NCBI GenBank assembly: GCA_039802205.1
Contig: JBDRWD010000007.1
Coordinates: forward strand, 2,433 to 66,432
Origin: a candidate division WOR-3 bacterium
Lineage (GTDB): Bacteria; Hydrothermota; Tepidihabitantia; SM23-42; JAOAFX01
Length of the DNA stretch: 64,000 nt
Direction of reading: 5' to 3'
Part shown: one piece after another, positions 1 through 64,000 of the stretch
How positions within the stretch are numbered: the stretch's first letter is position 1
Layout: every line of letters starts with the position of its first letter
The notes under the pieces: generated by a model
What the model saw: the letters and a program-made list of their open reading frames with translations, nothing else
Told to the model about the DNA's origin: nothing
The model's database searches: none
Translations under genes and position numbers: made by a program

Positions 1-155
1 GGCAATATGTTTTTCCTCAGCGCGGCTTATCTTATGGTGACCCTCCTTGGGAAGTCTATCATTTGGCTAATAAAAGGCGAATTGAACAATCTGGGGGCTG
101 TCCAGAGGGCATTTTTTGACTTTTTAAAGAAAAAATTTGGGAAGGCTGAGTATTT
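1..155 (+). CDS. 3' end of an unidentified hydrophobic protein (partial, continues upstream of window)
   Basis: Frame 1 is open from base 1 to TAA at 153-155 and translates to a hydrophobic tail (..LSAAYLMVTLLGKSIIWLIKGELNN..). No start lies in the window. Confidence 0.3.
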
Positions 156-161
156 TTAAAA

Positions 162-1280
162 ATGAATATCGGCATTGACGCCAGCGTTTTAGAAAAGGGG
201 ATCACCGGGATAGGACGGTATTTGCTGGGGATTTTGAAATATTTGCCGCGCGTTGATAATAAAAATAGATATTTCTTATTTTCCTATAGAAAACCATTTC
301 CCGAAGGAGAATTTTACAAATCGATCGCCACCGGAAAATATCTCCCTTCAAAAATTTATGCCCCCTTCTGGCTTAACCTGATTTTGCCTTACTATTTAAA
401 ACGGTGTGAGATTGAAGTACTTTTTTCACCGAACCATCTCGCCCCTATTAATTTTTACCATCGCAATGGTTGGAAAAGCATTGTCACCATTCATGATGTT
501 GCCCACCGTGCCGCCGCTGCGTTTAAACCGCCTGTCTATCGCAATTATCTGGATTTTTTCCTTAAATGTGTTTTACCTGCCTGTTCACGCATTATTACGG
601 TTTCGGAATTTTCCAAGAAAGAGTTAGTGAAAAATTATCATCTGCCTCCCCATAAAATTTCGGTGATCTATGAATTTGCGGCGGAAATTTTTAAGCCTCG
701 AAAAATCAGCAAGGAAATGCGAGGGTATTTAGCCACGGTGTTAGCCATCCCCGAGGAGTTCATTCTTTATGTTGGGATAATTGAAAACCGAAAGAACATT
801 TCGGGAATTCTAAGGATTGCGGATATAATAAAAGCAAGAAATTTCAATATAAAAACATTGTTAGTGGGTCGACCGGGATTTGGTTTCAAACAAATCATTG
901 AGCAGATAGCTGCGCGCGAAAATGTGATATATCGTAATCATGTGGGTGATGAGTACCTGCCTTACCTATACAATATGGCAAAAGTATTTTTGTTTCCTTC
1001 TTTTTACGAAGGTTTTGGGTTACCTCCGCTGGAGGCGATGCAATCTGGGGTTCCGGTTCTGGCTTCCAATGCTGCCTCATTGCCAGAAGTAATCGGTGAA
1101 GGAGGAATTATGCGTGCCCCTGACGATTATGAAGGATTCGCAGATGATATAATCCGGCTGTTGGAAGACAAGGATTTTCATGCCCTGCTGAGCAAGAAAG
1201 GAATTGCCCGGGCAAAAAAGTTTAATCCGTATGAAATTGTCCAGTCGCTCGTTGCCATATTTAACACTCCGGAAGGCTAA
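162..1280 (+). CDS. glycosyltransferase family 1 (GT4-like)
   Basis: 372-aa ORF whose C-terminal region carries the GT1 signature [30 protein letters not shown]. Ends TAA. Confidence 0.85.
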
Positions 1281-1439
1281 TCGGAAAAAAATAAGATACT
1301 TTCTTGAAACCTTTTTGGTGTTTTGGTGATATACTTAAAAGTGTGGAAATTTTTCTTGAAATTAGAAGAAGAGGGTGTTTTTTTGACTTGACAAATGTAG
1401 ATAGATGGATATAATTTCTCACTAAAAAAGGAGGTTAAG

Positions 1440-2474
1440 TTGAAATTTAAAAAGGCAATAGCCCTGATGATATTTTGGGGAACATTATTAAATCTAATTT
1501 ATGCCGCCCCTCGGGTCGTGGTGGCAGAGATGATCGGTGACGAGACCTGAAGTTCCTGTGCGGCGGCAAGCGGTACGCTTGCGCAGATAGTATTAAACTA
1601 TCCAGGTCGGATTGCCGCTATTGATGTCCATGATAACCCAGCTGATTCATTCTTCCTTCAAGAAGCATACAATAGAATCCGCTATTATTTGCCCCCATTT
1701 TACGGCATGTATATGCATCCTTGGCTCTGGTATGATGGGAATCAACATGGAGGAATGGATTATTCTCAATGGGAATCTGTGATTATTAATCGCTTGAGCC
1801 AACCAGCACCGGTTACAATTTATCTCGATGGTGAATATTCGCCCGGAAGTAATTCTGGAACTATTTATGCGACATTTAAGAATGATTCAACCGCAACAAT
1901 CAATGGCCGGGTGATTTTTGTCATAACTGAAGATAGCCTATTTTATCCAGCACCCAATGGAGCATTATGGCATAGTAATGTGCCCAGGGATTATATTCCG
2001 GACCATAATGGCGTGCTTGTTTCAATTCCCCCTGGCGATTCAATAACGGTAACCATGCCTTTTACCACCCATCCCAACTGGAATAAATCGCATTGTAAGA
2101 TCAAAACCTGGATTCAAAACGATGTGATGTTACCGGATTCCACAAAAGAAATCTGGCAGGGTGCGATAGTTAATCTACTTGAACTCGGTATTGAAGAAAA
2201 TCCAGGCAAGAAGTGTGAAAAATTAAGTCTACAGGTTTTCCCCAACCCCTGTCCGCGCACCGATGCCCTGCACTTCTATTTTCCATATCCAACCGACTAC
2301 AAAATTTCAATATATGACTGTACCGGAAGGGAGATAAAGAATATTTCAGGTAATGCCAAATCGGTTAAATGGAATTTAAAAAACAACCAAGGGTATAAAG
2401 TTAAACCCGGTGTTTATTTTTACCGTTTTGTAGATAAAAAAATAATTTTTTCTGGTAAATGTGTAATTGAGTAG
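1440..2474 (+). CDS. secreted thioredoxin-fold protein with T9SS C-terminal sorting domain; in-frame TGA at 1548-1550 read as selenocysteine in a U-S-S-C (UxxC) motif
   Basis: TTG start at 1440 is preceded by AAGGAGG and gives the signal peptide LKFKKAIALMIFWGTLLNLIYAAP. The frame stays open across TGA 1548 into the tracked ORF 1689..2474 (same frame, no other stops). The context VVVAEMIGDET-U-SSCAAASGTLAQIVLNYPGRIAAIDVH has the beta-CxxC-alpha-beta thioredoxin layout. The C-terminus ..KPGVYFYRFVDKKIIFSGKCVIE is a Por/T9SS CTD. A paralog of 6860..7858 keeps the TGA at the equivalent position. Confidence 0.6.
1566..1582 (+). promoter_or_regulatory. putative bacterial SECIS hairpin (GCAAGC-GGUAC-GCUUGC) 15 nt downstream of UGA 1548
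   Basis: Perfect 6-bp stem with a 5-nt apical loop containing GU. The spacing from UGA is within the bacterial SECIS range. Confidence 0.5.
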
Positions 2475-2532
2475 AAGAAGGTTAAATACGAAAGACTCTA
2501 TTGGAAAATTGATTATGAGCAAAGGGGATATT

Positions 2533-4440
2533 ATGAAAATGTTGATTCCCATTTTTTTAATGATAGGTTTGGTTAGCGCTGGTAATTGGTTGGTTAATGG
2601 TGATTTTGAAGAAGCGCTTAACACCGGTTGGACTTCAACCCAGAGCGGCTCATATATCTACATTGACCGTGCAATAACCTATGAACCGGACCCGGATTAT
2701 GAAGTGCGGGTGGAAAAAGGCTCAGGCAATGGGTTTGCAACACTTTCTCAGACTATTGATATTACGACACCGAGTGAATTTACTTTTTCTACAAAGGCAA
2801 AGTTATATGCATATGATAATAATGCAGATACTCTGACTTACGCTGCCGCAGCAATAAGAATAGTTTACCGTAATGCCACGGGCGCACTTCTTGGAGAAAC
2901 CAGAATTTGCCAGTTCACAGCACCTTGTCCCTGGCAAAACACTTCAACAATCCATCTAATAACAGTTAGCGATTCACTCTGGCATAATTATTCATTCAAT
3001 CTCCAGACTGAACTTGGAAATCTTCCCGGCGTCAATCCAGCAAATGTGAAAAAGGTAGAAATTGCGCTCTATGATACAACTGCCCACACTTGTTGAGGGG
3101 CTTCACAATTGGCGAAGGTCTTCGCCGACGACATCAAACTAAATTATAACGGAACCCAGCTTTATCTCACCTTCATCAAAGCAAAAGTTTACGACTCGGG
3201 TGGCAATAACAATGGCCGGTTAGATCCAGGTGAAATCGCAAATATCACTGCATTATTAAAAAATATTGGCGGTGCTAATTTTACCAATCTGAATTCTACA
3301 CTCTCCACGAGCAGTCCTTATATCACTGTTACGGATAACTCGGGTTATTTTGGAACAATACTTATTGATAGCACCAAGGAGAATATTTCGGATCCTTATG
3401 TTGTGCAAGTGAGTCCCTCGACACCTCAAGGCCATATTGCTCAATTTCGTTTGATAGCAACTCAAGGTTCTTTTGTTGATACATTTTTCTTCAACTTGGT
3501 GGTTGGCACATATGATTATCTGGTCTGGAATCCAGATCCAACCCCCGGTTCCGGACAGACAATCCACAATTTATTAACATCCCTTGGCTACGCTGGCTTA
3601 TATTCAACTACCCTCCCGACTACTGAACTCAGCTTCTATCGCGCAATTCTGGTCTGTGTGGGTATCTATCCTAATAATTATATTATCGGTGCATCAAGCC
3701 CTGAGGCAACAGCACTCGTCAACTATGTCAATAGCGGTGGCAGACTCTATCTTGAAGGTGGAGATGTTTGGTATTATGACCCATTAACGGGCGGATATAA
3801 CTTCTGTCCATTATTTGGCATAAACGCAACTGAAGATGGTACGGACGATTTAGGTCCAATTCAAGGGCAACCAGGAACTTTCACCAATCAGATGTACTTC
3901 GGTTATGGTGGTGAGAATTCCTATATGGACCATATCAGCCCCAGTGGTACCGGAGCATTTTTGATCTTTAGAGATGTCGACCAAGGTTATGATTGTGCGG
4001 TAGCGCGTGATGCCGGGACATACCGAACTGTCGGGGCTTCTTTTGAACTTGGTTCTCTGGTTGATGGAAGTGGGGTTTCAACCCGAAGGGCATTGCTCGA
4101 TTCCATCCTCCATTTCTTCGGAATATTCCAGGTGCCTGTTGAAGAGAATAAGCAAGAAGGGCTCCAAAAGATATCTTTCCAGGTAATACCGAATCCATTC
4201 CAGAATAACTGCGTGGTTAAATTCGAAATTCGAAATCCGAAATCCGAAATTTCACTCAAGATTTTTGATGCAACAGGACGGTTGATAAAATCATTTAACC
4301 ATTTAACCAGTTACCAATTTAATAAAATCGTGTGGTCTGGTGACGATGAAATCGGCCGCAAGGTGCCCGCAGGTATTTATTTCGTGCGGTTGGAAACGGA
4401 TGGTCAAAAATATATTGAGAAGGTAATAAAGATAGAATAG
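2533..4440 (+). CDS. large secreted protein with T9SS C-terminal sorting domain; in-frame TGA at 3094-3096 (context TAHTC-U-GAS) joins tracked ORFs 2467..3096 and 3109..4440
   Basis: Both ORFs are in the same frame (coordinate mod 3 = 1). The N-terminal part has a signal peptide (MKMLIPIFLMIGLVSAG) but no CTD. The part after TGA has no signal peptide or ATG (its tracked start is TTG) but ends in a canonical T9SS CTD (..AGIYFVRLETDGQKYIEKVIKIE). The start codon is uncertain; ATG 2515 and ATG 2533 (after AAAGGGGA) are both possible. Confidence 0.5.
3109..3128 (+). promoter_or_regulatory. putative SECIS hairpin (uuGGCGAA-GGUC-UUCGCCga) 14 nt downstream of UGA 3094
   Basis: 6-8 bp stem with a GGUC loop. 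Confidence 0.45.
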
Positions 4441-4448
4441 TTAGAAAT

Positions 4449-4477
4449 CAGGAAGGGAGTATTTATGCTCCCTTCCT
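4449..4477 (+). terminator. Rho-independent terminator-like hairpin after the 2533..4440 gene
   Basis: AGGAAGGGAG-uauuuaug-CUCCCUUCCU, a 9-10 bp stem, followed by GAAAAUCUUUUA. Confidence 0.55.
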
Positions 4478-4520
4478 GAAAATCTTTTATAATGGGACTT
4501 GAGTCTAAAAAGGGGGTTTT

Positions 4521-6809
4521 ATGGGCAGTAAGAAACTTATCTGGATTGTTTTAATTGTCGCCACTGCATCATTTGCCCAGTGGCAGGCAATAGGTCCTTA
4601 TGGTGGCTATGTCCGCTCGGTGGTTGTATCACAAACCAATGACAATATTGTCTATGCCGCATCTTATGCCAATCCCACTGTAGTTGCAAAATCCACTAAT
4701 GGTGGTTCAACCTGGACCACAATGGGTGTAATTCCAAATCAGGCTTATTGTATGGCAATCGACCCAACGAATGATAACAAACTATATGCGGGAAGCGGAC
4801 ATGTAATATATCGTTCAACTGATGGTGGTGTCAATTGGTTATCAACTACTATGAGCAATAAATATATCTATGGCATAGCGGTCCATCCAACAGCACCTAC
4901 AACTATTTGCGCCTCGGGTATGAGCTATACTGGAACAAAATGGGGGCTTGCATTCTTCAAAAGCACGGATTCAGGTGTAAACTGGACAACCACAGTAATC
5001 GACACCTCAGGCTCTTCAAACTATGGATATTGTCTCGCAATTGACCGTACGAATCCCAATACGATTTATGTTGGTGGCTATTCTTATACCACATCTTACA
5101 TACCCAGAATTTACAAATCCACAAATGGAGGCACTAACTGGATAGATGTGTCTACTGATACAGTATTTCAGAACGCTTATTATATTTACTCTATGGCTGT
5201 TCATCCAACGAATTCTAACATAGTCTATGCTGGTACTTATTTAAAAGGTATTATGCGTTCTACTGATGGCGGAAATTCCTGGACAAAGGTTTCCAGCAAT
5301 TACTACAACTACAGTATGGCAACGAGCATAGCATCACCTGATATCGCTTACTCTGGTTGTTATGGTGAGGTTTACAAAACGACAAATGCCGGAGTGTCCT
5401 GGACATCGGTAAGTTCAGGTTTGAGTGGAACTTCCTTCTATGGCCTTGCCGCAAGTGCACAGAATGCTTCTAATGTATATGCTGGAAATAACAAAGGTAT
5501 GTTTAAGACAACAACCGGCGGGTCTTCCTGGGTAAGTATCAATAACAATTTGAATATGGGTTCAATCCTCTCTTTTGCCAACGCGCCTTCTTCACCTTCA
5601 ACAATCTATACTTCCTTTGCTGAAGTTGGTGTATTCAAAACCACGAATTCGGGAAGCGACTGGATTCAATTACCTACGCCGGTTGGTTGTGGCAATATTT
5701 GCGAATTTGCGGTTGCTTATAACAATCCTAATATCATATATGCCTTAGAAGGAAGTGGTTGAGGGAACGCCGAGCTCTACAAGAGCACAGACGGCGGGTC
5801 CGTCTGGTCAAATGCGTTAGATGCATTTTATGTCGATGGTGGTGCAATGGCAATCGATCCGAATAATAGCTCAGTCCTTTATACCGGCGGATACATATAC
5901 AACGGTTCAACTTATGTAATGGTAGTCTCAAAATCTACTGATGGTGGCACAACCTGGGAAAGGGATACGCTAACAACTGATTATTGTATGTGCTATGCAC
6001 TTGCTATAGACCGGAGTAATTCCAATGTTGTTTATGCCGGTGGCTATAATGGTTATCTCTTCAAGACTACCAACGGCGGTATTACCTGGACTCTCTCCAA
6101 TACAGGACTAAGTGGGACAGTTTATGATATAAAAATTGGCTCAACCAAGGCAAACACCGTTTATGCAGGGACTTCTTCTGGTGTTTACAAATCAACGAAT
6201 GCTGGTGCAAGCTGGACAAGTACCGGTCTATCAGCAAATGTCCAGGCAGTCTTGATAAATCCTTCAAATGAAAATGAAATATATGCCGCAACGAGTAATG
6301 GTATCTACAAGAGCACTACTGGCGGTGGTGGCTGGACATTGATGAATACTGGGCTATTAAATACAAATACAACTTCTTTAGGAATTTACCCAAATAACTG
6401 GTTGTTCTGCGGGACAAATGGCACAGGAATGTATCGATGGAATATACAAGTTGGCGCGGAAGAATTTGAGGAGATTGGGAAGAGTATCTCCTTGCAGATC
6501 ACACCGAATCCATTCAGGAACTACTGCGTAGTTAAATTCCAAATCCCAAGCACCAAATCCCGAATTCCAAACAAATCCGCAATCCGCAATCCGAAATCCG
6601 AAATTTCTTTGAGGATCTATGATATTTCGGGTCGCGTTGTTAAGTCATTTAATCTTGAATCCTGTATCCTGAATCATGAATCCAGTATCGCCTGGTCGGG
6701 TGACGATAAGATGGGTCGCAAGGTGCCTGCGGGTATCTACTTTGTGCAACTTGATTCTGGTGAGTTCACTAAAATTGAGAAAGTAATTCTACTTAAAGGA
6801 AATAATTAG
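4521..6809 (+). CDS. BNR/Asp-box repeat (sialidase-like beta-propeller) secreted protein with T9SS C-terminal sorting domain; in-frame TGA at 5760-5762 (context ALEGSG-U-GNAELYKSTDGG) joins tracked ORFs 4521..5762 and 5847..6809
   Basis: Both ORFs are in the same frame (mod 3 = 0). S-x-D-G-G-x-x-W Asp-box repeats continue straight across the TGA. The first part has a signal peptide (MGSKKLIWIVLIVATASFAQW). The second part lacks an RBS or start, and its first ATG is 84 nt downstream. It ends in a T9SS CTD (..AGIYFVQLDSGEFTKIEKVILLK). Confidence 0.45.
5788..5806 (+). promoter_or_regulatory. candidate SECIS hairpin (CAGACGG-CGGGU-CCGUCUG) 25 nt downstream of UGA 5760
   Basis: 7-bp perfect stem with GU in the apical loop. 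The spacing is longer than in the other three cases. Confidence 0.35.
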
Positions 6810-6859
6810 TTCTTGACATAAGCTAAAAAATAAGTAAAATTTTAGTGAAAGGGGGTTTT

Positions 6860-7858
6860 ATGTCAAAATACTTATTATTACTGCTGGGCATTTCACTGCT
6901 CGGTTTTTCTGCCCAGCGGGTGGTTTTGTGTGAAGAGTTCTATCAAGAGGGCTGACCATCCTGTCCTGCAGCCAGCAGTACGCTGGACAATATCTGTGTT
7001 CAATATTCCACGCGCATTGCTGCGATTGAGATGCATCTTTCCAGCAGTTATCCGCTGTACTGTCCTGAAGCATATGCCCGGATGCAATACTACCCAAGTT
7101 CAAACTGGTATACGCCCAATCTTATCCTTGATGGCACACCAAGAGGAAGCAGTTATAGCTCCTGGCAATCATACATTGTTACACGGATGAATCAACCTGC
7201 ACCGATGCGTATCTCAATGTGGGGGACTTATGGCTCTGGTTCTGGCACAATCTATGCCCGATTCCGTAATGATTCAACTGCCTCAGTTACTGCCTATGTC
7301 TATTTTGTTATTACTGAAGATAGCCTCTATTATGTTACTCCATACGGTGACCAGTGGCATAATCATGTTGCACGCGATTATGTCCCAAACCAAATCGGCC
7401 AACAAGTGACAATTCCAGCGGGTGATTCAGTAACAGTCTCGCAAAATTTCACAATCCAATCAGGCTGGAATGTCAATCGCTGCAACATTGTAACCTGGAT
7501 ACAGAATAATTCCACACGCGAAGTGTATCAGGCAGCATTTATCAAAGTAACGGACTTGACAGGAGTTGAAGAAACGAATAAGGCAACTGGAATATCAACA
7601 ATTTCCTCCATTCCCAATCCTTGCGTCAATGGTACAACATTCCAGTTTAATGTTAGTAAAGATGGTAAATGGAAACTTTTGCTATATGACGCCTTGGGTC
7701 GCGAGATTCAGCGATTTGAAGGAATCGGTCAGGGTGGTATTCAGACTGTCGAATGGAATCTTTTTGACAATAATAACCATCGGGTAAAACCGGGTGTTTA
7801 CTTCTACCAGCTCCTCGGTCCGGACTTGAAGGCAAACGGCAAGATCGTGGTAAGGTAA
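6860..7858 (+). CDS. secreted thioredoxin-fold protein with T9SS C-terminal sorting domain; in-frame TGA at 6953-6955 read as selenocysteine in a U-P-S-C (UxxC) motif; paralog of 1440..2474
   Basis: ATG 6860 after AAAGGGGG gives the signal peptide MSKYLLLLLGISLLGFSAQ. The frame is open across TGA 6953 into tracked ORF 7031..7858 (same frame, mod 3 = 2). The context VVLCEEFYQEG-U-PSCPAASSTLDNICVQYSTRIAAIEMH aligns with the paralog VVVAEMIGDET-U-SSCAAASGTLAQIV..RIAAIDVH. The CTD is ..KPGVYFYQLLGPDLKANGKIVVR. Confidence 0.6.
6972..6986 (+). promoter_or_regulatory. putative SECIS hairpin (CCAGC-AGUAC-GCUGG) 16 nt downstream of UGA 6953
   Basis: 5-bp stem with an AGUAC loop. Relative to the paralog hairpin (GCAAGC/GCUUGC, loop GGUAC) the stem has compensatory changes while the loop keeps GUAC. 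Confidence 0.5.
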
Positions 7859-7888
7859 ATCCCAGGAAAAACTTTAAACCCAAGACCA

Positions 7889-7920
7889 GAGAGGCGTGGT
7901 GCTAACCGCGCCTCTCTGCT
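7889..7920 (+). terminator. terminator-like hairpin after 6860..7858
   Basis: AGAGAGGCG-(12 nt loop)-CGCCUCUCU, a 9-bp stem. The tail is not strongly U-rich. Confidence 0.35.
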
Positions 7921-8111
7921 GTATTCTACCCACCTACGAAGCGGGGTTATTTTATCTGTAGAGGCATTGAAAAATTTTATCATTGAATTAAGAGTCTCCT
8001 GTTCAGGCTAAATTGTAAAATCTAAACAAATTGCTGATATCCTCTGACTTTAAAACCCATTTTCGTAAGAGTTCTAAGCCCGCTTTTAGGAGGCTTCTTC
8101 TTTTAATATCC

Positions 8112-8195
8112 TCAAATTTTTTCTGCTATGTGCCATTTTTGGTTGTGTTTTTCCCAAGCCTTTCTAACTGCTTTTGATTGTTTCTTATTTTTCAT
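8112..8195 (-). CDS. possible small basic protein (27 aa, MKNKKQSKAVRKAWEKHNQKWHIAEKI)
   Basis: A strong RBS AAAGGAGAT sits 5 nt upstream of ATG in an otherwise empty 530-bp intergenic gap. It is below the ORF-track size cutoff and there is no homology evidence. Confidence 0.25.
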   Translation of the reverse strand: MKNKKQSKAVRKAWEKHNQKWHIAEKI

Positions 8196-8390
8196 TTTCT
8201 ATCTCCTTTCGTCCTCGAGTCCTTGCCGATCCATCTATGATAGTGTAACAAGTTTTCTACATTTTTGGTGATATGGCAAATTAGAATGTTAAATTCACGA
8301 AGTTTGTCGTATTCTCACAACACTCGTCTATTTGAAAATAGGTCTTATTCGCAAATACAATTTTTCAGAGGCTATATTCATAAACTTCTC

Positions 8391-8801
8391 TCATTCTAAT
8401 TTTTCGCCACAATTCCAGCAATATATCGCATCTCCTGGAACATCTTTTTTACAATTACTACAAGTAAAATCTGATTTCTTCTCCACATTGCTCAAGTCCT
8501 TGTTGCACATATTGCAGATTTTTTTATTGGTTTTTGTACCACAGTATGGGCAAAATTTTATATTTGAAGTCTGTTGAGGTAAATCTTCTTTTTCTTTGAC
8601 TTTCTTTTCAGGAGTGTTTATATCACCCGCAATCGTTTGGCGACCACAAACAAATAATATGCCTAATAATATTCCAACTATGGGACTAAAGAGGACGCTG
8701 TTCCAAAAGCCTTTTGAATACGAAAGACCCACATTTTTCCATGCATTAGCAACAACAAGACATAGTAGCAACCAAAGTAAAATAATTATAAGAATTAACA
8801 T
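8391..8801 (-). CDS. membrane protein with C-terminal double zinc-ribbon (CPYCG..CNMC, CSNC..CWNCG)
   Basis: 136-aa ORF with two N-terminal TM helices and a Cys4 x2 C-terminus. Confidence 0.55.
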   Translation of the reverse strand: MLILIIILLWLLLCLVVANAWKNVGLSYSKGFWNSVLFSPIVGILLGILFVCGRQTIAGDINTPEKKVKEKEDLPQQTSNIKFCPYCGTKTNKKICNMCNKDLSNVEKKSDFTCSNCKKDVPGDAIYCWNCGEKLE

Positions 8802-8829
8802 ACAAAATTGTATATATAATTTAATAAAA

Positions 8830-8835
8830 AGTCAA
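8830..8835 (-). promoter_or_regulatory. candidate -35 box (TTGACT) for 8391..8801 at the gene-proximal edge of repeat copy A
   Basis: GGCTCAGACC-N9-TTGACT arrangement is shared with copy B. Confidence 0.3.
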
Positions 8836-8840
8836 GGTGG

Positions 8841-9130
8841 AAAGGGTCTGAGCCTTCTCTACTTTTTGTCAAATTATTTTTATGCGCTGGATTATTAGGG
8901 GTAGCCGCGCCCTTCAGGGTGCGAGATATTCTGGGATGTAAAAAGATTTATCCGCAGGCTAAAGCCTGCGCCTACCATTTTACCGGTTACCACCCAAGGA
9001 CTTCAGGTTGGCTTTTTTATTTAAGCAAGGCTAAAGCCTTGCCCTACAAAAATCCCAACGCTAAATTATTGATGACCCTTTCAAATCTTGCCCATGGGTT
9101 TTATCGTTCCTTCATAAGATATAAAAATAT
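8841..9130. repeat. structured intergenic repeat element, copy A (second copy at 51731..51935)
   Basis: Roughly 80-90% identity to copy B over ~200 nt (GGTCTGAGCC..AAATTATTTTTATGCGC..GGTAGCCGCrCCCTTCAGGGTGCGArAT..ATTTATCCGCAGGCTAAAGCCTGC..CCCTACAAAAATCCCAAC..TTGCCCATG..TTTTATCGT). Copy A carries an extra ~70-nt inserted hairpin module (CAAGGC-UAAA-GCCUUG). Confidence 0.65.
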
Positions 9131-9286
9131 GGAGAGAACTCAGTTTAGAAATCGGGTTGTTTAATAAAAATAGAATATCTTATCCAGATAATTAAAATGT
9201 GATATACTATATCCAAAAAGTGTCTATGATCACAATAGCCATTCCTGGGGAGGTATACATTAGAGGAGCCAAAAGAGAAACGCAAA

Positions 9287-9311
9287 CCTAAAGGTTTGCC
9301 CTACATTGTAA
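9287..9311 (-). terminator. Rho-independent terminator downstream of msrB
   Basis: On the minus strand: GCAAACC-UUUA-GGUUUGC followed by GUUUCUCUUUUGG. It shares the UAAA/UUUA-loop hairpin module of the repeat family. Confidence 0.5.
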
Positions 9312-9323
9312 AATTACCTAATT

Positions 9324-9698
9324 TTAATCCGGCACGAAAATCAGAGAAATTGAGTTTACACAATGGCGGACATTCTTTTCGGTGAAGCCTTCGCCTTCAA
9401 AGACATGGCCTAAATGGGCACCGCAGTTTGCACACTGTATCTCAATCCTGATACCATCAGGGTCTGGAACTCTTTTCACCGCACCCTTTATCTCTTCATC
9501 AAAACTGGGCCAGCCGCACCCGGATTTGAATTTTGCCTCAGAGCGATAAAGCGGTGCATTACATCTTTTGCAATGATAAGTGCCCTTTTGAAAAAAATCA
9601 TTGTATTCACCGCTGAATGGCGGCTCTGTCCCTTTATGAATGATTACCCATTCTTCGGCTCTGGTGAGTTTTCGGAATTTTTTATTTGTGTTGTCCAT
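9324..9698 (-). CDS. msrB: peptide-methionine (R)-S-oxide reductase MsrB
   Basis: Two CxxC zinc pairs (CKRC.., CANCG) and the catalytic RHCVNS motif. This is the Cys form, not Sec. Confidence 0.9.
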   Translation of the reverse strand: MDNTNKKFRKLTRAEEWVIIHKGTEPPFSGEYNDFFQKGTYHCKRCNAPLYRSEAKFKSGCGWPSFDEEIKGAVKRVPDPDGIRIEIQCANCGAHLGHVFEGEGFTEKNVRHCVNSISLIFVPD

Positions 9699-9838
9699 GT
9701 TATTTCATTATGACAAATTAAATATAAGAAAATTTTTCTTCTTTCACCCCTACCTTAGTCCTCCTCCCTCAAGGGGGAGGAAAAAGAAAAGGGGTCTGCC
9801 ATCAGGGGGAGGAGAAAGGGAAGCTGGATATAATTTAT

Positions 9839-12800
9839 TCAATCCTTCACTCTTTCAGGCATACAGGTCTTAGAGACACGACACAGGATATCATCAATTA
9901 TTGTGTAAACAACCGGAATGAGAATGAGTGATACAAAGATACTGAAGGTCATACCGCCAATGAATGCACTTGCCAGTGCCTTTAATGATTCGCCACCACC
10001 ACCGATATTTAAGGCAAGGAACAGAGAGCCGAAGATTGTGGTCAATGAGGTCATCATCACTGGACGGAATCGCTTTTCACCTGCCTCAATTATCGCCTTG
10101 TTTCTTTCTACATTCTTTTCTCTTCGTGATACAACATAATCAAGCAAGAGTATCGCATTATCCGTTACGATTCCAGAAAGAATGATTGCCGATAAGAAAG
10201 AAGACAGATTTAATTCATTGCCCGTGAGCACGAGTCCAGCAAAAAATCCGGTTATGGAAAATGGCACAGAGAGGATTATTACAAAGGGCAAGGTCAGGCT
10301 ATTGAATTGGACACCCATCACCATATACACCAGAATTATTGCAATGATAAGGGCAATACCAAGTGTCTTGAAACTCTCGGCAATCGCCCGATTTGCCCCT
10401 CGCTGTTCAATATTGTATCCATCAGGCAGTTTGAATTCATTTATTATCCATTCAACAATTTTACGATTCTCACGGGCATTCGTGCCCGGTGCAAAACTAC
10501 CGGTAATGTTTACCGAACGTCTTTGATTTATCCGCACAATCTCGGATGGTGATTCACCTTCCTGAAGCACGCCCAGACTTTTGAGCGGCACAACCCCTGC
10601 CAGGGGTGTCGCAACCGGCAGGTTGGCAATGTCACGGAGGGTGAATTTTTCCGCATTAGCAATAACAAGTTCCACATCAATATCCTTATCATCCTTGCGA
10701 TAGGTGGTAACGACCTCACCGGATTTGGCAATCCGCAATGTCTGGGCAAGGGCAAATGCTGAAATCCCTGTAGCAGAAAGTCTCATTCGGTCCGGAATAA
10801 ATACGAATGCGGGCAAACCCCGAGCCAGATTACTCTTTATATATAAAAAGTTTTTCTCGCTTCGCAATGCAGAAGCAAGACGGCTACCAAGTTCACGCAG
10901 GGTATCAAGGTTATCACCGAAGATATTTATATCAATATCCTCGCGCCTCACGCCGACCGTAGCATCAATCACCCGCACAACAAATGTTGGTTCGGTAAAT
11001 GATTCAAGAATTTTTTTGGCATCCGCCATAACTTCACGCACCGGCCTTTTCTTTTCGGTATAGACATTTATTGTAGCACTATACGGTTGGGGCGTACCGA
11101 AGAATGGGTCTTCTCCAACGATGGAAGAGACCTTTGCTACACCATTCAAATTCAACAATGCCTTCTCTAATTTCATTACTTCATTGTTACAATGTTCTAA
11201 TGAAGTTCCACGGGGATATTCAAGGACGATCTGAAACTCACCTTCATCAGTGGCGGCAATCAGACCGGTCTTCACAAAACTGGCAAGAATAAAGCCAATG
11301 ACCAGTAAAAAGACAAATATGAAAACCGTAATCAAACGGTGTCTTAAAACCTTTTCCAGAAGATTTTTATATCCATTTCTCATCATCGTTTCCAGATTCA
11401 AAAACCAGCGGTTAAACTGAAATTTTGGCGGTTCGGGTTTCAATAAGAAATAACTCAATATCGGGACAATTGTTACTGCAATGATGATTGAAATGCTCAA
11501 TGAGAATACAACGGTCAGGGCAAGTTCGCCGAGCAAAACCTTGGCAAATCCCTGGGTAAAAGCAAGGGGTAAAAATACGACTATCGTCGTAATGACACCG
11601 GCGCTTATTGCCAGACCTACTTCCCGTGTTGATTCCACAACCATTTCTAATTTTGAACCGGAAAAATCTTTATCCCGCAAATGCCGGAAGATATTCTCCA
11701 TCACCACGATTGAGGCATCTACAATCAAACCAGTAGCAAGGGATAATCCACCAATAGAGATCGTATTGAGCGAAAGATTGAAGACCTTCATAAAGATAAA
11801 GGTGATTATGATAGTAATCGGGATTGATATCACAATGACGAGGGTGTTTCTAATCCTGCCTAAAAATAAAAGTATCACGAGCGATGCCAGCAATGCACCT
11901 AAAATGCCCGAAATGACCACATCTTTAAGGGCATTAAGAATTACATTGGATTCGTCTTTGATGACCTGAATCTTTATATCCGAAGGCAATTTATCTTTAT
12001 TTTCTTTGAGCCATTTTTTCACTCCCTGCGCAACCTGGACTGAATTGCCATTGCTCGGTTTGCGCACCAGGATTCCTACCGCATTATTTAGATTCAAACG
12101 AGCAAAACGCGTCTGCAATTTTTCAATACTATAAACCTTTGCAATATCACCAATCCTGATCGTCCTGCCGCCGGCAACCGTGATGTATTCATTCTTGATA
12201 TCTTCTATGGATTGATAACTTCCTTTCAGACGTAATGAAAATACATGCTGACCACTCTTTATTTCACCGATTGGAAAATCAATGTTACCACTGCTTAAGG
12301 CGAGGGCAATCTGATTTAAGCCGATACCGGTTTCGTATAAACGGAGTGGGTCAATTTCAACACGAATCACTTCATCTATTCCGCCGGTGACCTTGGCATT
12401 TGCGACACCGGGCAGACGAGCAATTGCCGGCGCAATCCTTTTTTCTACAAATCTTTTCAAATCGGCAAGGTCCCTGGTTTCAGATGTAATAGAAAGTTCA
12501 ACCGGTGGTGGAAGAATGTTACTTATCGTCGTGATTGAAGGAGTTGTGGCATTCCTGGGCAATTGTCCTTTTATGAGGTCAATCTTTTCCTGGAGTTCAC
12601 GCTGTTTTTTTTCTATATTCACACCGAACGCATAATTTACAATGATCTGTGAAAAACCTTCTCGGCTCGTGGAGTTGATCTGCTCAATGCCGGAGATAGT
12701 TGAAATCGCTTCTTCAATTGGTTTGGTCAGTTCATTCTCAACAACTTCTGGACTCGCACCAGGATAGGCAGTAATGATTATTGCGGCTGGAACCGAAAAT

Positions 12801-12916
12801 TCTGGATAATAGGAAACCGGCAGGGAAAAGAAACTGATAAAACCAATAATTATTAAGACCCCGGTTATTAAAAGGGTTCCCACATACCTCTGGATAAAAA
12901 AGCGAATCACATTCAT
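9839..12916 (-). CDS. RND multidrug efflux transporter, AcrB/HAE1 family (inner membrane pump)
   Basis: 1025 aa with 12-TM RND architecture. Ends TGA. Confidence 0.9.
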   Translation of the reverse strand: MNVIRFFIQRYVGTLLITGVLIIIGFISFFSLPVSYYPEFSVPAAIIITAYPGASPEVVENELTKPIEEAISTISGIEQINSTSREGFSQIIVNYAFGVNIEKKQRELQEKIDLIKGQLPRNATTPSITTISNILPPPVELSITSETRDLADLKRFVEKRIAPAIARLPGVANAKVTGGIDEVIRVEIDPLRLYETGIGLNQIALALSSGNIDFPIGEIKSGQHVFSLRLKGSYQSIEDIKNEYITVAGGRTIRIGDIAKVYSIEKLQTRFARLNLNNAVGILVRKPSNGNSVQVAQGVKKWLKENKDKLPSDIKIQVIKDESNVILNALKDVVISGILGALLASLVILLFLGRIRNTLVIVISIPITIIITFIFMKVFNLSLNTISIGGLSLATGLIVDASIVVMENIFRHLRDKDFSGSKLEMVVESTREVGLAISAGVITTIVVFLPLAFTQGFAKVLLGELALTVVFSLSISIIIAVTIVPILSYFLLKPEPPKFQFNRWFLNLETMMRNGYKNLLEKVLRHRLITVFIFVFLLVIGFILASFVKTGLIAATDEGEFQIVLEYPRGTSLEHCNNEVMKLEKALLNLNGVAKVSSIVGEDPFFGTPQPYSATINVYTEKKRPVREVMADAKKILESFTEPTFVVRVIDATVGVRREDIDINIFGDNLDTLRELGSRLASALRSEKNFLYIKSNLARGLPAFVFIPDRMRLSATGISAFALAQTLRIAKSGEVVTTYRKDDKDIDVELVIANAEKFTLRDIANLPVATPLAGVVPLKSLGVLQEGESPSEIVRINQRRSVNITGSFAPGTNARENRKIVEWIINEFKLPDGYNIEQRGANRAIAESFKTLGIALIIAIILVYMVMGVQFNSLTLPFVIILSVPFSITGFFAGLVLTGNELNLSSFLSAIILSGIVTDNAILLLDYVVSRREKNVERNKAIIEAGEKRFRPVMMTSLTTIFGSLFLALNIGGGGESLKALASAFIGGMTFSIFVSLILIPVVYTIIDDILCRVSKTCMPERVKD

Positions 12917-12917
12917 A

Positions 12918-13787
12918 TCATTCCTTAATTACATTGACTTTTTGCCCATCAGTTATTCGGTCTGCACCTTCACTGATGATTATTTCATTTTCTTTTAAAC
13001 CACTGACTAAATAGTATTCCTCAGAACGGGATATTATCTGGATTGGTGTAAAGACTGCCTTATCATCTTCTAACTTATATACACCCGTGCCTTTTTCGCT
13101 TAAGTTTACAACCGCTTTTCGAGGAATCACCATACCAGTGCGTGTTGCGACAATGATATGCCCATTCAGGGTCTGACCGATAAGCAAATTGTTTTTGGGA
13201 GTGGCAAGACGACAGACCTGACTTTCTATTGTGACACCACCGGTGGCCGGGTCAACCTGGGGGGCAACAAGGTTTATTTGAACCACGGCAACCGTATCTT
13301 TTTTTCCATCAGTAATCGCAATCCTCTGTTTTGGTTTTACTGAAAAACGCTCTTCACCGAATACCTGCCCCTTGAAATTAAGACAACCGATATCGCCGAC
13401 TTCAAACAATGGCGTCTGGGGATTTATCGTCTTGCCAATATCAATTAAAGACTTCAATACAATACCTCTTATTGGCGATTTTACAGAATATGGCTTAAAC
13501 TCACTACCAGGCACTTCCTGGATAACAGTTGCCAATGTCTGATTTAAAAATACTGTATCACCTTCACGGACAAGAATCTTTTCTACCTTACCTGAAATTT
13601 GAGCAAAGACGCTCACGGCATTTTTCGGCATTATCTTACCTACCACATCAACGACCACAGGTATTGTTGTATCTTTTACCACTGCGGTTTTAACAGAAAC
13701 TACCACTTCAGTAACCTTTTTCTCTTTTCCCTTACAAAAAGGGAAGAGAAATAATAGCATTACTAAAATGATTAATGTTCTTCTCAT
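12918..13787 (-). CDS. efflux RND periplasmic adaptor subunit (MFP/HlyD family), lipoprotein
   Basis: Probable start is ATG 13785-13787 (MRRTLIILVMLLFLFPFC lipobox), 1 nt after the TAG of the upstream pump. The tracked ORF extends to 13823. Confidence 0.75.
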   Translation of the reverse strand: MRRTLIILVMLLFLFPFCKGKEKKVTEVVVSVKTAVVKDTTIPVVVDVVGKIMPKNAVSVFAQISGKVEKILVREGDTVFLNQTLATVIQEVPGSEFKPYSVKSPIRGIVLKSLIDIGKTINPQTPLFEVGDIGCLNFKGQVFGEERFSVKPKQRIAITDGKKDTVAVVQINLVAPQVDPATGGVTIESQVCRLATPKNNLLIGQTLNGHIIVATRTGMVIPRKAVVNLSEKGTGVYKLEDDKAVFTPIQIISRSEEYYLVSGLKENEIIISEGADRITDGQKVNVIKE

Positions 13788-13788
13788 A

Positions 13789-16700
13789 CTACACCCCTTT
13801 TTCACTCTTTGTTCTTTTTTCAATCACCAGATAGATCGTGGGAATGAAGACCAGAGTCAAGAATGTGGCAAAGAGCAAGCCGCCAATAACCGAACGTGCC
13901 ATTGGTGCACGAATTTCACTCCCCGCACCAATACCGAGTGCCATCGGAATTAAACCGAAGATTGTAGTAAGTGCCGTCATCAGAATCGGTCTGAGACGCA
14001 CCCTGCCTGCCTCAATCAATGCATCAACAAGAGGCATCCCATGTTTTCGCCGCAATTGATTTGTATAATCCACATAGACAATGGCATTGTTTACCACAAC
14101 ACCGGCAAGCAATAACAAGCCCATTAAACTCTGCATATTGACGGTCGTATTGGTGAAGAAAAGCATCCATAATACACCGATGATTGCCAGGGGGACTGTG
14201 AACATAATAATAAATGGCTCCCGGAAAGATTCAAACTGCCCGACCATTATAATATAGACAAGGAATATCGCAATAAGGATTACAAAACCGATATCCCTGA
14301 ATGTTGTCTGCATCTCTCTAAATCCACCACCCATTTCAAATTTAAATCCCGGAGGCAGAGGGTATTCTTTTAATATCTTTTGCACATCACGTGCTACACT
14401 ATTCTGATCCCTGCCTTCTACATTGCCGGTGATTTTGACCACCCGGAATGTGTTTTCATGCTCAATCTTCTCCGGTCCGACGGTAACCGTATCAATGAGA
14501 AAGTTTCTCAAAGGCACAACCCCGACCGGTGTTGCAATATTCAGTGCCTTAATCTTCTCCGGTGTATCTTTATATCCCTTTTTGAGCGTAATCCTTATAT
14601 CATATTCCCTTCCCTCAATACGATACTGGGTCGCAACCATCCCTTCAATCTGACTCCTCAAGGCAAGACCAATCTGATAAGGGGTAAGACCAAATTGCAT
14701 TGCCTTGTATCTATCAACGATGAACTGAATCTCAGGCTTACCCTCACTCAAATCCGATTCAATATCAACAAGACCTTTTACTTTTCTTAATTTTTCAATC
14801 AACTCGTCATTGATTCTTTTTGCCTTATCAAGGTCATAGCCGATTATCTTTATTTCAATCGGTTTGCCAGTGCCAAATAAGAAAGACTCCTGGGAGGTGA
14901 AGCGGACGACAAGACCGGGGATGGAATTCAATTTAGGCCGGAGCGCTTTCTGAATATCTTTTACCGAACGGTTGCGCTTTTCTCTATCTACAAGCCCGAT
15001 CCAGATTGTTGCCGCATTTGGACCTGCTCCGCCACCAAAGAGCGCGGAAAGACCGGTGCCTGAGCCAATCGTGATAAAAACATTTTTCATCTCCGGTATT
15101 TCTTTCAGCAGTATCTCTTCTAATTTGATTATTGCTGAATCAGTAGTTGCAAGATTTGTGCCTACAGGCATCTCGGCTTCAATCTGGATCTGCCCCCGGT
15201 CCGGGGATGGTGTGAGTTCAGCGCCGATAAAGAATAAAAGACCTAAACTCAATACAAAGAGCCCACCGGTACCAAAGATTATCCTCTTGCGATGATTCAA
15301 TGCCCAACGGATTATTCTTAGATAGAAATCTTCTATCCTCTTGTAAAATTTCTGGACTGTTCTTTCAATACCACTGAGTTCTGTTTTAATATGTATCAAC
15401 TTTGCCATCAACATCGGCACAATCGTTACTGCCACAAGCAATGACGAGGCAAGGGCAAAGGTCACAGTCCAGGCGATCTGACTGAAAAATATTGACGCAA
15501 ATCCCCGCACCAGAAGCAATGGTAAGAAAACCGCGATCGTGGTCAAGGTTGAGGCGGTGATTGCCATACCAACTTCCTGTGTGCCCAGAACCGATGCCAG
15601 ATCAGGTTCTTCACCCTTTTCCTGTCGGTGCCGATAGATTGCCTCAAACACAACGATTGCACAGTCGACGACCATGCCGATCGCAATCGTCAGACCACCG
15701 AGCGAGACCATATTGATCGTCATATTGAAGATAAACATCATAAAGACCGCAAAGAATACTGTAATAGGAAGTGTGATACCAATTATGAGGGCTGCCCTCA
15801 GATTTCCGAGGAACAAAAAGAGAATTAAAACCGCAAGTATCGCACCGATTATCAGTGTATCCGCAGTGCTACGAATAGAACGATTTATAAAATCTGCCTG
15901 ATTGAAAAATACATCAATACTGACACCCGAGGGTAATTCCTTCTTAATGTTTTCAATCTCTTTTACCACATCATTACAGACCTTTACGGTATTGGCATTC
16001 GTTCTCTTCTGAATAAAACCATATATTGAATTGACCCGATTCGTCCGGGTGATTGAAGTTCTCTCAGATGGACCAAGTTTCACATCTGCAACCTGTTCCA
16101 GTAAAATCGGAATTCCGTTCTTGTTGCCGATCACGGTCTTTCGGATTTCATCAATATTTTTATACTCACCAATCACCCGCAGGGTATATACCTTTGTACC
16201 GGATTCCACCTTGCCCAAAGGAAAATTTATATTCTGGGCACGCAGGATATTCATCACCTGTTCCGGGCTGATCCCCAGACTGATGAGTTTCTCATAATCA
16301 AATTGAATCTGGACCTCGGTCAGAACTCCACTTTCAACAAAGGAAGCAGCAACCCCACCGACCCTTTGGAGTCTATCCGCAATATCATCACCAATCCGGT
16401 CAAGTTCCAGCGGATCAATATCCCCTTTGATGCTGTAAAGTACCACGGGCTGTTGTGATACATCAAATTTAAATATCATCGGTTGCTGGGCATCCTGGGG
16501 CAGATACGGTAATATCAAACCAAGTCTATCACGCACATCATTTGCCGCAGCATCAAGGTCGGTTCCCCAAGTAAATTGTAGCATAATCATTGAAGAGTTC
16601 TCCGAAGAGGTTGAGGTAATCTTTTCAATATTGTTGAGCGTACCAAGAATCTTCTCAAAAGGCTGGGTGATCTGGGTCTCAACCTCCTGCGGTCCCGCAC

Positions 16701-16857
16701 CCTGATAGGTCGTCATCACAACCATCATTGGGAGGGTGATATTGGGGAACAGGTCAACGGGTAATTTGGTTATCGATATTATGCCGAAGACCAGCAACCC
16801 CAAAAAGACCATTGAAATTGTTAGGGGTCTTTTTACAGAAACTTCGGTGATCTTCAT
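13789..16857 (-). CDS. RND multidrug efflux transporter, AcrB/HAE1 family (second pump)
   Basis: 1022 aa, paralogous to 9839..12916. Its start overlaps the upstream gene's stop (ATGA). Confidence 0.9.
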   Translation of the reverse strand: MKITEVSVKRPLTISMVFLGLLVFGIISITKLPVDLFPNITLPMMVVMTTYQGAGPQEVETQITQPFEKILGTLNNIEKITSTSSENSSMIMLQFTWGTDLDAAANDVRDRLGLILPYLPQDAQQPMIFKFDVSQQPVVLYSIKGDIDPLELDRIGDDIADRLQRVGGVAASFVESGVLTEVQIQFDYEKLISLGISPEQVMNILRAQNINFPLGKVESGTKVYTLRVIGEYKNIDEIRKTVIGNKNGIPILLEQVADVKLGPSERTSITRTNRVNSIYGFIQKRTNANTVKVCNDVVKEIENIKKELPSGVSIDVFFNQADFINRSIRSTADTLIIGAILAVLILFLFLGNLRAALIIGITLPITVFFAVFMMFIFNMTINMVSLGGLTIAIGMVVDCAIVVFEAIYRHRQEKGEEPDLASVLGTQEVGMAITASTLTTIAVFLPLLLVRGFASIFFSQIAWTVTFALASSLLVAVTIVPMLMAKLIHIKTELSGIERTVQKFYKRIEDFYLRIIRWALNHRKRIIFGTGGLFVLSLGLLFFIGAELTPSPDRGQIQIEAEMPVGTNLATTDSAIIKLEEILLKEIPEMKNVFITIGSGTGLSALFGGGAGPNAATIWIGLVDREKRNRSVKDIQKALRPKLNSIPGLVVRFTSQESFLFGTGKPIEIKIIGYDLDKAKRINDELIEKLRKVKGLVDIESDLSEGKPEIQFIVDRYKAMQFGLTPYQIGLALRSQIEGMVATQYRIEGREYDIRITLKKGYKDTPEKIKALNIATPVGVVPLRNFLIDTVTVGPEKIEHENTFRVVKITGNVEGRDQNSVARDVQKILKEYPLPPGFKFEMGGGFREMQTTFRDIGFVILIAIFLVYIIMVGQFESFREPFIIMFTVPLAIIGVLWMLFFTNTTVNMQSLMGLLLLAGVVVNNAIVYVDYTNQLRRKHGMPLVDALIEAGRVRLRPILMTALTTIFGLIPMALGIGAGSEIRAPMARSVIGGLLFATFLTLVFIPTIYLVIEKRTKSEKGV

Positions 16858-17735
16858 CTTTCCCTCACAATCGGAATGACCTTTTCACCACCCGCAAGGC
16901 GCTGCTGACCAAGAACAATCACAAGTTCATTTTCATTAAGCCCTTCAATGACTTCTACAAGTTCATCACCAACAAGCCCGATTTTTATCGGTCTTCTTTC
17001 GGCGATGCTGTCTTTATTTACTACAAAGACTGAATTATCGATGAGTGCATCCTTGGAAATTGCAACCGCGCCTTTTTTCTCACTCATCTTGATTGATACC
17101 CTTGCGGTCATCCCGGGTTTTAGATCTGCGACCGGGTTCTGGATAATTCCTTTCACCGCCACGGTCTTGGTCAGCGGGTCGATGATGGGACTGATCTCGC
17201 TTATATAGCCGTTAAACACCTTCTCTGAGACTGCATCAACATTTATAATTATCGGCATATTCACACGGAAACACTGGGCATCTATTTCCGGGACATTGAA
17301 ACTCACCTTTATTCGGGATAAATCAACGACCATCGCCACTGGCATTTGGGGTGCGACAGTCGAACCAACATCTACTAAGATCTTGGCGATTGTGCCACTG
17401 ATTGGAGTGGTGACAGACGCCTCTTCAAAATCAAAACCCACGGTTTCATTGCGCATACCAATTATTTTCTCTCCCTTCTGGACATAGGAGCCTTCTTTGA
17501 CAAATATTTTTGTCACCCGTCCCATTGTCTCTGGAAAGATCTGGACTGTTTTATCCGCAACAAGGGTGCCGATGATGGTGCAGGTCTTCCGGACATCGGA
17601 CTTTTTAACGGAAATTACTTCTACCGTTGGCGGCACCTTTTCCATCTTTGCACCTGTCTGCCTTTTGACAAGGGTCAATCTTAGAACCGCGCCGATTACA
17701 ATAATGATGATAATTGCTATTAAATATCTCTTCAT
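16854..17735 (-). CDS. efflux RND periplasmic adaptor subunit (MFP)
   Basis: 293 aa with an N-terminal TM/signal segment and the beta-barrel/lipoyl architecture typical of AcrA-like adaptors. Confidence 0.8.
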   Translation of the reverse strand: MKRYLIAIIIIIVIGAVLRLTLVKRQTGAKMEKVPPTVEVISVKKSDVRKTCTIIGTLVADKTVQIFPETMGRVTKIFVKEGSYVQKGEKIIGMRNETVGFDFEEASVTTPISGTIAKILVDVGSTVAPQMPVAMVVDLSRIKVSFNVPEIDAQCFRVNMPIIINVDAVSEKVFNGYISEISPIIDPLTKTVAVKGIIQNPVADLKPGMTARVSIKMSEKKGAVAISKDALIDNSVFVVNKDSIAERRPIKIGLVGDELVEVIEGLNENELVIVLGQQRLAGGEKVIPIVRER

Positions 17736-17757
17736 AATAATACCTCCTTAAATTTTA

Positions 17758-18282
17758 TTATAGATGTACGAAGATTCCTAAACATATTGTTATTAATAAT
17801 TCGCAAGAATTGCATTTTTCTATATTACCTCCATTTTCCGATTCTCCAAACTTGAGAAGGCTTTCGCCTTCTTCAATTTCCTCTTTTTTGAAGGGCCTTC
17901 GACTTACTGAAACTTCCCCTCCCTTGAGGGGAGGGGATAAAGGGGAGGGTGACAATTCACTGATTATCACTTCCATCACCCCATCGATATTTCTTAATAC
18001 ATCGTTATTCCAAAATCTTAATACCCTGTATCCTTGTGACCGAAGCCACCTATCCCTTATTTTATCAATCTTGCTCTCAAAATGCCCACTGCCATCAACC
18101 TCAATAATCAATTTTTTCTCAAAACAGACAAAATCCACAATATAGCGTCCTATCATCTGCTGTCTTCGAAATTTTACACCTAATTGTTTATCTCGTATCT
18201 TATACCATAATCTCTTTTCTGCTAAGGTCATATTGCCTCTTAGGCGTTTTAATATTATTTTGTTTCGTGGGGTTAGTTTCAT
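17758..18282 (-). CDS. DUF559 (Vsr-like endonuclease fold) domain protein with unrelated low-complexity C-terminal tail
   Basis: The N-terminal ~110 aa match the DUF559 pattern (..YIVDFVC..IIEVDGSGHF..D..RD..L...G..VLRFWN..V). The C-terminal 60 aa are translated through a G/C palindromic repeat. Confidence 0.65.
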   Translation of the reverse strand: MKLTPRNKIILKRLRGNMTLAEKRLWYKIRDKQLGVKFRRQQMIGRYIVDFVCFEKKLIIEVDGSGHFESKIDKIRDRWLRSQGYRVLRFWNNDVLRNIDGVMEVIISELSPSPLSPPLKGGEVSVSRRPFKKEEIEEGESLLKFGESENGGNIEKCNSCELLITICLGIFVHL

Positions 18283-18302
18283 TCTTTCACCCCCACCTTA
18301 AT

Positions 18303-18490
18303 CCTCCCCCCTCAAGGGGGAGGAAAAGAGAAGGAGAATCCCCCTCAAGGGGGAGGAAAAGAGAAGGAGAATCCCCCTCAAGGGGGAGGAAAAGAGAAGG
18401 AGAATCCCCCTCAAGGGGGAGGAAAAGCGAAGGAGAACCCCCTCAAGGGGGAGGAAAAGAGAAGAAAATTTGCCATCAAGGGGGAGGGCA
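18303..18490. repeat. tandem array of ~5.5 copies of a 33-bp unit (CCCCCTCAAGGGGGAGGAAAAGAGAAGGAGAAT), each unit holding a CCCCC-uCAa-GGGGG palindrome
   Basis: Copies 2 and 3 are identical and the outer copies are degenerate. No unique spacers, so this is not CRISPR. Tracked ORFs 18267..18494 (+) and 18298..18510 (-) are artefacts of the repeat. Confidence 0.85.
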
Positions 18491-18502
18491 TTAAAAGCGA
18501 TT

Positions 18503-19768
18503 CTACTCATACCCCACTGCCTTTAGCAAATCGGCACGGGCACTCAAATAATCCTTCAGGGCATTTAGATAATTTATCTTTGCCTGCATCGTTGCGAGTT
18601 GTGAATCAAGATATTCAAGGTTTGTAGCAAGTCCGTTTTTGTACCTTGTTTCCATCATATTGAGTGCCTGCTCTGCCTGATTTATATTCTCTTTCGCCGC
18701 AGCAATCGCCTCCTTTGCCGCAATCAGATTGAAATATGCCTGCTTCACCTCAAGGATAATTCCCTTTGTTAGATTTTCATAGGCAAGTTCCACTTCCTTC
18801 ATCTGTAAGGTTGATTTGTTATATTCATAGAGATTTTTATAGCCACTGAAGATGGGCCACTGGAATCCAACATTAAATGTAAGGTTTGAACCCCAGTCAT
18901 TGCCGCCAAAACTGAATGGTTTTTTGCGGTCATAACTAACACCCGCAACGAGCGTGGGCAGGTTTGAACGGGCCTTGAGCGTCTTTGCAATTTGGGTCAA
19001 TTTCTCAACTTTATCCAGATTCTTCAATTCTGCACGATTATTCAATGCCTCCTGTTTGAGGACCTCAAGGTCGTAATCAGATTCGGTTATCTCAAGGGTA
19101 TCTATTAAGTTGAATTCCTTATCCTGCGGCAACCCCAGAAGCATTTTAAAACCTTCACGCGCAAGGCGTAAACCATTTTCAGCCTCAATCAGCTTCGGCT
19201 TGAGATTAGCAACCTGGACCTGGGAGCGGAGCAGGTCAAATTGTGAAACAAGTCCTGCCTCATAGCGCTTGCGCACTGCCTCCTCATGCCTTTTTAACTG
19301 TTCCATACTCTCTCTGGTCAATTCCACCATCTTCTCCAGAACCAGTAATCCGTAGTATGATTTAACGACCGAACAACGCACCTCCTGTTTTTTTCTTATC
19401 AATTTCAATTCTGCAATATCACGATTGATTCCCGCAATCCGATAGGCATCATATATCTTACCCCAGGCAAATAATACCTGCTGGAGCGAGACCTGGAAAT
19501 TATAATTTTCATGTTGCCCCATTGGAATTGCAAGGGAATCCATCTGAAAGACGGGCAGGTTGCTCAAATAGGCATAATAACCGGTTGCCGAGATTGTCGG
19601 ATAGAATGCCGAGCGGGCAATGCCGATGTCGGCTGCAGATTTATTTAAATCAATGGTGAGTTGTTTTATTTCTGCATTGTTGTTATAGGCAAATTCAACT
19701 GCCTCGTTTAATGAAAAGTTGACCGTATCCTGGGCAGTCAAAAGAGTTAGAAGAACAAATTGTAGCAT
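18503..19768 (-). CDS. TolC-family outer membrane efflux protein
   Basis: 421 aa with a signal peptide and the two-repeat OEP architecture. Confidence 0.85.
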   Translation of the reverse strand: MLQFVLLTLLTAQDTVNFSLNEAVEFAYNNNAEIKQLTIDLNKSAADIGIARSAFYPTISATGYYAYLSNLPVFQMDSLAIPMGQHENYNFQVSLQQVLFAWGKIYDAYRIAGINRDIAELKLIRKKQEVRCSVVKSYYGLLVLEKMVELTRESMEQLKRHEEAVRKRYEAGLVSQFDLLRSQVQVANLKPKLIEAENGLRLAREGFKMLLGLPQDKEFNLIDTLEITESDYDLEVLKQEALNNRAELKNLDKVEKLTQIAKTLKARSNLPTLVAGVSYDRKKPFSFGGNDWGSNLTFNVGFQWPIFSGYKNLYEYNKSTLQMKEVELAYENLTKGIILEVKQAYFNLIAAKEAIAAAKENINQAEQALNMMETRYKNGLATNLEYLDSQLATMQAKINYLNALKDYLSARADLLKAVGYE

Positions 19769-19841
19769 AAGACCCCCTTACAATTAAATCCCAAACAAAT
19801 TTCAATTTTCAAACTTCCAAACTTTTTAACATCAACTTCTA

Positions 19842-20429
19842 TCATGGTAGAAAGAATTTTAAGCCGAAGCCGTTGACAAAGAATTTTTCGTCTTTATCAA
19901 AAAAGCCATATTTATAAATGTTAGCGCTCGTGAGATAATGATATTGCAGATGGGAAAATAATGCGAGATTATCCAATGGCTTAATCTGGAATTCAAGACC
20001 TCCTGTAAAACCAAGGTCTTTTTCATCCATTTTATCGCCGGTCGGTAGTGTAATAACCTGGTCGTTAAACAATCCCTGCCACAGATACCAGCCAAAGCCA
20101 GTCTTTAAATGCATCTGGAACAAGCCACTCTTTAAGAAAGGCAAAAGATTGTAGGTTATGGTTAATGTCAAAGGTGTGTATTTGTATGCAAAAGGTCCCT
20201 GTTCAGGTGGAGCATCATAGCGGATGATCGCACCACTGAACTCAATCCCAAGTTTAGGAATAATGTTCGCCACACCTATCTGGATACTCCATTGGTATTT
20301 GCTTTTTGGTTCTTTTAAGGTATCCTGGTAGAGGAGATAATTTGAATAATTAGGTCCAATAAAGACCTGTCTTGCATCCAAGCGGGGATTGAATCGCCCG
20401 GCAATGAACAAGATTAATAGTATGTTCAT
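19842..20429 (-). CDS. hypothetical outer-membrane beta-barrel-like protein
   Basis: 195 aa with alternating hydrophobic beta-strand pattern and an aromatic C-terminus (..GLKFFLP). Its start overlaps the TetR stop. Confidence 0.45.
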   Translation of the reverse strand: MNILLILFIAGRFNPRLDARQVFIGPNYSNYLLYQDTLKEPKSKYQWSIQIGVANIIPKLGIEFSGAIIRYDAPPEQGPFAYKYTPLTLTITYNLLPFLKSGLFQMHLKTGFGWYLWQGLFNDQVITLPTGDKMDEKDLGFTGGLEFQIKPLDNLALFSHLQYHYLTSANIYKYGFFDKDEKFFVNGFGLKFFLP

Positions 20430-21016
20430 CTTGACTCCTTTCGGTTTTGTAGACCTTCAAAAAATAGACTGAGAATTTCTTCACTTACCTCTATTTGCTC
20501 AGAAGTAAAGATACTTAATAAAAGCGGTGCCCGCATGATATTAAGAAAACTGATAGCAGCGATGCGGGGGTTTATTTTACGAAATTCACCATTCTTAATC
20601 CCAGTTTCAATTATTTCTGCTACCGAAGAAATAATCTGATTGATGATGGGGAAAACGCGTTTTTTTACGCCCTTCATTATTCTGAATGCCTGATTTATAT
20701 TTTCCATGGACACAACCGGAAAAAATTTATGAAATTCAATAGCATGGAGGAGCCAATCTCCGGCAATCTTCTTTAATTTCTCACTGCTGGTCAAATTTTC
20801 GCGATCGACGCTTTGCAAATCTGCCAGTGCGGAATTAAGGTGGGTTTCGATGATATTTATATATATTTCGGTTTTATCCTTAAAATATAAATAAACTGTC
20901 CCCTTTGCGACCCCCGCGGCCCGGGCAATATCATCAACCGTGGTTTTAAAAAATCCCTTTCGGGCAAAGATTGCCATCGCTGATTTCATAATCTTCTCAC
21001 GCATATCTTTCTTCAT
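20426..21016 (-). CDS. TetR/AcrR family transcriptional regulator
   Basis: N-terminal HTH AIFARKGFFKTTVDDIARAAGVAKGTVYLYFKDK. Confidence 0.9.
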   Translation of the reverse strand: MKKDMREKIMKSAMAIFARKGFFKTTVDDIARAAGVAKGTVYLYFKDKTEIYINIIETHLNSALADLQSVDRENLTSSEKLKKIAGDWLLHAIEFHKFFPVVSMENINQAFRIMKGVKKRVFPIINQIISSVAEIIETGIKNGEFRKINPRIAAISFLNIMRAPLLLSIFTSEQIEVSEEILSLFFEGLQNRKESR

Positions 21017-21054
21017 AATAACTAATTTAGACTCCTTTTAAGATAAAAAAGTTT

Positions 21055-21080
21055 ATAATGACTGACCAGTCAGTCATTAT
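21055..21080. promoter_or_regulatory. palindromic operator ATAATGACTGAC-ca-GTCAGTCATTAT (12-bp arms) 40 bp upstream of the TetR gene
   Basis: Near-perfect inverted repeat. Its left arm overlaps a TATAAT hexamer. This is the typical TetR autoregulatory operator position. Confidence 0.6.
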
Positions 21081-21337
21081 ATCTAAAAATTAGAATATGT
21101 CAACAGGCCGATTTACAGAGTCCTCTCAACATTTTTTCTTGAAATTTTAGTCTTCATGCTAAATATTATTTTATGCACTTATTTTTGCTGTTTTAAATAC
21201 TTTTAACAGATGTGTATTAAATCACACTTTCAATCCCCCTCTTTCCCCCTTTTGTAAAGGGGGATAATGAGGATTATTAAATGAGTTTTTTATATAAAAT
21301 AATCGTAAGGCAGACCTTGGATGGAGTTTTTAATCAA

Positions 21338-23245
21338 CTATTGTATTTTTATAACTTTTTCTATCTTCTTTAAATCTTTTTGTCTTATTTCTATGAGATA
21401 TATGCCCGGTTGTAAGCCATCTGCGTGCCAGATAATATTATCTTTACCATCAAACGATTCCCTGAGCCGACCTGAAATATCAAATATCCTGACTCCGGTA
21501 ATGCCTTTTCCCTTTATCAATAATTCTTTTTTAAACGGATTCGGTTTTAATTCAATTCCCGCATTAAAATCTGCTTTCATTTCCGCAATTCCCAGCTGGG
21601 CAGAGGTCTCATTGCTCAGGCGCGATTCCGCAAACGCCCTTATCTGGGCAGTGGCACAGTAATAATAGGTAATCCCTGGCGAGACATTGTAATCATTATA
21701 TGTAGTATCGGTTATGAGTGCCGTATTTATTTTTGTATAAGGTCCGCCCGATGTCTGACTACGATAGATATTATATCCAGCAATATCCGGCTCGCGGTTC
21801 TTATTCCACACAAGATTGATATGGTCAACCGCGGCGGTTGCATTTAAATTCTGGGGTGGTTTGGGATGGAACCATCCGGTATTCCACTGGTCATGATAAT
21901 AAGTTCCCCAGTCAGTATAATAGCCACAATATGGAACACCCGAAATCGTCCAGAGATTGACCGTGCCATCGCTTGTTAACAGGGCAATTTCAATATCACC
22001 ATCAAGGTCAACATCACCGACAGAAGGACTGTTAACAATCGCGGCTGAGGTTGTTGGAATGGGCCAATCAGTAACTAAAGAACCATTTCCCTCATAGGCA
22101 TAGAAATGTCCAGGATTTGTATTATCTGCAACCAAGACTTCACGCAGGTTGTCATTATCAACATCAAATACGATTGGTGAACATTCAAGCATATCACAAT
22201 TCACGGGCCAGCCACTGACCTGAGTTCCATTATGATGCCTTGCCAGGAGATTTGGTGCACCGATGATATGACCACCGCCAAATATCTCTAAATCTCCATC
22301 CCCATTAATATCACCGACCACAGGCATTGTATAAGTCTGGGGTCCGGGAAATGTCTGGGGCCAGTTTGTGAAATTTGTGCCATCGTGGTGATAGATATTT
22401 ACATAGTTGACACTATTGGTATAATAGGAATGTAAAATCTCCTGGTCACCATCATTATCTAAATCAGCAATCACGGGCTGGGCATAACTCATGCCACCTG
22501 CAACATTGAGCTTGGGCCAGCCCGGTTCAGTATTCCCATTCTGGTCCCATACATATACTGAGCGATAAGATAGACAGACGATTTCAAAGAGATTATCATT
22601 ATCTATATCTGCAACCGCAACCGAAGCAACGGCAAGATAGTCGGTATTCTGGGGCCAGCCCGGATAGACCGTGCCATTGTGATGCCAGACATAGACATGA
22701 CCTGGCTGTCCTGACTGCATCTGCGCCATTATAATCTCTAAATCGCCATCACGGTCAAGGTCGAAAAGGACGGGTGCGATAAAACCGAGAACTCCATTCG
22801 CATTCTGGGGCCAGTTAGGATAACTCGTTCCATCATGGTTATAAATATAGACATAACCATTCCGTGCCGCAATCACTATCTCCATATCTCCATTATTATC
22901 AATATCACCTACTGCAACCTTTGCCTGAACCATTCCGCCGACTGTTACTGGCCAGCCCGGCATTAAATTTCCCTGATAATCCCAGATATAGACTTGATTA
23001 TTCGTGGAGCCGACGATAATCTCTAAATCGCCGTCGTTGTTAATATCGGCAAGATTCACACCGCTTGGTGCATAATATGGATTGACACTGATTGACTTTG
23101 GCCAGTTTGGCATCTGCTGGGGTGGGGTGAATGTTTGTATCCAGTTTCCCTCAAAATTTCCGACCGGGTATGTTCTGCCATCAAGATCTGTGCAGACAAT
23201 ATTCCCAACATTTCCTAATAACAAAACACCGATTAAGAATAACAT
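21338..23245 (-). CDS. FG-GAP repeat beta-propeller + fibronectin type III protein with T9SS C-terminal sorting domain
   Basis: Repeated DxDxDGxxE motifs ([30 protein letters not shown], ..), an FN3-like segment and a C-terminal CTD. The true start is ATG 23243-23245 after AAAGGAGAAG ([12 protein letters not shown]..). The tracked ORF's extra 51 codons overlap the tRNA. Confidence 0.8.
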
Positions 23246-23312
23246 AATCTTCTCCTTTCTACCCCTTTTTAATCCTCCCCCTTCAAAGGGGAAAGATTTT
23301 TGAGGGATGAAA

Positions 23313-23394
23313 TGCCGGAGGGGGGATTTGAACCCCCACGCCCGAAGGCCTACGCCCCTCAAACGTATGTGTCTGCCAGTTCCACCACCCCGGC
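23313..23394 (-). tRNA. tRNA-Leu (anticodon GAG), type II with long variable arm, no encoded CCA
   Basis: Acceptor GCCGGGG/CUCCGGC, anticodon stem UACGU/GCGUA with loop UUGAGGG, variable arm GCCuucgGGC, T-loop UUCAAAU. Confidence 0.85.
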
Positions 23395-23514
23395 ACAAAT
23401 AATGGATTCTGTTTAATCTCCTGATATTATAACTAAAATCGGAAATTTGTCAATTATTAACTTGTTGACTTTTTAGCAATTTTAAATAGAATAGTCCATG
23501 CACTGGAGAAAAAT

Positions 23515-25224
23515 ATGATGCAAAATTTTAGACGCAATACCAGGTTGATTTTATTCATCGTGGTGGCTGCCTTTGTTCTTTTGATTTTCTTTGAATGGGG
23601 GCTCAATGTGACCGGTATATCCCAGCGTGAGGAGACCAATATCGCCCATATCGATGGGGTTCCGGTTGCTTATACCGATTATATTCGCTTCGCCCAGAAT
23701 AAAGAGCGTGAAATCAAGAATATCAGCCGGGAAGATATCTGGAATCTGATGATCGAAGAGATAATCTGGAATAACCTTATAAAGAAAGAAAATATCAAAG
23801 TAGTGGATGAAGAAATCTGGGCGATCATTAAAAGCAATCCACCGCGAGAGATCTACGAATCGGATTTTATGAAGGATAGCACCGGAAAATTTGATTACAA
23901 TAAATATCTTGAACTCATCAAATTACCCCAGAGCCGCCAGTGGCTCATGGAATACGAATTTAATTTAAGAAGGCAATTACCACGGGAAAAACTCCGTTCT
24001 TTGATTTACACCATGGCCTGGGCTTCCCCTTTTGAAGATAGCCTCACGATGGCGAAGTTTGCGGTCCAGTATGATCTATCATTTTTGAGCCTACCGCTTT
24101 TCCGCCTTAAGGAGAAGGTTGAGATTAGCGATGAAGAATTGAAAGAATATTACACCAAACATCTTAAGGATTTTACCAATCCTGAAACGAAGATTTTAAA
24201 ATATGTATTTTTTGAAAAATACCCTTCGAGTGAAGATTCGCTGGAGGCCCGGGAAAAGCTGGAGGATCTTTTATTACGGGTGAAAGAAGGCGAGGATTTC
24301 TTAAAGGTTGCCCGGGAAGTTTCAGACGATACGCTGGTCGAAAAGAGATTCAAGGATGAAAAAGAACTTTTGCCCTATGAGGCCGAAGTTTATAAAAAAT
24401 TGAAGGATGGCGAAATATCAGAAATAATGCTCACTTCCCGGGGTTATGAGTTAATAAAACGTGCCGGTAAGGGTTTGATATATTCGGCAAAGGTTAAAAT
24501 TGATATTTCTTCTACAACCCTGGGAGAATTGGGTGACCGGATTGAATCGTTCAAACGGGCAGTAAAAGAACTGGGCTTTGAAGAAGCAGCTAAGGAATAT
24601 AATCTCACTCCTCATAAGACCCTGCCTTTGAATCCGGAAAGATTGAATTTTCCAGTGCGCAATCAAGAAGAACTCGCAAAGGAATTGAAGAAATTGAAAT
24701 TCAAAAAGGTGATCGGACCCTTCAGCAGTTTTGGCGGTTATTATCTCTTTATCCTGGATTCAGTAATCCCGGCAAAGGTATTGAGTCTTAATAACGAAAA
24801 TGAGAAGAATATAATCCGCTCTCGGTATGAACGGGAGAGATTAAAAACGAGGCTCAAAGAATATCTGGAAGATGTCTTTAAACAACTCCAAACAGGGAAT
24901 ACCCTGGAAAGGATGGCACAAATGGATACCACCTTATTCCTGCAGACAGGATTGCGGAATTTAAGTTTGAACGAAATTGAGATGCGGTATGGACCAGAAT
25001 TCGCCGGGGTGGTGGGGTCTCTGGATTCCGGACAGGTTTCCCGTCCGCTGGTGACCGAATGGGCGGGTTATATCATAAGATGCGATAATAAGAGAGTCAT
25101 GCCTTTTGATACGAGTTTGGTTAAATACATCCAGTATCTCCGTCAGGCACGTTTTCAAAGTTTGAGTCAGGCAATCTTTACACCACGGCAGATAATCGAT
25201 AATCGGGATAAATTTTTTGAATAA
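23515..25224 (+). CDS. periplasmic chaperone / peptidyl-prolyl isomerase, PpiD/SurA-like (N-terminal TM anchor)
   Basis: 569 aa. The single N-terminal TM plus long chaperone-like body matches PpiD topology. Assignment is by pattern only. Confidence 0.5.
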   Translation: MMQNFRRNTRLILFIVVAAFVLLIFFEWGLNVTGISQREETNIAHIDGVPVAYTDYIRFAQNKEREIKNISREDIWNLMIEEIIWNNLIKKENIKVVDEEIWAIIKSNPPREIYESDFMKDSTGKFDYNKYLELIKLPQSRQWLMEYEFNLRRQLPREKLRSLIYTMAWASPFEDSLTMAKFAVQYDLSFLSLPLFRLKEKVEISDEELKEYYTKHLKDFTNPETKILKYVFFEKYPSSEDSLEAREKLEDLLLRVKEGEDFLKVAREVSDDTLVEKRFKDEKELLPYEAEVYKKLKDGEISEIMLTSRGYELIKRAGKGLIYSAKVKIDISSTTLGELGDRIESFKRAVKELGFEEAAKEYNLTPHKTLPLNPERLNFPVRNQEELAKELKKLKFKKVIGPFSSFGGYYLFILDSVIPAKVLSLNNENEKNIIRSRYERERLKTRLKEYLEDVFKQLQTGNTLERMAQMDTTLFLQTGLRNLSLNEIEMRYGPEFAGVVGSLDSGQVSRPLVTEWAGYIIRCDNKRVMPFDTSLVKYIQYLRQARFQSLSQAIFTPRQIIDNRDKFFE

Positions 25225-25258
25225 TTTATCATTGACATCAAACAGGGAGTTGGTATAA

Positions 25259-25465
25259 TTGATCATGGCTCAATTTGATAAGATATTATGTCCTTATTGT
25301 CTTTTCAGTGCCAAATATGTGGATCTGGTAGTCAATCCAGAAGGTGATTATATCTGTCCGGAATGCAATGCCACATTCTTTTATGAAGAGATAATGCAGT
25401 TATATGGGTTTACCCAGATGTTTATTAATGCCCGACCAACCGGGCAGGAACCATTTACTCTTTAG
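25259..25465 (+). CDS. small zinc-ribbon protein (CPYC..CPEC)
   Basis: 68-aa ORF with two CxxC pairs. Confidence 0.45.
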   Translation: MIMAQFDKILCPYCLFSAKYVDLVVNPEGDYICPECNATFFYEEIMQLYGFTQMFINARPTGQEPFTL

Positions 25466-26439
25466 TCTTCCTCAAGCCGGACTTTAAAATCTCCTTTTAC
25501 TATCTCCCCGATTACCAGAGGCTTTAGGGCTTTAAAAAATTTTAGATTTTGCGGCTTTATTATCGCCACCATGCCGATGCCCATATTGAACACCCGGTAC
25601 ATCTCATCTTCTGGAACCTTGCCGATCTCCTGGATGATTTTGAAAATTGCCGGAACCTGCCACGATTTCTTTCGGATCACGGCGGCGGTCCCCAGAGGCA
25701 GGATGCGGGCAATGTTATCATAAAATCCACCGCCGGTAATATGGGCAAGGCCATTTATATATTTTAATCTGGGTTCCAGTATCTGACGATAAGACTTATG
25801 GACTTTCAGAAGTTCCTCACCCAGTGTACATTTGAGTGCTGGAAGATAGGTGGTGAGGGTATATTTGCGGAATAAAACACGGCGCGCCAGCGTATAGCCA
25901 TTGGTGTGGAGCCCTGAGGATCTAAACCCCAAAAGGATATCTCCGGGCTCAATACGTTGGGGATCGATATAATCCTTTTTATCTACGATCCCCACGATAA
26001 AACCCACCAAATCATAAACCCCGCGGGGGTAAAACCGTTTCATTTGGGCGGTCTCGCCCCCGATCAATGCAATCCTTTCTTTTTTGCAGGCTCTGGTTAT
26101 CCCTTTTATCACCTCAGTGAGCACCGCATCACTGACTTCCGAGAACCCAATATAATCCATAAAGAATAATGGTTGGGCACCAGTGGTGAGGATGTCATTG
26201 ACACAATGGTTGACTATGTCCATACCCACTGTAGTATGGATACCCATTGCACAGGCAATAAGGATTTTGGTCCCCACTCCATCGACACTGGCGATGAGCA
26301 GTTTATCGTCAATCGGATAGATACCGCCGAATAATCCAAAGGTTGATTCCTGGGGAAGGGTTGAGACAATTTGTTTTCCGAATTTCTTTTTTAATAAGTT
26401 CAAGCGCTTGATATCCACGCCGGCATTTTTGTATAACAT
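25462..26439 (-). CDS. purM: phosphoribosylformylglycinamidine cyclo-ligase (AIR synthetase)
   Basis: N-terminus YKNAGVDI, plus SVDGVGTK, and overall PurM-family length. Confidence 0.9.
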   Translation of the reverse strand: MLYKNAGVDIKRLNLLKKKFGKQIVSTLPQESTFGLFGGIYPIDDKLLIASVDGVGTKILIACAMGIHTTVGMDIVNHCVNDILTTGAQPLFFMDYIGFSEVSDAVLTEVIKGITRACKKERIALIGGETAQMKRFYPRGVYDLVGFIVGIVDKKDYIDPQRIEPGDILLGFRSSGLHTNGYTLARRVLFRKYTLTTYLPALKCTLGEELLKVHKSYRQILEPRLKYINGLAHITGGGFYDNIARILPLGTAAVIRKKSWQVPAIFKIIQEIGKVPEDEMYRVFNMGIGMVAIIKPQNLKFFKALKPLVIGEIVKGDFKVRLEED

Positions 26440-26452
26440 AGAATATCCTCTT

Positions 26453-27424
26453 TTATTCTTGGAAAATCCTTCCTACCTCTGAGTTCGAGGGGATGCGATT
26501 ATGCTTGTAGAAAAAGACCTTTTTATAGTCATATAAATCCTCTTCTCCGTAGTCAATATTGAAAAAGGAAAACGAAAAATTTACCTTAGGTTTTAAAGCA
26601 TTGCCGAGCATTACTTCCACCAGAATTATTACCAGAAATAGCAATACCAGTGCCGGGGTAGAGAGAAATTTCAAAGAGATTTCTTTTTTAGGGCGGGTGA
26701 TCTTGGGTGTGGGTTTGGCATAGGCGAGTTCAATCTGCCCGGTTGTAAGAAGGTGATAGAGACAGGAATAGGTATGAAATTTCCCCAGACCTGAGATGTC
26801 CACCAAGTCATTCACACTCCGATGTCCATCAATGAGCGAAAGAACCATTAATTCATCTTCGGGCAGTTTCAGTTTTAATTCCGGTCGTTCAACCTTTTTG
26901 AATACCAGATCAGGCGAAGGGATCTGTTTGACGATTCGAGGCCATTCGTCAAAACGGCGTGCTGACTCCAGCACGATGTTTTCGGTATTTAACCGGATCT
27001 TGATGAGGCTTTTCGGATAGATAACCGCCCCTTCTTCAAATTTGAATTCACCTTCCTGCCAGGTGAATACTTCATCAATCACTTCCTGGATTTTGAATTT
27101 TATGATCCGTTCAATCTCTTCAATTGTGAGATATTTGTCGTCGATTATGATATTCATTATCGGACGCTTAGTCTCTTCATGGATTTCTTTGATCATCTCA
27201 AAAAGATTCTTCTTGATGAGTCCGGAACGCACAAGATAATTTTCCAGGCGTTCGGTTTTTTCGCCTTTTTCAAAAAAAGCGCCGGTGATCTGCCCATCAA
27301 TAAATCCGATATCTACCAGTTCGTTTTTTCTTTTGATCTTTAAAACGCCGGTTAATTTTTCTTGTGCAATCAACTGGAGAATACTGGCAAAATTGATACT
27401 CTTTAAATCCCCTTCAATCGGCAT
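26453..27424 (-). CDS. DUF4388 domain protein
   Basis: The N-terminal GDLKSINFASILQLIAQEKLTGVLKI matches the DUF4388 signature (GDL..F.L.D.LQ.L......G.L). Confidence 0.55.
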   Translation of the reverse strand: MPIEGDLKSINFASILQLIAQEKLTGVLKIKRKNELVDIGFIDGQITGAFFEKGEKTERLENYLVRSGLIKKNLFEMIKEIHEETKRPIMNIIIDDKYLTIEEIERIIKFKIQEVIDEVFTWQEGEFKFEEGAVIYPKSLIKIRLNTENIVLESARRFDEWPRIVKQIPSPDLVFKKVERPELKLKLPEDELMVLSLIDGHRSVNDLVDISGLGKFHTYSCLYHLLTTGQIELAYAKPTPKITRPKKEISLKFLSTPALVLLFLVIILVEVMLGNALKPKVNFSFSFFNIDYGEEDLYDYKKVFFYKHNRIPSNSEVGRIFQE

Positions 27425-29135
27425 CGTTGCCTCCTAAGAGGAACAAAAAGGAAAATAGATAGCAAAAGAAGAGAATTACGACTCCAACCACAATGATTAT
27501 AGGTGTCAATGAAAGTGCGATCCAGCCCGCGGGTTTAATAAGATACGATTTAAAAAAGAACGGGATATAAACGATCACCGCCAGAAATGTAAACACCATT
27601 CCTAAAAAGTTTTTATTCTTATAAATCAAACCAGCACCAGGAAGTAGGATATTTAAAAATACTTTCAGAAAACGGTCAAGCAGACGGTGTGTCCGCCCTA
27701 AGGATTGTCTCAATTCTTCTTCAATTGCCTCATTTTTTGTTGCGTTGAGTTTATTTATACAATCCTGACAGTGGAATTCCTCGCCAACCTCTTCAGCACA
27801 CTGACGACAAACCGGTCTACGACAGATAGCACAACGATAGGGTGGGGAAAATTTGGAGGGCACAAAGGTGAAAAGCAAAACCAATAACAGCACAATCCAA
27901 TGGAAATTTTTGACGAGACTTGAGAAAGAAAAATGGGGGGTAAAAAGTAAATTGTAAAATACTTTTGTCTCGGGGACGATATCTATCGGTTCATTCTGTG
28001 CCCGGACGCAGCCCCGTTTCCTTGCTTCTTCCATGAGTTCACCCGCTGCCAAATACTCAATCTTTTTATATTTCAACAGAGCGAGATTGAAATAGGGCTC
28101 ACCACGGTCACTCACCATTGCCCGGCGGTAGAGTTCTTCAGCCCTTTCATCTTCCTCGTAGATTGCATAAAGGTTCGCAAGATTGTTTACAACATCCACA
28201 CGATGGTTATTAAGATTGTAGTATAAATCCTCATATAACGCCAGGGCTTCATCATGCATTGCTTGTTTCTTATAGGCATAAGCCAAAATTTCTTTCTCCA
28301 GTTCCGACTCGGGATTTATCCGGATATCGCTATCCAGTGCTACTAGCTGATAGAGATAATAGGTTTTGTCTTTGCCTTTAAGAAAAGGCACAAAGTTAAA
28401 CATTGTGGCAAATAAAGAAAAGAGTAAAAGCAAAAACAGGCAAAGCCGGAAATAATTTCTCTCCTGGGTGTTAAAGATGAATATAAGGATTATACCATAA
28501 ATGAGGAAAGTGAGGTAAAAATTGCGTAATACAAGGCTGGGAATCAATAAAAAGGCAAAGCCGAGCATACCTTTAAATAGATTGTGTTTCAGCGGATCCA
28601 AACGATGGCTTAACACCGGGAGATAATAGATAAATTTAATCAAGAGAAAAACGAATAGATTAAAAAACAATGCAAGGAATAAAAGCATGATAAAATTCCC
28701 TAAAAGGAATATTTGATTGCGAAAATCCTTTAGGATAGGAAGCGAGAAGGCGGTTTTTAAAATACCTAAATTCCGGGTGCTGAGCCCCAGGGAAAGAAGT
28801 GAGAGGAAATTTTCTATCGCCAGGGAGTCAAAATGGATTGCCAGTTTGATTTTTTCGTATTTCTGCTGGAGTTCTTTGGTATCTTTTGCCTCCCACCTTA
28901 ATACCCCGGCAAGATAGGAATTCCGGGGAATGGTTAAGGTCTTCAAAAAGGAATCGGCTTGGGGATCATTTGTTCGACTGCGCCAGAACCATAAAATAAC
29001 CGGGTCGCTTTTGTAATCATTAAGTTTTGTGCGGTTGTGCATCAGGGTCACGAATATTGACTCGCTCCGGGGTGAGTCGATAAAGTTTTGGTAATCGCGA
29101 TTGAACCCCAAAATCAGGGTGAAGATGATTATCAT
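27414..29135 (-). CDS. polytopic membrane protein with TPR-like segment and Cys-rich zinc-ribbon (CAICRRPVCRQC..CQDC)
   Basis: 573 aa with multiple TM helices in both the N- and C-terminal thirds. Confidence 0.55.
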   Translation of the reverse strand: MIIIFTLILGFNRDYQNFIDSPRSESIFVTLMHNRTKLNDYKSDPVILWFWRSRTNDPQADSFLKTLTIPRNSYLAGVLRWEAKDTKELQQKYEKIKLAIHFDSLAIENFLSLLSLGLSTRNLGILKTAFSLPILKDFRNQIFLLGNFIMLLFLALFFNLFVFLLIKFIYYLPVLSHRLDPLKHNLFKGMLGFAFLLIPSLVLRNFYLTFLIYGIILIFIFNTQERNYFRLCLFLLLLFSLFATMFNFVPFLKGKDKTYYLYQLVALDSDIRINPESELEKEILAYAYKKQAMHDEALALYEDLYYNLNNHRVDVVNNLANLYAIYEEDERAEELYRRAMVSDRGEPYFNLALLKYKKIEYLAAGELMEEARKRGCVRAQNEPIDIVPETKVFYNLLFTPHFSFSSLVKNFHWIVLLLVLLFTFVPSKFSPPYRCAICRRPVCRQCAEEVGEEFHCQDCINKLNATKNEAIEEELRQSLGRTHRLLDRFLKVFLNILLPGAGLIYKNKNFLGMVFTFLAVIVYIPFFFKSYLIKPAGWIALSLTPIIIVVGVVILFFCYLFSFLFLLGGNDAD

Positions 29136-29164
29136 AATAGATTATACTGGAATTATCTCTCCTG

Positions 29165-30290
29165 TCAACTATTGAATGATTTTTTTGCTAACATCTTGAG
29201 ATAGGCATAGATAAAATCGTCGATCTCCCCATCCATGACCCGCTCAATCTGAGTGGTTTCATAACCGGTCCGGTGGTCCTTTACCAGTTTATAAGGGTGA
29301 AAAATGTAAGAACGGATCTGATGTCCCCAGGCAATCTCGGTCTTTTGTGCTTCCAATTTATTCAATTTTTCTTCCTCAAGACGTTTGTAGTAATCGTAAA
29401 GACGGGCTTTCAAGATTTTCAGGGCGGTCATCTTATTTAAATACTGAGAACGTTCATTCTGACATTGCACGGTGATACCAGTAGGAAGATGGGTGATGCG
29501 GACTGCGGAAGAGACTTTATTCACATTCTGCCCTCCATGACCCCCAGCACGGAAGGTGTCAATTTTTAAATCATCTTCTTTTATTTCAAAACTCACTTCT
29601 TCTACTTCCGGATAGACAAAGACCGAAGCAAATGAGGTGTGTCGTTTCTGGTTGGCATCAAAAGGGGATATCCTGACCAGGCGATGGATTCCGGTCTCAG
29701 CTTTCAATAATCCGTAGGCGTATTTACCATGAATTTCAATCGTGGCATCCTTTATTCCAGCAACCTCACCCGGTAAGAGATCAATTATCCGGTAAGTGAA
29801 TTTTTTTGTCTGGAGATAACGGGTGTACATCCGAAACAACATCTCTGCCCAGTCGCAGGACTCTGTCCCACCTGCTCCCGGATGGATGGTGAGCAAGCAA
29901 TTTTTGGTATCATCTTCACCTCCTAATAATAACTGGATCTCTAAATCTTTGATCTTTTGTTCAATCGCTTTTAATTCCTGCTCGGCATCCTTGAGCAGTT
30001 CATCATCCTCTCCAGTAGCGAGTTCGAGGAGTTCATTTAAAAATGTCAAACCGTTTTCAATTTCCTTTAGCCGTGCCAAATATTCCTGTTTCTGATCAAT
30101 CTCTGCCATTATCTGCTGGGCACGTTCTTTGTTTGCCCAGAAGGTGGGTTGATTGGTTTCTTCCTGGAGTTTCTTTAATTGATTGGCGATACGATCGGGG
30201 TCAAAGATACTCCTTCAGGCTTTCGTATTTCTTTTTCAATTCCTTTACTTCATTGATGGTGATAGAGATGTATTTACCAGATTTTTTCAT
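29165..30290 (-). CDS. prfB: peptide chain release factor 2, with programmed +1 ribosomal frameshift at CUU UGA C (UGA = plus 30201-30203)
   Basis: ORF0 from ATG 30288-30290 encodes [29 protein letters not shown], then UGA. The sequence AAGGAGUAUCUUUGAC is the canonical RF2 shift site with an internal SD. The +1 frame continues in frame with tracked ORF 29165..30109, which carries [12 protein letters not shown] and the RF2-specific region. Confidence 0.9.
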
Positions 30291-30298
30291 TGTTATTT

Positions 30299-30529
30299 TT
30301 ACTCCGTCTTTTTCTTTGATGATGACTTAGACTTTTGTTGGTATTTACGGATAAACTTTTCAACCCTTCCTGCCGAATCCACAATCTTCTGCTTGCCGGT
30401 GAAGAAGGGGTGGCAACGGGAACATATATCTACCGAAATTTTTTCTTTTGTAGAATATGTTTCAATCCGGTTACCACAGGCACAGGTTATTACACAGGGA
30501 ACATATTTGGGATGAATCCCTTTTTTCAT
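30299..30529 (-). CDS. rpmE: 50S ribosomal protein L31
   Basis: [30 protein letters not shown]. Confidence 0.9.
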
Positions 30530-30543
30530 CGTTGCCTCCTGTT

Positions 30544-31800
30544 TTATACCGTCTCACTCATTGATTCCAAAAATTCTTTATTATTCTTTGTCCGTTGCAT
30601 CCGCTCAATGATGAATTCCATCTGCTCAATGGTATTCATCTCCGAGAGGAGTTTTCTTAATATCCACAACCGGTTTAATTCAAATTCTGTAAGTAATAGC
30701 TCCTCCTTTCTGGTTCCAGATTTATAAAGGTCGAGCGCAGGGAAGATTCGTCGATCAGAAAGCCGGCGGTCCAGCACCATCTCTAAATTGCCGGTGCCTT
30801 TGAATTCTTCAAAGATCACCTCATCCATCCGGCTTCCGGTATCAATCAAGGCGGTGGCAATGATCGTCAAACTCCCACCTTCTTCAATCTTGCGGGCTGA
30901 GCCAAAGAATTTTTTAGGTTTTTGTAACGCCGTAGAATCGAGGCCACCGGAAAGGGTCTTACCCGAGTGGGGGACGATTGCATTGTAGGCCCGGGCCAAT
31001 CGGGTCAGACTGTCCAAAAGAATCACTACATCCTTTTTTGATTCCACCAGGCGCTTGGCCCTTTCCAGAATTATTTCTGCGACTTCGGTATGACGCTCAG
31101 GAGTCTCATCAAAGGTAGAGGAGATGACCTCGGCCTGGACCGACCTTTCAAAGTCAGTGACTTCCTCCGGTCGTTCGTCGATCAAGAGCACAATCAATTT
31201 TATTTCCGGGTGATTGATGGTGATGGAATTGGCGATTTTTTGGAGAATGACCGTCTTTCCTGCCCGGGGTGGTGAGACGATCAACCCCCTCTGACCCTTG
31301 CCGATTGGGGTAAAAAGATCGATGATGCGCATGGAAAGGTCATTTTGTCCTTCTACTTCCAGATGGATTCTTTCGTTGGGATAAAGCGGGGTGAGGTTGT
31401 CGAAGAGCACACGATCGGTAAATTCGGCGAGCGGAATATCGTTGACATATTCAATCTTGATCATGGCGAAATAGCGTTCTCCTTCACGGGGAGGGCGTGC
31501 CAGTCCTTTGATGCTATCGCCCACTTTCAAATTGAACTTACGGATCTGCGAAATGGAGAGGTAAATATCGTCCGGACTCTGGAGATAATTGAAATTTGGT
31601 GAACGTAAAAATCCGTAACCCTCGGGATGGATCTGGAGCACACCTTCCACCGGCACCAGTTCAGTCCTTTTGGTCTCCGCCTCAATGATTGCATGAATCA
31701 AGTCCTGCTTTTTCATATCCGTATAATTAGTCAACCCCAGTTCTTTGGCAATCTGGTGGAGTTCGGCGACCTTTTTCTTTTTAAGTTCGGTAATTTCCAT
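30544..31800 (-). CDS. rho: transcription termination factor Rho
   Basis: N-terminal RNA-binding domain, Walker [15 protein letters not shown], and 418 aa length. Confidence 0.92.
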
Positions 31801-31934
31801 AGTTTTTAAGCCTCCTTTGTAAAATAAGAACCGGCCTATGAGAATCGGTCGTTATGGTTATCGGTTAACAAGATTTACAAAATCCACAAGCTTAAACAAT
31901 TATATCCAAATTCTAATTGTTGTCAATAGGCAAA

Positions 31935-32552
31935 CTATTCTCGGGTGGAGAATAGCACAGCATAATTTCTTTCTTTATCCCCGCGGCGGTGGGAATAGAA
32001 ATAATGGGGGTGACAGTATGTGCAATAATTCAAATCCGCCATCAGCGATGACAAACCCAATTCCGACTGCACTGCCTTTTTGAGATCGAGGAATAGCCGG
32101 CCGTTTCTGTTGACCACAGCCTCAGGATATCGGGCATAATACAAAGATGCAACATCGTTTTTTACTTCATAACAGCAGACTCCAATGCCCGCACCCAGCA
32201 CATAATGATAATTTTTTAGAAGCCCCCGGGCACGGCGCAGAATTCCTTTGTATATGGAACGCCAGCCACAATGGAGAATCATCATTTTATCCCCTGAGAA
32301 GATATAAACCGGCAAACAATCCGCGATTTTCACTCCGATCGATTTATTCCCTGCAGTAAGTATTCCATCTCCAGTCCGCTTTGTCTCGGTATCGATGTTG
32401 ACGATGATTGCGGAATGAATCTGTTTGAGAAAGAGCGGTTTAAAAATATCCAGAAATTTCTGCGTACCAATACGGGTGGAATAAAGAAATACCTTATTCT
32501 CGTATGTAAAACGAAAATATTTCAAATCTTTCTCTTCAACTAACTTCCACAT
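31935..32552 (-). CDS. pgeF: peptidoglycan editing factor PgeF (YfiH/DUF152, purine nucleoside phosphorylase-like)
   Basis: ADCLPV, HCGWRS and C..YEV motifs, with a C-terminal CTYCHPHYFYSHRR. Confidence 0.8.
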   Translation of the reverse strand: MWKLVEEKDLKYFRFTYENKVFLYSTRIGTQKFLDIFKPLFLKQIHSAIIVNIDTETKRTGDGILTAGNKSIGVKIADCLPVYIFSGDKMMILHCGWRSIYKGILRRARGLLKNYHYVLGAGIGVCCYEVKNDVASLYYARYPEAVVNRNGRLFLDLKKAVQSELGLSSLMADLNYCTYCHPHYFYSHRRGDKERNYAVLFSTRE

Positions 32553-34233
32553 TTTTTAATTCCTTAATCTTCAACATAATCTTTTTCTTGCCTACAAGTG
32601 TATCTTCAAAAATGGTATACAGGCAATCAATCCGGGTCTTGCCCGGGATGAGGGATAGAATTTTATCTGCCTGGTAAAAGGCGATGGCAGGAAATACAAC
32701 TTTTTCTTTGCGCAGAGAAAATTTAAGATGGTCTTTCCCAACCACCATCGGTTCACCCACGACTTCAAAGTTTTCACCTAAAAATACCGGTTGAGGATTT
32801 TCGGTCCCGGTGGGTTCAAAATATTTCAAAAAATAGACGACTTCTTCGGTTATCTCCTTCAGGTCTAATTTTAAGTCATAGTAATGGCGCTTCATAAAGA
32901 TTTTATCGTCAAATCCTTGGGCATACTCGTTGATCTTATTCACGAATCGGTCTAAATTCTCCTTTAATAATTCCAATCCAGCCGCCTGTTTATGCCCGCC
33001 AAATTTTAGCAAGAGGTCCGAACAGAAATCCAACGCCTCGGCAATATCAAAACCGGCTACAGAACGGGCAGAGCCCTTGGCGCTCAGTTCCTTAAAGGTG
33101 AGTACAATCGCGGGTTTGGCGTATTCCTCTACAATCCGGGAGGCGACAATTCCCACCACTCCTTCATGCCAATTTTCCTTACCCACCACGATCACTCGGT
33201 TAGCGGACAAACCCTTGCTTTCAATTATGGATATTGCCTCCTGCAAAATTTCTTCTTCGATCCGTTGCCGCTGCTGATTATCATGGGAAAGTTCCTGGGC
33301 TAAATGATAAGCCCGCTGTTCATCACTGGTCAGGAGCAGTTCAATCGCTGCCTGGGCATCCCGCAATCGTCCACAGGCATTTATTCGCGGTCCGAGGACA
33401 AAACCCAGATGGTAGGCAGTCAATTCGCCGCTGAGACCAGCAACCTTTATCAATGCCCTGATGCCTACTTTCTTGCTCTTTTGCATCTTTTTCAATCCCA
33501 ATTTAACTAAATAGCGATTTTCTCCAATCAGTGGCACGACATCTACTACACTCCCCAACGCCACGAGGTCACAATCATCGAACAGATCTTCAACCTTGAG
33601 TTTAAGCCGCTGGTAAAGTGCCATCAAAAATTTAAAAGCAACTCCCACCCCAGCGAGGTCCTTAAATGGATAGTTACAATGTGGAAGTTTGGGATTGAGT
33701 AATGCCCAGGCATTCGGGAGTTTTGATTTGGGATGGTGGTGGTCACAGACGATCACTTCGATATCTTTGGCACGGGCATATTCAAGCTCTTCAAAGGCGG
33801 TGATGCCGCAGTCCACCGTGATCATCAACCGACAGTTTTTCTCAAATGCATAGTCAATTCCTCCTTTGGATACTCCATATCCCTCAAGGAGACGGTGAGG
33901 GATGTAATATTCAACTTCCAAGCCCAATTTTTTTAAGTGGCGATAAAGCAGGGCAAGGCCGGTTATACCGTCTGTATCATAGTCGCCATGGATTAAAATC
34001 TTTTCCCTTCTTTCCAATGCCTGGATTATTCTCGCGATTGCTTTTTCCATATCCGAGAGCAAAAACGGATCATAGAGGTCCGCCGCTGATGGGGCAAAGA
34101 ATGTTTCAATCGCCTGCGGCGTGAGATAGCCGCGGTTGTGTAAAATCTGGACGATCACTGCAGGAATTTTTTTTCCCCGGATTACTAAATCCTCACCTTT
34201 AGTAACTTTATTTCTACTCACCCAGATGGACAT
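32536..34233 (-). CDS. recJ: single-stranded-DNA-specific exonuclease RecJ
   Basis: DHH motifs (ILIHGDYDTDGITG, DHHHP) and a DHHA1 region. Confidence 0.9.
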   Translation of the reverse strand: MSIWVSRNKVTKGEDLVIRGKKIPAVIVQILHNRGYLTPQAIETFFAPSAADLYDPFLLSDMEKAIARIIQALERREKILIHGDYDTDGITGLALLYRHLKKLGLEVEYYIPHRLLEGYGVSKGGIDYAFEKNCRLMITVDCGITAFEELEYARAKDIEVIVCDHHHPKSKLPNAWALLNPKLPHCNYPFKDLAGVGVAFKFLMALYQRLKLKVEDLFDDCDLVALGSVVDVVPLIGENRYLVKLGLKKMQKSKKVGIRALIKVAGLSGELTAYHLGFVLGPRINACGRLRDAQAAIELLLTSDEQRAYHLAQELSHDNQQRQRIEEEILQEAISIIESKGLSANRVIVVGKENWHEGVVGIVASRIVEEYAKPAIVLTFKELSAKGSARSVAGFDIAEALDFCSDLLLKFGGHKQAAGLELLKENLDRFVNKINEYAQGFDDKIFMKRHYYDLKLDLKEITEEVVYFLKYFEPTGTENPQPVFLGENFEVVGEPMVVGKDHLKFSLRKEKVVFPAIAFYQADKILSLIPGKTRIDCLYTIFEDTLVGKKKIMLKIKELKNVEVS

Positions 34234-34242
34234 GTTTGTTTT

Positions 34243-35721
34243 TTAACCTGGTGGTGGGACGCGGTTGACCTTAGGATATTTTTTGTATAACTCGTAATAT
34301 TTTTCAGGATAATCTGTTTTACTACAGAGCAAGAGAGTGGTTATAGGGGTAACCCCTCGGGCAGCGGCACTCATTTTCCGGGCAAGGTTCTGAATATCCC
34401 ACTGGGCTGTGGGATCTTCACGCAGTCGGACGAGGTGGTATAGTTCGCGGAGATTGAGATTTATCAGCACGCGTTTACGGTGGGCATTGGTGAGGATATA
34501 GGAAGCTGCGGATGGTGTGATTTTCCTTAGTCTATAATAGAGCTTTTCCGTTTCATTGATCACTTTCTTAAATGCCTTTTCCATTTTTATCTCCTTAACC
34601 GCTGGAGGAATCGTAATGCCCAGTTCCGGATTGTAGTCCTGGGTTATCAAGGTCAAAAGCCGATGCCGCTTTAACTGCCCGAAGCATCCGCCTGATACCA
34701 CTGCGGAGAATGTATAATTCACCATTTCAAATTCGCGGGGAACGGCATCGTAAAGCTCAAGATACTGACAGGTTTGCTTGAACATGGCGATTTTTGCCTG
34801 AGGAGAAAGTTTTTTCACCGCCTTCAAACAATCATGATAACTCCCTTTCTTTACCCGAAAGAGAAGCGCTCCTAAAATTTTGTCGTCACCATCTTCGGTC
34901 CAGTCTTCAAGGGTGACCCCGCTTTCATCCGTGGAATCAAAAATTTTTATCGAAGAACAATATTTTTCCAAATCTAAGTAGGTCCGGGCATCATAATCGT
35001 TTGCCTTATAAAAGAGGATTATCGAGGGAGCGATATTTTTGACCAGTTGGTATAATCTTTTGCCCAGGGTGCGTATTTCTTCAAGCTGATGACTGGCAAA
35101 GCGCCGGAGCATCAATTCGAGATTCCGAGCGTTTATCGTAGCCCCTAGTTGAGTTTGGGTTGCCAGCGCGAGAATATACCGGGCATCTTCTTTTGCTGCA
35201 TTCTCAATCTGTTTTAAAACCCGGGGAGCGGGCGTTCCGGATATATCCTTCAATCTGAAGGCTTTGAGTTTTTCCAATAATACTTTATAGAGACGATTCT
35301 GTTCTTCAATGATCCGACAGTAATCATTTATTAAAGTTGATTTTTTGATCTCGGGAGGGATCACATAATCACCTTTGAGAGTGACATAGCGTTGCGATTT
35401 CTCGGTGTAGGAGCAGAGGCGAAATTTTTCGATCTCCTCAACCGCCCGGCGGGAGATACCCATGATATCAAAATTAAAGACCGCATGTTCGGCAATGGAA
35501 TGATGCCCCATTTCAAAGATGATACGCTGATTGGAAGCACGTGCCTTTGCGACTTCTTGCAGTGCTTCTTTCCGTAAGTTGCTTACCGATTTTGGACTCC
35601 GACTGATCCGGGCATAGGCCGCGGATATGGTTTCCGGTGTGAAGATACTACCTTCCGTCTTTTCCTTACATGTTTTGATCAAGGTGGTATCGATATTGTA
35701 TCCTGCGAGCACAACCTTCAT
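34243..35721 (-). CDS. thyX: FAD-dependent thymidylate synthase ThyX family, expanded/tandem form (492 aa)
   Basis: First half has HHSIAEH and R..SYTEKSQRY. Second half has RHR and AQWDIQ (compare T. maritima RHR..S..RY and AQWEIQ). Confidence 0.6.
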   Translation of the reverse strand: MKVVLAGYNIDTTLIKTCKEKTEGSIFTPETISAAYARISRSPKSVSNLRKEALQEVAKARASNQRIIFEMGHHSIAEHAVFNFDIMGISRRAVEEIEKFRLCSYTEKSQRYVTLKGDYVIPPEIKKSTLINDYCRIIEEQNRLYKVLLEKLKAFRLKDISGTPAPRVLKQIENAAKEDARYILALATQTQLGATINARNLELMLRRFASHQLEEIRTLGKRLYQLVKNIAPSIILFYKANDYDARTYLDLEKYCSSIKIFDSTDESGVTLEDWTEDGDDKILGALLFRVKKGSYHDCLKAVKKLSPQAKIAMFKQTCQYLELYDAVPREFEMVNYTFSAVVSGGCFGQLKRHRLLTLITQDYNPELGITIPPAVKEIKMEKAFKKVINETEKLYYRLRKITPSAASYILTNAHRKRVLINLNLRELYHLVRLREDPTAQWDIQNLARKMSAAARGVTPITTLLLCSKTDYPEKYYELYKKYPKVNRVPPPG

Positions 35722-36773
35722 AACAGCAGTCGCTTTTTTATTTCTTTTGCTACAAACTTTAATGATGGATACATCTCCAGGGCGGTGTCGCGATAAACCG
35801 AAAGGTCTTTGCCCACAGGATCTGATACTTCGTTCCGGTATTTGCGGAATCTTTTATATTCCTTTAAAAGGAAAGTTTTGACTGCAGCCTCAGGGGATAA
35901 TTCGATTATGGTCTCATAATGTTTATACTCCATAACCAGAATCAGGTCGGCTTCAGCGACCATTTCGCGGGTAAGATAACGGGTACGGTGGCTGGATATA
36001 TCACCGCCAAATTCCCGGACCACGGACTGGGCATTTTCACTTGCCGGTAAACCATCGATTGCTGCAGTACCGGCAGATTTTATTTCTACATATTTTTCAT
36101 CCACCATTGTTTTTATAATTCCGGCAGCCATGGGACTACGACAGGAATTCCCAGAGCAAACCAGGAGTAGGTGGAATTTGAGGGCAGGGTCAATTTTAAT
36201 GAGCCGACCAAAGATTTTTTCGATCTCCAGAAGTGAAACTCCACCCTTTTTTTTCAGGATCGGTATCTTATGAGTCAGATCCACGACTGTGATCTTTTTC
36301 CCATCATTCGGTGGCCCGGCGTCGACGATTAAATCAATATCGGGAAATTGCCCAGCAATGGTTGAGGGGGTTGCAGCGGTTTCAATTGTGGCTATCGGTT
36401 TTTGATAATAGTCAAGCAGGTTAACTATAAACTTATTATCGGGGATTCGCACCGTAATTTTCTCTTCACCCAACCCGAGTGGTGCCGATGACTTTTTTTT
36501 CAATATCACACCAAGGGATCCAGGCAGGAAATAATCGATTATCTTCTTTTTAGTGAGCACCGCATACCGGGATAATTGACTCCGGGCGATGAAAAAAGTG
36601 GGTGGTTCCTGATTTATCTTTAATGCACCAAGGCGATTGAGTGCTCTTGTACTTGTGCCCTGGACAGCGAGTTCATAGCCCGTATCGGTGGGTAAAGCAA
36701 CAACTCCATTACCATCAAGAGTCTCGGCGATTTTTTTATAGATATCTGGATTATCTGCGAGCTTTATAATCAC
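35718..36773 (-). CDS. fusion protein: Sua5/YciO/YrdC (TsaC-like) domain + low-molecular-weight protein-tyrosine phosphatase domain
   Basis: The N-terminal ..VALPTDTGYELAV.. is the YrdC fold. The C-terminal LLVCSGNSCRSPMAAG is the LMW-PTP CX5R(S) P-loop. Confidence 0.75.
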   Translation of the reverse strand: MIIKLADNPDIYKKIAETLDGNGVVALPTDTGYELAVQGTSTRALNRLGALKINQEPPTFFIARSQLSRYAVLTKKKIIDYFLPGSLGVILKKKSSAPLGLGEEKITVRIPDNKFIVNLLDYYQKPIATIETAATPSTIAGQFPDIDLIVDAGPPNDGKKITVVDLTHKIPILKKKGGVSLLEIEKIFGRLIKIDPALKFHLLLVCSGNSCRSPMAAGIIKTMVDEKYVEIKSAGTAAIDGLPASENAQSVVREFGGDISSHRTRYLTREMVAEADLILVMEYKHYETIIELSPEAAVKTFLLKEYKRFRKYRNEVSDPVGKDLSVYRDTALEMYPSLKFVAKEIKKRLLL

Positions 36774-38059
36774 CGCGTCTTCCGCTTTCGCTTCATCTTT
36801 TTCATACCACTGCTGCCGATATCTTTCCGGTAGAACATCCCGTTAAAGTGGATTTTCTTAATTTCATCATAAACCTTCTGTTTGGCGATCCTCAGGTTAT
36901 CTGCAGTGCAGACTACATTTAACACCCGACCACCAGCAGTGACAAGTTTTCCATCTTCTATTTTCGTCCCGGCATGGAAAAGAAGGGTGTTAGCTTCAAG
37001 GGGTGCTTTGAACTGGATTTCCTCGCCGATTTTGTAATCAAATGGATATCCGGCAGAGACCAGGACTACACAGATCGACCACAGATTTTTTATTTTTACC
37101 TGTAAATCCTGAAGATTATTTTCCACCACACCCAGGAAAAGTTCCACAATATCATTTTCGATCAAAGGGATCATTGCCTGGGCTTCAGGATCTCCAAAAC
37201 GACAGTTGAATTCCAACACCTTGGGACCGGAGGGGGTGAGGATCAGTCCGGCATAGAGGACTCCTTTAAAAGGAAATCCTTGCTCATGCATGCAGAGGAT
37301 GGTGGGCTGGATGATTACTTCCCGGATGAAATCGCTCACGACTTTGCTGGTAGGATAGGGCGAATAAGCTCCCATTCCTCCAGTATTCGGTCCCCGATTG
37401 CCATCGTAAAGGCGTTTGTGGTCCTGAGCCGAAGGTAGATATAAAATTCTCAAACCATCGGTGAGCACGAAGATCGAACATTCCTGACCAGTTAAAAATT
37501 CTTCCACGACGATTTTCTTACCCGCTTCCCCGAGTTTATGCTGCACGAGAATTTCGTCAACAATCCTCTCGTATTCATTCTTATTATTGACAATGAATAC
37601 GCCCTTACCACCCGCGAGCCCCGCGGCTTTCACTACCACCGGAAAGGTATTGGTGGTCTTTAGGTATTTCAGCGCCTGGGCAGCACTGTCATAAATTTGA
37701 AACTTCGGCGAAGGTATATTGTACTGAGCCATAAACTCCCGGGCAAAGGATTTATCTGCTTCAATCCGGCTTGCCGCCTTGTTCGGTCCGAAGATCTTCA
37801 AGCCATGGCGGTTAAATTCATCCACAATCCCTAACGAAAGGGGTAATTCCGGGCCGACCACGGTGAGGTCGATATTTTTCTCTTTGGCAAACCGTACCAA
37901 GCCATTGATATCTGTGGGTAGGATATTTACGCAAGTAGCAATTTTTGCCATGCCCGGATTGCCTGGTGCGGCATAGAGATTTTTCACGCGGCGGGATTTA
38001 TGAATCTTCCAAATTAGGGCATGTTCTCTTCCACCACTACCGATGACTAAAATGTTCAT
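36770..38059 (-). CDS. purD: phosphoribosylamine--glycine ligase
   Basis: MNILVIGSGGREHAL.. and an ATP-grasp body. Confidence 0.9.
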   Translation of the reverse strand: MNILVIGSGGREHALIWKIHKSRRVKNLYAAPGNPGMAKIATCVNILPTDINGLVRFAKEKNIDLTVVGPELPLSLGIVDEFNRHGLKIFGPNKAASRIEADKSFAREFMAQYNIPSPKFQIYDSAAQALKYLKTTNTFPVVVKAAGLAGGKGVFIVNNKNEYERIVDEILVQHKLGEAGKKIVVEEFLTGQECSIFVLTDGLRILYLPSAQDHKRLYDGNRGPNTGGMGAYSPYPTSKVVSDFIREVIIQPTILCMHEQGFPFKGVLYAGLILTPSGPKVLEFNCRFGDPEAQAMIPLIENDIVELFLGVVENNLQDLQVKIKNLWSICVVLVSAGYPFDYKIGEEIQFKAPLEANTLLFHAGTKIEDGKLVTAGGRVLNVVCTADNLRIAKQKVYDEIKKIHFNGMFYRKDIGSSGMKKMKRKRKTR

Positions 38060-38078
38060 AGGACTCCTTTGTTTTCAA

Positions 38079-38810
38079 TTAGGCGTTAATCGCTTTGGTA
38101 ATTTTTTTAAATTTTGCCGGTGCCTTTTCAATGATACTGCCTAATACAAGAAAGTCCGCACCGCAAGCTAATATTCTTTTTGCGTCAGCTTCAGTCTTTA
38201 TTCCACCACCCACAATCAGGGGAATGGAGATGTATTTTTTCACTTCCTTGACCACATCTTCGGGTACGGGTTGATCAGCACCGCTTCCCGCCTCCAGATA
38301 TATCGCCTTCATTCCCAGATATTCACCGGCTAAGGCATGGGCGACCACAATCTCCGGTTTATCCCGGGGGATGGGCCTGGTATTGGATATGTATTCCACA
38401 GCCGTATAATTCCCGGAGGAGATGAGGATATACCCGACCGGGATCACCTCCAGACCATAGGATCTAATTAAGAAAACGGATTTCACATGTTCTCCGATTA
38501 AGAATTCAGGATTGCGTCCACTTAAAAGGGAGAGAAAGAATATGCCATCTGCATATTTAGAAATCTGATGCGAACTTCCAGGGAACAGGAGCACCGGACA
38601 GGATGTCTCTTTTTTCACCTTTTTAACAAAACCATCAAAATCTTCGTTCTTTAACAAGGAGGTACCAATGAGGATTGCCTTCACCCCACAATTTGAGACA
38701 AAACGGGTAAGACGGGATAGATTATGGTTAAAAACGCGATCGGGATCAAAAAGGGCGATTATCCCCGGCTTTTCATTGAGCAGTCTTTTCCAGACCCTGG
38801 AGTATCCCAT
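38079..38810 (-). CDS. (hepta/geranylgeranyl)glyceryl phosphate synthase, PcrB/GGGPS family
   Basis: ALFDPDR, AILIGTS, YLEAGSG and LIVGGGIKTEADAKRILACGADFLVLGS align with B. subtilis PcrB motifs FKLDPNK, AVIIGGS, YLEYSG and LFYGGGIK..A.....ADVIVVGN. Confidence 0.7.
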   Translation of the reverse strand: MGYSRVWKRLLNEKPGIIALFDPDRVFNHNLSRLTRFVSNCGVKAILIGTSLLKNEDFDGFVKKVKKETSCPVLLFPGSSHQISKYADGIFFLSLLSGRNPEFLIGEHVKSVFLIRSYGLEVIPVGYILISSGNYTAVEYISNTRPIPRDKPEIVVAHALAGEYLGMKAIYLEAGSGADQPVPEDVVKEVKKYISIPLIVGGGIKTEADAKRILACGADFLVLGSIIEKAPAKFKKITKAINA

Positions 38811-38935
38811 TACGGATGATTATAACCCGATTTTGGAAAAAATCAAGCGTGTTTTTTTGTTGACAAAATTGATTTTCTGGATATAATTGTTTGTTATGAA
38901 AGGGAGGTTGCCTATAGAGCTGACTCAGATGTTGG

Positions 38936-40249
38936 ATGGCAAGAAGAACTGAGTTAATTATTACCCTTAGTGGTGATATTATTATTTTATTGACCATCTT
39001 TTTCGTGAGCTGGCAATCTTCCGAGATCAATCAAACTGCTTTCGGTCAGCACGCCCTTATTGCCAACTTTGGTCTGCTCCTCTTCTGGCTATTCCTTTTT
39101 CAGTCTTTTGAACTCTATAGACCGAGGGAAGAGATTCAGATTATGAACGGGCTTTTCAGCCTCTTTAAGGCAATCTTTCTTGGTATGACCCTGCTGCTCT
39201 CTTTTGCCTATCTGATGAATGTCGATTTCTTTAAAGCCAGGGGTTTCCTTCCAGCTTATGCGATTGGCTTTTCTTCTTTAGTTCTCTGGCGTTTTCTGTT
39301 GTGGGGTTTAATTGGAGAATATATAAAAAAGATTCCGAGCCGGGTGATTGTTTTTAAAAACGGCGAAGATATTGCGGATTGCCCCTATCCCAATTTCACC
39401 ATGGTGAAAGAGGTGAAATTCACTGAGTTGGATGCGGAGACCCCACGGCGCATTTTTAAAGAGAATAAGATTGATGGCATCGTGATTGAAAGCAACGGAC
39501 AGACCCAGGAGGAAGTATTGAAGGTTATCTCCCAGTTTGCCGAGAGCAATTACAGCATTTTTGTCTCCCCAAAACTTTATCCTTTAATCTATCAACATTT
39601 TCTGGTCAAAAAAGTTCCAGATTCCAATCTGCTCCAGGTCATCTTTCATCCCCTCTCGGCCTGGGATCGGTTTCTAAAGCGATTGACGGATCTCGTCCTG
39701 GCTTCGATTTTGTTGTTGGTCCTTTTTCCATTTTTGGCGGTGATCGCCTTGTTGATAAAAATTGACTCACCGGGGCCGGTCTTTTATGTTCAAAAGCGCG
39801 TGGGTTTTCGCGGTAAGAAGTTTTCGCTTATAAAATTCCGGTCGATGATTAAAGATGCCGAGAAATACACCGGTCCGGTCTGGGCAGAAAAAAATGATAA
39901 AAGAATTACCCGGATGGGCAGAATAATGCGGCCGTTCCGTCTTGATGAGTTGCCCCAATTGTTCAATGTGCTTAAAGGAGATATGAGTTTCGTGGGACCT
40001 CGACCTGAACGGCCTCATTTTGTATCAAAGTTTGTAGACGAGATACCCTTCTATTCCCTGCGTCACACCGTCCATCCTGGAATCACCGGGTGGGCGCAGG
40101 TCAAATATTGTTATGACCGAACAATTGAAGATGTAAAAAAGAAATTGGCTTATGATCTTGAATACATCAACAATATTTCCATGAAGATGGATTTGAAGAT
40201 TTTTTTGAAAACAATCTTTATTATACTTAAAAGACAAGGAGCTCATTGA
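38936..40249 (+). CDS. polyprenyl-phosphate hexose-1-phosphate transferase (WbaP/sugar transferase family)
   Basis: Five N-terminal TMs and a C-terminal bacterial sugar transferase domain (..FKFRSM..ELPQL.NVLKGDMSFVGPRPERP..). Confidence 0.85.
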   Translation: MARRTELIITLSGDIIILLTIFFVSWQSSEINQTAFGQHALIANFGLLLFWLFLFQSFELYRPREEIQIMNGLFSLFKAIFLGMTLLLSFAYLMNVDFFKARGFLPAYAIGFSSLVLWRFLLWGLIGEYIKKIPSRVIVFKNGEDIADCPYPNFTMVKEVKFTELDAETPRRIFKENKIDGIVIESNGQTQEEVLKVISQFAESNYSIFVSPKLYPLIYQHFLVKKVPDSNLLQVIFHPLSAWDRFLKRLTDLVLASILLLVLFPFLAVIALLIKIDSPGPVFYVQKRVGFRGKKFSLIKFRSMIKDAEKYTGPVWAEKNDKRITRMGRIMRPFRLDELPQLFNVLKGDMSFVGPRPERPHFVSKFVDEIPFYSLRHTVHPGITGWAQVKYCYDRTIEDVKKKLAYDLEYINNISMKMDLKIFLKTIFIILKRQGAH

Positions 40250-40250
40250 G

Positions 40251-40886
40251 ATGTTCTTTGTTTTTTTTCTTATCACCCAGAATTTACCCTGGACCTGGTC
40301 CCAGAGTTATTCTACATTTGATGTTGCAAGATCTCTAAATCCCGGCGAATACAGCATCGGTTTAGGTGTTGATAATTACTGTATCTACAGCCCGACCGAT
40401 GATACAATTGCTTATGACGAGCGGCGATTTGACATCTGGATAAAGTCCGGGATGGTAAAAAGGCTTGAGTTAGAATTAAAATATTCTTATCCCACCTCCG
40501 GGCTTATCGCCTTGAAAGTCGAACTAATAGAGAAACCACTCCAGGGCGCTGTGAAGTTTGGGTTCGGGTATATGAAAGGAACGCGCATAGGGTACATAAC
40601 AGATTATGTCTATGATTTCTACGGGTACCTACTTCTAAATAAAGAGTTAAGAGATAAGATAAAGATCATATACACCCCAAAATTTATCTATTCCCTTCAT
40701 TATCGGGATCGCCAGGAACATTCCACACGTCCACCCCGTTTTATCTTCCATGTGGGACACTGTTTTGGAATAGCACTGGGAAACCGGATTGAATTTATTC
40801 CGGAGGTTAACTGGCTCTGGGGGAATAACGAAGGGAAGCGTTACATTGTGAATCAGTTTGGTATCGGAGTCAATTTGCAGATATAA
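40251..40886 (+). CDS. hypothetical exported/outer-membrane beta-rich protein
   Basis: 211 aa with an N-terminal hydrophobic segment and C-terminal ..GIGVNLQI. Confidence 0.4.
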   Translation: MFFVFFLITQNLPWTWSQSYSTFDVARSLNPGEYSIGLGVDNYCIYSPTDDTIAYDERRFDIWIKSGMVKRLELELKYSYPTSGLIALKVELIEKPLQGAVKFGFGYMKGTRIGYITDYVYDFYGYLLLNKELRDKIKIIYTPKFIYSLHYRDRQEHSTRPPRFIFHVGHCFGIALGNRIEFIPEVNWLWGNNEGKRYIVNQFGIGVNLQI

Positions 40887-40889
40887 AAA

Positions 40890-43256
40890 TTAGTCCTGGA
40901 GCTGCTTTAGCATTTCTAATGCAGGAGAAAAATTCGGATCCAGGCGCAGGGTTTCTTTAAGCGCACTTATTGCCCCTTCCCTGTCATTATTCAAATACCG
41001 GCAGTAGGCAAGGTTATAATGGGCAAGGGGAAATAGAGGATTCTCCGCGACTTCCTGCTCACACCAGGCGAGCCCCTCTTTATGTTGACCGCTCAGGGTC
41101 AAGGCTATCCCATGGATAGTTGCGAGACCGATGAGTCCTGGATAAAGAGCGATAGATTGTGCAGTGAGCTGACATGCCCTCTGGGGATTGTGGATCAAGA
41201 TGGCATTCGCCTCCTGTAGTAGAATTTTGGCATTTTTTATTCTCATCAGAATCTGGCTTGTATGACGGTCATCAAAGAATATGCACTCTTTAGTTTGATT
41301 GCCGAAAGCCCTTAAGTCGTATATCAACTGATAAGAAAATTTTGGAGGAACCTTTGTTTCTCCTTCCTTAAGGACTTTATAAAGTCGATAATAGGTATTT
41401 TGATAGATCAACTGGAAATGTTTGAGGTCTTCAGGTGCAAAATGGCATAAAAAGGCAGCTGTGGAGGTGCTTATTTCTGTTTTCCCAGCAATCCAGCGAC
41501 TTCCCTCACGGGTGTTATCAAGCAATATCCTTATATCATATAAAAAATAATCCACTCTTTTACTCCGGCAGAAGTTATAAAATTCTTCCTCAGAACCATA
41601 GATGGCTGCCAAAAATTCTCTCACAAGGTTCTGACAATTTCGCACCTCAAACTTCGGTTGCAAGACTATCGCCCTTTCCGCATATGTAAAGATGAGGGGA
41701 CCAACCCCGAACGAAGATAAAAATATCGCATCCGCGGGAGTCTGCAAACGGATGAATCTGACAAGTTCCACATTGTTTAAACGCCAGTTAAAAAACCCAT
41801 GGCCGATCTCATTCCCGAAGATACGCCGTAAGGTTTTAATATAATCCGTGGGCTGATGGATATGGAATGCCTGATAAAAATTAAACAAGAATATTATCCC
41901 GAGTCCGATATAGATCAAGTATTCACGCAATTGCCTTTTTGTTTTCGCCTCCATCAGCACCGGCATCACTGCCCAGATGCTAATAAAATAATTATTCACC
42001 ACCCCCATCCTTTCGATCGCCAAATAACTAACAAAGAATATCATGCTGAAAAAGAAGAACAAGCGGATTGATGTATCCACAAAACTTCTCATTACTACAT
42101 AGCGGAGTGCCAGAATCGCGGGAATTATGATCGGAAAGAGATTTTTGAAAATGCTTACCGGATGAGGACTGTTGAACGCCTCAATCCATAATGAGCGTGC
42201 AGCATAATCAAGCATTTCGGGATTATTCGGTTTAATGCCGAGATATTTAATCTTCGCCAGAAGCAAGGACCAGACATGGAGATATTCGGTTTCGGTCTTA
42301 AAAAGATTAGTGAGGATAAGACTCAGCACCAAGAACCCAAGTCCAGTGAGGATGGCAAACCAGCCTTTTAATGAAGATATGGGTGGCCGGCCAGTGGGGG
42401 TAGAAAATAGCAGGATTCCAATAATTGATCCAAAACCGAGAGCAAAAGGGGGAGAGAGGAAATATAAGCGGCTTTTCAGCACTGGGACCAGAAAACTGCC
42501 GAGGAATGGAACAAAAAGTAGAAAAAGAAGAATATATGCCTTTTCTTTTGTTTGTTTATCGATTTCAAATAGCCAAAGATTAAAGACAGAGATGACAATT
42601 ATGGTCAAAAAGATGAAGCGGGCAAAGTGCCAGGCACTGAGACTTATCAGCAAACAGATCCCTGCGCCAAGAACAGCGATAATCCGGTTTTTTTTATGAT
42701 GGAGTGCATAAAGATACCCGGCGATCCCAGCAATGATGAAAGGCAAGGCAAAATCTTCATTTAAGAAGCCAAAAGTAGAGCGACCGACCGCTGCCAGAGA
42801 AAAATTTTGTAGTAATCCAGCAAATAGAGAAGAAAGAGGTGACAAACCGAGTGCCCGAGCTAAAAGATAAACCGCTAATATCCCTAAGCTTGCCCAGATA
42901 GCGATGAAGGTAATTGCCCAGGTATGAAAGAGTACGCCTTTTGACTTCAGCCCTAAAATTCGGTATAACCAGCCACACGGATATTCCATTAAAATTGTGA
43001 GATTTTCAAAGATTTTAACCCCTGCGGGTGCCTGGAGTTTTGGATCAAACGAGGGGATCGGCTTTCCGTTGCCCACGAGTTCCGCATAATGATACTGGAG
43101 GGCATTCTCAGTCCAGTAAAAGGCGGTTGGGTCTTTTGGGTCATAGTATTCAGGATTTGTACTCAATCTTATCCGGAATTGTACCGAAATCAGAATGAAC
43201 AAAAGCATCATTGACTGAAAGATTATCTTTTTTGCTAATGCTGATTTATTACCCAT
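40890..43256 (-). CDS. polytopic membrane protein (GT-C-like) with C-terminal TPR repeats
   Basis: 788 aa with >10 TM helices followed by TPR-like helices (..ALYPGLIGLATIHGIALTLSGQHKEGLAWCEQ..AHYNLAYCRYL..). Confidence 0.5.
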   Translation of the reverse strand: MGNKSALAKKIIFQSMMLLFILISVQFRIRLSTNPEYYDPKDPTAFYWTENALQYHYAELVGNGKPIPSFDPKLQAPAGVKIFENLTILMEYPCGWLYRILGLKSKGVLFHTWAITFIAIWASLGILAVYLLARALGLSPLSSLFAGLLQNFSLAAVGRSTFGFLNEDFALPFIIAGIAGYLYALHHKKNRIIAVLGAGICLLISLSAWHFARFIFLTIIVISVFNLWLFEIDKQTKEKAYILLFLLFVPFLGSFLVPVLKSRLYFLSPPFALGFGSIIGILLFSTPTGRPPISSLKGWFAILTGLGFLVLSLILTNLFKTETEYLHVWSLLLAKIKYLGIKPNNPEMLDYAARSLWIEAFNSPHPVSIFKNLFPIIIPAILALRYVVMRSFVDTSIRLFFFFSMIFFVSYLAIERMGVVNNYFISIWAVMPVLMEAKTKRQLREYLIYIGLGIIFLFNFYQAFHIHQPTDYIKTLRRIFGNEIGHGFFNWRLNNVELVRFIRLQTPADAIFLSSFGVGPLIFTYAERAIVLQPKFEVRNCQNLVREFLAAIYGSEEEFYNFCRSKRVDYFLYDIRILLDNTREGSRWIAGKTEISTSTAAFLCHFAPEDLKHFQLIYQNTYYRLYKVLKEGETKVPPKFSYQLIYDLRAFGNQTKECIFFDDRHTSQILMRIKNAKILLQEANAILIHNPQRACQLTAQSIALYPGLIGLATIHGIALTLSGQHKEGLAWCEQEVAENPLFPLAHYNLAYCRYLNNDREGAISALKETLRLDPNFSPALEMLKQLQD

Positions 43257-44746
43257 ACCGTATAATACGGACTGTCGTAGATCACTCGGTAACCAGAGCC
43301 CGAAAAGATTTTAATTTCGCTTTCTAAATATTTATCTATATTATACATCAGCGCCCATTCCGGAAATATCTTATCCCAGACAACGCAGGAAATGCGCCTT
43401 TCTCTCACCGCTTCATCAATTTCGTACCGCCATAATCTCAGGGTCTCTTTAATCAGTTCGTGCCAACCAGAGAATTTAATATCTTTTAACGAGAGGTTGT
43501 TTTTCCCTTTAATGATTTTCAACATCAACCGATACGGGCCGATACATTCTTCATAATCAATGAGTTTTAACCGGTGGGCTTCAAGGGCGAGATAATTGGG
43601 GGTGTGAACCGGCATATGGGGTGGTGTTTGGAATTTGATCATCTCCGCACATTTTTTTACTTCCTGGCGTGGGATATATCCGAATCCCTGATAATAGGAA
43701 AAATTCAGGCTTCCAGCGGATATGAAAAAAACCGCCAGAATGACGCTCAGCGAGGAAAGTACTATATTCTTCTTTCGCCAAGAGCGATTCTTTAAACAAT
43801 AAATAGTTAATCCATTGGTGATTGCTAAGGGTAACAATAAATCGATCATATTATGGGGCCAGCAGGTTGAACTTACAAAAAGAAAGAATAATGAGTATTC
43901 CAAAAATAGCACCAGGGGAAAGATGAGAAATTTGTTCGCAGAGAAAAAACACAAAATGATACCACTGGCACCGAGGATCCACAGGTAATTTAAACTGATC
44001 AAAAATGGATCGAGAAACCTTACATTGATAGCGGTGTCATAACCTTTGAAAAAATGGAAATAAAAAATTTGATAAAAAGCTGGAGTTTGGTAGGTGATCA
44101 GGAAATAGCCATAGAGGACAATGGTAATGATAAGAAATCCTGATAAAAGATACAGTATTGCCTTAAATCTTTTTTCCGCCACAAAATATATTGTTACCGC
44201 AGGGAGAATGAATAATCCGGATAATTTAATACTGCCCCCCAAGCCTGAAAGGAGACCAATAAGAAACCAATTCAAGGGTTGAGAACTTCTGGAGACGATG
44301 AACCACATTACCAAGCAGGTAATGAAAAGCGTGAAAATCTCCCTTTCGAAGATATGATAGCGAAAAAGCAGCGAGGAAAAACTAAAAAGAACAATCATGA
44401 ATAAAGCGATGTATCTGCCAAAAAGCCGGCGGGCGATATCAAAGAGGAGAAGTGTGGAGATTGTTACGATTATTGCGGTTAAAATTTCCGCAACGCGATA
44501 GGAAACACCGAAAATATTATATAATCCCGCAAGCAGATATTCAAGGCATGGTGGATGAACTGAGAGGGTATGGATAAAAGGTTTTAATCCTGATCGGTAG
44601 GCGAATGCCTGGTATAGATATACCGAATCTTCAAACCAGGCGTAAGGATAAAGGATACGAAAGAGACGGGGTAAAACTGCAATCAATAAAACGAGGAGCC
44701 AGAGGGGCATAATCTTTAGCGCCCACCTGATAGTCCAAAAATGCAA
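43235..44746 (-). CDS. GT-C fold glycosyltransferase (PMT/ArnT-like, GT39/GT83 family)
   Basis: 503 aa, polytopic, with a DE motif in the first extracytoplasmic loop (YAWFEDSVY). Confidence 0.5.
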   Translation of the reverse strand: MHFWTIRWALKIMPLWLLVLLIAVLPRLFRILYPYAWFEDSVYLYQAFAYRSGLKPFIHTLSVHPPCLEYLLAGLYNIFGVSYRVAEILTAIIVTISTLLLFDIARRLFGRYIALFMIVLFSFSSLLFRYHIFEREIFTLFITCLVMWFIVSRSSQPLNWFLIGLLSGLGGSIKLSGLFILPAVTIYFVAEKRFKAILYLLSGFLIITIVLYGYFLITYQTPAFYQIFYFHFFKGYDTAINVRFLDPFLISLNYLWILGASGIILCFFSANKFLIFPLVLFLEYSLFFLFVSSTCWPHNMIDLLLPLAITNGLTIYCLKNRSWRKKNIVLSSLSVILAVFFISAGSLNFSYYQGFGYIPRQEVKKCAEMIKFQTPPHMPVHTPNYLALEAHRLKLIDYEECIGPYRLMLKIIKGKNNLSLKDIKFSGWHELIKETLRLWRYEIDEAVRERRISCVVWDKIFPEWALMYNIDKYLESEIKIFSGSGYRVIYDSPYYTVWVINQH

Positions 44747-44810
44747 TCAGAGGATTTCCGTTAAGGCTTTGGACGGGAGCAGACCGAGTGCAGAAACATT
44801 GAATTTTTAC

Positions 44811-45068
44811 CTATTCCGGTATTATCTTATAAACCAAGTCTTTTTCGTGGACAACCGAATCGACTTTCATACCAATGCTTTCACCTTTTTTGGCTTTCTC
44901 TATAGGCTTATGCTCAATCTGCATAGAATTGACTACCTGCTGGAAATCAGTAGTATGGCCTTTGATATGGATTGTATCACCGACATTTAATTCGTCATCG
45001 GTTATCTCGACGACAGCAACACCGATTTTGTTGAAATAATGTGTGACCCTACCAATCAGTTTCTCCAT
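44811..45068 (-). CDS. hypothetical small protein (85 aa)
   Basis: ORF with RBS and no recognisable motif. Confidence 0.4.
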   Translation of the reverse strand: MEKLIGRVTHYFNKIGVAVVEITDDELNVGDTIHIKGHTTDFQQVVNSMQIEHKPIEKAKKGESIGMKVDSVVHEKDLVYKIIPE

Positions 45069-45185
45069 AATTGCTCCTTTTTTGATTATTTTATTTATTT
45101 TTCATAATAAGTCAACCCTCGAGCAGGCTGAGTCTTCCCCTTTTTCAAACGCTAAAAAATGTGGCATGAGTTTAACGGGAGTTTA

Positions 45186-45214
45186 TTGACAGGAGACTTA
45201 TTCTTGAATATAAT
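45186..45214 (+). promoter_or_regulatory. sigma70-type promoter TTGACA-N17-TATAAT driving tRNA-Glu
   Basis: Perfect consensus hexamers with 17-nt spacing. The -10 ends 7 nt before the tRNA 5' end. Confidence 0.6.
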
Positions 45215-45221
45215 ATCTCGC

Positions 45222-45297
45222 GGCGCCATCGTCTAACCTGGTTCAGGACATCGCCCTCTCAAGGCGAAGATTACGGGTTCGAATCCCGTTGGCGCCA
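45222..45297 (+). tRNA. tRNA-Glu (anticodon CUC), no encoded CCA
   Basis: Acceptor GGCGCCA/UGGCGCC, anticodon stem UCGCC/GGCGA with loop CUCUCAA, T-arm ACGGG-UUCGAAU-CCCGU. Confidence 0.85.
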
Positions 45298-45298
45298 G

Positions 45299-47353
45299 TC
45301 AATTTTTTGCGATTTCAATCTTAATTATCTGATAGTTTTTACCCTCGATGGTTACAATCTCCCCCGGTTTTTTTTCTAATAATACTTCCCGGGCAAGGGG
45401 TGATTCGTTAGAGATGATATTTTTGCTCAAGTCTGAATCCCATGGTCCTAAGATCGTGTACTCCAAAAGGGAGCTATCCTCTAATGACTGAAGTGTGACC
45501 CTGGTGCCGATGCACACCCGGGTAGTATCAATCTGATTAAAATCGATCACCTTCGCTTTTTGCAGTTCGGATTGAATCATGCGCACCCGTTGGTAGAGCT
45601 GGTCCTGGCGTTCTTTTGCCGCCTTATATTCAAAATTCTCACTCAAATCTCCGTATTCACGCGCCCGGCTGATTTCTTTTTTGTTTTCCGGGATTGCAAC
45701 TGTGAGCAGATATTCAAGTTCTTTTTTCTTTCGTTCAAGCGCTTCCGGAGTGGTGTATATGCAATCGATGCTTTTTTCTGAGGGGAAATGATAATCGATG
45801 ATTTTTAGATAATCATTTTTTTCGTGGCTTTTGAGCACTGGCGATTTAATCAATTCCTCTTTTATTTTTGAGACCTCTGCAGGTGTGGCATCTTTTATGA
45901 GTGCATCAAAACGCTCTAAGGTGAATCCTTTGAGAAACAATTGCCGGGCGCCCCTGATATACTCCAGATTATTTATCACCCGGGGGAGATACTTAGGGCT
46001 GAGAAATTCTAACAGCGCTCCATCAGCAAGTTTCTTTAAAAGCAACAAAAAAATTTGGGGATATTGCTGGGGCGATACCAGGGCGGTCTTATAAATTTCG
46101 GTTAGATTATAACCCACATTATTCAGTTCTTTTTCGATCTCTTCGCTTAATTTGGAATCCTCAGCTATGGCTAAAATCTGGAGGAATATCTTTTGCCAGT
46201 TTTGTGGTTCTCTTTTCTTGATTTCCTGTAGGAATTTTCGCTTATGGTCACTATCTTTTAAATTTAACAAAAGATTTTCGTAATTTGCGTATTTTAATAA
46301 ATCATCGATTGTATAATTCAAACCCACTTTTTCGTGCTCGGCACAGAAATAGAGAATATCAAGACATCTTGCCGGGTGCTGGGGGTATGATTGGTTCGCC
46401 TCGGCAATGATTAAATTTACCCCTTCGGCAAATACTTCTGGAACCTCCCGGCTCCATCGTGCCAAGAGTGAATATTTTTCATCAAGATTACTCTGCCGGA
46501 AGGACTCCAGATAGAGTTCTTTTTTCTTCATTCCTTCAATGAACTGATAAATCTTCTGGCCTTTTTTTAATTCCACTTTCACCCAATCATTTTTTTCCAA
46601 CCTTTTGCGCACCTTCTCCCAGAATTTATCCAGTTCCTCTTCCGCCACTATTCCCAAAAGATATTTTTTGATCTCCCCTGAGCTTAATGGTTCCTGAGAA
46701 CTTTGCAGCAAAAAAAGGACTAAGCCGATGGGGTCTTCCTGAGCCATCAATTTTAATTCCTCAATATTTCTGTATTTCTTGAAGAGAAAACTCCCTTCCG
46801 GAACATGTTTTAGCAACCCCCGGGCGACTTCAAAGGGTACGAAATAGCTTTTCTGTTTTTGAAAATCGAGGATGAGTTCACGCCGTTCCGGATTCATGGA
46901 GACGACTTCCCCCAGTCCCCATCTCTCAGAATAAAAAATCTGTCCGATATCATATTTCAAAAATTCTTCCAGCCTCTCCAGACTCTTAAAAAGATGCTCT
47001 TGTTTATCAATACCGGATAGCTCAAGGAATTTTTCAATCCGCGGATTGTTTTGGTATTGCTTTTTGTATAACTCAATAAGCATTCTTCTTACGGGCTGGT
47101 CGTCGTCCGTGAAATAAGCCATATGTTTGCAGACAGCTATCGCTTCAGCAAATCTTTTCTCGCTGACCAGATGGTCCACCAAGAGGTCAAGGAGTTCAAA
47201 GGCGAGTTTTGTTTCTTTTATTTTCTTCAGTTCATCGGCGAGCGTTAAAAAACTTTCCACCCGAACATTTTTATCCTCCATCATCTCCATCCAAAGATTT
47301 TCCACTTCTGCCAGATTTCCATCTGTTATTGCATTCTTTATCTTCTCAATCAT
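45299..47353 (-). CDS. large protein with C-terminal GreA/GreB-family transcript-cleavage-factor domain
   Basis: The C-terminal ~150 aa (..GDLSENFEYKAAKERQ..VIDF....RVCIGTRVTL..) match GreA C-terminal and coiled-coil regions. The N-terminal 500 aa are unassigned. Confidence 0.55.
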   Translation of the reverse strand: MIEKIKNAITDGNLAEVENLWMEMMEDKNVRVESFLTLADELKKIKETKLAFELLDLLVDHLVSEKRFAEAIAVCKHMAYFTDDDQPVRRMLIELYKKQYQNNPRIEKFLELSGIDKQEHLFKSLERLEEFLKYDIGQIFYSERWGLGEVVSMNPERRELILDFQKQKSYFVPFEVARGLLKHVPEGSFLFKKYRNIEELKLMAQEDPIGLVLFLLQSSQEPLSSGEIKKYLLGIVAEEELDKFWEKVRKRLEKNDWVKVELKKGQKIYQFIEGMKKKELYLESFRQSNLDEKYSLLARWSREVPEVFAEGVNLIIAEANQSYPQHPARCLDILYFCAEHEKVGLNYTIDDLLKYANYENLLLNLKDSDHKRKFLQEIKKREPQNWQKIFLQILAIAEDSKLSEEIEKELNNVGYNLTEIYKTALVSPQQYPQIFLLLLKKLADGALLEFLSPKYLPRVINNLEYIRGARQLFLKGFTLERFDALIKDATPAEVSKIKEELIKSPVLKSHEKNDYLKIIDYHFPSEKSIDCIYTTPEALERKKKELEYLLTVAIPENKKEISRAREYGDLSENFEYKAAKERQDQLYQRVRMIQSELQKAKVIDFNQIDTTRVCIGTRVTLQSLEDSSLLEYTILGPWDSDLSKNIISNESPLAREVLLEKKPGEIVTIEGKNYQIIKIEIAKN

Positions 47354-47435
47354 GGTTTATTATAGCGAAAAAAAAGAAACAGGCAAGAGGACTTGCACCG
47401 CCCGCATGACACTCTGTCTTTTGCGTGGCTTTATT

Positions 47436-47717
47436 TTAAACAAAGGGAAGACCTGTAAGGGTAGCGATCGTCTCCTGGATTTTTTCTTTCACTTTTTTCT
47501 GGGCATCGTTAAAGGCGGCTACGATTAAATCCTGCAGAAGATTTATATCTTTTTCTTCGAGTATCTGGGGTTCTATCTTTAAGGAGATGACATTCTGTTC
47601 CCCGTCCATTTCAATCCTGACCATCCCGCCTCCCGCACTCCCTTCTACCTTAATTTTCTGGAGTTCGGTCCGCAATTTTTCCTGGAGTTTTAATGCCTGT
47701 TTAAAAAGATTGTCCAT
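47436..47717 (-). CDS. ybaB: nucleoid-associated protein YbaB/EbfC
   Basis: ..GSAGGGMVRIEMDGEQNVISLKIEP..DLIVAAFNDA.. pattern. Confidence 0.85.
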   Translation of the reverse strand: MDNLFKQALKLQEKLRTELQKIKVEGSAGGGMVRIEMDGEQNVISLKIEPQILEEKDINLLQDLIVAAFNDAQKKVKEKIQETIATLTGLPFV

Positions 47718-47719
47718 CC

Positions 47720-49153
47720 TTACCGGGCTTCTTCACCATCAAACATGCTGATGATGGTATCTTTGAGACTACCCGGCTTTTTTTCCGGGGCGAGGATGTT
47801 TATTTTTAAATTGATTTCCTTTCCGGTGATATCTTTTAATGCTTCTATTAAGAGTTTTTGATGTTTAGTCAATTCCTTGTATTGGAACTCATTAACGACA
47901 TTTATCACTGCATTATCATCATTGATGGATAATTCAGTCTGGGAAACGATTGCTGAGATCTTCGGACTCCGTGCGTTCAATCCGGCGACCAATTTTTCTT
48001 TGCAGGTCAATTCCTTCTGTTTCTCAAAAATATCCGGATCCTTTTTTGTAGAGTTTACAACATCATTTGCTGTTTGCGGGGTTGAGGTGAACTGGGCAAA
48101 AAGTAACTCAAGGGCAATCCTTGGGTTGAGCGATCTTTTGATGATATCTTCAAAGCGTAAGGCGGTTTCAATGAGCATGATCAGCCGGGTATTGTTCAAA
48201 CCCAGATTCTTCAGAATGCCAATCTCCTCAGGCGTAGAATCGAGCAGTTCATGTTCAATTCCGATATTGGCGAGCAATATCTTTCTCAAATTATTCACAA
48301 GACCCTTGTAGATCTCAAAGATGTCCGCACCTTCATTGATCCCTTTATTCAAAAGCGTAATCATGCCCGCAAGGTCATTCGTCGCGATCTTTTTTATCAA
48401 TTCGATATAAAAATCAACACTTAAAAAACCTATGAGTTTAAAGACATCCTCTTCGGTTATCCGTCCTTCTACAAAAGAAACTAGTTGCTCAAGGATGCTC
48501 TCACCGTCTCGGATGCTACCATCAGCCCGCAGGGCGATGTAGTATAACGCCTTATCGGTGATCTCGATCCCTTCTTTCTCCGCAATCTTTTTTAGCCGCC
48601 CACTGATCTCACTGATGGAGAGGCGCTTAAATGTAAAACGCTGACACCGGGAGATTATTGTTGCCGGGATCTTTGCTGGATTGGTGGTGGCGAGGATGAA
48701 TACCACATTGGGCGGAGGTTCTTCAAGGGTCTTGAGCAGGGCATTAAATGCCTCGGTAGTGAGCATATGGACTTCATCGATGATATATACTTTATACCGA
48801 CCATGGAGAGGTGCATATTTTACACTTTCCCGAAGATTTCGTATTTCGTCGATCCCACGGTTTGAAGCACCGTCAATTTCAATGACATCTACACTCCGGC
48901 TGGTGGTTATCTCCTTACAAGAAGGACATTCCTGACAGGGATTGACTGTTGGGCCGTTGATACAGTTTAAACTTTTCGCGAAAATCCGGGCTGTTGTGGT
49001 CTTACCCACCCCTCTCGGTCCGGCAAATAAAAAGGCATGGCCGATGGCACCACTATTAATCGCGCCTTTCAAAGAGAGAACAACATGATTCTGCCCGGTT
49101 AGTTCATCAAAATTCTGGGGACGATACTTTAATGAAAGGACACGATGAGCCAT
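47720..49153 (-). CDS. dnaX: DNA polymerase III subunit gamma/tau
   Basis: KYRPQNFDELTGQNHV, GPRGVGKTT, and the CQECPSCKEI zinc module. The start is probably ATG 49151-49153 (MAHRVLSLKYRPQ). The tracked ORF extends to 49192, which would overlap the SRP RNA. Confidence 0.9.
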   Translation of the reverse strand: MAHRVLSLKYRPQNFDELTGQNHVVLSLKGAINSGAIGHAFLFAGPRGVGKTTTARIFAKSLNCINGPTVNPCQECPSCKEITTSRSVDVIEIDGASNRGIDEIRNLRESVKYAPLHGRYKVYIIDEVHMLTTEAFNALLKTLEEPPPNVVFILATTNPAKIPATIISRCQRFTFKRLSISEISGRLKKIAEKEGIEITDKALYYIALRADGSIRDGESILEQLVSFVEGRITEEDVFKLIGFLSVDFYIELIKKIATNDLAGMITLLNKGINEGADIFEIYKGLVNNLRKILLANIGIEHELLDSTPEEIGILKNLGLNNTRLIMLIETALRFEDIIKRSLNPRIALELLFAQFTSTPQTANDVVNSTKKDPDIFEKQKELTCKEKLVAGLNARSPKISAIVSQTELSINDDNAVINVVNEFQYKELTKHQKLLIEALKDITGKEINLKINILAPEKKPGSLKDTIISMFDGEEAR

Positions 49154-49171
49154 AAAATTGAGCAACGCTAA

Positions 49172-49468
49172 TATCCGGTCGCGCAACCCCAATTCGCCGA
49201 CAAAACCAGGAACAGCAAGGCAAAGGACTCAGCCCAGGCACCCTTATGACCAGCCCTCTGTCTACTTACCGTTGCTTCCTTCCGGACCTGGCGGGGTTTG
49301 TAGACGGTGCTTTCATAAGACCCGAGCCTCAACGCCCTTTACTCCTTACTGTTGCCCCTGAGATTGCCGGCTCCAAGGGGTCTTCACCCCGCATGAGCGG
49401 ATTTCGGGTCCTCCCATCTTGCGACGGGATTCAGGGCACCGCTAGCTCCCCGTTTAGCACGACCGGAA
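49172..49468 (-). ncRNA. ffs: signal recognition particle RNA, long (Bacillus-type) form with Alu domain
   Basis: Minus-strand GUGCUAAACGGGGAGCUAGCGGUGCCCUGAAUCC matches the B. subtilis scRNA 5' Alu region (GUGCUAAGCGGGGAGGUAGCGGUGCCCUG). The domain IV hallmark CAGGUCCGGAAGGAAGCA is present. An 11-bp terminal helix pairs 5' UCCGGUCGUGC with 3' GCGCGACCGGA. It sits immediately upstream of dnaX, as scr does in Bacillus. Ends are ±10 nt. Confidence 0.85.
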
Positions 49469-50455
49469 TCATCTTTTGAAGTCAGTCTTCTCAAACAGAA
49501 ACTCCTGGGGCTTTATACCGCAGGTTCCGATACCATTCCGTACCAGATAGGTCTGGAATGTTTCAATCGCCTTCAAATCGATCTCGGCGAGCCTTTGAAA
49601 ATCAGGCATCCTCATATTAGAAAGGAAGATAGGATCCATGGGCCAATCATTGTTGCGCACCAACACCTGTTTACCAATCTCGGGTTTTAATCTTAAATAC
49701 CCGAGGACGCCATCAAGGACATTTTTCATCCGGAATGAAGCCAGACGCTCTTCCTGGACGAATTTCTTACGCATCACGATCGCCAGATAGGGCATGGAAG
49801 GCATGACATACCGGTTGATCAAACCTTCATCCAGGAGTGTATCACCTGAAAAGAGTAGATAACTCCGGAAAGGCTCAAGAACAAATAAGGCATCAACCTT
49901 TTTACTCGATAAGGCGGTGGGTAACTCATCGCGGCTTAAGGGAACACGAGTATAATTAGTAAGTTTTTCTACAGCAAAATTGGGTGCCACAAGATTAAAG
50001 AGATATTCTTCATCGATGAGATACCCTATCCTCTTTTTATTGAGGTCTTTGAGTAATTTTATCTTTGTACCCTTAGGAATGATGATTGCATCGGCAATTC
50101 CTTTGAAGGTTATGGTGCCCACAGCCTTTACCGTATCTCCGTTGAGGCTTGGTGAGATTAATAACTTATACCAGGGGACCGCACATATCTCATATTCACC
50201 ACGCTTCAATCCCTCCAGGGGGTCACCGGTGATGTTTACAAACTCCGGGGCTACCCGTTCAATGACAAAATAGCGCCGCGTGGTATCAAATTGTGCCACA
50301 TAAAACGGAAGTCCGCTGAAGAATTTATCAACACCGATGCGCACTTTAACCGGTTGAGCCTCTTTGTACTGGGGATAACCAACCACAAAAAGGAGGACCA
50401 AAAGACCAATAAATATCAAAATATTAAGAATGACTTCTGTAGTCTTGCGGTTCAT
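49469..50455 (-). CDS. periplasmic substrate-binding-like protein (NMT1/SsuA-like fold, membrane-anchored)
   Basis: 328 aa with an N-terminal TM anchor. The alpha/beta pattern resembles ABC substrate-binding proteins. Assignment is weak. Confidence 0.4.
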   Translation of the reverse strand: MNRKTTEVILNILIFIGLLVLLFVVGYPQYKEAQPVKVRIGVDKFFSGLPFYVAQFDTTRRYFVIERVAPEFVNITGDPLEGLKRGEYEICAVPWYKLLISPSLNGDTVKAVGTITFKGIADAIIIPKGTKIKLLKDLNKKRIGYLIDEEYLFNLVAPNFAVEKLTNYTRVPLSRDELPTALSSKKVDALFVLEPFRSYLLFSGDTLLDEGLINRYVMPSMPYLAIVMRKKFVQEERLASFRMKNVLDGVLGYLRLKPEIGKQVLVRNNDWPMDPIFLSNMRMPDFQRLAEIDLKAIETFQTYLVRNGIGTCGIKPQEFLFEKTDFKR

Positions 50456-51675
50456 TTTTTCTCCCTTGTTATCTTATCAGCCCTTTGGAGATATTCCCAA
50501 GCCTTTTTGGTATTACCGAGCTCACGATAGGCATAGGCGAGATTGGTTAATACATCAACATTTTCAGGGTCTAACGGTAACGCTTTTCCTTCATAAATCT
50601 CTATTGCTTTTTTATAATTTTTTTCCTGGGAATAAGTAACCCCAATGTAAAACCAAGCGGGGAAATCATCGGATTTTATTTGAACAAGTCTTTCAAAATA
50701 TCTACGTGCATCTGCCCATTTCCCCATACGGATCAGAAGCTCACCCAGGAAGAAGAGAACATCGATATCGTTAGGAATGAATTCAACCGCCTTCGCGAGG
50801 TTTTTATAGGCGAGGGTATCATTTTTACGATTGAGATAGGTGATGCCGGTGAGATAATAATCCCGACCCAAACCTTCATTGACTTTTGCAAATTTTTCCA
50901 CATTTTTTTCCTGGGCTGACAGGCCATTCTCGATCCCCAATTTTACCTTGAGGAATTGATCCAAGGCATCCTTTTTATTCTCTTTCCATAGCGTTACGAG
51001 TTCTTCAACGAGGGACTGCTGTGGTTCTACATTTTTAAAAAGCAAATTCTTTAATTTCCCGTATTCGGCTTCATGGGATTTTATTGCATTTTCCAGATAG
51101 AAAAGGGTGGAGTCATATGCCTGTTGATCGAAATAGGACCGGGCGATGAAATAATTTGCCTCGGCATTTTCTTTATCAAATTCAAGGATTTTGAAAAAGA
51201 TTTTTAATGCTTTCTCTTTTTCTCCGGTTTCACTGTAAATGTTCCCTTCCAGGATGTACTGGCTGGGATTCTCGGGGTCAAGTTTTTTGGCAAAATAAAG
51301 ATTTGCAAGGGCTTCCTCATACTTTTTATCCAGATAAAGTTTGTAGGCAGTGCTGTAAAAGATATGCCAGTAAGCCGAAACATTGCGACCATTTTCATCG
51401 TTCTTTAACCAGGTGATTGTAGCAGTGGAATCTTTTTTGAAACCTTCTTGGAAGGCCTTGCTTGCTTCAGGATAATTCCCCAGACCTAATTCTGCCTTCC
51501 CGAGCAAGCAATAAGCTTCATAATCATCTGGCACAATCTTTATGCCTTCGAGCGCTTGGGCTTTAGCTCGGGCATAATCCTGCTGTTGAATATATATTTT
51601 GCAGGCATTCTTCCAGGTTGGTGGACAACCTAAAAAAAACAAAACCAACAAGGCTAAGGCGAAGCATTTTTTCAT
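50452..51675 (-). CDS. TPR-repeat lipoprotein
   Basis: Probable start is ATG 51673-51675 after AAGGAGG (MKKCFALALLVLFFLGC lipobox). The body has tandem TPR motifs. The tracked ORF runs to 51753. Confidence 0.7.
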   Translation of the reverse strand: MKKCFALALLVLFFLGCPPTWKNACKIYIQQQDYARAKAQALEGIKIVPDDYEAYCLLGKAELGLGNYPEASKAFQEGFKKDSTATITWLKNDENGRNVSAYWHIFYSTAYKLYLDKKYEEALANLYFAKKLDPENPSQYILEGNIYSETGEKEKALKIFFKILEFDKENAEANYFIARSYFDQQAYDSTLFYLENAIKSHEAEYGKLKNLLFKNVEPQQSLVEELVTLWKENKKDALDQFLKVKLGIENGLSAQEKNVEKFAKVNEGLGRDYYLTGITYLNRKNDTLAYKNLAKAVEFIPNDIDVLFFLGELLIRMGKWADARRYFERLVQIKSDDFPAWFYIGVTYSQEKNYKKAIEIYEGKALPLDPENVDVLTNLAYAYRELGNTKKAWEYLQRADKITREKK

Positions 51676-51694
51676 TTTTGCCTCCTTAAGGGGT

Positions 51695-51722
51695 ATTCTA
51701 TCCAAAAAACAGACAAAGTCAA
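51695..51722 (-). promoter_or_regulatory. candidate sigma70 promoter TTGACT-N16-TAGAAT for the TPR lipoprotein gene, at the gene-proximal edge of repeat copy B
   Basis: -35 at 51717-51722 and -10 at 51695-51700, read on the minus strand. An AAGGAGG RBS and ATG follow. Confidence 0.45.
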
Positions 51723-51730
51723 TAGGAAGA

Positions 51731-51935
51731 TGGTCTGAGCCCTCTTTTCTCAAATTATTTTTATGCGCGCTAAATTATTAGAGGTAGCCGCACCCTTCAG
51801 GGTGCGAAATACCCTAAGATTTAAAAACATTTATCCGCAGGCTAAAGCCTGCCCTACAAAAATCCCAACCCTAAATCATTGATTACCCTTACAAAGTTTG
51901 CCCATGATTTTTATCGTCCCTAAAAATGGAGAGGA
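51731..51935. repeat. structured intergenic repeat element, copy B (see 8841..9130)
   Basis: Collinear with copy A. Contains hairpins CGCACCC-uuca-GGGUGCG and GCAGGC-uaaa-GCCUGC. Confidence 0.65.
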
Positions 51936-52004
51936 CCCAGGAAGATGGTCATTTAAGTAGATTTGGCTCTTGATTTTTTAACATTTATGTATATATTTAC
52001 ATTA

Positions 52005-53195
52005 ATGACCAACAATATCGGTAGAGCCTGGGCTGAGATCTATCTTGATCGATTGCGCAATAATTACAAGTTGATCAAAAATGTGGTTGGAAATAAGAAA
52101 ATAATGGCAGCGATAAAAGCCGATGCCTATGGTCATGGAGCAGTAGAAGTAGCAAGAACGCTGGAGAAACTGGGCGTGGATATGCTCGGGGTGGCGAGTG
52201 CAGAGGAGGGGATTGAATTGAGGGTTGCCGGAATAAAAGCAAAAATTGTTATTTTAAGTCCAATCCTCAAAGAACAGATTGATGCCTGTCTGGAATATAA
52301 TCTCATTCCAACAATATCTGAACTGGCTTTTTTTAAAGCACTGGACATGCGTTTGAAAAGATACAAAAGACCGATGCTCGTCCATGTGGAAGTCGATACC
52401 GGAATGACACGGACCGGTTTTGGCTACGAAAGTGCGGTTGATGTGCTCCAGAAAATAGCACGCTCACCCTATATCAGGATTGAAGGATTATTCTCCCATT
52501 TTCCCTTGGCTGATTCAGACGGTGTCTTTTCCCGGCAACAGATCGACAGATTCAATTCGTTATTAAAAAGGCTGGAACAGTTAGCAATAAAACCTCAATT
52601 TTGTCACATTGCCAATTCTGCAGGAATCCTCCGTTATCCTCAAGCACACTTTAACTTGGTGCGTCCCGGCATATCACTCTATGGTTTGAGACCCTCTCCT
52701 CAGATCGAATATCCGGATGCTTTTGAACCGGTGATGAGTTTGAAATCGCGGATTGTTAATCTCCGCATTGTTCCTGAAAATACTCCGATCAGTTACGGTC
52801 ATACCTATAGAACAAAACGTAAGAGCCGCATCGCTACCGTGAGCGTTGGCTATGGTGATGGCTATCCCCGCATGCTTTCCAATGTTGCCGAGGTGCTCAT
52901 CAAAGGAAAAAGGGCAAAGGTTGTGGGAACGATCTGCATGGATTTGATGATGGTGGATGTGACTGATATACCCCAGGCCAGCCTGGGTGATACCGTGACA
53001 TTGATTGGAAGCGAAGGGGATGAGGAAATCCGGGCTGAGGAACTGGCACAAAAGTGTAATACAATCGTCTATGAGATCACCTCCGGGATTGGACCCAGGG
53101 TGGCCCGGGTTTTTAAGGACCGTAATAAAATCATAGGGATAAGAAATTTACTAGGCAGATCGGAGTATCATAAAATTGAGAGAGAAAAAATTTGA
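52005..53195 (+). CDS. alr: alanine racemase
   Basis: AAIKADAYGHG PLP-lysine motif. The N-terminal WAEIYLD aligns with the usual Alr start. The tracked ORF begins at TTG 51963, so the start is uncertain. Confidence 0.85.
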   Translation: MTNNIGRAWAEIYLDRLRNNYKLIKNVVGNKKIMAAIKADAYGHGAVEVARTLEKLGVDMLGVASAEEGIELRVAGIKAKIVILSPILKEQIDACLEYNLIPTISELAFFKALDMRLKRYKRPMLVHVEVDTGMTRTGFGYESAVDVLQKIARSPYIRIEGLFSHFPLADSDGVFSRQQIDRFNSLLKRLEQLAIKPQFCHIANSAGILRYPQAHFNLVRPGISLYGLRPSPQIEYPDAFEPVMSLKSRIVNLRIVPENTPISYGHTYRTKRKSRIATVSVGYGDGYPRMLSNVAEVLIKGKRAKVVGTICMDLMMVDVTDIPQASLGDTVTLIGSEGDEEIRAEELAQKCNTIVYEITSGIGPRVARVFKDRNKIIGIRNLLGRSEYHKIEREKI

Positions 53196-53209
53196 AAAAG
53201 GAGGTAAGT

Positions 53210-54238
53210 ATGAAACGTTGGATACTTCTTTTGGCTTTTGTCTCCATATTCGCCCAGGAGACAACCCACACGGTAAAACCAGGTGATACACTCTGGGATA
53301 TTGCCGGGTTTTACTACCAGAATCCCTTTTTATGGCCTTATATCTGGCGGGCAAATCTCACCAAGATTAAAGACCCGCACTGGATTTATCCGGACCAGGT
53401 CTTTGTGATACCCCCTGCACCTGAGGAATCCTTAGCAGCAGTTCCTCCGGCTCCACCAGAGGTTCCCGCACCCGAGGTGGTTCCGGAGACCTACACATAC
53501 ACTCCGGCGCCAACGAAGAAGACCGCCGAGGTGATTTCCATGGTAAAGCCTGAGGAGCGCATATTCAGTGAAGATATCATCCATAGGGCAGGGTTCATTC
53601 TCACCGAAGATCTCCCTTATTGGGGTAAGATTGTTGGAACTGAACCCGCGGGGGAGAAGCATATCACCGCTTATAAAACGATCTATATCGATCGCGCACG
53701 TGATATCAAAATAGGAGATATCCTTACAATTTACCGCCCGGGCAAGGTAATCAAGCATCCCAAGACCGGAGCATTTCTCGGGAAGGAGATAATCGTCCTG
53801 GGTAGGGCAGAGATCGAAGAGATGAGCGAACAGGGGGCGAGATGCAGGGTGATCGATTCCTATGACCTGATCAAGACCGGAGATCTGGTCACCCCATACA
53901 CCCCTCAGATGGCACCGGAGAATGTGACCCTGGTTCCGGCAACGAAAGAGATTGAGGGGTATGTGGTGGAGGTAAAGAGCGAGCAGACCCATATGACGCC
54001 ACCCCATGTCTTTGTCTACATCGATAAAGGTGAAGACTCTGGTATTGCAGTGGGTGATATATTTGATGTTTATCAAGAGCGGATAGTGGGAGGCAAGAAG
54101 ATGCCGGATTATACCATTGCTCGAGTCCAGATCGTAAGCATCTTTGAGAGAGCATCGATCGGGTTACTGAGATGGGAAGAAAAATTGCCCCTCATAAAAC
54201 GGGGTGAGAGGTGTCGTTTGGTTCTGGAGGCGCGGTGA
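53210..54238 (+). CDS. LysM-domain exported protein with Pro-rich linker
   Basis: ATG 53210 follows AAAGGAGG. Signal peptide, then a LysM-like TVKPGDTLWDIAGFYY, then PAPEESLAAVPPAPPEVPAPEVVPE. Confidence 0.6.
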   Translation: MKRWILLLAFVSIFAQETTHTVKPGDTLWDIAGFYYQNPFLWPYIWRANLTKIKDPHWIYPDQVFVIPPAPEESLAAVPPAPPEVPAPEVVPETYTYTPAPTKKTAEVISMVKPEERIFSEDIIHRAGFILTEDLPYWGKIVGTEPAGEKHITAYKTIYIDRARDIKIGDILTIYRPGKVIKHPKTGAFLGKEIIVLGRAEIEEMSEQGARCRVIDSYDLIKTGDLVTPYTPQMAPENVTLVPATKEIEGYVVEVKSEQTHMTPPHVFVYIDKGEDSGIAVGDIFDVYQERIVGGKKMPDYTIARVQIVSIFERASIGLLRWEEKLPLIKRGERCRLVLEAR

Positions 54239-54702
54239 TGAAAGAAAAGGAAGCATTAAGTCAGGTTTATCTTTTTCGGGAATTGACTCCGAGCGAGATG
54301 GATATCCTCATATCTATCTCTCAGGAAAAGCGGGTGAAAAAAAATGAGGTAATCTTCAAAGAGGGTGACATCGGCGATGCCTTTTATTTAATCGTTTCTG
54401 GGAGTGTGCGCATTTCTACAATTGTACCTGGTGTTGGTGAGGAGGCACTCACGATTTTACGCGAAGGTGAATACTTCGGAGAAATGGCATTGATTGATGA
54501 TGCACCACGCTCGGCATCGGCGATTGCGAATGATGATACAATTCTTCTGGTAATCGGCAAGGAAGATTTCCGCCGCCTCTTGGCGCAAGATACCCGGATT
54601 GCCTACAAGTTACTCTGGGTATTCACCCGGACGCTCTCAGCCCGTCTCCGAAAGACGGATGAGCAATTGAAGAGCATCTTTTCTATTGCGAAGACCTTCT
54701 AA
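54238..54702 (+). CDS. cyclic nucleotide-binding domain protein
   Basis: cNMP-binding fold: GDIGDAFYLIVSGSV..GEYFGEMALIDDAPRSASA. Its start overlaps the previous stop (TGATG). Confidence 0.75.
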   Translation: MKEKEALSQVYLFRELTPSEMDILISISQEKRVKKNEVIFKEGDIGDAFYLIVSGSVRISTIVPGVGEEALTILREGEYFGEMALIDDAPRSASAIANDDTILLVIGKEDFRRLLAQDTRIAYKLLWVFTRTLSARLRKTDEQLKSIFSIAKTF

Positions 54703-54803
54703 AAATTGGGAAGAACCACCGCACATTCAGGTTTTGCTTGAGCATATCAGCGCTGATAATTTATTGAAGAGTCAATCAAGCAAAAGGAGAAGAAAGGAAG
54801 AGC

Positions 54804-57800
54804 ATGTTTGAGATATTTGCCGGAAAAGACCCCCAGAAGGCATACCAGCGAGCCCAAGAGTATGTAAAAGAGGGAAAGATCACTTCCGCAATAAAGATAC
54901 TGGAAGATAACCTTACCGAGAGTGAAGAATCTCTTCCCTGCTACTTAGAGCTTGCTCGTCTTTATTTTGAAAATCAACAAAGAGCCGAGGCGGTCGAGAC
55001 TCTGCGTACTGCCCATACGCTCTTTCCGGCAAGGGTCGATGAGATCATCGGCATCCTCTCCGATTATTTCTTCCGTTATACCTCTATCGATGCCGGTGAT
55101 TTTCTCCTCCAGTTATATGTTGCCCAGGAAGAATACGATGAACTATTCAAGGTGCTCCGGGCTTTTAATGAACGGGAAGTGAAGTTGCTAATAAATCGTT
55201 ATGAAAAATTGAAACAGAACATAACTACAAAAAAGGTTCTCTCCAAAAGGGATTTCGAGAATTTGGTTATTTACGGCACGATTATTTTTACCTTCCAGGA
55301 TGGGAAGTCGGCATTGCAAAATATTGAATTTCTCCTCGAAACCGAGGGTTTCCAGAAACAACTGCTGGGGTGGGCACGGGCAATTGCCCGTGAACGCTTT
55401 AATGATCCCTATGCGGCGCTCCTATTACTCAAAGCTGAAGCGAATGCCGGACAGGTTGCAGAGGCACTGAACCAGGCCCAAAGGATTTATGAAAAATTTC
55501 CGGATTTCATTGATCCCCTCCTTGATACACTCACTACCCTTCAGCCGCCTTCGGATCTCGAGGCAACATTCCAGCAGTTCATCACCGAATTGTATGTCAA
55601 AAAAGGCGACCTCGATGCCTCCCTGGACCGGCTGGAAGGAATATTGAGAAAAGATCCGTCTCGGATTGATGAGGTGATAAAGACACTGCGCGAACTTCAG
55701 CGCCTCCACCCCAAAAATCTAAAAGTCTTATTTACCCTCGCGGACAATCTGCTCCGCGCCGGCCGGATATCGCTCGCAATCTCCGAGTTCGATAAGATTC
55801 TGGAGATCGATCCGGAGAAATATCCGGAAGTGATGGTCCGGTATGAACAGGCATTTGAGAAAGAACCGAACAATCCTTTGGTGATTCAGGGATTGGTGAA
55901 TTTCTATCTCAAACAGAAAAAATTTGAAGAGGCGATCCGGGTGGTTGATCGGGCATATAAGATTGATCGTGGACTGATCGATGAATATATCCAGAATCTG
56001 AATCTTATATTAGACCAATCGCCTGAAAATCATTACGGACTTTACCTGCTCGGTCTATGCTACAGTCATAAAGGCGAAGAGGAGAACGCAGTAATTATCT
56101 TCGAAACCCTGCTGGAAAATAAGAAATTTGAGCTCGTCTTGGGAGCACTTGATGAGATTTTAAGAAGCGCTCCAGATAACCCGCAATATCTCACATTAAA
56201 AGTTCGAGCACTCCTCAATCTGGATCGAGATATTGAAGGCTTGGAACTGATCAAACAAAATCTTAATGAAGAAAATGTCGTCAATTTTGTTCCTCTTCTG
56301 GATACCATTTTGAATCATAAACCCGAACGAGCGAAAGAGATTCTGGAGATTTATCAACAATTTCATGATAAGGAGCCTGTGATATTTGATATCGCTTTAG
56401 CCCGGGGTTATGCCTATGCGGGTGAATATGAGAAGGCAGTAAAAAAGTTTGAAGAACTCCTTGCCCAGGAGGAAAATAAAGATACCGCCAAGCGGGCATT
56501 GATTGAAGTGATAAAAGAACGGCCCCGGGCCGTGCCTTTGCTTTTGACTGCGGCACGCACATTCCTGAAAGATGGTGAGATTGAGATCGCTACGCAGTTC
56601 TTTAAGACTGCCCAGATGGTGGATCCCAAGGCATTCTTTGAAATCATTGATGAATTTTATGATACTTTAAAAGCATTCCCTAAAGACCGGGAGGTCTGGG
56701 TATTGCTCATCGATACCTTTTTCAATCGGAAATTGTACGACCGAGTGATTGAAGAGGCAAAGAAGGCGATTGAGGTCTTTGGAAATCAGGCACAGTATTT
56801 TTATCTCAAGTTAGGACAGGCTTATGTGGAGAGTGGAAATCTGAGCGATGGGGTTAGACCGCTGATGCTAGCCCTCGATGGTGAAACAGATTATTCTAAA
56901 GAAGTGATCGAGTATCTGGACAAAATTCTTACCGTGGATAAAAGCAATGTGCCGGCTCATTTTGCCCGTGGCCGTGCCTTGGCACGGGCAAGAAGGATTG
57001 ATGAGGCAGTAGAGGAATACCTTTTGACCGCCCGCATCGTTCCTGCCCGGGCTGAATATGTGCTTGATGAGTTAAAGACCTTAGCCGCTAAATCCATTGC
57101 TAACCCTAAGGTTATATTCGCCATGGGCGTGGTGGAGTTGAGTTTGAAGAAATATCCGGAAGGAATCAAACATCTCGTTCAATCCTGTGAACTAGATAAT
57201 ACCCTGGTCGGTCGCGTTTTACCTCTTTTAGAAAAATTAAACACCCAGCTCCCCTCACCATTATTATCTTTTAATCTCGCAAGGATATATCATCTTGCCA
57301 ATTTAAAATCTTCGGCGATAAAATTTTATATCGCAGCCCAAGAAAAAGAGTCTGCCTGGCGGGAACCCGCAATATCTGAGATGAAAAAAATCTGCAATGA
57401 AGAACCCCAGGATATTGAAGCCCGCAAAGGACTGGCGCAGATTTATTTTAATTACAATAACCTGGAGGATGCACTCTATACAGTGGAAGAGATTTTTAAT
57501 ATAGATAAAAACGAAATCCCCTGGATAAAGGAATTCCTTATGCAGATCCTCTCCAAGAATCCCGGGCACATCCCTTCTTATTATTTCCTTGGGCGTCTGT
57601 TCACTTATGAAGAGAATTATCCGAAGGTTGTGGATACCTACAAAAAACTTGCTGAAATTGCCCCTCAGGAAGTTCCGGTGATCATCGAGACGCTCAGTCC
57701 GATATGTGAACGGTCTGGCGAGTTGATGTATTACACCGGGATACTGTATAAAGAGACTGGGGAACTAAATCGGGCAATCATGTTATTCAAAAAGTTGTTT

Positions 57801-58526
57801 GATAAGGAGCCGTTATTCGCCGATCGGTTAATCACTCAATTGATTGAGATTACAGTCAAAAACGAAAAGATGGCACCGGCATTTTTGTTGCTGAGTGAGA
57901 TCTATACCTTTAAAAAAGACTATGACCGGGCCATAGAATTCTTAAATAAAGTCGAAAAATTGATACCCCAGCGGCGGGAGGAGATTCTTTTGAAGAAAAG
58001 CGAATTATATTTTGAAAAAGGCGAAACGGATCGGGCATTTGAGCTATATGCTACGCTCTTACAAGAGACAAAGGATCGCAATGAGGTATATAAAAAGATT
58101 AAGAAAATGCGGGATGAGTATCTCAGTAAAAAAATTAAAGAACTTACCGAGGATGCTGATGAATCTCGGTTATTGCGGGCAAATATTTATCTTTTACTCG
58201 ATAAAATCTCAGAAGCCGAAAAAGAGCTCCAGGGAATGAGCCCCGCAACAATGCGTCAACGAGCCTATTTGCTTTTAAAAACGAAGATTTTGATCCACAA
58301 AAAGCAGCCAGTAGAAGCCCTGGAGTTATTGAGAAAACTGCCTGTGGACCACGAGACCGCCTTGCTTTATGCCGATGCTTATGAAATGCTTGGTTCCTAC
58401 GCTGCCGCTGCCAGTGTCCTGAAGACGCTGGGCGACGATTCCCTATTACCACGAATAAAAAGGTGTGAGCGTTTGGCCCAGGAGCAGCGTTTAAGTAGGA
58501 GATATTTTATTGAAGGGAGGATTTGA
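54804..58526 (+). CDS. large TPR-repeat protein (1240 aa)
   Basis: Continuous ORF dominated by TPR-like helical repeats. Confidence 0.7.
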   Translation: MFEIFAGKDPQKAYQRAQEYVKEGKITSAIKILEDNLTESEESLPCYLELARLYFENQQRAEAVETLRTAHTLFPARVDEIIGILSDYFFRYTSIDAGDFLLQLYVAQEEYDELFKVLRAFNEREVKLLINRYEKLKQNITTKKVLSKRDFENLVIYGTIIFTFQDGKSALQNIEFLLETEGFQKQLLGWARAIARERFNDPYAALLLLKAEANAGQVAEALNQAQRIYEKFPDFIDPLLDTLTTLQPPSDLEATFQQFITELYVKKGDLDASLDRLEGILRKDPSRIDEVIKTLRELQRLHPKNLKVLFTLADNLLRAGRISLAISEFDKILEIDPEKYPEVMVRYEQAFEKEPNNPLVIQGLVNFYLKQKKFEEAIRVVDRAYKIDRGLIDEYIQNLNLILDQSPENHYGLYLLGLCYSHKGEEENAVIIFETLLENKKFELVLGALDEILRSAPDNPQYLTLKVRALLNLDRDIEGLELIKQNLNEENVVNFVPLLDTILNHKPERAKEILEIYQQFHDKEPVIFDIALARGYAYAGEYEKAVKKFEELLAQEENKDTAKRALIEVIKERPRAVPLLLTAARTFLKDGEIEIATQFFKTAQMVDPKAFFEIIDEFYDTLKAFPKDREVWVLLIDTFFNRKLYDRVIEEAKKAIEVFGNQAQYFYLKLGQAYVESGNLSDGVRPLMLALDGETDYSKEVIEYLDKILTVDKSNVPAHFARGRALARARRIDEAVEEYLLTARIVPARAEYVLDELKTLAAKSIANPKVIFAMGVVELSLKKYPEGIKHLVQSCELDNTLVGRVLPLLEKLNTQLPSPLLSFNLARIYHLANLKSSAIKFYIAAQEKESAWREPAISEMKKICNEEPQDIEARKGLAQIYFNYNNLEDALYTVEEIFNIDKNEIPWIKEFLMQILSKNPGHIPSYYFLGRLFTYEENYPKVVDTYKKLAEIAPQEVPVIIETLSPICERSGELMYYTGILYKETGELNRAIMLFKKLFDKEPLFADRLITQLIEITVKNEKMAPAFLLLSEIYTFKKDYDRAIEFLNKVEKLIPQRREEILLKKSELYFEKGETDRAFELYATLLQETKDRNEVYKKIKKMRDEYLSKKIKELTEDADESRLLRANIYLLLDKISEAEKELQGMSPATMRQRAYLLLKTKILIHKKQPVEALELLRKLPVDHETALLYADAYEMLGSYAAAASVLKTLGDDSLLPRIKRCERLAQEQRLSRRYFIEGRI

Positions 58527-61057
58527 TGAAGTGTCCATTCCTTGTTAGGCGCAAAGAGATCTTTGATCGTGAAGGGAAAAAACTCGGTGAGGAGATAGAG
58601 ATAAAGGAGTGTATAAAAAACGAATGCATGGTTTATGATGGTGCGGCTAAACTTTGTTCTTTGCTTTCTACCAATATCAAAAATGGTATTATCATTGAGG
58701 ATTTCAAAAATGGTGTTAAGGAGATAAAAGAAGAGATGTTCCAGCGGACCGAGGCAATTGGTGTGATTCTTTCTACCACCGTGCAAACCTTTCAAGATGC
58801 CCTGCTTAACCGCTTTGATCTGATGAAGAAACAGAATGAAGTCATCATCCTGGGTTTTGATCGATTGACTGAATTACAGAATACTTTGATTGAAACGATT
58901 AAATCCCAGGCGGAAAAGAATTTAAATCAACTCGGCGCCCTGAGTAATCTTGGAGAAAAGCAGATTGAGGAATTGAAGACGCTCAAGGAGTCCTACAATA
59001 ATCTGACAAGCACCCAGCAGCGCATGAGCGAAGAACTGAGGCATTATTTTGAGGAATTGAAAAACAATTTCAATACCGTGAATGAGTATATCAACTCGCG
59101 AACCGAGGTTTTGAAGAATTCTCTTGAGCGGTTGATGACTACATATCAAGCAGGGGCTGAAGCAGTTAATAACACCCTGGAGCGCACCCACACCCTTATC
59201 CAGGAAATTGGTAAGCGCTTTGATGCAGTAGAAAATATCGGTCTGGGTGTAAACAGCCTTGCGGATTTAATAAAAAATGAACTCACGGGTATGAAATCCG
59301 AAGTGGTTAACTCCGTGAACACCATCAGTGCGCAGTTTGGGGAGTTAAAATCTGCTTATTGGACGGGAATACAGAATCAGCAGGAGATTTTAAACAAAAC
59401 CTTTGGTGGATTTCAGGATGCCCTCAATAATCAGTTAGAAAATTTGAAAAATACAATGCTCAATTTCCTCCAGAATCAGGTGGAAAGTCAGCAAAATCTG
59501 TTAAAAGACCTTGAAGGAACGATTGGTTTTAAACTGGATGAGTTAAAAGTGCTCTTTAACGAATTTGCCAAACTCCAGCAGAGCAGCGGAGAAGTATTCA
59601 GCAGTCACCTGGAAAAAGTAGGTAATAATTTGACAAACAGACTTGATGAGTTGGCGAGTGTGATTAAATCTGAACTGGGGAATTTGAAGAACGAGTTTAT
59701 CGGCAATATAAGCGGGATGCAGAATGGTTTTGTATCGATAGCAGGGACTATAAATGAATTGAAAGAATCGTTAACTCAGCGCCTGGGAACAATCCAGGAG
59801 ACTGTTAAAGGTGTAGAGGTGCCATTAAGTGAATTGAAAAACTTTTTAAGCAGTCAACTGAGTTCAGTTGTGGAGAGGTTGAAGGATTACGAAGCACCCA
59901 TCAATGAGCTAAAAGAGATCATCGGTAATCAATTCCGCGCCTTACAGGAAAGCCTGAAAAATTACGAAGGACCGCTCCAGGCATTAAAAGATGCATTGGC
60001 TGAGCAATTGATCACAGCCCAGGAAGGTCTGAAAAAGTATGATGAATTGAATAATGTATTAAAGGGCGGTATCTACAATATCGGCGAATTCTTGAACAAT
60101 ACCAATCAGCACTATTTGAATTCCCTGAATAACATCCAAAATGCGATCGTCAATTTAGAAGGATTTTTCGAGAAAACCCAAAACAACATCGCCAATATGA
60201 GTGAGATGATGACAAATCTCAACCGTAACTACCTTGAATCCCTGGGTAAAATCGCTGGGCTTGCCGAGGGTATGCGCAAAGGGGTGGAGCTGGTAGGCGA
60301 GAATATCCAGGAATCGGTGAAAGGCTTGATTAGCGCGATGAAAAACGAAATCGGGGCTCTGGAACAACAGTATGAGAAGACTTTTAGTGATATTGCGCGG
60401 CTTTCCGAAAGATTCGGTGAACTCAACAGCCGGATCACTGCCATGACTAATGAGATTCAGCGGCAATTTAAGGATTTGCTCGAACAACAACTCGAAGTGT
60501 CAAAATTCAGCAGTGAGGTGCTGAAGAGTCTAAAAGAATATTTTATCAAACAGGAAGAACAATATAAAGCAGAACAGGCAGCGAAACGCAAAAAGGATGC
60601 CTTGGACCATTTTGACCGTGCTACCCTCTATTATTATCGAGGCAACTATGAACTCGCCTTGAATGAAATTGAACGCGCCCTTGAGCTGGACCGCCTTGCC
60701 GAGTATTTGAATTTAAAGGGGCTGATATTGACAGAACTGGGGCGGGCTGAAGAGGCGAAAGATTCCTTTGAGGAAGCATTAAAATTGGAACCGAATCTTG
60801 CGGAGATTTATAATAATTTTGGGCTTTTATATGTCAAATCCAAAAAGCTCAATGAGGCCGTCGGGATGTTCCAGGAGGCGATAAAAAGGAATGTAAACTA
60901 TGCCCTTGCATACACGCATCTGGGCAAGGTATTGCTGGAACTGGAACGCTTTGAGGAGGCGATCGCTGCCTTCCAGCGGGCATTGGAAATCGATCCCACC
61001 AACCGGGAGGCACAGGAGGCAATAGAACTTTATCAGAAGGGAAAGCTCAAAACTTGA
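58523..61057 (+). CDS. coiled-coil protein with N-terminal Cys cluster and C-terminal TPR repeats (844 aa)
   Basis: The N-terminus has MMKCPF..C..C. There is ~600 aa of heptad-like Q/E/L/N-rich coiled coil, then ~150 aa of C-terminal TPR. Confidence 0.6.
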   Translation: MMKCPFLVRRKEIFDREGKKLGEEIEIKECIKNECMVYDGAAKLCSLLSTNIKNGIIIEDFKNGVKEIKEEMFQRTEAIGVILSTTVQTFQDALLNRFDLMKKQNEVIILGFDRLTELQNTLIETIKSQAEKNLNQLGALSNLGEKQIEELKTLKESYNNLTSTQQRMSEELRHYFEELKNNFNTVNEYINSRTEVLKNSLERLMTTYQAGAEAVNNTLERTHTLIQEIGKRFDAVENIGLGVNSLADLIKNELTGMKSEVVNSVNTISAQFGELKSAYWTGIQNQQEILNKTFGGFQDALNNQLENLKNTMLNFLQNQVESQQNLLKDLEGTIGFKLDELKVLFNEFAKLQQSSGEVFSSHLEKVGNNLTNRLDELASVIKSELGNLKNEFIGNISGMQNGFVSIAGTINELKESLTQRLGTIQETVKGVEVPLSELKNFLSSQLSSVVERLKDYEAPINELKEIIGNQFRALQESLKNYEGPLQALKDALAEQLITAQEGLKKYDELNNVLKGGIYNIGEFLNNTNQHYLNSLNNIQNAIVNLEGFFEKTQNNIANMSEMMTNLNRNYLESLGKIAGLAEGMRKGVELVGENIQESVKGLISAMKNEIGALEQQYEKTFSDIARLSERFGELNSRITAMTNEIQRQFKDLLEQQLEVSKFSSEVLKSLKEYFIKQEEQYKAEQAAKRKKDALDHFDRATLYYYRGNYELALNEIERALELDRLAEYLNLKGLILTELGRAEEAKDSFEEALKLEPNLAEIYNNFGLLYVKSKKLNEAVGMFQEAIKRNVNYALAYTHLGKVLLELERFEEAIAAFQRALEIDPTNREAQEAIELYQKGKLKT

Positions 61058-61084
61058 AGAAAATAATTTTCCAAGGGGGAGGAA

Positions 61085-61831
61085 ATGTCCCGGATATTTG
61101 GATTTTTGATCTTGTTTTCCGTTCTTTTTGGCGATGTGATGTATGAGGTCACGACCCGGTTTGAAGGTATGCCGGACCTGGAGAGCGGATTTCTGACCAT
61201 CCGGAATTTCATCAAAGGTTGGTGTGTGCGAATAGAAATGAAGTCAGAATCTTCAGCACTCTCCAACAAACCGATGGTGATGGTGCTTCACTTAGACAAA
61301 GGGGTTTCCTGGATTCTGGACCTGGAAAAAAAGGAATATGTTGAATTACCGCTTGATGTTCTCATGAAAGATCGGCTTCCAGGAGATTCCAAGTGCCTAC
61401 CACAATTTAAAATTGAAAAACTCCCTGAAATTAGGGAGATTCTGAAGATCAAGTGTGAAAAGTATCTTCTCACAATGACCCTCCAGACTGATAACGAAAA
61501 GATAACGATTACCCAGATAATGTGGCTGGGCCGTGATTTTCTCGGTTATCAGGAAATCAAGGAATTTAATCGGAAACTGGGAGGGAAAATAATCACCATG
61601 GGACTTTTTGATCAGGATAAAGCCTATTACCATGATTTACAGAAAAAGATCGCAGAACTGGATGGTTTTCCTCTGGAATTGGAATTCACAGTAAAGATTG
61701 AAGGCCGGAATGTGATAGAATTGAGAGGTTCAAGCACTGTAAACAAGATCACCACAGTCCCGATCAGCAACCGGGTTTTTGAAATTCCTGAAGGGTATCA
61801 GCCAGCGGAGATTCCTGGGATTGATTTATGA
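61085..61831 (+). CDS. hypothetical exported protein
   Basis: RBS GGGGAGGAA before the ATG. Signal peptide MSRIFGFLILFSVLFG. Confidence 0.5.
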   Translation: MSRIFGFLILFSVLFGDVMYEVTTRFEGMPDLESGFLTIRNFIKGWCVRIEMKSESSALSNKPMVMVLHLDKGVSWILDLEKKEYVELPLDVLMKDRLPGDSKCLPQFKIEKLPEIREILKIKCEKYLLTMTLQTDNEKITITQIMWLGRDFLGYQEIKEFNRKLGGKIITMGLFDQDKAYYHDLQKKIAELDGFPLELEFTVKIEGRNVIELRGSSTVNKITTVPISNRVFEIPEGYQPAEIPGIDL

Positions 61832-61853
61832 GGGAATAAAAGCGGGTATTTTT

Positions 61854-62402
61854 GTGTATCATAATAATGAGAGCGATGAAACGCTCATTCAGGCGGTAAA
61901 GGAAGGTGACCCCGAGGCTTTCGGGCCGCTGATTGAGCGTCATAAGATTGCGATCTATCGCCTTGTTTACCGGATGGTGCACAATCGGGATGATGCCGAG
62001 GATTTGGTGCAGGAGATCTTTATCAAGGCTTATAAAGGGATTAAGAGCTTCAAGCCCGGCTATAAATTTCTTCCTTGGTTATCCCGTATTGCAGTCAACC
62101 ATACCTTGAATTTTATAAAGAAGGAAAAGAAGGTGGAAGTTCAACCATTGGAATGGGTTGCAAATTATAATGACGGGAAAAATAATCCGGCGGAGATAGT
62201 AAAGCAGAAGATTTTAAAAGAAAAAGTTCTGGCAGCAATGGAACAATTACCCAATGAATACCGGATCGTCTTACTTTTAAGGGTGGAAGAAGGACTATCT
62301 TATGAAGAGATTGGCCAGGCGTTGAACATTCCCCGGGGCACGGTGATGTCTCGTCTTGCCCGGGCAAGGCAGCGGCTCAAAGAATTGCTAGAAGGGATTT
62401 GA
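61854..62402 (+). CDS. RNA polymerase sigma-70 factor, ECF subfamily
   Basis: Region 2 (DAEDLVQEIFIKAYK) and region 4 (LSYEEIGQALNIPRGTVMSRLARARQRLK). The start is uncertain: GTG 61854, or ATG 61779 overlapping the upstream gene. Confidence 0.8.
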   Translation: MYHNNESDETLIQAVKEGDPEAFGPLIERHKIAIYRLVYRMVHNRDDAEDLVQEIFIKAYKGIKSFKPGYKFLPWLSRIAVNHTLNFIKKEKKVEVQPLEWVANYNDGKNNPAEIVKQKILKEKVLAAMEQLPNEYRIVLLLRVEEGLSYEEIGQALNIPRGTVMSRLARARQRLKELLEGI

Positions 62403-62404
62403 TT

Positions 62405-63151
62405 ATGGAGCACGGAAAAGAAAAGGCTACCTGCAATATGCCCTTGGAATTGCTCAGTGCTTATCTTGATAATGAACTCAGTGGAAGAGAGAAGGAGCAG
62501 GTTGCCGATCATCTCAATACCTGCCCTCACTGTCGACGCTGGGTTGAAGAATGCAAAAAAATTGAAGATACAATTCGTGAGGCGGAGATTCAAGAACCTT
62601 CGACGGATTTCATGTATCAGCTGAAAAACAAGGTATTAAGTGAAGTCGGAAAAAAGAAAAGGGTAGCATTATGGCGTTACTTATCCATCTTAGCACCAGT
62701 GGCTGCGGTTCTTTTGATTATTATTTTGAAAGAGCCAAAACAGGTAAAACCAGTGGTGGGGATGGAATATCAGGTTGCCTATACGGAGATTAAAGAGGAA
62801 AAAGCTGAATCACCAATGCCCTTATCCAAAACACGAAGGTCAACGAAGCAAAATTTATCCAGTCCGATCGCTCCTGTGGCTACAGAGATCCAAACTAAAA
62901 AAACACCGGAATGGAATCTGGAAGTAAGTCCAGCAGAAGTAGGGATGATAGCAGGGAAAGAGATAATCAGAGCAATGGTCGATTCCACAGGTCGGGTGGT
63001 GAATGTGGCCAGGGGAAAATCGCTCAGCCCAGAGGAAGATACCACCCTCTTGCGACTCTTAAAAGGCAAAAAGATTGCATCTCCAAGGCTTCAGGGAAGA
63101 CCATCTCAGGTCTTTATTGAAATCCCTCCTGAGTCCTCAGGTTCCCGCTGA
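62405..63151 (+). CDS. putative zinc-finger anti-sigma factor (single TM)
   Basis: Immediately downstream of the ECF sigma gene (TGA/ATG 2 nt apart). HLNTCPHCRRWVEEC zinc motif and one TM (ILAPVAAVLLIIIL). Confidence 0.6.
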   Translation: MEHGKEKATCNMPLELLSAYLDNELSGREKEQVADHLNTCPHCRRWVEECKKIEDTIREAEIQEPSTDFMYQLKNKVLSEVGKKKRVALWRYLSILAPVAAVLLIIILKEPKQVKPVVGMEYQVAYTEIKEEKAESPMPLSKTRRSTKQNLSSPIAPVATEIQTKKTPEWNLEVSPAEVGMIAGKEIIRAMVDSTGRVVNVARGKSLSPEEDTTLLRLLKGKKIASPRLQGRPSQVFIEIPPESSGSR

Positions 63152-63152
63152 A

Positions 63153-63827
63153 TTATTCTTTGTGACGCATAAACTTTCTCGCTGCATCCTGTTCGGCTTC
63201 TTTTTTACTCTTCCCCTTTCCTTGGGCAACCGACTGTTCATCGATAAACAACTCCACAAAGAATGTTTTATCGTGAGGAAGTCCTTGTTCCTGCGTTACT
63301 ATATATTTAACCGTTTTTTTATGCTTCATAGCCCATTCGTTTAGTAATGATTTATAATCCCGGGGCAATCGAAATTTTTTATTTAAAAGGATTTTTTTTA
63401 AGAATTCTTTTGTATACGAAAAACCTTGGTCAAGATAGAGGGCGCCGATCAATGCCTCCAGACAACCACTAATATTTGAGGCTCTTTCTCTTCCTCCGGT
63501 TAGTTCTTCACCTCGATCGAGGATGAGAAAATTACCGAGTCCTAACGTCTTGCCGAGTCGATAAAGCGCCTCCTCACTCGTGTACCTCTTTTTCAATTGA
63601 TTCAATCTTCCTTCTTCTGCCCCGGGATGTTTTTCTATTAAAAACTCCCGTACCACCAACTCTAATACCGCATCGCCGAGAAATTCGAGGGTTTCATTGG
63701 ACGCTTCCGGGGAATCGGGCACAGCTGAGGAGTGGGTAAGTGCCTTTTGGAGGAGTTTTTTGTTTTTAAATTTTAGACCCAGTGCCTTCTCAATATCTTT
63801 AGATGTGGGCGATCGCCTCGATTTCAA
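63153..63827 (-). CDS. rnc: ribonuclease III
   Basis: ERLEFLGDAVLELVVREFL signature plus a C-terminal dsRBD. TTG start. Confidence 0.9.
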   Translation of the reverse strand: MKSRRSPTSKDIEKALGLKFKNKKLLQKALTHSSAVPDSPEASNETLEFLGDAVLELVVREFLIEKHPGAEEGRLNQLKKRYTSEEALYRLGKTLGLGNFLILDRGEELTGGRERASNISGCLEALIGALYLDQGFSYTKEFLKKILLNKKFRLPRDYKSLLNEWAMKHKKTVKYIVTQEQGLPHDKTFFVELFIDEQSVAQGKGKSKKEAEQDAARKFMRHKE

Positions 63828-64000
63828 TGAGTGCTCCTTTAGGTAGGCTGCTCACAAAAATTGTCGTCCTTGCCGGAGGTTCGGTCTCGAAATACTGGGC
63901 GTAGATTTCGTTCATCAAGGGAAAGTCTGTTGGTCTGGTGAGGTAGACGGTGGTCTTTACTACATTCTTCAGGTCCACACCCGCGGCAATCAAAACCGCC
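63799..64000 (-). CDS. ridA: RidA/YjgF family reactive-intermediate deaminase (C-terminal part; gene continues beyond window end)
   Basis: ..KTTVYLTRPTDFPLMNEIYAQYF..PARTTIFVSSLPKGALIEIEAIA matches the RidA C-terminus. Confidence 0.7.
   Translation of the reverse strand, partial: AVLIAAGVDLKNVVKTTVYLTRPTDFPLMNEIYAQYFETEPPARTTIFVSSLPKGALIEIEAIAHI

What the first reader, a model, noticed from the sequence alone, without database searches (positions are those of the whole stretch)
1440..7858. Cluster of four T9SS-sorted secreted proteins, each interrupted by one in-frame TGA followed by a SECIS-like hairpin - candidate secreted selenoprotein locus
Seen directly: four consecutive plus-strand genes each contain exactly one in-frame TGA (1548, 3094, 5760, 6953), and none contains TAA or TAG. 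In every case the reading frame is open on both sides of the TGA.

The upstream part of each gene has the signal peptide. The downstream part has no RBS or ATG but ends in a Por/T9SS C-terminal sorting domain. A mature secreted protein is only made if the TGA is decoded.

A perfect 5-7 bp hairpin with GU in its apical loop lies 14-25 nt downstream of each TGA: GCAAGC-GGUAC-GCUUGC, GGCGAA-GGUC-UUCGCC, CAGACGG-CGGGU-CCGUCUG and CCAGC-AGUAC-GCUGG. This is the geometry of bacterial SECIS elements.

The two paralogs (1440..2474 and 6860..7858) differ substantially in DNA sequence. They nevertheless keep the TGA at the same alignment column inside a thioredoxin-like beta-UxxC-alpha-beta motif (U-S-S-C and U-P-S-C). 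Their hairpins show compensatory stem changes while the loop keeps GUAC.

TGA is a normal stop elsewhere in the window, for example ATGA overlaps at 13787-13791 and 16854-16857. That argues against genetic code 4 or 25.

Extracellular, T9SS-exported selenoproteins with a Sec in a Trx-like redox motif would be very unusual.
Basis: partly seen in the sequence, partly recalled or inferred. Interest (0 to 1): 0.88.

Follow-up and report, generated by a model that had tools for sequence, protein, structure and literature searches.

The report
Cluster of four secreted selenoprotein genes
Four neighbouring genes for exported surface proteins in an uncultured WOR-3 bacterium each almost certainly use a UGA "stop" codon to insert selenocysteine; one family was already known as a selenoprotein, and the other two are absent from the two catalogues I checked.

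Summary

**Conservation of the TGA**
- All four + strand genes have one in-frame TGA.
- The same TGA column recurs in about 80 Omp28-like copies, 31 gene-2 relatives and 10 gene-3 relatives from independent WOR-3/Stahlbacteria assemblies.
- Coding constraint holds on both sides of the TGA.

**Hairpins**
- Single-sequence folding energies are unremarkable.
- For the Omp28-like and gene-2 families the downstream hairpins show compensatory base changes, with an invariant loop G or GGUC.
- The gene-3 hairpin is conserved and is missing from a non-TGA paralogue.

**UGA is a genuine stop elsewhere**
- About half of the window's genes end in TGA.
- The window carries prfB (RF2) with its classic CUU-UGA-C frameshift site.

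**Sec machinery**
- selA, selB, selD and tRNA-Sec are not in the window.
- In related genomes they lie directly beside these same gene families.

**Novelty**
- Genes 1 and 4 are distant relatives of the known "Omp28-related selenoprotein" (GOS_C, NF045500), with U replacing the first Cys of CxxC.
- Gene 2 (C-U motif) and gene 3 (GSGUG, double β-propeller) match no listed selenoprotein family.
- Unusually, neither has a Cys counterpart in its non-Sec homologues.
- No selenium incorporation has been measured.

The parts
1388..1415 (+). Promoter-like site in front of gene 1: TTGACA, 16 nt spacer, TATAAT (12 of 12 matches).
   Evidence: Consensus scan. This is a pattern match only.
1440..2474 (+). 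Gene 1. An Omp28-like thioredoxin-fold protein with a signal peptide, a U-S-S-C motif and a T9SS C-terminal domain (aa 266-343, roughly 2235-2471).
   Evidence: Translation. PF11551 scores 34.1 bits, just under its 34.9 cut-off; TIGR04183 33.3 bits; NF045500 37.3 bits. The TGA column is conserved in homologues.
1548..1550 (+). Gene 1 in-frame TGA, the proposed Sec codon. It aligns with the first Cys of CxxC.
1566..1582 (+). Gene 1 SECIS-like hairpin, GCAAGCG-GUA-CGCUUGC, starting 15 nt after the TGA.
   Evidence: Family covariation on 76 sequences. This copy carries the compensated A-U pair (C-G in most copies).
2533..4440 (+). Gene 2. It has a signal peptide, then a roughly 190-aa N-terminal domain with an 'NGDFE...GW...ADD' pattern (weak CBM_4_9 hit) that carries the C-U-G motif. 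A β-sandwich, an α/β domain and a T9SS C-terminal domain (roughly 4183-4431) follow.
   Evidence: AlphaFold model of homologue P0400, (C-terminal parts only). The TGA is conserved in 31 homologues. 87 of 150 cluster representatives end at this column.
3094..3096 (+). Gene 2 in-frame TGA, the proposed Sec codon, directly after Cys187.
3111..3126 (+). Gene 2 SECIS-like hairpin, GGCGAA-GGUC-UUCGCC, starting 14 nt after the TGA.
   Evidence: The six core pairs are 100% paired in 29 sequences, four pairs show double changes, and the GGUC loop is invariant.
4448..4479 (+). Terminator-like hairpin after gene 2.
   Evidence: Pattern match only.
4521..6809 (+). Gene 3. A signal peptide, a BNR/Asp-box double β-propeller (GH74-like or PorZ-like fold in a homologue) with a GSG-U-G motif, and a T9SS C-terminal domain (roughly 6504-6788).
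   Evidence: AlphaFold model of homologue P0122, pLDDT 86.7. Foldseek TM 0.58-0.60 to GH74 structures.
5760..5762 (+). Gene 3 in-frame TGA, the proposed Sec codon.
   Evidence: Conserved in close orthologues and in homologues of 37-44% identity.
5788..5806 (+). Gene 3 SECIS-like hairpin, CAGACGG-CGGGU-CCGUCUG, starting 25 nt after the TGA. It overlaps the Asp-box T-D-G-G-S-V-W. A smaller hairpin lies at 5774-5786.
   Evidence: It is conserved wherever the TGA is present and absent from the non-TGA paralogue in L069. No compensatory double changes were seen.
6813..6840 (+). Promoter-like site in front of gene 4 (11 of 12 matches).
   Evidence: Pattern match only.
6860..7858 (+). Gene 4. An Omp28-like thioredoxin-fold protein with a signal peptide, a U-P-S-C motif and a T9SS C-terminal domain (roughly 7613-7852). 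It is a paralogue of gene 1.
   Evidence: PF11551 55.8 bits, NF033782 75.3, NF045500 61.7, TIGR04183 36.4. None of the 120 best of 347 homologues covers more than 90% of the query, so all appear to start after the TGA.
6953..6955 (+). Gene 4 in-frame TGA, the proposed Sec codon.
6972..6986 (+). Gene 4 SECIS-like hairpin, CCAGC-AGUAC-GCUGG. It is a 5-bp version of the family's 6-7 bp stem.
   Evidence: It is weak in isolation.
7887..7918 (+). Terminator-like hairpin after gene 4.
   Evidence: Pattern match only.
29165..30289 (-). Internal control, not part of the cluster. prfB (release factor 2) with its programmed +1 frameshift site AGGAG-UAU-CUU-UGA-C (TGA at 30203-30201).
   Evidence: TIGR00020 455.7 bits against a cut-off of 370, matching profile positions 48-353. 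Sequence read.

Best explanation
This is a locus of four selenoprotein genes from three protein families, in a candidate division WOR-3 bacterium.

**Proposed decoding (inferred).** In each mRNA a hairpin 14-25 nt downstream of one UGA acts as a bacterial SECIS element. SelB carrying GTP and Sec-tRNA(Sec) binds the hairpin as the ribosome arrives, and UGA is read as selenocysteine instead of being read by RF2.

**Proposed export (inferred).** The full-length products start with a signal peptide and end in a type-A T9SS sorting domain. They would therefore cross the inner membrane through the Sec translocon and the outer membrane through the type IX secretion system, to the cell surface or the medium.

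**What each protein is.**
- Genes 1 and 4 are Omp28-like thioredoxin-fold proteins in which Sec replaces the first Cys of CxxC (UxxC). They are most likely extracytoplasmic thiol/selenol-disulfide oxidoreductases.
- Gene 2 carries a vicinal Cys-Sec next to the last β-strand of a jelly-roll-like N-terminal domain.
- Gene 3 carries Sec in a GSG-U-G turn of a blade of a double β-propeller. It lies close in sequence to a CGxxC motif that occurs only in the Sec forms.
- For genes 2 and 3 I infer a surface-exposed selenenylsulfide or soft-metal/chalcogen-binding site. That function is a guess.

**Status of each step.**
- Shown: the conserved UGA, coding constraint on both sides, the hairpin (with covariation in two of the three families), UGA being a stop elsewhere, and the presence and linkage of Sec machinery in relatives.
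- Inferred: actual Sec insertion, export by T9SS, and the chemistry.
For: 1. **One in-frame TGA per gene.** The frame is open on both sides.
2. **The TGA column is conserved.**
   - All but one of about 80 Omp28-like copies in 61 genome loci keep it, giving 94 sites in 63 sources.
   - All 31 gene-2 relatives in the loci keep it. 87 of 150 cluster representatives from 1.84 billion proteins end at that column.
   - For gene 3, four close orthologues keep it. Five more N-terminal fragments of 37-44% identity end at the same column. I checked four of those, plus a further paralogue in L069, as TGA followed by open frame.
3. **Third-codon-position changes dominate on both sides of the TGA.** About 45-53% of third positions differ, against 6-23% of first and second positions.
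4. **Hairpin covariation.**
   - Omp28 family: 91.9% of cells paired; covariation 0.227 against 0.118 in shuffles (0 of 500 reach it); pair types UA 45/CG 26 and GC 51/AU 12; the first loop G is invariant.
   - Gene-2 family: the core 6 bp are always paired, four pairs show double changes, and the GGUC loop is invariant. The compensations even change amino acids (AKVF, ARVL, AEVS).
5. **The gene-3 hairpin tracks the TGA.** It is present with every TGA copy. It is absent from the adjacent non-TGA paralogue in the same contig.
6. **The U of genes 1 and 4 aligns with the first Cys of CxxC** in a Cys-form relative (L035, TWCPYC). Both genes hit the NCBIfam model 'Omp28-related selenoprotein', which is the published UxxC family GOS_C.
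7. **Sec machinery in relatives.**
   - tRNA-Sec in L011, L031, L038 and L056.
   - selA at 550 and 440 bits and selB at 353 and 334 bits, all above cut-off, in L011 and L056. Both are also in L012 and L043.
   - A selD that itself contains a TGA at the Cys17 position, in L017.
   - All of these lie within about 6 kb of Omp28-like TGA genes.
   - L011 and L012 come from the same MAGs as the syntenic clusters L006 and L005.
8. **UGA is otherwise a stop.** About half of the window's ORFs end in TGA. prfB and its UGA frameshift site are present.
Against: - No selA, selB, selD or tRNA-Sec lies in the 64-kb window. I could not search the rest of this MAG.
- There is no experimental evidence of selenium incorporation.
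- For genes 2 and 3 the non-TGA homologues carry A, P, G, E, I or L, or a gap, at the U column, never Cys. This is atypical for selenoproteins. One syntenic orthologue of gene 3 has GGA (Gly), although that copy also has a frameshift.
- All hairpins overlap conserved peptide motifs (ASGTL, AKVFADD, TDGGSVW). Part of their conservation is therefore protein-level.
- The gene-3 hairpin shows no compensatory double changes.
- Single-sequence folding energies are not exceptional.
- Rfam has no matching family.
Confidence: 0.87

Rival explanations
1. SECIS-independent read-through. The hairpin merely slows termination, and a standard amino acid (Trp, Cys or Arg from a near-cognate tRNA) is inserted at UGA. 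The proteins would be full-length but contain no selenium.
For: Genes 2 and 3 have no Cys counterpart at the UGA column. One orthologue tolerates Gly there. No Sec genes were seen in the window.
Against: - selA, selB, tRNA-Sec and selD are repeatedly adjacent to these families.
- U replaces the redox Cys of CxxC in genes 1 and 4.
- The loop G or GGUC is invariant and the hairpin sits at a fixed distance, as expected for a protein-binding site and not for a mere roadblock.
- The 'W' in homologue P0400 is a gene-caller artefact; the DNA is TGA.
Confidence: 0.06
2. The TGAs are genuine stops. Each 'gene' would be two products, or only a short N-terminal product, with the downstream part translated separately or not at all.
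For: Public annotation calls them as separate or truncated ORFs.
Against: - There is no start codon with a ribosome-binding site after the TGAs.
- The downstream parts lack signal peptides but carry secretion domains.
- Each TGA falls inside a domain: the CxxC of a Trx fold, just before the last β-strand, or inside a propeller blade.
- Uninterrupted homologues exist (L035, P0122-P0124, P0264).
- Both sides are under in-frame constraint.
Confidence: 0.04
3. The genetic code is altered, with UGA read as Trp (code 4) or Gly (code 25) throughout the genome.
For: JGI's gene caller translated one homologue with UGA as Trp. One orthologue has GGA at the gene-3 site.
Against: - Only 4 in-frame TGAs occur in about 49 ORFs and 19,700 codons.
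- About half of the ORFs end in TGA.
- prfB is present and uses UGA in its autoregulatory frameshift site.
Confidence: 0.01
4. The TGAs are pseudogene mutations or assembly and sequencing errors.
For: None beyond the bare presence of stops.
Against: The same column is TGA in dozens of independent assemblies from different studies. A second deposit of this genome is identical across the cluster. Purifying selection acts on both sides.
Confidence: 0.01

Closest known systems
Omp28-related selenoprotein (NCBIfam NF045500), the 'hypothetical protein GOS_C' of Zhang & Gladyshev 2008 (PMC2398784), listed in the 2026 compendium (PMC13188914)
   Same: - Omp28-type thioredoxin-like fold.
- Sec in a UxxC motif where ordinary family members have CxxC.
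- A SECIS-like hairpin just downstream.
- Genes 1 and 4 both hit the model.
   Different: - The scores (37 and 62 bits) are far below the 200-bit cut-off, so genes 1 and 4 belong to a separate, distant branch.
- GOS_C came from marine surface metagenomes, whereas these genes come from WOR-3/Stahlbacteria.
- I could not check whether GOS_C proteins carry a T9SS sorting domain, or whether the U column is strictly the same.
The E. coli fdhF/fdnG type of bacterial SECIS with SelB-dependent UGA recoding (own knowledge; general description in PMC13188914 and PMC1802603)
   Same: - A hairpin inside the coding sequence immediately 3' of the UGA.
- Conserved G (and U) in the apical loop.
- The gene-2 loop GGUC is, as I recall, the same as the fdhF apical loop.
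- selA, selB, selD and tRNA-Sec are present in the lineage.
   Different: - The stems here are short (5-8 bp) and differ between families.
- No binding or reporter data exist.
- Rfam has no model that detects them.
Other extracytoplasmic bacterial selenoproteins in the 2026 compendium: DsbA-like, DsbG-like, thiol:disulfide interchange protein, TonB-dependent receptor of the FCYXU type, MtrB/PioB-family outer-membrane protein, selenobacteriocin
   Same: Sec-containing proteins that leave the cytoplasm. Several have Trx-like UxxC or CxxU motifs.
   Different: None is described as T9SS cargo. None resembles the gene-2 jelly-roll-like domain or the gene-3 BNR double propeller. The open-access library held no paper linking selenoproteins with T9SS, WOR-3 or Omp28.
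Vicinal Cys-Sec ('CU') selenoproteins: the mammalian thioredoxin reductase GCUG tail (own knowledge) and the bacterial CU-motif metal-binding proteins SaoL, HgcA, MbdU and SaoC
   Same: Gene 2 has Cys immediately before Sec (T-C-U-G; in relatives G-C-U-S or N-C-U-G). This dyad is compatible with a selenenylsulfide or with soft-metal binding.
   Different: There is no sequence homology. The motif sits in a loop of a secreted β-rich domain, not a flexible C-terminal tail or a known metal-binding fold. Some relatives have G-U or D-U instead of C-U.
GH74 xyloglucanases and PorZ (double seven-bladed β-propellers)
   Same: The AlphaFold model of gene-3 homologue P0122 superposes on GH74 structures (TM 0.56-0.60) and, less well, on PorZ (TM 0.51). 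BNR/Asp-box repeats are present.
   Different: Only 14-20% identity. The catalytic Asp pair could not be mapped, because the HMMER alignments slip between repeats. No known member of these folds contains Sec.

Membership tests
Bacterial SelB/SECIS-dependent selenoprotein gene | In-frame UGA conserved at the same alignment column in homologues, with the reading frame continuing | tested here: met
   Omp28-like: all but one of about 80 copies. Gene 2: 31 of 31 in the loci, and 87 of 150 cluster representatives end there. Gene 3: 10 copies, down to 37-44% identity.
Bacterial SelB/SECIS-dependent selenoprotein gene | Protein-coding constraint in the same frame on both sides of the UGA | tested here: met
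   Third-position differences are about 45-53%, against 6-23% at positions 1 and 2, both upstream and downstream.
Bacterial SelB/SECIS-dependent selenoprotein gene | Stem-loop within roughly 11-37 nt 3' of the UGA with conserved G in the apical loop, supported by covariation | tested here: met
   Met for the Omp28-like family and the gene-2 family. For gene 3 the result is inconclusive. That hairpin is conserved with the TGA and absent from a non-TGA paralogue, but shows no compensatory double changes.
Bacterial SelB/SECIS-dependent selenoprotein gene | selA, selB, selD and tRNA-Sec in the same genome | not testable with these tools
   They are absent from the 64-kb window, and the rest of this MAG could not be fetched. 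In relatives, selA, selB and tRNA-Sec lie in L011 and L056; selA and selB in L012 and L043; and selD in L017 of the same complete chromosome as L043.
Bacterial SelB/SECIS-dependent selenoprotein gene | Homologues with Cys at the Sec column | tested here: not met
   Met only for genes 1 and 4 (L035 TWCPYC). Not met for gene 2, where 14 read-through representatives have E, G, P, I, A or a gap. Not met for gene 3, which has P, L, P and G. This is a customary criterion rather than a mechanistic requirement.
Bacterial SelB/SECIS-dependent selenoprotein gene | Selenium actually incorporated (75Se labelling or mass spectrometry) | not testable with these tools
   The organism is uncultured and I had no proteomic data.
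NF045500 Omp28-related selenoprotein (GOS_C) | Score at or above the curated cut-off (200 bits) | tested here: not met
   Gene 1 scores 37.3 bits and gene 4 scores 61.7 bits. They are related but not members of this equivalog.
NF045500 Omp28-related selenoprotein (GOS_C) | Trx-like Omp28 domain with a UxxC motif | tested here: met
   U-S-S-C and U-P-S-C. PF11551 scores 55.8 bits for gene 4, above its cut-off, and 34.1 bits for gene 1, just below 34.9.
T9SS cargo protein (type A C-terminal sorting domain) | C-terminal domain reaching the TIGR04183 cut-off (23 bits) | tested here: met
   33.3, 41.6, 25.8 and 36.4 bits for genes 1-4.
T9SS cargo protein (type A C-terminal sorting domain) | N-terminal Sec-type signal peptide and T9SS machinery in the genome | not tested
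   Hydrophobic N-termini are visible in the translations, but I ran no signal-peptide predictor and did not look for T9SS core genes.
GH74-like double β-propeller (gene 3) | Two seven-bladed propellers plus the catalytic Asp pair | tested here: inconclusive
   The fold is met for homologue P0122. The catalytic residues could not be aligned reliably.
Genetic code 4 or 25 organism | Loss of RF2 and frequent in-frame UGA | tested here: not met
   prfB is present with its UGA frameshift site. Only four in-frame TGAs occur in the window.

The most novel reading that the evidence does not exclude

- **Components.** Multiple Omp28-like UxxC oxidoreductases, together with two previously unlisted selenoprotein families: a lectin-like C-U protein and a GSGUG double-propeller protein.
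- **Unusual feature.** In those two families Sec has no cysteine counterpart in any homologue. This is one reason the usual 'Cys-homologue' discovery pipelines could have missed them.
- **Genomic linkage.** The genes form islands that are physically linked to selA-selB-tRNA-Sec.
- **Possible role.** The set could act as an extracellular redox or chalcogen/metal-handling module.
Probability: 0.4. Interest if true: 0.8.

Novelty: new member of a known kind. Interest (0 to 1): 0.68.

Why it matters
**Scale of the mis-annotation.** If these genes are what they appear to be, public annotation splits or truncates hundreds of surface proteins in a whole candidate phylum:
- 347 hits for gene 4.
- 184 clusters at 50% identity for the gene-2 domain.

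**New families.** Two selenoprotein families would be added to the roughly 119 now listed.

**A blind spot in discovery pipelines.** Neither new family has a Cys homologue at the Sec position. The standard discovery pipelines require such homologues (PMC2398784, methods). Families of this type may therefore be systematically overlooked.

**Biology worth testing.**
- Selenocysteine on T9SS cargo places selenium chemistry outside the cell, which is an oxidising setting where Sec could outperform Cys.
- The repeated linkage to selA-selB-tRNA-Sec suggests these surface proteins are a main reason the lineage keeps the Sec trait.
- This gives a concrete target for metaproteomics and for heterologous SECIS reporter tests.

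Tried and rejected
- **Single-sequence folding.** Folding the 60 nt after each TGA gave z-scores of only -1.7 to 0.0. It does not discriminate, so I relied on covariation.
- **Rfam.** At gathering and at E ≤ 10 there was no SECIS-type match, only chance hits.
- **Structure of the read-through proteins.** I modelled homologues instead.
  - P0122 gave a good model.
  - P0400 gave pLDDT below 50 for the whole Sec-bearing N-terminal domain, so there is no structural context for gene 2's C-U.
- **GH74 catalytic residues.** Mapping them by profile search failed because the alignments slip between BNR repeats.
- **'Trp at the U column' in P0400.** Rejected. The DNA is TGA and the gene caller used another code.
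- **More conserved TGA families.** A search of the 70 fetched loci found only the three families plus alternative-frame shadows.
- **Sec genes in the window.** tblastn found none. The selD query was my recollection of E. coli SelD; it still found a clear homologue in L017.
- **Literature.** Searches for selenoprotein with WOR-3, Omp28 or T9SS returned nothing relevant.
- **Pfam for the gene-2 N-domain.** Only a sub-threshold CBM_4_9 hit, 16.8 bits.
- **Rest of the window.** I left 34243-63827 unscanned against family libraries. I only read the translations by eye and ran the tblastn for sel genes.

Full report
**1. The observation**

I translated the four + strand genes: 1440-2474, 2533-4440, 4521-6809 and 6860-7858.
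- Each has exactly one internal stop, always TGA, at 1548, 3094, 5760 and 6953.
- The frame stays open on both sides.
- Each starts behind a Shine-Dalgarno-like site with a hydrophobic leader.
- Each ends in a domain that reaches the curated cut-off of the T9SS type-A sorting model TIGR04183 (33.3, 41.6, 25.8 and 36.4 bits against 23).
- A six-frame scan for TGAs with open frame on both sides found no other credible case in the 64 kb.

The four hairpins are at 1566-1582, 3111-3126, 5788-5806 and 6972-6986. Taken alone they are not remarkable. The 60 nt after each TGA fold with z-scores of -1.7, -0.9, -1.4 and 0.0 against shuffles, and the gene 4 stem is only 5 bp. Rfam finds nothing there.

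**2. UGA is a normal stop in this genome**

- About half of the roughly 49 long ORFs in the window end in TGA.
- The window encodes release factor 2 at 29165-30109, minus strand. It scores 455.7 bits on TIGR00020 against a cut-off of 370, starting at profile position 48.
- Upstream of it is the classic autoregulatory +1 frameshift site AGGAG-UAU-CUU-UGA-C.

An organism that keeps RF2 and regulates it through a UGA reads UGA as stop. Codes 4 and 25 are excluded.

**3. Source**

- The part of gene 4 after the TGA is 100% identical to a protein of an NCBI MAG labelled candidate division WOR-3.
- The contig is JBDRWC010000002.1 of GCA_039802165.1.
- From window position 1383 onward that record differs from the window at only 5 positions in 16.4 kb, none of them in the four genes.

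A second deposit therefore has the same four TGAs.

**4. Genes 1 and 4 (Omp28-like)**

*Family assignment.* Both match Pfam Omp28. Both also match, well below cut-off, the NCBIfam model NF045500 'Omp28-related selenoprotein' (37 and 62 bits against 200).

*Truncated database homologues.* Gene 4 has 347 database homologues. None of the 120 listed covers more than 90% of the query, consistent with their starting after the TGA column.

*Genome loci.* A scan of species-representative genomes returned 61 loci, all WOR-3 or Candidatus Stahlbacteria and including three complete chromosomes.
- Walking upstream in frame, every copy but one has TGA at the same column, in the context E-x-U-x-x-C.
- A later all-against-all count gave 94 such sites in 63 sources.
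- The single exception (L035) reads T-W-C-P-Y-C, the canonical CxxC. U therefore replaces the first redox Cys.

*Hairpin.* Fifteen nt after the TGA lies the consensus GCCAGYR-GNN-YRCUGGC. Results on 76 distinct sequences:

| Measure | Value |
|---|---|
| Cells paired | 91.9% |
| Covariation score | 0.227, against 0.118 in shuffles (0 of 500 reach it) |
| Cells paired with the partner slid by 1-3 columns | 17-38% |
| Pair 27-33 | UA 45 / CG 26 |
| Pair 28-32 | GC 51 / AU 12 |
| Pair 24-36 | CG 73 / AU 2 |
| First loop base | invariant G |

Pair 27-33 couples the synonymous third positions of a Ser codon and a Thr codon, which is RNA-level selection. Gene 1 in the window carries the compensated A-U version of pair 24-36.

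**5. Gene 2**

*Domains.* Only the T9SS domain is recognised by Pfam and NCBIfam. There is also a sub-threshold CBM_4_9 hit on the N-terminal 'NGDFE...GW' domain.

*TGA conservation.*
- Thirty-one relatives in the fetched loci all have TGA at the same column, mostly as C-U-G or C-U-S.
- An exhaustive HMMER search of 1.84 billion cluster representatives with the 187 residues before the TGA found 184 clusters.
- Of the best 150, 87 end within 8 residues of the U column. Only 14 read through, and these carry E, G, P, I, A or a gap there, never Cys.
- One JGI homologue showed Trp at the column, but its DNA is TGA, so the gene caller had used another code.

*Hairpin.* The hairpin is GGCGAA-GGUC-UUCGCC, starting 14 nt after the TGA. 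In 29 sequences its six core pairs are always paired, four pairs show changes on both sides, and the GGUC loop is invariant. The compensations change the encoded peptide in step (AKVF, ARVL, AEVS). This points to an RNA constraint, not a protein one.

**6. Gene 3**

*Fold.* This is a BNR/Asp-box protein (Sortilin-Vps10 104 bits, F510_1955 glycosylhydrolase 199 bits). An AlphaFold model of the 42%-identical homologue P0122 (pLDDT 86.7) is an all-β double propeller. It superposes on GH74 xyloglucanases (TM 0.56-0.60) and, less well, on PorZ (TM 0.51).

*TGA conservation.*
- The TGA is kept in four orthologues of 74-82% identity.
- Five database fragments of 37-44% identity all end in ...EG[SGT]G.
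- For the four I fetched, the next codon is TGA. The frame then continues with G-N-A-E-L-Y-x-S-T-D-G-G-S-V-W. In L064 it continues through to an Ig-like FlgD_ig C-terminal domain.

*Hairpin.* The hairpin CAGACGG-CGGGU-CCGUCUG overlaps the Asp-box. It is kept with only G·U or loop changes, so it shows no true covariation. In contig L069 a TGA form with the hairpin sits beside a non-TGA paralogue (CCG, Pro) that has no hairpin at that place.

*Non-TGA homologues.*
- Full-length non-TGA homologues carry P, L or P at the column.
- One syntenic orthologue (L066) has GGA with the hairpin intact, but also a frameshift upstream.
- A C-G-x-x-C motif 20-24 residues before U is present in most of the TGA forms inspected. 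P0230 and the L069 paralogue appear to keep only one of the two Cys. The motif is replaced by D-A-G-V-D in the non-TGA forms.
- From the secondary structure of the model, both the motif and U lie in loops and strands of one blade.

**7. Coding constraint**

I compared the window with orthologues in L003 and L004. Third codon positions differ at about 45-53% of sites. Positions 1 and 2 differ at 6-23% of sites. This holds both upstream and downstream of the TGA in genes 2 and 3, and downstream in genes 1 and 4, whose upstream parts are signal peptides.

**8. Sec machinery**

The window has none. The fetched loci, chosen only for encoding Omp28-like proteins, do contain it:

| Component | Loci | Evidence |
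|---|---|---|
| tRNA-Sec (anticodon UCA) | L011, L031, L038, L056 | |
| selA, above cut-off | L011 (550 bits), L056 (440 bits) | |
| selB, above cut-off | L011 (353 bits), L056 (334 bits) | |
| selA and selB by tblastn | L012, L043 | |
| selD homologue with its own TGA at the E. coli Cys17 position (C-A-G-U-A-S-K) | L017 | |

- L017 and L043 come from the same complete chromosome (CP070834).
- L011 and L012 belong to the same MAGs as L006 and L005, which carry the syntenic four-gene cluster at about 72-78% identity.
- In L056 the order is selA, selB, tRNA-Sec, Omp28-like U gene, then two gene-2-type U genes.
- Seven of 61 loci hold a Sec-machinery gene. My rough estimate of the chance expectation for 10-kb samples of 2.4-Mb genomes is under one.
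- Gene-2-type genes lie next to Omp28-like U genes in 24 of the 61 loci.

**9. Interpretation**

The simplest account of all this is classical bacterial Sec decoding of three families of T9SS cargo.
- For genes 1 and 4 the chemistry is conventional: a UxxC thioredoxin fold.
- For genes 2 and 3 the absence of any Cys counterpart means Sec is an addition in a loop next to conserved Cys residues, not a 'better Cys'. I propose a surface selenenylsulfide or a soft-metal/chalcogen site, with low confidence.
- The rivals are altered code, errors, true stops and Sec-independent read-through. Each is contradicted by several independent results. Only the last needs an experiment to exclude.

**10. What is known**

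- The 2026 compendium of 119 prokaryotic selenoprotein families lists NF045500 as 'hypothetical protein GOS_C', motif UxxC. It was first reported from the GOS metagenomes as a Trx-like-fold protein.
- The compendium lists nothing resembling gene 2 or gene 3.
- NCBIfam release 20 has no selenoprotein model that hits them.
- No paper in the library combines selenoproteins with WOR-3, Omp28 or T9SS.
- The published discovery procedure requires Cys-containing homologues. That requirement could explain why families 2 and 3 were missed.

**11. Verdict**

This is a real and ancient selenoprotein locus.
- One family is a distant branch of a known selenoprotein family.
- Two appear to be unlisted families with an unusual evolutionary signature.
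- The mechanism itself is the known one.

Noticed in passing
window 29165-30289 (- strand); TGA at 30203-30201: prfB (RF2) is split into a short frame-0 ORF and the main ORF by the canonical programmed +1 frameshift site AGGAG-UAU-CUU-UGA-C.
   Followed up: yes
window 4219-4251, 6534-6604, 6651-6683: Heptanucleotide tandem repeats lie inside the T9SS-domain coding parts of genes 2 and 3: AAATTCG x4.7, AAATCCC/G about x10, and AATCCTG x4.7. They encode an 'IRNPKSEIS'-like insert that is absent from the orthologue P0121. The period is not a multiple of three, so copy-number slippage would shift the frame of the sorting domain.
   Followed up: partly
window 1218-1382, against L068 (JBDRWC010000002.1): The NCBI contig that otherwise matches the window (5 SNPs in 16.4 kb) diverges completely over its last 165 bases, upstream of window position 1383, where that contig ends. 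The window therefore comes from another assembly or strain of the same population.
   Followed up: partly
L070:642 (JGI 3300021514): The database protein P0400 shows Trp at the Sec column, but the DNA is TGA. The source's gene caller evidently used a UGA=Trp code. This is a trap when looking for non-Sec homologues.
   Followed up: yes
L066/L067, gene at 7202-9467: In a syntenic four-gene cluster the gene-3 orthologue has GGA (Gly) instead of TGA, with the downstream hairpin unchanged, and a frameshift about 150 codons upstream. It could be a decaying copy or a recent Sec-to-Gly escape.
   Followed up: partly
L069 3699-5900 and 6001-8229: A TGA form (with hairpin) and a non-TGA paralogue (CCG, no hairpin) of the gene-3 family lie side by side in one contig.
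   Followed up: yes
L017 10717-11739 (- strand; CP070834.1): The selD of a complete WOR-3 chromosome itself has an in-frame TGA at the position of E. coli Cys17 (C-A-G-U-A-S-K). It lies about 4 kb from an Omp28-like TGA gene.
   Followed up: partly
L035 about 1826: The only Cys-form (TWCPYC) Omp28-like gene found still has a 6-bp hairpin at about the SECIS position, with no G in its loop. It may be a relic or chance.
   Followed up: no
window 9324-9698 (- strand): A methionine-R-sulfoxide reductase gene (MsrB, 212.6 bits) lies 1.5 kb downstream of the cluster. It has no in-frame TGA.
   Followed up: no
window 21338-23398 (- strand) and tRNA-Leu 23312-23395: Another T9SS cargo gene (FG-GAP-like, with an M6i-like match) has no TGA. 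The longest ORF runs into the tRNA-Leu gene, so its true start must be further downstream.
   Followed up: no
window 1388-1415, 6813-6840, 4448-4479, 7887-7918: A perfect sigma-70-type promoter consensus precedes gene 1, and an 11-of-12 match precedes gene 4. Strong terminator-like hairpins follow genes 2 and 4. This suggests transcription units 1-2, 3 and 4.
   Followed up: no
window 9839-19768 (- strand): There are two large RND-type efflux pump genes with membrane-fusion and outer-membrane-factor genes, and a TetR-family regulator at 19842-20429. The pump genes were identified by eye and from the precomputed Pfam labels.
   Followed up: no

Follow-up and report, generated by a model that had tools for sequence, protein, structure and literature searches.

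The bacterial SECIS consensus of bSECISearch (Zhang and Gladyshev 2005), as given in a 2026 review (PMC13188914), describes a hairpin with a loop of 3-9 nt on a stem of 4-16 bp, a G within the first two loop positions, usually in the arrangement N1-G-[G/U]-N-N2 with N1 and N2 pairing, a distance of 16-37 nt between the UGA and the loop, and an MFE of -7.5 kcal/mol or lower. In E. coli fdhF the corresponding loop is GGUC and occupies nt 22-25, with the G at 23 and the U at 24 (read from NC_000913.3). On the protein side, the same review equates the family NF045500, 'Omp28-related selenoprotein', with a UxxC protein of the Trx-like type that the 2008 GOS study named 'hypothetical protein GOS_C' (Zhang and Gladyshev 2008, PMC2398784), and other extracytoplasmic selenoproteins of the Trx fold appear in Table 1 of the review, namely DsbA-like and DsbG-like proteins and a thiol:disulfide interchange protein. 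In the literature searched, no paper was found to link selenoproteins with T9SS, Omp28, DUF1223 or WOR-3, and the papers retrieved for selenocysteine together with WOR-3 were unrelated. Here we describe two paralogous genes in the window, that is, the whole 64-kb stretch of DNA that was analysed, each with an in-frame UGA and a hairpin shortly downstream. Judging from the sequence and its comparison with homologs, these hairpins are very probably bacterial SECIS elements by which the UGA is read as selenocysteine (Sec) in two paralogous secreted proteins of the redox type. The features concerned are the following.

1440-2474, plus strand: gene 1, in translation the paralog of the 'MIGDE-U-xxC' type, with a TTG start after GGAGG and the predicted Sec at codon 37
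1548-1550, plus strand: UGA of gene 1, the U of UxxC, predicted to be read as selenocysteine; TGA stands in the same column in 73 further homologous sites
1566-1582, plus strand: candidate SECIS hairpin of gene 1, stem GCAAGC (1566-1571) and GCUUGC (1577-1582), loop GGUAC (1572-1576), with G26 at 1573 and U27 at 1574
6860-7858, plus strand: gene 2, in translation the paralog of the 'EEFYQE-U-xxC' type, with an ATG start after GGGGG and the predicted Sec at codon 32
6953-6955, plus strand: UGA of gene 2, in frame, predicted from the translation and the homolog alignment to be read as selenocysteine
6972-6986, plus strand: candidate SECIS hairpin of gene 2, stem CCAGC (6972-6976) and GCUGG (6982-6986), loop AGUAC (6977-6981), with G26 at 6978 and U27 at 6979

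The original prediction had drawn attention to the two in-frame TGA codons within UxxC motifs and to the hairpins downstream of them, and both are present as it described; the protein contexts that it quoted, ...VVVAEMIGDET-U-SSCAAASGTLAQIV... and ...VVLCEEFYQEG-U-PSCPAASSTLDNIC..., are correct, and the loops and stems listed above lie where it had placed them. The two genes have a common layout, in which a hydrophobic signal peptide is followed by the beta-strand RVV(V/L)xE, by the U-x-x-C motif (within a Trx-like region in the product of gene 1), by an Omp28-like region and by a T9SS C-terminal sorting domain. The product of gene 1 scores 34.1 bits with Pfam Omp28 (cut-off 34.9) and also matches Por_Secre_tail, that of gene 2 reaches 55.8 bits with the same Omp28 model and 31.1 bits with DUF1223 (cut-off 30.7), and the sorting domain is recognized by TIGR04183 (cut-off 23) at 33.3 bits in gene 1 and 36.4 bits in gene 2. 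The hydrophobic N-termini MSKYLLLLLGISLLGFSA and KKAIALMIFWGTLLNLIYA, read by eye in the translations of genes 1 and 2, are putative signal peptides, and with these both genes display the combination expected of type IX cargo, an N-terminal signal peptide together with a Por_Secre_tail C-terminus. In both genes the signal peptide is encoded ahead of the TGA, and the ORF that follows the TGA carries the T9SS sorting domain and lacks a signal peptide. An AF2 model of the post-UGA part only displays alpha/beta elements and then two beta-sandwiches (mean pLDDT 85); a Foldseek search of this model against the PDB returned generic beta-sandwich matches only (transglutaminase C-terminal domains and RbmA, with a TM of about 0.3), which are uninformative with respect to the Trx-like part.

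In order to place these sites among their homologs, species-representative genomes were scanned, which yielded 72 loci. The aligned set of TGA sites from WOR-3 and Stahlbacteria (n=71) is made up of the two window sites and 69 further ones; one more is N-masked, and four sites from Eisenbacteria stand beside this set. TGA is found at the identical column in all 75 sites (71 plus the 4 from Eisenbacteria), and the signal peptide and the RVVxxE strand are kept in frame upstream of it. Five homologs, from Zixibacteria, Cytophagales, Bacteroidales, Melioribacter and Bacteroidetes, display a CxxC at the same column, which makes this position a Sec/Cys pair.

In public records the genes appear only in shortened form. 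The NCBI annotation of gene 1 covers 1713-2474 only, after the TGA, and the database entry of gene 2, P0001, covers 7031-7858 only, also after the TGA. The NCBI gene calls were read on JBDRWC010000002.1, from the WOR-3 MAG GCA_039802165.1, which matches the window at 99.97% identity over 16.5 kb, and in this record all four genes of the block 1440-7858 are split or truncated at a TGA. Likewise, the WOR-3 relatives retrieved by protein searches are 'Omp28-related outer membrane proteins', nearly all of which start beyond the TGA position, a pattern typical of gene callers that stop at a recoded codon. Such records could also be taken at face value: the UGA would then be a true stop, the gene would begin downstream of it (275 aa, 253 aa) and the hairpin would have another role, for instance in attenuation, re-initiation or the stability of the mRNA. 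The downstream ORF alone is indeed what NCBI and other gene callers annotate, and no stop codon is commoner in the window than TGA, which ends 25 of the 49 ORFs. We nevertheless regard this explanation as highly improbable, because the frame, the signal peptide and the RVVxxE...UxxC segment are conserved upstream in 75 sites, the downstream ORF would be a T9SS cargo deprived of its signal peptide, distant homologs have a Cys at the homologous position, and genes for selA, selB and tRNA-Sec adjoin the gene in relatives.

The window also contains the gene for release factor 2.

29168-30290, minus strand: prfB (release factor 2), NCBIfam TIGR00020, 455.7 bits against a cut-off of 370

The classical +1 frameshift site of prfB, CUU UGA C, is found at 30206-30200 on the minus strand. 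A release factor 2 gene with a UGA frameshift site, together with the ORFs that end in TGA, indicates that UGA is a normal stop in this organism and that the SECIS sites are exceptions; genome-wide reassignment of UGA is ruled out on the same two grounds. No selA, selB or tRNA-Sec was found within the 64-kb window, and the gene of the AIR-synthase family at 25465-26439, considered as a possible selD, was identified as purM and rejected. In the fetched loci of relatives, ARAGORN detected a tRNA-SeC(UCA) 160 nt downstream of the homolog in locus L032 and 140 nt upstream of it in L060. The same loci were searched by tblastn with E. coli SelA and SelB and then with NCBIfam. In L012 this revealed selA (524.5 bits, cut-off 267.9) and, by best family match, a partial selB immediately downstream of the homolog; in L045 a selB fragment that scores 275.8 bits (cut-off 242.25) adjoins the homolog, and L060 also has a partial selB. 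As selA, selB and tRNA-SeC lie beside the homologs in related genomes, the WOR-3 lineage decodes Sec, and the gene family is physically linked to this machinery in four of the related genomes sampled; by extension from these relatives, the machinery is presumably also encoded in the window's own genome.

These observations bear on a further possibility, namely that the hairpin promotes read-through of the UGA by an ordinary tRNA (for Trp, Cys or Gly), or that UGA is reassigned, with no Sec involved. The sequence alone does not tell which residue is inserted, and one JGI protein of a neighboring family (protein A, see below) has a W at the TGA position, presumably as the result of a code 4 call. 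An ordinary tRNA is nevertheless very unlikely to be the decoder, given that the UGA-dependent frameshift in prfB and the 25/49 ORFs ending in TGA exclude a genome-wide reassignment, the loop obeys the G-[U/G] rule of the SelB type at canonical spacing, and four related genomes have the machinery for Sec in physical linkage with the gene. Moreover, the site corresponds to the nucleophilic residue of a CxxC redox motif, which is where Sec is usually found.

The interpretation of the hairpins as SECIS elements draws its weight from comparison rather than from the two window sequences. Counting from the U of UGA, both hairpins fall into one register in which the loop comprises nt 25-29. The predicted energy is -9.3 kcal/mol for the hairpin of gene 1 (-10.5 when the G25-C29 pair is counted) and -8.0 kcal/mol for that of gene 2, where the same fold is also the centroid structure. 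It had been claimed that the stems differ at every position, and this is wrong: in register four of the five pairs (20:34, 22:32, 23:31 and 24:30) are identical between the two genes, and the only compensatory double change is at 21:33, A-U in gene 1 and C-G in gene 2, which is silent since it affects third positions (GCA/GCC for Ala and CUU/CUG for Leu). Pair 19:35 is formed in gene 1 only (G-C, against G.A in gene 2). Nor are the 15-16 nt after the UGA unrelated, as had been stated, for 9 of 15 are identical, including a common UCCUGU that encodes Ser-Cys. Fold z-scores against shuffled sequences were not significant: pieces of 31 nt gave -1.5 and -1.4, and those of 53 nt gave about 0. The original prediction had proposed as a counter-check that equivalent hairpins might be common at random positions. 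Perfect hairpins of 5 bp with a 5-nt loop occur 89 times on the plus strand of the window (1.4 per kb), and 10% of all TGA triplets are followed by some 5-bp hairpin beginning 11-26 nt downstream; 7 of 1270 TGA triplets have one at exactly this offset. With such z-scores and such a frequency, the observation made on two sequences is weak by itself, and its significance comes from the comparative data. Consequently, the idea of a functional RNA element stands, in the form of a SECIS, although the argument first offered for it, stems that differ everywhere, was mistaken. No SECIS family of Rfam was detected at the gathering threshold in the whole window, or at E <= 10 in 1400-7100. The covariance model R1 scores the gene 1 hairpin at 67.6 bits and the gene 2 hairpin at 49.4 bits, and when the whole window was scanned with filters off it returned no further hairpin-plus-context of this type beyond the two known sites, the next best match having E = 0.43.

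Across the homologs, no gaps are needed to align the 60 nt that start at each TGA, and the distance from the UGA to the loop is 21 nt in 75/75 sites, with no indels. A lack of downstream structure in the orthologs would have spoken against an RNA element, and the outcome was the opposite, as all 73 further homologous sites retain the TGA and, in unchanged register, a hairpin. In the aligned set (n=71), pairs 20:34 (C-G) and 22:32 (A-U) are found in 71/71 sites and pair 23:31 (G-C) in 70/71, while pair 21:33 is C-G in 67, A-U in 3 and U-G in 1, and pair 24:30 is U-A in 40, C-G in 26, U-G in 2 and mismatched in 3. At the loop boundary, 25:29 is G-C in 45 sites and A-U in 11, and pairing of N1 with N2 is possible in 57/71; G26 is invariant (71/71), and position 27 is U in 40, G in 30 and A in 1. 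Over the helix 19-25/29-35, 90.7% of the 497 cells are paired, against 84.7% in column shuffles, of which 0/500 reach the observed value, and pairing drops to 18-39% when the partner strand is slid by 1-3 nt. RNAalifold, applied de novo, predicted this hairpin and no other. A tree inferred from the remainder of the protein places about 11 changes on each side of pair 24:30, which points to many independent compensatory events and not to a single inherited one; the C-G/U-A switches of this pair fall at synonymous third positions (AGC..xxG and AGU..xxA). A covariance model was built on the WOR-3 and Stahlbacteria sites, leaving out those of Eisenbacteria (63-73% G+C). This model found all 4 Eisenbacteria TGA sites as the top match in their own loci, 3 of the 4 with E < 0.05 (L064, 4.3e-07; L066, 0.0024; L067, 0.028; L065, 0.56), and it returned no match in the five Cys-form loci.

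A hairpin inside a coding sequence may also arise as the by-product of a conserved peptide, here A-S-G/S-T/V-L, in which case the RNA would have no function. The stem is indeed encoded by conserved Ala-Ser-x-Thr/Val-Leu residues, and most stem bases are identical in register between the window genes. The amino acids fail, however, to explain the codons: in the stem Ala is encoded by GCC in 62/65 cases (95%) against 21% in the rest of the same genes, Ser by AGY in 71/71 (100%) against 35%, Leu by CUG in 67/70 (96%) against 17%, and Thr by ACR in 54/54 against 49%. Nor do they explain the coupled third-position switches between AGC..xxG and AGU..xxA, which took place about 11 independent times. 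Moreover, the Cys-form homologs lack both the hairpin and the A-S-x-T-L peptide. This explanation is thus largely refuted and, of those weighed here, we give it the least credence; the joint absence of hairpin and peptide from the Cys forms rather suggests that the overlapping peptide is partly shaped by the RNA, and not the reverse.

Based on what is known for E. coli fdhF, we hypothesize that the in-frame UGA would reach the ribosome while the hairpin 16-17 nt downstream is still folded, and that the C-terminal domain of SelB, in complex with GTP and Sec-tRNA(Sec), would bind the apical loop N-G-[U/G]-N-N, which includes the invariant G26. Competing with RF2, SelB would in this way bring selenocysteine to the A site, and the predicted product is a full-length pre-protein composed of a signal peptide, a U-x-x-C redox center, an Omp28-like beta-sandwich and a T9SS sorting domain. 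Such a pre-protein is expected to be exported by the Sec translocon and then by type IX secretion to the cell surface, where it would probably act as a selenol/thiol oxidoreductase.

Between the two paralogs lie two other genes with in-frame TGA codons.

2533-4440, plus strand: protein A, candidate selenoprotein gene, with a signal peptide, an N-terminal domain of 187 aa, a TGA at 3094-3096 and about 440 aa with a T9SS end
3111-3126, plus strand: protein A hairpin GGCGAA-GGUC-UUCGCC, with 100% of cells paired over 27 sites
4521-6809, plus strand: protein B, a BNR-repeat T9SS cargo, with an in-frame TGA at 5760-5762 that might, on slender indications, be a Sec codon
5788-5806, plus strand: protein B hairpin CAGACGG-CGGGU-CCGUCUG, of 7 bp, with the loop CGGGU 32 nt downstream of the TGA

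Proteins A and B both have a signal peptide upstream of the in-frame TGA and a T9SS sorting domain downstream of it. The TGA of protein A is kept in 26 further sites (43-84% identity), the loop is GGUC in 27/27, and the hairpin displays three compensatory pairs, in two of which the encoded residues change jointly (K to R together with F to L, and K to E together with F to S). In another lineage, a relative of 30% identity also has the TGA, the in-frame continuation and, in the same register, the hairpin GGCGGA-AGUU-UCCGCC. The N-terminal domain has 104 database homologs, all of which measure about 145-205 aa (most 186-190), consistent with an end at the TGA, and the sole 'full-length' homolog in the database is the one with W at the site, probably a code 4 gene call. 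Among the database homologs no Cys form of protein A was found, and it matches no family model. On these sequence features, protein A looks like an undescribed family of selenoproteins that has no Cys form. The TGA of protein B is kept in four close relatives only (L001, L003, L004 and L005). We would put at about even chances the wider proposal that 1440-7858 constitutes a four-gene 'island' of type-IX-secreted surface proteins, each of which would need recoding of UGA to Sec, with protein A belonging to an undescribed family in which the in-frame UGA is apparently universal. If this were true, then the Sec system of WOR-3 and allied phyla, considering also the repeated adjacency of selA, selB and tRNA-Sec, would serve mainly extracellular T9SS cargo, and a selenoprotein family without Cys homologs would have been missed, being invisible to searches that rely on Sec/Cys pairs.

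As SECIS elements the hairpins of genes 1 and 2 are canonical and offer nothing new on the mechanism. They most likely belong, as far as homology can indicate, to a clade of the Omp28-like UxxC selenoprotein superfamily that is exported by T9SS and had so far escaped annotation. The public entries of this clade in WOR-3, Stahlbacteria and Eisenbacteria are truncated at the N-terminus and thereby miss the signal peptide and the redox center, and its members are most likely UxxC selenoproteins of full length, exported by T9SS, which score too low for the existing curated selenoprotein model. The alignment also offers an unusually clean natural case of an RNA structure that dictates the synonymous codons, and even the amino acids, of an overlapping peptide, and a SECIS model specific for the lineage may be used to annotate the selenoproteomes of uncultured phyla. 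Judging from the neighboring genes, additional selenoprotein families, as yet undescribed, may share this export route.

Compared with the bacterial consensus, the window hairpins agree on all four counts (4/4), with a loop of 5 nt (3 if N1 and N2 pair) on 5-6 (7) bp, G26 followed by U/G27, a spacing of 21 nt, and energies of -9.3/-10.5 (gene 1) and -8.0 kcal/mol (gene 2); they are a short, minimal example of 5-7 bp, with no extended lower helix, and there is no substantive difference. The comparison with the minimal SelB-binding SECIS of fdhF, which the original prediction had called for, reveals in both an intra-coding hairpin just 3' of an in-frame UGA, a short upper stem rich in G+C and a conserved loop G followed by U. 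Unlike in fdhF, the loop here is a 5-nt N-G-U/G-N-N at nt 25-29, which shifts the G-U downstream by one codon, neither a bulged U nor a lower stem is conserved, and the sequences are unrelated; the hairpin of protein A (loop GGUC, nt 24-27) is closer to that of fdhF than are those of genes 1 and 2. With regard to the proteins, GOS_C/NF045500 has the same arrangement, in which a Trx-like fold with an N-terminal UxxC precedes an Omp28-like region, and the window proteins match positions 37-272 of the profile. Their scores lie far below its cut-off of 200 bits (61.7 bits for gene 2 and 37.3 bits for gene 1), as do those of all the WOR-3, Eisenbacteria and Cys-form relatives tested (33-62 bits), which indicates a separate clade of the same superfamily and not a member of the curated family. 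Gene 2 scores higher on a non-seleno Omp28 lipoprotein model (75.3 bits) than on NF045500, the clade carries a T9SS sorting domain, and its GenBank name is that of a truncated 'Omp28-related outer membrane protein'. The window protein is, as judged from these profiles, a distant relative of the Omp28-related selenoprotein family (GOS_C, NF045500). Finally, it resembles the DsbA-like and DsbG-like selenoproteins in being a UxxC protein of the oxidoreductase type with a signal peptide and a SECIS inside its ORF, and it differs from them in belonging to an Omp28/DUF1223-like fold family and in its predicted export by the type IX route.

The two genes lying between the paralogous Omp28-like UxxC genes each carry an in-frame TGA followed by a hairpin, as listed here.

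2533-4440, + strand: protein A (TGA 3094-3096; hairpin 3111-3126)
4521-6809, + strand: protein B (TGA 5760-5762; hairpin 5788-5806)

Protein A is read as a single frame in which the TGA (context ...HTC-U-GAS...) links two ORFs that annotation keeps apart, the first of 187 aa with a signal peptide and the second of 443 aa with a T9SS (type IX secretion) tail and no signal peptide, and the hairpin GGCGAA-GGUC-UUCGCC is located 3' of this codon. Both TGA and hairpin are kept in 26 further sites, and also in a relative with only 30% identity to protein A (L076 3001-3909). For the N-terminal domain, each of the 104 homologs in the databases has a length that fits an end at the TGA, and no Cys form of protein A was found among the homologs. 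Searches against Pfam and NCBIfam matched no family except the T9SS domain, and protein A is a candidate for a new selenoprotein family. Its C-terminal two thirds are homologous to the non-catalytic part of two WOR-3 proteins (P0183 and P0236) annotated as C25 (gingipain-type) cysteine peptidases.

Protein B is a BNR/sortilin-like T9SS cargo (NCBIfam match to an F510_1955-type glycosylhydrolase, 199 bits) interrupted by its TGA, in the context ...EGSG-U-GNAELYKSTDGG..., immediately 3' of which the BNR motif resumes. The hairpin, of 7 bp with a CGGGU loop, is located 32 nt 3' of the TGA. This TGA is conserved only in the related loci L001, L003, L004 and L005, and its column is occupied by Gly in the other repeats of the same protein.

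Three other features were located in the window.

9327-9698, - strand: MsrB gene (SelR domain, 147 bits), 1.5 kb from the second Omp28-like gene
30200-30206, - strand: release factor 2 programmed +1 frameshift site, inside prfB (29168-30290, - strand)
49179-49462, - strand: bacterial large SRP RNA (Rfam RF01854, 123 bits)

No in-frame stop is present within the MsrB gene. The frameshift site reads GGAG..CUU UGA C, and plain ORF finding recovers the downstream part of prfB alone (314 aa). The SRP RNA adjoins dnaX-like and YbaB-like ORFs.

Positions 1383-17858 differ from locus L075 (GCA_039802165.1, contig JBDRWC010000002.1) by 5 mismatches in 16.5 kb, and the window reaches about 1.4 kb past the end of that contig; the window thus derives from a sibling assembly of one and the same WOR-3 species.

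In related WOR-3 genomes, selA, selB and tRNA-Sec directly adjoin the Omp28-like UxxC gene.

L012 3257-4991: selA and partial selB
L032 3180-3273: tRNA-Sec
L045 73-831, - strand: selB
L060 2-1210 and 1766-1859, - strand: partial selB and tRNA-Sec

In L060 and L045 a protein A homolog comes after the Omp28-like gene as well. The arrangement in these genomes suggests that such secreted proteins are principal clients of the Sec system.

Follow-up and report, generated by a model that had tools for sequence, protein, structure and literature searches.

A protein with a T9SS sorting domain from a candidate division WOR-3 bacterium, annotated as two genes, is very probably a single secreted selenoprotein

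The stretch from 2533 to 4440 on the forward strand of the window, the 64,000 nucleotides of DNA that were analysed, very probably constitutes one gene, which encodes a secreted selenoprotein in a candidate division WOR-3 bacterium and in which UGA 3094 is recoded as selenocysteine (Sec). The frame around this codon reads ..YDTTAHTC-TGA-GASQLAKVFADDIKL.. and, apart from TGA 3094-3096, which directly follows the TGT (Cys) at 3091-3093, it contains no stop from 2467 up to the TAG at 4438-4440. Read-through from ATG 2533 gives a product of 187 + 1 + 447 = 635 residues, and ATG 2515 is an alternative start that leads to 641 codons. The C-U context and a read-through product of about 635 residues with a signal peptide and a C-terminal domain of the type IX secretion system (T9SS) had already been described in the initial annotation and were all recovered in the sequence, and its preference for Sec recoding over two genes was borne out by every test run. 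The insertion of Sec itself and the secretion of the product are what these features predict. GenBank and other sources give two ORFs of about 187-193 and 443 amino acids, the latter starting from TTG 3109; the database protein P0001 is identical (100%) to the 443-residue ORF, and a near-identical strain supplies P0121, the N-terminal fragment. When 34 orthologues were rebuilt in the same way as the gene studied here, products of about 185 + U + 447 residues were obtained. The features of the gene are as follows, with the basis of each assignment in brackets.

2533-4440, + strand: coding sequence of 635 codons with Sec as codon 188 (frame open apart from TGA 3094)
2533-2583, + strand: predicted signal peptide MKMLIPIFLMIGLVSAG for periplasmic export (sequence, judged by eye)
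2584-3141, + strand: CBM-like beta-sandwich spanning the TGA, with its last strand QLAKVFADDIKLN at 3103-3141 (AlphaFold model, Foldseek)
2926-2928, + strand: Cys of the C-P-W motif, a candidate Sec partner (conservation; the partner role is putative)
3091-3096, + strand: Cys-187 and the Sec codon (residue 188), TGT-TGA (window sequence, orthologue conservation)
3109-3128, + strand: bacterial SECIS hairpin UUGGCGAA-GGUC-UUCGCCGA (energy, bSECIS criteria, covariation)
3166-3504, + strand: Ig-like beta domain with the motif GNNNGRLDPGE (strands 20-132 of the P0001 model, pLDDT mostly >85)
3517-4116, + strand: alpha/beta domain with the conserved motifs LEGGDVWYYD and VCVGIY (residues 137-336 of the P0001 model, pLDDT about 90)
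4186-4428, + strand: T9SS type A C-terminal sorting domain (PF18962 at residues 552-632, TIGR04183, PDB profiles)
4438-4479, + strand: true stop TAG (4438-4440), followed by a terminator-like hairpin (4448-4479)

An in-frame TGA is present at the same column in all 113 related loci, 34 of which are genome-derived and 79 (79 of 79) metagenome-derived; at two loci it is displaced by two codons. The patterns that served to find the metagenome loci were drawn from the N-domain and do not cover the Sec site. A lone TGA in a long ORF has the look of a fresh nonsense mutation in an ordinary gene; however, the related loci reach down to about 40% protein identity, they come from independent assemblies and several phylum-level bins, and protein-level conservation holds in both halves, before and after the TGA, so that a pseudogene or a sequencing error is effectively refuted. 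All 102 N-domain matches end at the TGA column or within two residues of it. An exhaustive search of 1.84 billion proteins with the N-terminal 187 residues as query gave 184 representatives; of the 150 listed, the majority have a length of about 187 amino acids, which is what sequences that stop at the TGA column would show.

The initial annotation had proposed to ask whether orthologues are single ORFs with Cys at this position, which did not turn out to be the case, as all of them keep the TGA. A Cys form at the Sec column was found neither among the best 120 of 269 full-length matches nor among the 102 N-domain matches or 150 of the 184 representatives, and there was no sense codon at the TGA column in the 113 related loci. 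A Sec/Cys pair, which is a usual, but not obligatory, criterion for a selenoprotein, was therefore not seen among these matches. The distant TGA-free homologues P0245, P0271 and P0247 continue unbroken across the column and carry Ala, Asp or Pro at the Sec position. The Cys at position -1, which completes the C-U dyad, is present in 28 of the 34 close orthologues and in about 73% of the family representatives, and the Cys of the CPW motif in 34 of 34 and 149 of 197 (76%), respectively; 17 of the 197 representatives have neither. When the two residues were compared as potential partners of the Sec, no clear association between them was seen (four classes of 113, 36, 31 and 17 representatives).

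The hairpin downstream of the UGA consists of the stems 3109-3116 and 3121-3128, with a conserved 6-bp core (3111-3116 and 3121-3126) and the apical loop GGUC at 3117-3120. The UGA is separated by 12 nt (3097-3108) from the stem in its 8-bp form and by 14 nt from the GGCGAA core, so the start 14 nt after the UGA given in the initial annotation applies to the core and not to the 8-bp stem. Published criteria for bacterial SECIS elements (bSECIS) comprise a loop of 3-9 nt with a G in its first two positions, an upper stem of 4-16 bp, a distance between UGA and loop of 16-37 nt, and an energy of -7.5 kcal/mol or lower (PMC13188914). The hairpin lies within all four, with a 4-nt GGUC loop, a stem of 6-8 bp, 20 nt between UGA and loop, and -10.1 kcal/mol. 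Taken alone it is not statistically unusual (z = -1.4 for the 57-nt fold), and the minimum-energy fold is the hairpin (-10.1 kcal/mol) when the UGA is excluded and another structure when it is included. It is the comparison that places the hairpin beyond chance, since the TGA is accompanied by an equally spaced hairpin in 113 of 113 loci. An exact scan for TGA, 12 nt, an 8-nt stem arm, GGTC and a second 8-nt arm was passed by 110 of the 113; of the three that failed, two show a GGTC hairpin on inspection and the third has the loop GGUU.

In none of 76 distinct sequences is any of the six inner pairs non-standard, and four of these pairs show compensatory substitutions. The covariation score of 0.322 (0.167 in shuffles) was reached in none of 500 shuffles. 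Synonymous positions are constrained as well: the Val codon GTC is kept in 34 of 34 orthologues, the Ala codon GCG in 33 of 34 and the Ala codon GCC in 26 of 34, and these same three codons have the three lowest third-position entropies of 61 conserved four-fold sites (median 1.72 bits). Since the SECIS sits within the codons of the last beta-strand (A-K-V-F-A-D), RNA pairing constrains the protein, and the amino-acid pairs Lys/Phe, Arg/Leu and Glu/Ser co-vary with the stem, which makes this a clean case of mutual constraint between an RNA element and a protein strand. All of this would be left without explanation, the covariation as well as the frozen synonymous sites, if UGA 3094 were the true stop of a 187-residue secreted protein and a separate 443-residue T9SS-domain protein started from TTG 3109 behind the ribosome-binding site GAGGGG. 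This division is the current GenBank annotation, gene callers produce it in hundreds of database entries, and a TTG after a purine-rich stretch does exist in this window. However, the codon aligned with TTG 3109 is mostly no start codon in the orthologues (CTG, ACG, ATA, GAG, ATC, TAT and others), and their downstream fragments begin at whichever ATG, GTG or TTG comes first by chance (for example MAKVFADD, MVNYTG or MYDAGG). Moreover, reading frame and 5-codon spacing are preserved across the TGA in every one of the 113 loci. Two separate genes are therefore extremely unlikely, which is also supported by the protein structure discussed below.

A single gene could also be read through without Sec, if UGA were decoded as Trp or Gly under genetic code 4 or 25, or by a near-cognate standard tRNA aided by the hairpin; downstream hairpins can stimulate ordinary read-through too. 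The lack of a Cys homologue at the Sec column would fit this, as would P0010, the sole database protein that spans the junction, which is listed with Trp at that column. However, the DNA of P0010 reads TGT TGA GGA at this point and the gene does not translate to the listed protein; because the DNA carries TGA, the Trp reflects the caller's choice of code and was dismissed as an artefact of a code-4 gene call. In the window, prfB, the gene of release factor RF2, contains the UGA-dependent +1 frameshift site CTT TGA C, and TGA terminates 21 of the 42 long ORFs there as well as three of the orthologues themselves. With an RF2 gene that depends on UGA for its frameshift and TGA closing half of the long genes, TGA is not reassigned. 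In addition, the GGUC loop and its spacing match the SECIS model for SelB binding, and selA, selB and tRNA-Sec adjoin orthologues, so that decoding of the UGA without Sec is considered very unlikely.

Components of the Sec machinery were located at three loci. Directly upstream of an Omp28-like gene and an orthologue, locus L080 carries selA (440 bits), selB (316 bits) and tRNA-Sec; at L022, the orthologue is preceded at a distance of 1.5 kb by tRNA-Sec (Rfam 74.3 bits); and L046, with tRNA-Sec and the C-terminus of SelB, shares its metagenome-assembled genome with the orthologue L009. No sel genes or tRNA-Sec were found within the 64-kb window, and selD was seen at none of the loci examined. 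A gene with an AIRS domain at 25462-26439 was considered as selD and rejected, as it is purM (318.7 bits). TGA 8575, another candidate Sec codon in the window, proved to be spurious, having neither coding signal nor hairpin. Further candidate sites in the neighbourhood are TGA 5760 and, downstream of orthologues, a third UxxC family with the context TDDA-U-GFC.

The domain structure of the joined protein likewise favours one selenoprotein gene. A similar hydrophobic N-terminus was recognised by eye in 102 of 102 N-terminal fragments and 34 of 34 rebuilt orthologues, whereas none of the second pieces has a signal peptide, although all of them bear a T9SS sorting domain. An N-terminal signal peptide is expected of T9SS cargo, and it is present here only if the two ORFs are joined. 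Orthologues split at this point, with a signal peptide of its own on the second gene, had been named in the initial annotation as the finding that would speak against recoding; gene callers do split them, but the second piece never has one. In the AlphaFold model of P0010, the carbohydrate-binding module (CBM)-like domain has a pLDDT of 95-98, and a strand at 168-178 is followed by a loop at 179-185 containing the Sec position and by a further strand at 186-198 (pLDDT about 90). According to this model, the strand after the TGA (AKVFADD) is the final beta-strand of the CBM-like domain that begins before it. As two proteins, the first would be predicted to miss the last strand of its fold, and the second would open with an orphan strand that the models render as disordered, residues 1-17 of the 443-residue ORF being disordered when it is modelled alone. 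Foldseek matched the CBM-like domain to CBM16, CBM22, CBM11 and a porphyran-binding CBM over about 185 columns with TM-scores of 0.5-0.62. The likeness is one of fold only, as Pfam CBM_4_9 (PF02018) reached 14.7 bits, below its gathering cut-off of 25.9.

At the sequence level, comparison of the middle domains with Pfam and the PDB brought up the sorting domain alone. By structure, the Ig-like domain matches Ig-like domains of GH2 enzymes and of PorU in Foldseek. The alpha/beta domain also occurs after C25 peptidase domains in other WOR-3 proteins (fusions P0063 and P0116). A GATase1-like assignment of this domain was rejected, since the glutamine-amidotransferase part of aminodeoxychorismate synthase was matched only weakly (TM about 0.3). 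The sorting domain was identified with 33.2 bits for PF18962 (cut-off 27) and 41.6 bits for TIGR04183 (cut-off 23), and its matches among PDB profiles are the PorU, PG93 and FlgD Ig-like domains. Several further proteins in the window carry this sorting domain.

For the synthesis of the protein we propose that the hairpin 12-14 nt past UGA 3094 would serve the arriving ribosome as bacterial SECIS element: SelB with Sec-tRNA(Sec) would bind the GGUC apical loop, selenocysteine would be delivered, and translation would go on. The product would comprise, in this order, the signal peptide, the CBM-like sandwich, whose last strand is preceded by the loop that holds Cys-Sec, the Ig-like domain, the alpha/beta domain and the T9SS sorting domain. 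It would presumably be exported by the Sec translocon, and the type IX system would then take it to the cell surface or into the medium. As to the role of the Sec, a solvent-exposed Cys-Sec centre that is redox-active or binds a metal or chalcogen is a speculation that we regard as plausible, if somewhat short of probable; equally speculatively, this centre might act together with the CPW Cys and with the neighbouring secreted UxxC Omp28-like selenoproteins.

The gene almost certainly represents a widespread selenoprotein family that was previously unlisted and has been wrongly halved by public annotation. Neither a 2026 compilation of 119 prokaryotic selenoprotein families nor NCBIfam release 20 contains it, and nothing relevant was found in the literature on selenoproteins in connection with WOR-3, type IX secretion or TIGR04183. 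Hundreds of entries are misannotated as a hypothetical protein of about 187 residues and a 443-residue T9SS-domain protein without signal peptide; knowing the Sec codon mends them and provides a simple rule for the family. In uncultivated anaerobes, the Sec would be located in a CBM-like surface protein secreted by the T9SS, near other secreted selenoproteins. A wider interpretation, which is possible but which we hold to be less likely than not, makes it the founding member of a large surface family that always uses Sec and has no Cys form, within a conserved cluster of T9SS-secreted selenoproteins that would form a dedicated extracellular selenium system for redox chemistry or metal binding. 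This family may extend over WOR-3, Stahlbacteria, Cloacimonadota and related uncultivated lineages, and the cluster may include the Omp28-like UxxC neighbours and a BNR-repeat protein in this window. In at least one genome the selenoprotein cluster directly adjoins selA-selB-selC, and secreted selenoproteins standing together, with the machinery beside them in one genome, suggest that selenium is needed for chemistry outside the cell. If the cluster interpretation is true, this would be an extracellular selenium system working where disulfides would be unstable.

In comparison with known systems, the element shares with the SECIS of E. coli fdhF and the bSECISearch consensus a stem-loop in the coding sequence just past the Sec-UGA and a small GG-U apical loop. 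The 20 nt between UGA and loop (range 16-37), the stem length and the energy all lie within the bSECISearch model. The loop of E. coli fdhF is GGUC too, two nucleotides nearer to the UGA. The element differs from them in that its stem shows no bulged U, its sequence bears no other relation and it is made of the codons of a conserved beta-strand, whose amino acids co-vary with the stem. The flanking genes (Sec codons 1548 and 6953) are distant relatives of the Omp28-related family NF045500 ('hypothetical protein GOS_C', UxxC), with 37-62 bits against a cut-off of 200. In these genes, too, a signal peptide and a T9SS sorting domain accompany an in-frame TGA whose hairpin covaries, and in many genomes they are syntenic with the gene studied here. 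In contrast, the NF045500 profile does not match the protein studied here, which differs by its CBM-like fold and its C-U instead of UxxC motif. The initial annotation had considered this case less clean than the UxxC paralogues, a ranking that is now reversed: the site is the best supported of them, because its SECIS covariation is clear and selA, selB and tRNA-Sec lie beside an orthologue.

With CBM4/9, CBM16 and CBM22 the CBM-like domain has the beta-jelly-roll in common, including an N-terminal NGDFE motif and a C-terminal 'vfaDDv.l' strand; to our knowledge, there is no known CBM with selenocysteine. Selenoproteins with a CU motif, such as animal thioredoxin reductase (GCUG) and the bacterial HgcA, SaoL, SaoC and MbdU, resemble the TCUG found here in that Cys adjoins Sec, often followed by Gly. 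In thioredoxin reductase, the Cys-Sec dyad forms a redox-active selenenylsulfide. The bacterial examples HgcA, SaoL, SaoC and MbdU are tied to metal or organometal chemistry (PMC13188914, table). However, there is no kinship in sequence or fold between these proteins and the family described here, in which the Cys at position -1 is absent in about a quarter of the members, and the dyad lies in an internal loop of a secreted beta-sandwich rather than at the C-terminus or in a cytoplasmic enzyme.

The window comes from a candidate division WOR-3 bacterium. The studied gene extends from ATG 2533 to TAG 4438-4440 of the window, in a frame open from 2467, and carries an in-frame TGA at 3094-3096, directly after a TGT codon (..KKVEIALYDTTAHTC-TGA-GASQLAKVFADDIKLNYNG..). 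The secreted read-through product of about 635 residues with a signal peptide and a T9SS C-terminal domain, as proposed in the initial annotation, agrees with the joined product of 635 residues: its N-terminus (MKMLIPIFLMIGLVSAG) is signal-peptide-like, and its C-terminus is a T9SS type A sorting domain (PF18962, 33.2 bits, cut-off 27; TIGR04183, 41.6 bits, cut-off 23). After a CBM-like domain follow an Ig-like and then an alpha/beta domain, for which no Pfam or PDB sequence match was found; fold comparison gave weak matches to PorU, GH2 Ig-like domains and a GATase1-like domain. The C-terminal module also occurs behind C25 peptidase domains in P0063 and P0116, which are other WOR-3 proteins.

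The 443-residue ORF from TTG 3109 is 100% identical to the GenBank protein P0001, "T9SS type A sorting domain-containing protein", so that the current public annotation is a two-gene reading, in which UGA 3094 is a true stop and a second protein starts at TTG 3109. A search with the joined protein yielded 269 matches, and nearly all of the 120 listed have 380-456 residues and align to no more of the query than its C-terminal 56-70%. These fragments begin at the first start codon available (MAKVFADD, MARVLADD, LAKVFADD, MVNYTG, MRYLTF, MYDAGG etc.), and none has a signal peptide at its N-terminus; a second gene with a signal peptide of its own, which would have spoken against recoding, was therefore not encountered among the listed matches. 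The N-terminal part gave 102 matches, all of 155-205 residues and all with signal peptides, which nearly all stop at the same column (..HTC, ..NGC, ..TSG, ..NNC, ..DNGT). In most orthologues, the codon aligned to TTG 3109 is CTG, ACG, ATA, GAG, ATC, TAT or AAG, so the second gene has no conserved start. Despite the match to P0001, the missing signal peptides and the variable start weigh against two genes, as does the structural model of the 443-residue ORF alone (mean pLDDT 85.7), whose first 17 residues remain below 50, as expected of an orphan strand. We conclude with high confidence that UGA 3094 is decoded as selenocysteine (Sec) within a single gene.

DNA was fetched around C-terminal-domain homologues in species-representative genomes, and the 32 loci carrying the N-terminal domain all have an in-frame TGA at this column, with a fixed spacing to AKVFADD. 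A metagenome scan with two N-domain peptide patterns, both excluding the Sec site, found the TGA in 79/79 loci, two of them shifted by two codons to give C-x-x-U. Residues 1-187 were searched exhaustively against 1.84 billion representatives, which gave 184 relatives; of the 150 listed, most have a length of about 187 residues. A few long TGA-free relatives read through the column into the strand ..ARVLADD.. or ..AIVDDL.. and have Ala (P0245), Asp (P0271) or Pro (P0247) at the Sec position; none of them has Cys. The initial annotation had proposed to ask whether orthologues are single ORFs with Cys at this column; they are not, and all 113 loci carry the in-frame TGA.

Among the listed matches to the joined protein, the only one crossing the junction is P0010 (628 residues, 50% identical), whose record shows Trp at the Sec column. 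This residue was rejected, since the contig reads TAT AAC TGT TGA GGA GCA and translating the gene does not yield the protein on record; the Trp results from a gene call with an alternative genetic code. P0010 corresponds to locus L079 (JGI Ga0190293_1015397), where the public record gives the Sec-TGA as Trp apparently via an alternative-code contig call. Such records could mislead searches for Sec/Cys pairs. In the AlphaFold model of P0010, the N-terminal domain reaches pLDDT 95-98; it has a strand (168-178), a loop with the Sec position (179-185) and a further strand (186-198, ELAKVFADNVSLS), this last strand with a pLDDT of about 90. Over about 185 columns, Foldseek matched this domain to CBM16, CBM22, CBM11 and a module that binds porphyran (TM 0.5-0.62). 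According to this prediction, the Sec-TGA falls within one folded domain.

The hairpin UUGGCGAA-GGUC-UUCGCCGA lies at window 3109-3128. A start 14 nt after the UGA, as first noted, applies to the conserved GGCGAA core, and the full hairpin begins at 12 nt. As a single sequence it is unremarkable (z-score -1.4); it is not the minimum-energy fold with the UGA included, and is so with the UGA excluded (-10.1 kcal/mol). Across 23 diverse sequences, the stem is paired in 87% of cells, with a covariation score of 0.322 against 0.167 for shuffles (0/500 reach 0.322); slid controls scored 0.02-0.13. In a scan for the exact pattern TGA-12 nt-8-GGTC-8, 110/113 loci passed; two of the remaining three show a GGTC hairpin by inspection and one has the loop GGUU. 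In none of 76 distinct sequences is any of the six inner pairs non-standard, and four of these pairs show compensatory changes (GC/AU/CG/UA, GC/AU/UA, AU/GC/GU, AU/GC), seen at protein level as Lys-Phe (AAG/UUC), Arg-Leu (AGG/CUC) and Glu-Ser (GAG/UCC). For 61 conserved four-fold-degenerate columns in the 34-orthologue alignment, the median third-position entropy is 1.72 bits, and the three lowest values are those of the hairpin (Val GTC 34/34, Ala GCG 33/34, Ala GCC 26/34). The bacterial SECIS model specifies a loop of 3-9 nt with G in its first two positions, a stem of 4-16 bp, a UGA-to-loop distance of 16-37 nt and an energy of -7.5 kcal/mol or lower (PMC13188914). The studied hairpin satisfies all of this with its 4-nt GGUC loop, 6-8 bp stem, 20 nt spacing and -10.1 kcal/mol. 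The SECIS loop of E. coli fdhF is likewise GGUC, two nucleotides nearer to the UGA. The hairpin thus shows selection at the level of the RNA and agrees with the SECIS model, which, together with the conserved TGA, bears out the recoding favoured in the initial annotation.

No tRNA-Sec or sel gene was found in the 64-kb window; an AIRS-domain gene at 25462-26439, considered as a selD candidate, is purM. In the homologous locus L022, a tRNA-Sec lies 1.5 kb upstream of the orthologue (ARAGORN; Rfam RF01852, 74.3 bits vs 47), and L046, from one MAG with the orthologue L009 (84% identical), has a tRNA-Sec adjoining the C-terminal winged helix of SelB (PF09107, 62.3 bits). The contig L080 (CBFGJZ010000037.1, 569-7206) contains, in this order, selA, selB, tRNA-Sec, an Omp28-like gene and the orthologue of the studied gene, the first two with these scores:

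L080, selA: TIGR00474, 440 bits vs 268
L080, selB: TIGR00475, 316 bits vs 242

This orthologue reads ..NGC-TGA-SGHCMARVLADD.. with the hairpin GGCGAG-GGTC-CTCGCC. In L080, the Sec machinery is thus joined in a single cluster with its secreted clients, after which a peroxiredoxin/thioredoxin-fold gene is located (8618-9145). A reassigned TGA in a lineage with an alternative code is contradicted by the window itself, which encodes RF2 (prfB, 29165-30290, minus strand; TIGR00020, 455.7 bits vs 370) with a canonical +1 frameshift site (AGGAG..CTT TGA C, 30206-30200, minus strand). TGA also terminates 21/42 long ORFs in the window and three orthologues of the studied gene; it is not reassigned.

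The studied gene is flanked by two further T9SS genes with in-frame TGA codons:

Window 1440-2474: Omp28-like T9SS gene, TGA at 1548, T-U-SSC motif
Window 6860-7858: Omp28-like T9SS gene, TGA at 6953, G-U-PSC motif

Such secreted UxxC genes, each with a conserved TGA and a covarying hairpin (e.g., GCCAGU-GGGAC-ACUGGC vs GCAAGC-GGUAC-GCUUGC), flank the studied gene in many genomes, and both features are kept beside orthologues in about 18 loci. Judged by their scores of 37 and 62 bits against NCBIfam NF045500, "Omp28-related selenoprotein" (cut-off 200), they are sub-threshold relatives of this known family. A perfect sigma-70 consensus (TTGACA-16-TATAAT, 1388-1415) is located just upstream of the first and an 11/12 match (6813-6840) upstream of the second. 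At 4521-6809, the window encodes a BNR/Sortilin-Vps10-like protein that also bears a T9SS sorting domain; its reading frame contains a TGA at 5760 (..ALEGSG-U-GNAELYKSTDGG..), with a hairpin (CAGACGG-CGGGU-CCGUCUG) beginning 25 nt downstream, and it would be the fourth candidate selenoprotein within 8 kb. Just downstream of orthologues, a third in-frame TGA family (..TDDA-U-GFCALAE.., hairpin CGCUC-GCG-GAGCG) occurs in L014, L017, L022, L024, L025 and L026 at about 4500-4620. The TGA at 8575 in ORF 8293-8898 looks spurious, with no coding-like sequence and no hairpin. Tandem repeats of 7 nt (AAATTCG / AAATCCG) at 4219-4251 (4.7 copies) and 6534-6604 (about 10 copies) sit in two of the selenoprotein genes, within the part coding for the sorting domain, and encode ..FEIRNPKSEI..; since the unit is not a multiple of three, one copy gained or lost would shift the frame, and the tracts could be a phase-variation site. 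The window also contains a bacterial large SRP RNA (123 bits; 49179-49462, minus strand) adjoining a dnaX-like gene, tRNA-Leu(GAG) (23312-23395) and tRNA-Glu(CTC) (45222-45297).

What the Sec does biochemically can be proposed only with low confidence. The preceding Cys is present in 28/34 close orthologues and about 73% of representatives, the Cys of the C-P-W motif (2926-2928) in 34/34 and 76%, and 17/197 representatives have neither. Our favoured guess, held tentatively, is that Cys-Sec forms a surface-exposed redox or metal/chalcogen-binding site; its role may instead be that of a purely structural selenenylsulfide.

Among NCBIfam models, the studied protein matches only the sorting domain, and its family is missing from the 119 families and subfamilies that a 2026 review lists (PMC13188914). 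Our literature search for selenoproteins together with WOR-3 or with type IX secretion turned up no relevant work. Recoding itself follows the standard bacterial mechanism, and two features are unusual: no Cys form was found among the relatives examined, and the protein is a T9SS cargo.

Follow-up and report, generated by a model that had tools for sequence, protein, structure and literature searches.

A family of short inverted-repeat elements at a fixed distance from resident −35 hexamers in a candidate division WOR-3 bacterium

A structured intergenic element occurs twice in the 64,000-nucleotide stretch of a candidate division WOR-3 genome that was analyzed here as a whole (the window), and the question that it raises is one of kind. 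The original prediction, made from the sequence, left three options open, i.e. a shared regulatory or untranslated-region RNA, a small non-coding RNA gene, or a MITE-like mobile repeat that donates a promoter. The evidence set out below leads us to assign a probability of roughly 0.8 to the proposal that the element represents a family of non-autonomous DNA transposons (MITEs), insertion of which is non-random with respect to −35 hexamers. The MITE family itself is new, whereas the kind of element is well known.

That the two copies are collinear and about 85% identical, as was predicted, is borne out by alignment (85% identity over 93 nt, family D5, and 88% over 72 nt, family D12, by repeat finder; ∼86% overall in the multiple alignment), the similarity being far above that expected by chance (blastn E ∼1e-35). 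The predicted extents, 8841–9130 and 51731–51935, give the right places but not the exact limits, which run from terminal inverted repeat to terminal inverted repeat as listed in Table 1 (copies A and B). Across the copies, similarity sets in exactly at CTGAG and stops exactly at CYCAG, and the flanks are unrelated at at least five loci (A, B, C, X, E, and the left side of D). The ends are imperfect terminal inverted repeats of 15–20 bp (CTGAGYCYTCTCCAC / GTGGAGAGGACTCAG), e.g. in copy C the left end, CTGAGTCTTCTCCAC, matches the reverse complement of the right end, CTGAGTCCTCTCCAC, at 14 of 15 positions.

Complete copies are mostly of 270–300 bp, with a range of 206–299 bp, and are AT-rich, having neither coding capacity nor a transposase gene. 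The sole ORF, one of 81 aa placed on copy A by the gene caller, is not conserved between copies, and a homologue search with it returned only the ORF itself. A plus-strand mini-ORF starting MERTQ (ATGGAGAGRACYCAG), which had been proposed for both copies, proves to be the right terminal inverted repeat, its ATG being replaced by GTG in copy C and by GCG in copy E. Nor is the apparently extra hairpin module of copy A an insertion; rather, copy B is deleted, ∼90 bp having gone between two AGGCTAAAGCCT(T)GC modules, and it is this deletion between modules 2 and 3 that gives the short copy B.

Table 1. Positions of element copies, remnants, hairpin modules, and adjoining promoter-like sequences (window coordinates)
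Feature	Position	Strand	Details
Copy A, full length, 296 bp	8848..9143	+	Between msrB (9324-9698, -) and zinc-ribbon membrane protein gene (8391-8801, -); nhmmer E 1.5e-97
Copy A, left terminal inverted repeat	8848..8862	+	CTGAGCCTTCTCTAC
Copy A, right terminal inverted repeat	9129..9143	+	ATGGAGAGAACTCAG; site of "MERTQ"
Copy A, flanks			Left GGAAAGGGT, right TTTAGAAAT; no intact TSD
Copy A, conserved core	8901..8975	+	GTAG, hairpin 1 (8906-8923), spacer, hairpin 2 (8953-8970), CCTAC
Hairpin module 3 with CCCTAC tail	9025..9047	+	Internal duplicate of module 2
Solo hairpin module GCAAACC-TAAA-GGTTTGC, CCTAC tail	9282..9305	+	140 nt right of copy A; terminator-like for msrB (-)
Promoter-like TTGACT-N17-TACAAT of zinc-ribbon gene	8807..8835	-	−35 hexamer 12 nt from left tip of copy A
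Copy B, internally deleted, 206 bp	51735..51940	+	Between divergent TPR lipoprotein gene (50452-51675, -) and alr (+)
Copy B, left 9-bp TSD	51726..51734	.	GAAGATGGT
Copy B, right 9-bp TSD	51941..51949	.	GAAGATGGT
Promoter-like TTGACT-N16-TAGAAT of TPR gene	51695..51722	-	−35 hexamer 12 nt from left tip of copy B; kept in element-free relatives
Copy C, full, 299 bp			Adjoins tRNA-Glu; in L013 and L014, immediately left of the equivalent of window remnant 45128..45170
Copy X			Between CBM96-like gene and pyrR
Copy E			Just past right end of window; fronts RNase P RNA promoter
Copies D and F, partial			One end each seen, at contig joins or contig ends
Solo-end, internally deleted remnant	45128..45170	+	CTGAGTCTTCCCCTTTTTCAAACGCTAAAAAATGTGGCATGAG; 12 nt from TTGACT at 45115-45110 (-)
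Probable solo left-end remnant	21116..21137	+	CAGAGTCCTCTCAACATTTTTTC; 19/21 matches to a left end; shuffle p ∼0.003
Site A, hexamer to tip			AGTCAA-GGT-GGAAAGGGT-tip
Site B, hexamer to tip			AGTCAA-TAG-GAAGATGGT-tip
Site C, hexamer to tip			AGTCAA-CCC-TCGAGCAGG-tip
Site X, hexamer to tip			AGTCAA-GGT-CATTGCTCA-tip
Site E, right tip to hexamer			tip-TGGGATTTC-CTA-TTGACA

Copies of the element are present at at least six loci in ∼110 kb of the WOR-3 species, which corresponds to roughly one per 15–20 kb sampled, related DNA having been reached via neighboring proteins (orthologues of the TPR lipoprotein, an identical MsrB, PyrR, and the products of genes near the ends of the window). An nhmmer profile built from eight copies recovered all of the full copies and missed the short solo-end remnants, assignment of which rests on local alignment with shuffles, together with their position. 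Exact scans of genome and metagenome contigs with the 20-mer TGCCCTACAAAAATCCCAAC returned only chance matches, in conserved alphaproteobacterial coding sequence (VPYKNPNNYV), and the viral contigs scanned gave no matches. A blastn match of 50 nt linking the right flank of copy A with the end of L010 was discarded, since inspection of the window by eye did not reproduce it. Searches for sequence to the left of the window yielded nothing new.

The evidence that the element has moved is of several types. Perfect 9-bp target-site duplications (TSDs) flank three copies, i.e. B (GAAGATGGT), C (TCGAGCAGG), and X (CATTGCTCA), those of copy B forming the core of a perfect 12-nt direct repeat at 51724–51735 and 51939–51950; no TSD was found at copies A and E, both of them old or recombined. 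Within the species, assemblies GCA_039802225.1 and GCA_039802305.1 (L013 and L014) have a 310-bp insert beside tRNA-Glu that is absent from the window (∼45128) and from GCA_039802165.1 (L012). The alleles are identical apart from this block, which comprises the 299-bp element of copy C, CTGAGTCTTCTCCAC ... GTGGAGAGGACTCAG, and a second copy of the 9-nt TCGAGCAGG. In relatives of which the TPR protein is 78–80% identical, the alr–TPR spacer is of 99 bp, compared with 329 bp here, and contains no element; this empty spacer retains AAAGTCAATAG and the alr promoter. Since further copies with terminal inverted repeats and TSDs thus lie at other sites, which the original prediction had itself named as the mark of a MITE, the mobile-repeat option is the right one and the RNA options are not supported. 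The element has the attributes of bacterial MITEs, being small, without a transposase gene, bounded by terminal inverted repeats at the limits of similarity, flanked by TSDs of constant length, and dispersed in strain-variable copies (MITEs are defined as of about 50–600 bp and lacking a transposase gene; PMC6382973).

Once inserted, the copies diverge rapidly. Copy X shows 91.5% identity between two strains, compared with 99.5% for 6 kb of its flanks, a divergence ∼17 times that of the flanks, for which recombination or gene conversion among copies would account. Copies also decay, drop internal segments, as in copy B, and leave solo ends. Several contigs end inside the element or fuse different copies (L013, L026, L014, L016, L017, L027, L028, and L031), including chimeric joins of the left part of B to the right part of X (L013) and of the left part of D to the right part of A (L026); such joins between copies within the repeat arise by recombination or mis-assembly.

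The position of the element relative to neighboring promoters is strikingly regular. Each of the five complete copies and both solo-end remnants has one tip at a distance of exactly 12 nt (the 9-nt target and 3 nt more) from a TTGAC(T/A) hexamer, the orientation of which points away from the element. The hexamers sit in plausible promoters, each having a −10 box at 16–17 nt and, after it, either a ribosome-binding site with its start codon or a start codon of the leaderless kind; at copy E, a match to RNase P RNA in Rfam begins 6 nt past TATAAT, and the remnant at 21116 stands 12 nt from the TTGACA of a TetR-family gene promoter (TTGACA-N17-TATAAT, 21103–21076, minus strand). The minus-strand −35 boxes predicted beside copies A and B, and the TAGAAT −10 box predicted at copy B, are indeed present, and copy A is accompanied by a −10 box as well (TACAAT).

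A scan of the window for CTCAG-N(4–24)-TTGAC found four matches, three with N = 12 and the fourth with N = 7. TTGAC[TA] hexamers number 73 in 128 kb (both strands of the window), or ∼6e-4 per position, and because a match at any one fixed offset is correspondingly rare, the 12-nt spacing in five independent elements cannot be due to chance. Some 20 sites in the window fit TTGAC[TA]-N16-18-TAnnnT, and 4 of these bear a copy or remnant. At site C the same 9-bp target has been used twice, since the older remnant is immediately adjoined by the full copy, which has a TSD of its own. The sole known ends of copies D and F are not beside a −35 hexamer; as the rule makes a demand on only one tip of each element, these ends are compatible with it. 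The rule describes seven insertion events in one species; a limited search of the literature found no description of a fixed 12-nt spacing of insertions to resident −35 boxes.

These promoters are resident rather than donated. The proposal that the element supplies a promoter to the genes that it precedes is contradicted by the presence of TTGACT in element-free sites, both in the relatives and in the allele without copy C. What had been taken as a shared end of the element, GGCUCAGACC-N-TTGACT, is composed of the left inverted repeat plus host flank, and the −35 hexamer predates the insertion; the element-free sites likewise led us to reject the left flank (AAAGTCAA plus 12 nt) as a part of the element carrying a donated −35 hexamer.

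Internally, the element is built around hairpins, and inspection of both regions verified those predicted, i.e. CGCRCCC-TTCA-GGGTGCG, GCAGGC-TAAA-GCCTGC, and, in copy A, CAAGGC-TAAA-GCCTTG. The solo module, which had been proposed to double as the msrB terminator, is present and is the sole terminator-like site downstream of msrB, but it lies where Table 1 places it and not at 9287–9311. Two compensatory pair changes distinguish it from module 3, and it is possibly debris of an older copy. The core is GC-rich and has two hairpins, each headed by GTAG, which run in opposite directions. No other segment of the family is as well conserved (mean pairwise identity of 92%, compared with 54–85% elsewhere); copies B and E are 100% identical over 66 nt of the core, but only 76% identical overall. 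In a decaying MITE one would not normally expect the inverted repeats to be less well conserved than the internal core; the pattern could reflect gene conversion, a binding site used in transposition, or a host function.

Conservation of the two-hairpin core might be taken to indicate that two paralogous copies have been kept either of a gene for a structured non-coding RNA or of a common 5′ leader or regulatory RNA, the hairpins being the functional structure. The predicted folds of both strands are more stable than those of shuffled sequence (z = −4.1, −2.6, and −3.5), two of the stem variants form G-U wobbles when read on the plus strand, and the compensatory changes between module 3 and the solo module are of the type expected from this reading. 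The paired inverted repeats and GC hairpins would, however, yield such fold stability anyway, and Rfam has no family matching either region at gathering thresholds, the best matches at E ≤ 10 being within noise, at 15–18 bits against cut-offs of 60–90. The element is, moreover, upstream of promoters, hence outside the transcripts of the supposed target genes; it is dispensable within the species, its orthologous site in relatives is empty, and it diverges rapidly between strains. Some copies have broken stems, the damage affecting module 3 in copy X and both module 2 and hairpin 1 in L032/L033. Nothing observed shows the element acting as an RNA; the regulatory RNA and RNA gene options are thus not supported, and we consider them highly improbable. 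The hairpins could instead be REPs spread by a RAYT, the 200–300-bp unit then being a cluster of them, i.e. a REP/BIME- or REPIN-like mosaic, and the resemblance is detailed. All of the hairpins are in REP format (GTAG-CC-GCACCC-TTCA-GGGTGC on the plus strand, GTAGGCGCAGGCTTTAGCCTGC and GTAGGGCAAGGCTTTAGCCTTGC on the minus strand), with a close likeness to a listed Haemophilus influenzae REP, GTAGGGTGGGCTTTAGCCCACC (PMC2817692, Table 1). As with REPs, BIMEs, and REPINs (PMC2817692, PMC3116915), they are extragenic GTAG-palindromes, of which the two in the core are oppositely oriented, as in BIMEs, and one solo unit here is terminator-like; that the core is the best conserved part of the element fits as well. 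A GT[AG]G head plus palindrome is found in three of three internal hairpins and in the solo module, but the hairpins are not abundant as free-standing units, modules being seen solely inside the element, plus the one solo, in the window, L013, L024, and L029 (∼5% of the genome). HUH/Y1 transposases (IS200/IS605 and RAYT families) are not known to make insertions bounded by terminal inverted repeats with 9-bp TSDs, whereas the mobile unit here is the whole element, delimited by such repeats and generating such TSDs, and no Y1_Tnp/RAYT gene is present among the annotated neighbors. With the modules confined to the element and the mobile unit making TSDs, an independent REP family was rejected as the main explanation for the hairpins, and we regard the likeness as resemblance rather than membership; the REP reading is very improbable.

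If the element is a MITE, as we prefer, the fixed 12-nt distance might nonetheless be a product of selection after random insertion, such that only promoter-sparing insertions with a usefully placed left end survive. The compactness of the genome, with its short intergenic spacers (e.g. the alr–TPR spacer of about 100 bp in relatives), is consistent with this possibility, as is an unrelated IS481-family element at the same promoter-upstream spot in another strain, which points to a permissive "safe" zone. Tolerance alone, however, predicts a spread of distances of at least 12 nt, yet all seven events show a distance of exactly 12 nt, at one tip or the other; the repeated use of one 9-bp target at site C also argues against it, and the junction of the IS481-type element falls at 8 nt instead of 12. 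Although selection after insertion and target choice are not formally separable from seven insertion events, selection appears unlikely to be the explanation, and the pattern suggests that choice of target is steered by the −35 hexamer or by proteins that occupy it. It may be, and this we put forward tentatively and at somewhat less than even odds, that the transposition machinery reads promoter architecture, either recognizing TTGAC(T/A) or being tethered to sigma factor or RNA polymerase, and integrates, in either orientation, into the 9 bp starting 3 bp upstream of a sigma-70-type −35 hexamer. In the insertions observed, the tip lies 12 bp upstream of the resident promoter, at approximately −48, and the core promoter is left intact.

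The proposed MITE would depend on a DDE transposase, encoded elsewhere, that binds the inverted repeats and cuts the target with a 9-bp stagger, repair of which would leave the 9-bp TSDs; an autonomous parent insertion sequence would carry the ends of the family, CTGAGTCCTCTCCA.... The ends give some indication of what this parent may be. Within the IS4 family, the IS10 subgroup has CT termini and a 9-bp TSD, and the IS50 subgroup has the signature CW------Y---CA-A--W- and a TSD of 8–9 bp (PMC2266710). The right inverted repeats of A, C, and X, read as the reverse complement, match the IS50 signature at 7/7 positions (P ∼6e-4 per random 20-mer of this composition) and those of B and E at 6/7, but left ends match at only 4–5/7. 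The 9-bp TSD in three copies is within the 8–9 bp of these subgroups, without being unique to the IS4 family; ISAba12 and related insertion sequences, for example, also give 9-bp TSDs (PMC6382973). We know of no description of fixed-distance insertion beside −35 hexamers for the IS50 and IS10 subgroups. Overall, the likeness to IS50 (Tn5) and IS10 (Tn10) in CT termini, right-end signature, and TSD length (PMC2266710), set against the weaker left ends and the lack of a transposase gene in the WOR-3 element, is no more than suggestive of a parent of the IS50/IS10 type in the IS4 family. Since Pfam annotations revealed no transposase with matching ends in the window or the fetched loci, including no DDE enzyme with the YREK motif of the IS4 family, we infer, rather than observe, both mobilization in trans and IS4 parentage. 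An IS481-type element in L015 was considered as an autonomous partner and rejected, its end sequence being unrelated.

The WOR-3 family shares features with several known systems, all of which differ from it in one or more respects. Correia elements of Neisseria, and other MITEs that affect promoters, are also short inverted-repeat elements that occur in intergenic regions near promoters; Correia elements duplicate a TA dinucleotide and can provide promoter parts themselves, whereas the TSD of the WOR-3 family is of 9 bp and the promoter is resident. Insertion at a fixed offset with sparing of the adjoining host function is established for Tn7 at attTn7 and for yeast Ty3 at RNA polymerase III start sites, promoter-tethered integration being known for yeast Ty elements. 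REP-targeting insertion sequences such as IS1397 likewise insert at a fixed offset from a recognized landmark (PMC1525189). By contrast with Tn7, IS1397, and Ty3, the landmark for the WOR-3 family would be the ordinary sigma-70-type −35 hexamer, of which there are many per genome, and the comparison is one of analogy, with no evidence of homology. MITEAba12 of Acinetobacter resembles the WOR-3 family in being small, non-coding, and AT-rich, in having terminal inverted repeats, 9-bp TSDs, and strain-variable positions, and in its presumed mobilization in trans by a resident insertion sequence; in both families only a fraction of the copies keep TSDs (40% in MITEAba12) (PMC6382973). MITEAba12 is, however, of 113 bp, has outward promoters, and inserts at varied AT-rich sites (PMC6382973), whereas the WOR-3 element is of ∼300 bp, has a conserved GC hairpin core, and lies at a fixed 12 nt from a resident −35 hexamer; no convincing outward promoter of the element was found at copies A and B.

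With respect to annotation, these results remove a false lead, in that there is no new non-coding RNA, mini-ORF, or donated promoter at these loci, and the presence of the repeat explains the assembly breaks and wrong joins at these spots in the WOR-3 species. They also document an active MITE family in a candidate phylum without cultured members. The point of wider interest is a DNA transposon with insertions at one fixed distance from −35 boxes. Should this reflect target choice, the family would provide a model for how transposases find safe harbors in compact genomes, and possibly a tool for promoter-proximal integration; it would also supply regulatory changes upstream of many promoters simultaneously, any effect on expression being, like the choice of target, a matter of proposal. 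If promoter architecture is indeed what the transposition machinery reads, the family would represent a bacterial counterpart of the promoter-tethered integration of Ty elements, and a ready route by which upstream regulatory DNA could be rewired.

The spot upstream of the TPR lipoprotein promoter is occupied in another strain (contig L015) by an IS481-family element, the transposase N-terminus of which matches Pfam LZ_Tnp_IS481 and HTH_28. The junction reads AATAGGAAGA followed directly by GAGATGCAGAG and lies 8 nt from AGTCAA, i.e. the -35 box on the opposite strand; the element has taken the place of MITE copy B in that strain or displaced it. MITE copies or remnants adjoin the promoters of both the tRNA-Glu and the RNase P RNA genes. 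The Logan contig L037, which ends ~2.1 kb before the window begins, opens with AAAAGTGAGGAGTACTCAG followed by TCGTTAGAG (positions 1-27); this stretch appears to be the right end of a further MITE copy, F, where the contig breaks off.

The solo terminator-like hairpin downstream of msrB differs at 5 of ~28 nt from its counterparts in other strains (L024, L026 and L028), where the stem is weakened, GCAAACCTGAAGATTTGACCGAC; its flanks look nearly identical across strains in the printed sequences. The efflux locus also varies, with two membrane-fusion-protein/RND-transporter gene pairs in the window compared with one in GCA_039802305.1 and GCA_039802225.1. A second repeat family, unrelated to the MITE, comprises CTTTCACCCCTACCTTAGTCCTCC and then the hairpin CCCCCTCAAGGGGGAGG, and includes a tandem array of 5-6 units, each of 33 nt.

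Coordinates of RNA genes, repeats and loci that vary between strains
Feature	Position	Strand	Remark
Bacterial SRP RNA, large	window 49179-49462	-	
tRNA-Leu(GAG)	window 23312-23395	-	
tRNA-Glu(CTC)	window 45222-45297	+	
RNase P RNA gene	L038 17394-17820		~4.5 kb past window right end
Second repeat family	window 9734-9829, 18277-18503, 23255-23292, 61072-61100		
Tandem array	window 18307-18503		
msrB solo hairpin	window 9282-9305		
Efflux locus	window ~9839-18500; L024/L026 5876-9810		varies between strains
IS481-family element	L015 1-446 (GCA_965649355.1)		counterpart of window ~51730
Palindrome	window 21040-21075		

With respect to gene starts, those of the zinc-ribbon gene (window 8801) and the CBM96-like gene (~9621 in the related contig L029) apparently lie 5-7 nt past the -10 boxes, which suggests that both are expressed from leaderless mRNAs. 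The perfect palindrome TGACTGACCAGTCAGTCA, positioned between a -10 box and the start of a TetR-family gene, is probably the operator of that gene.
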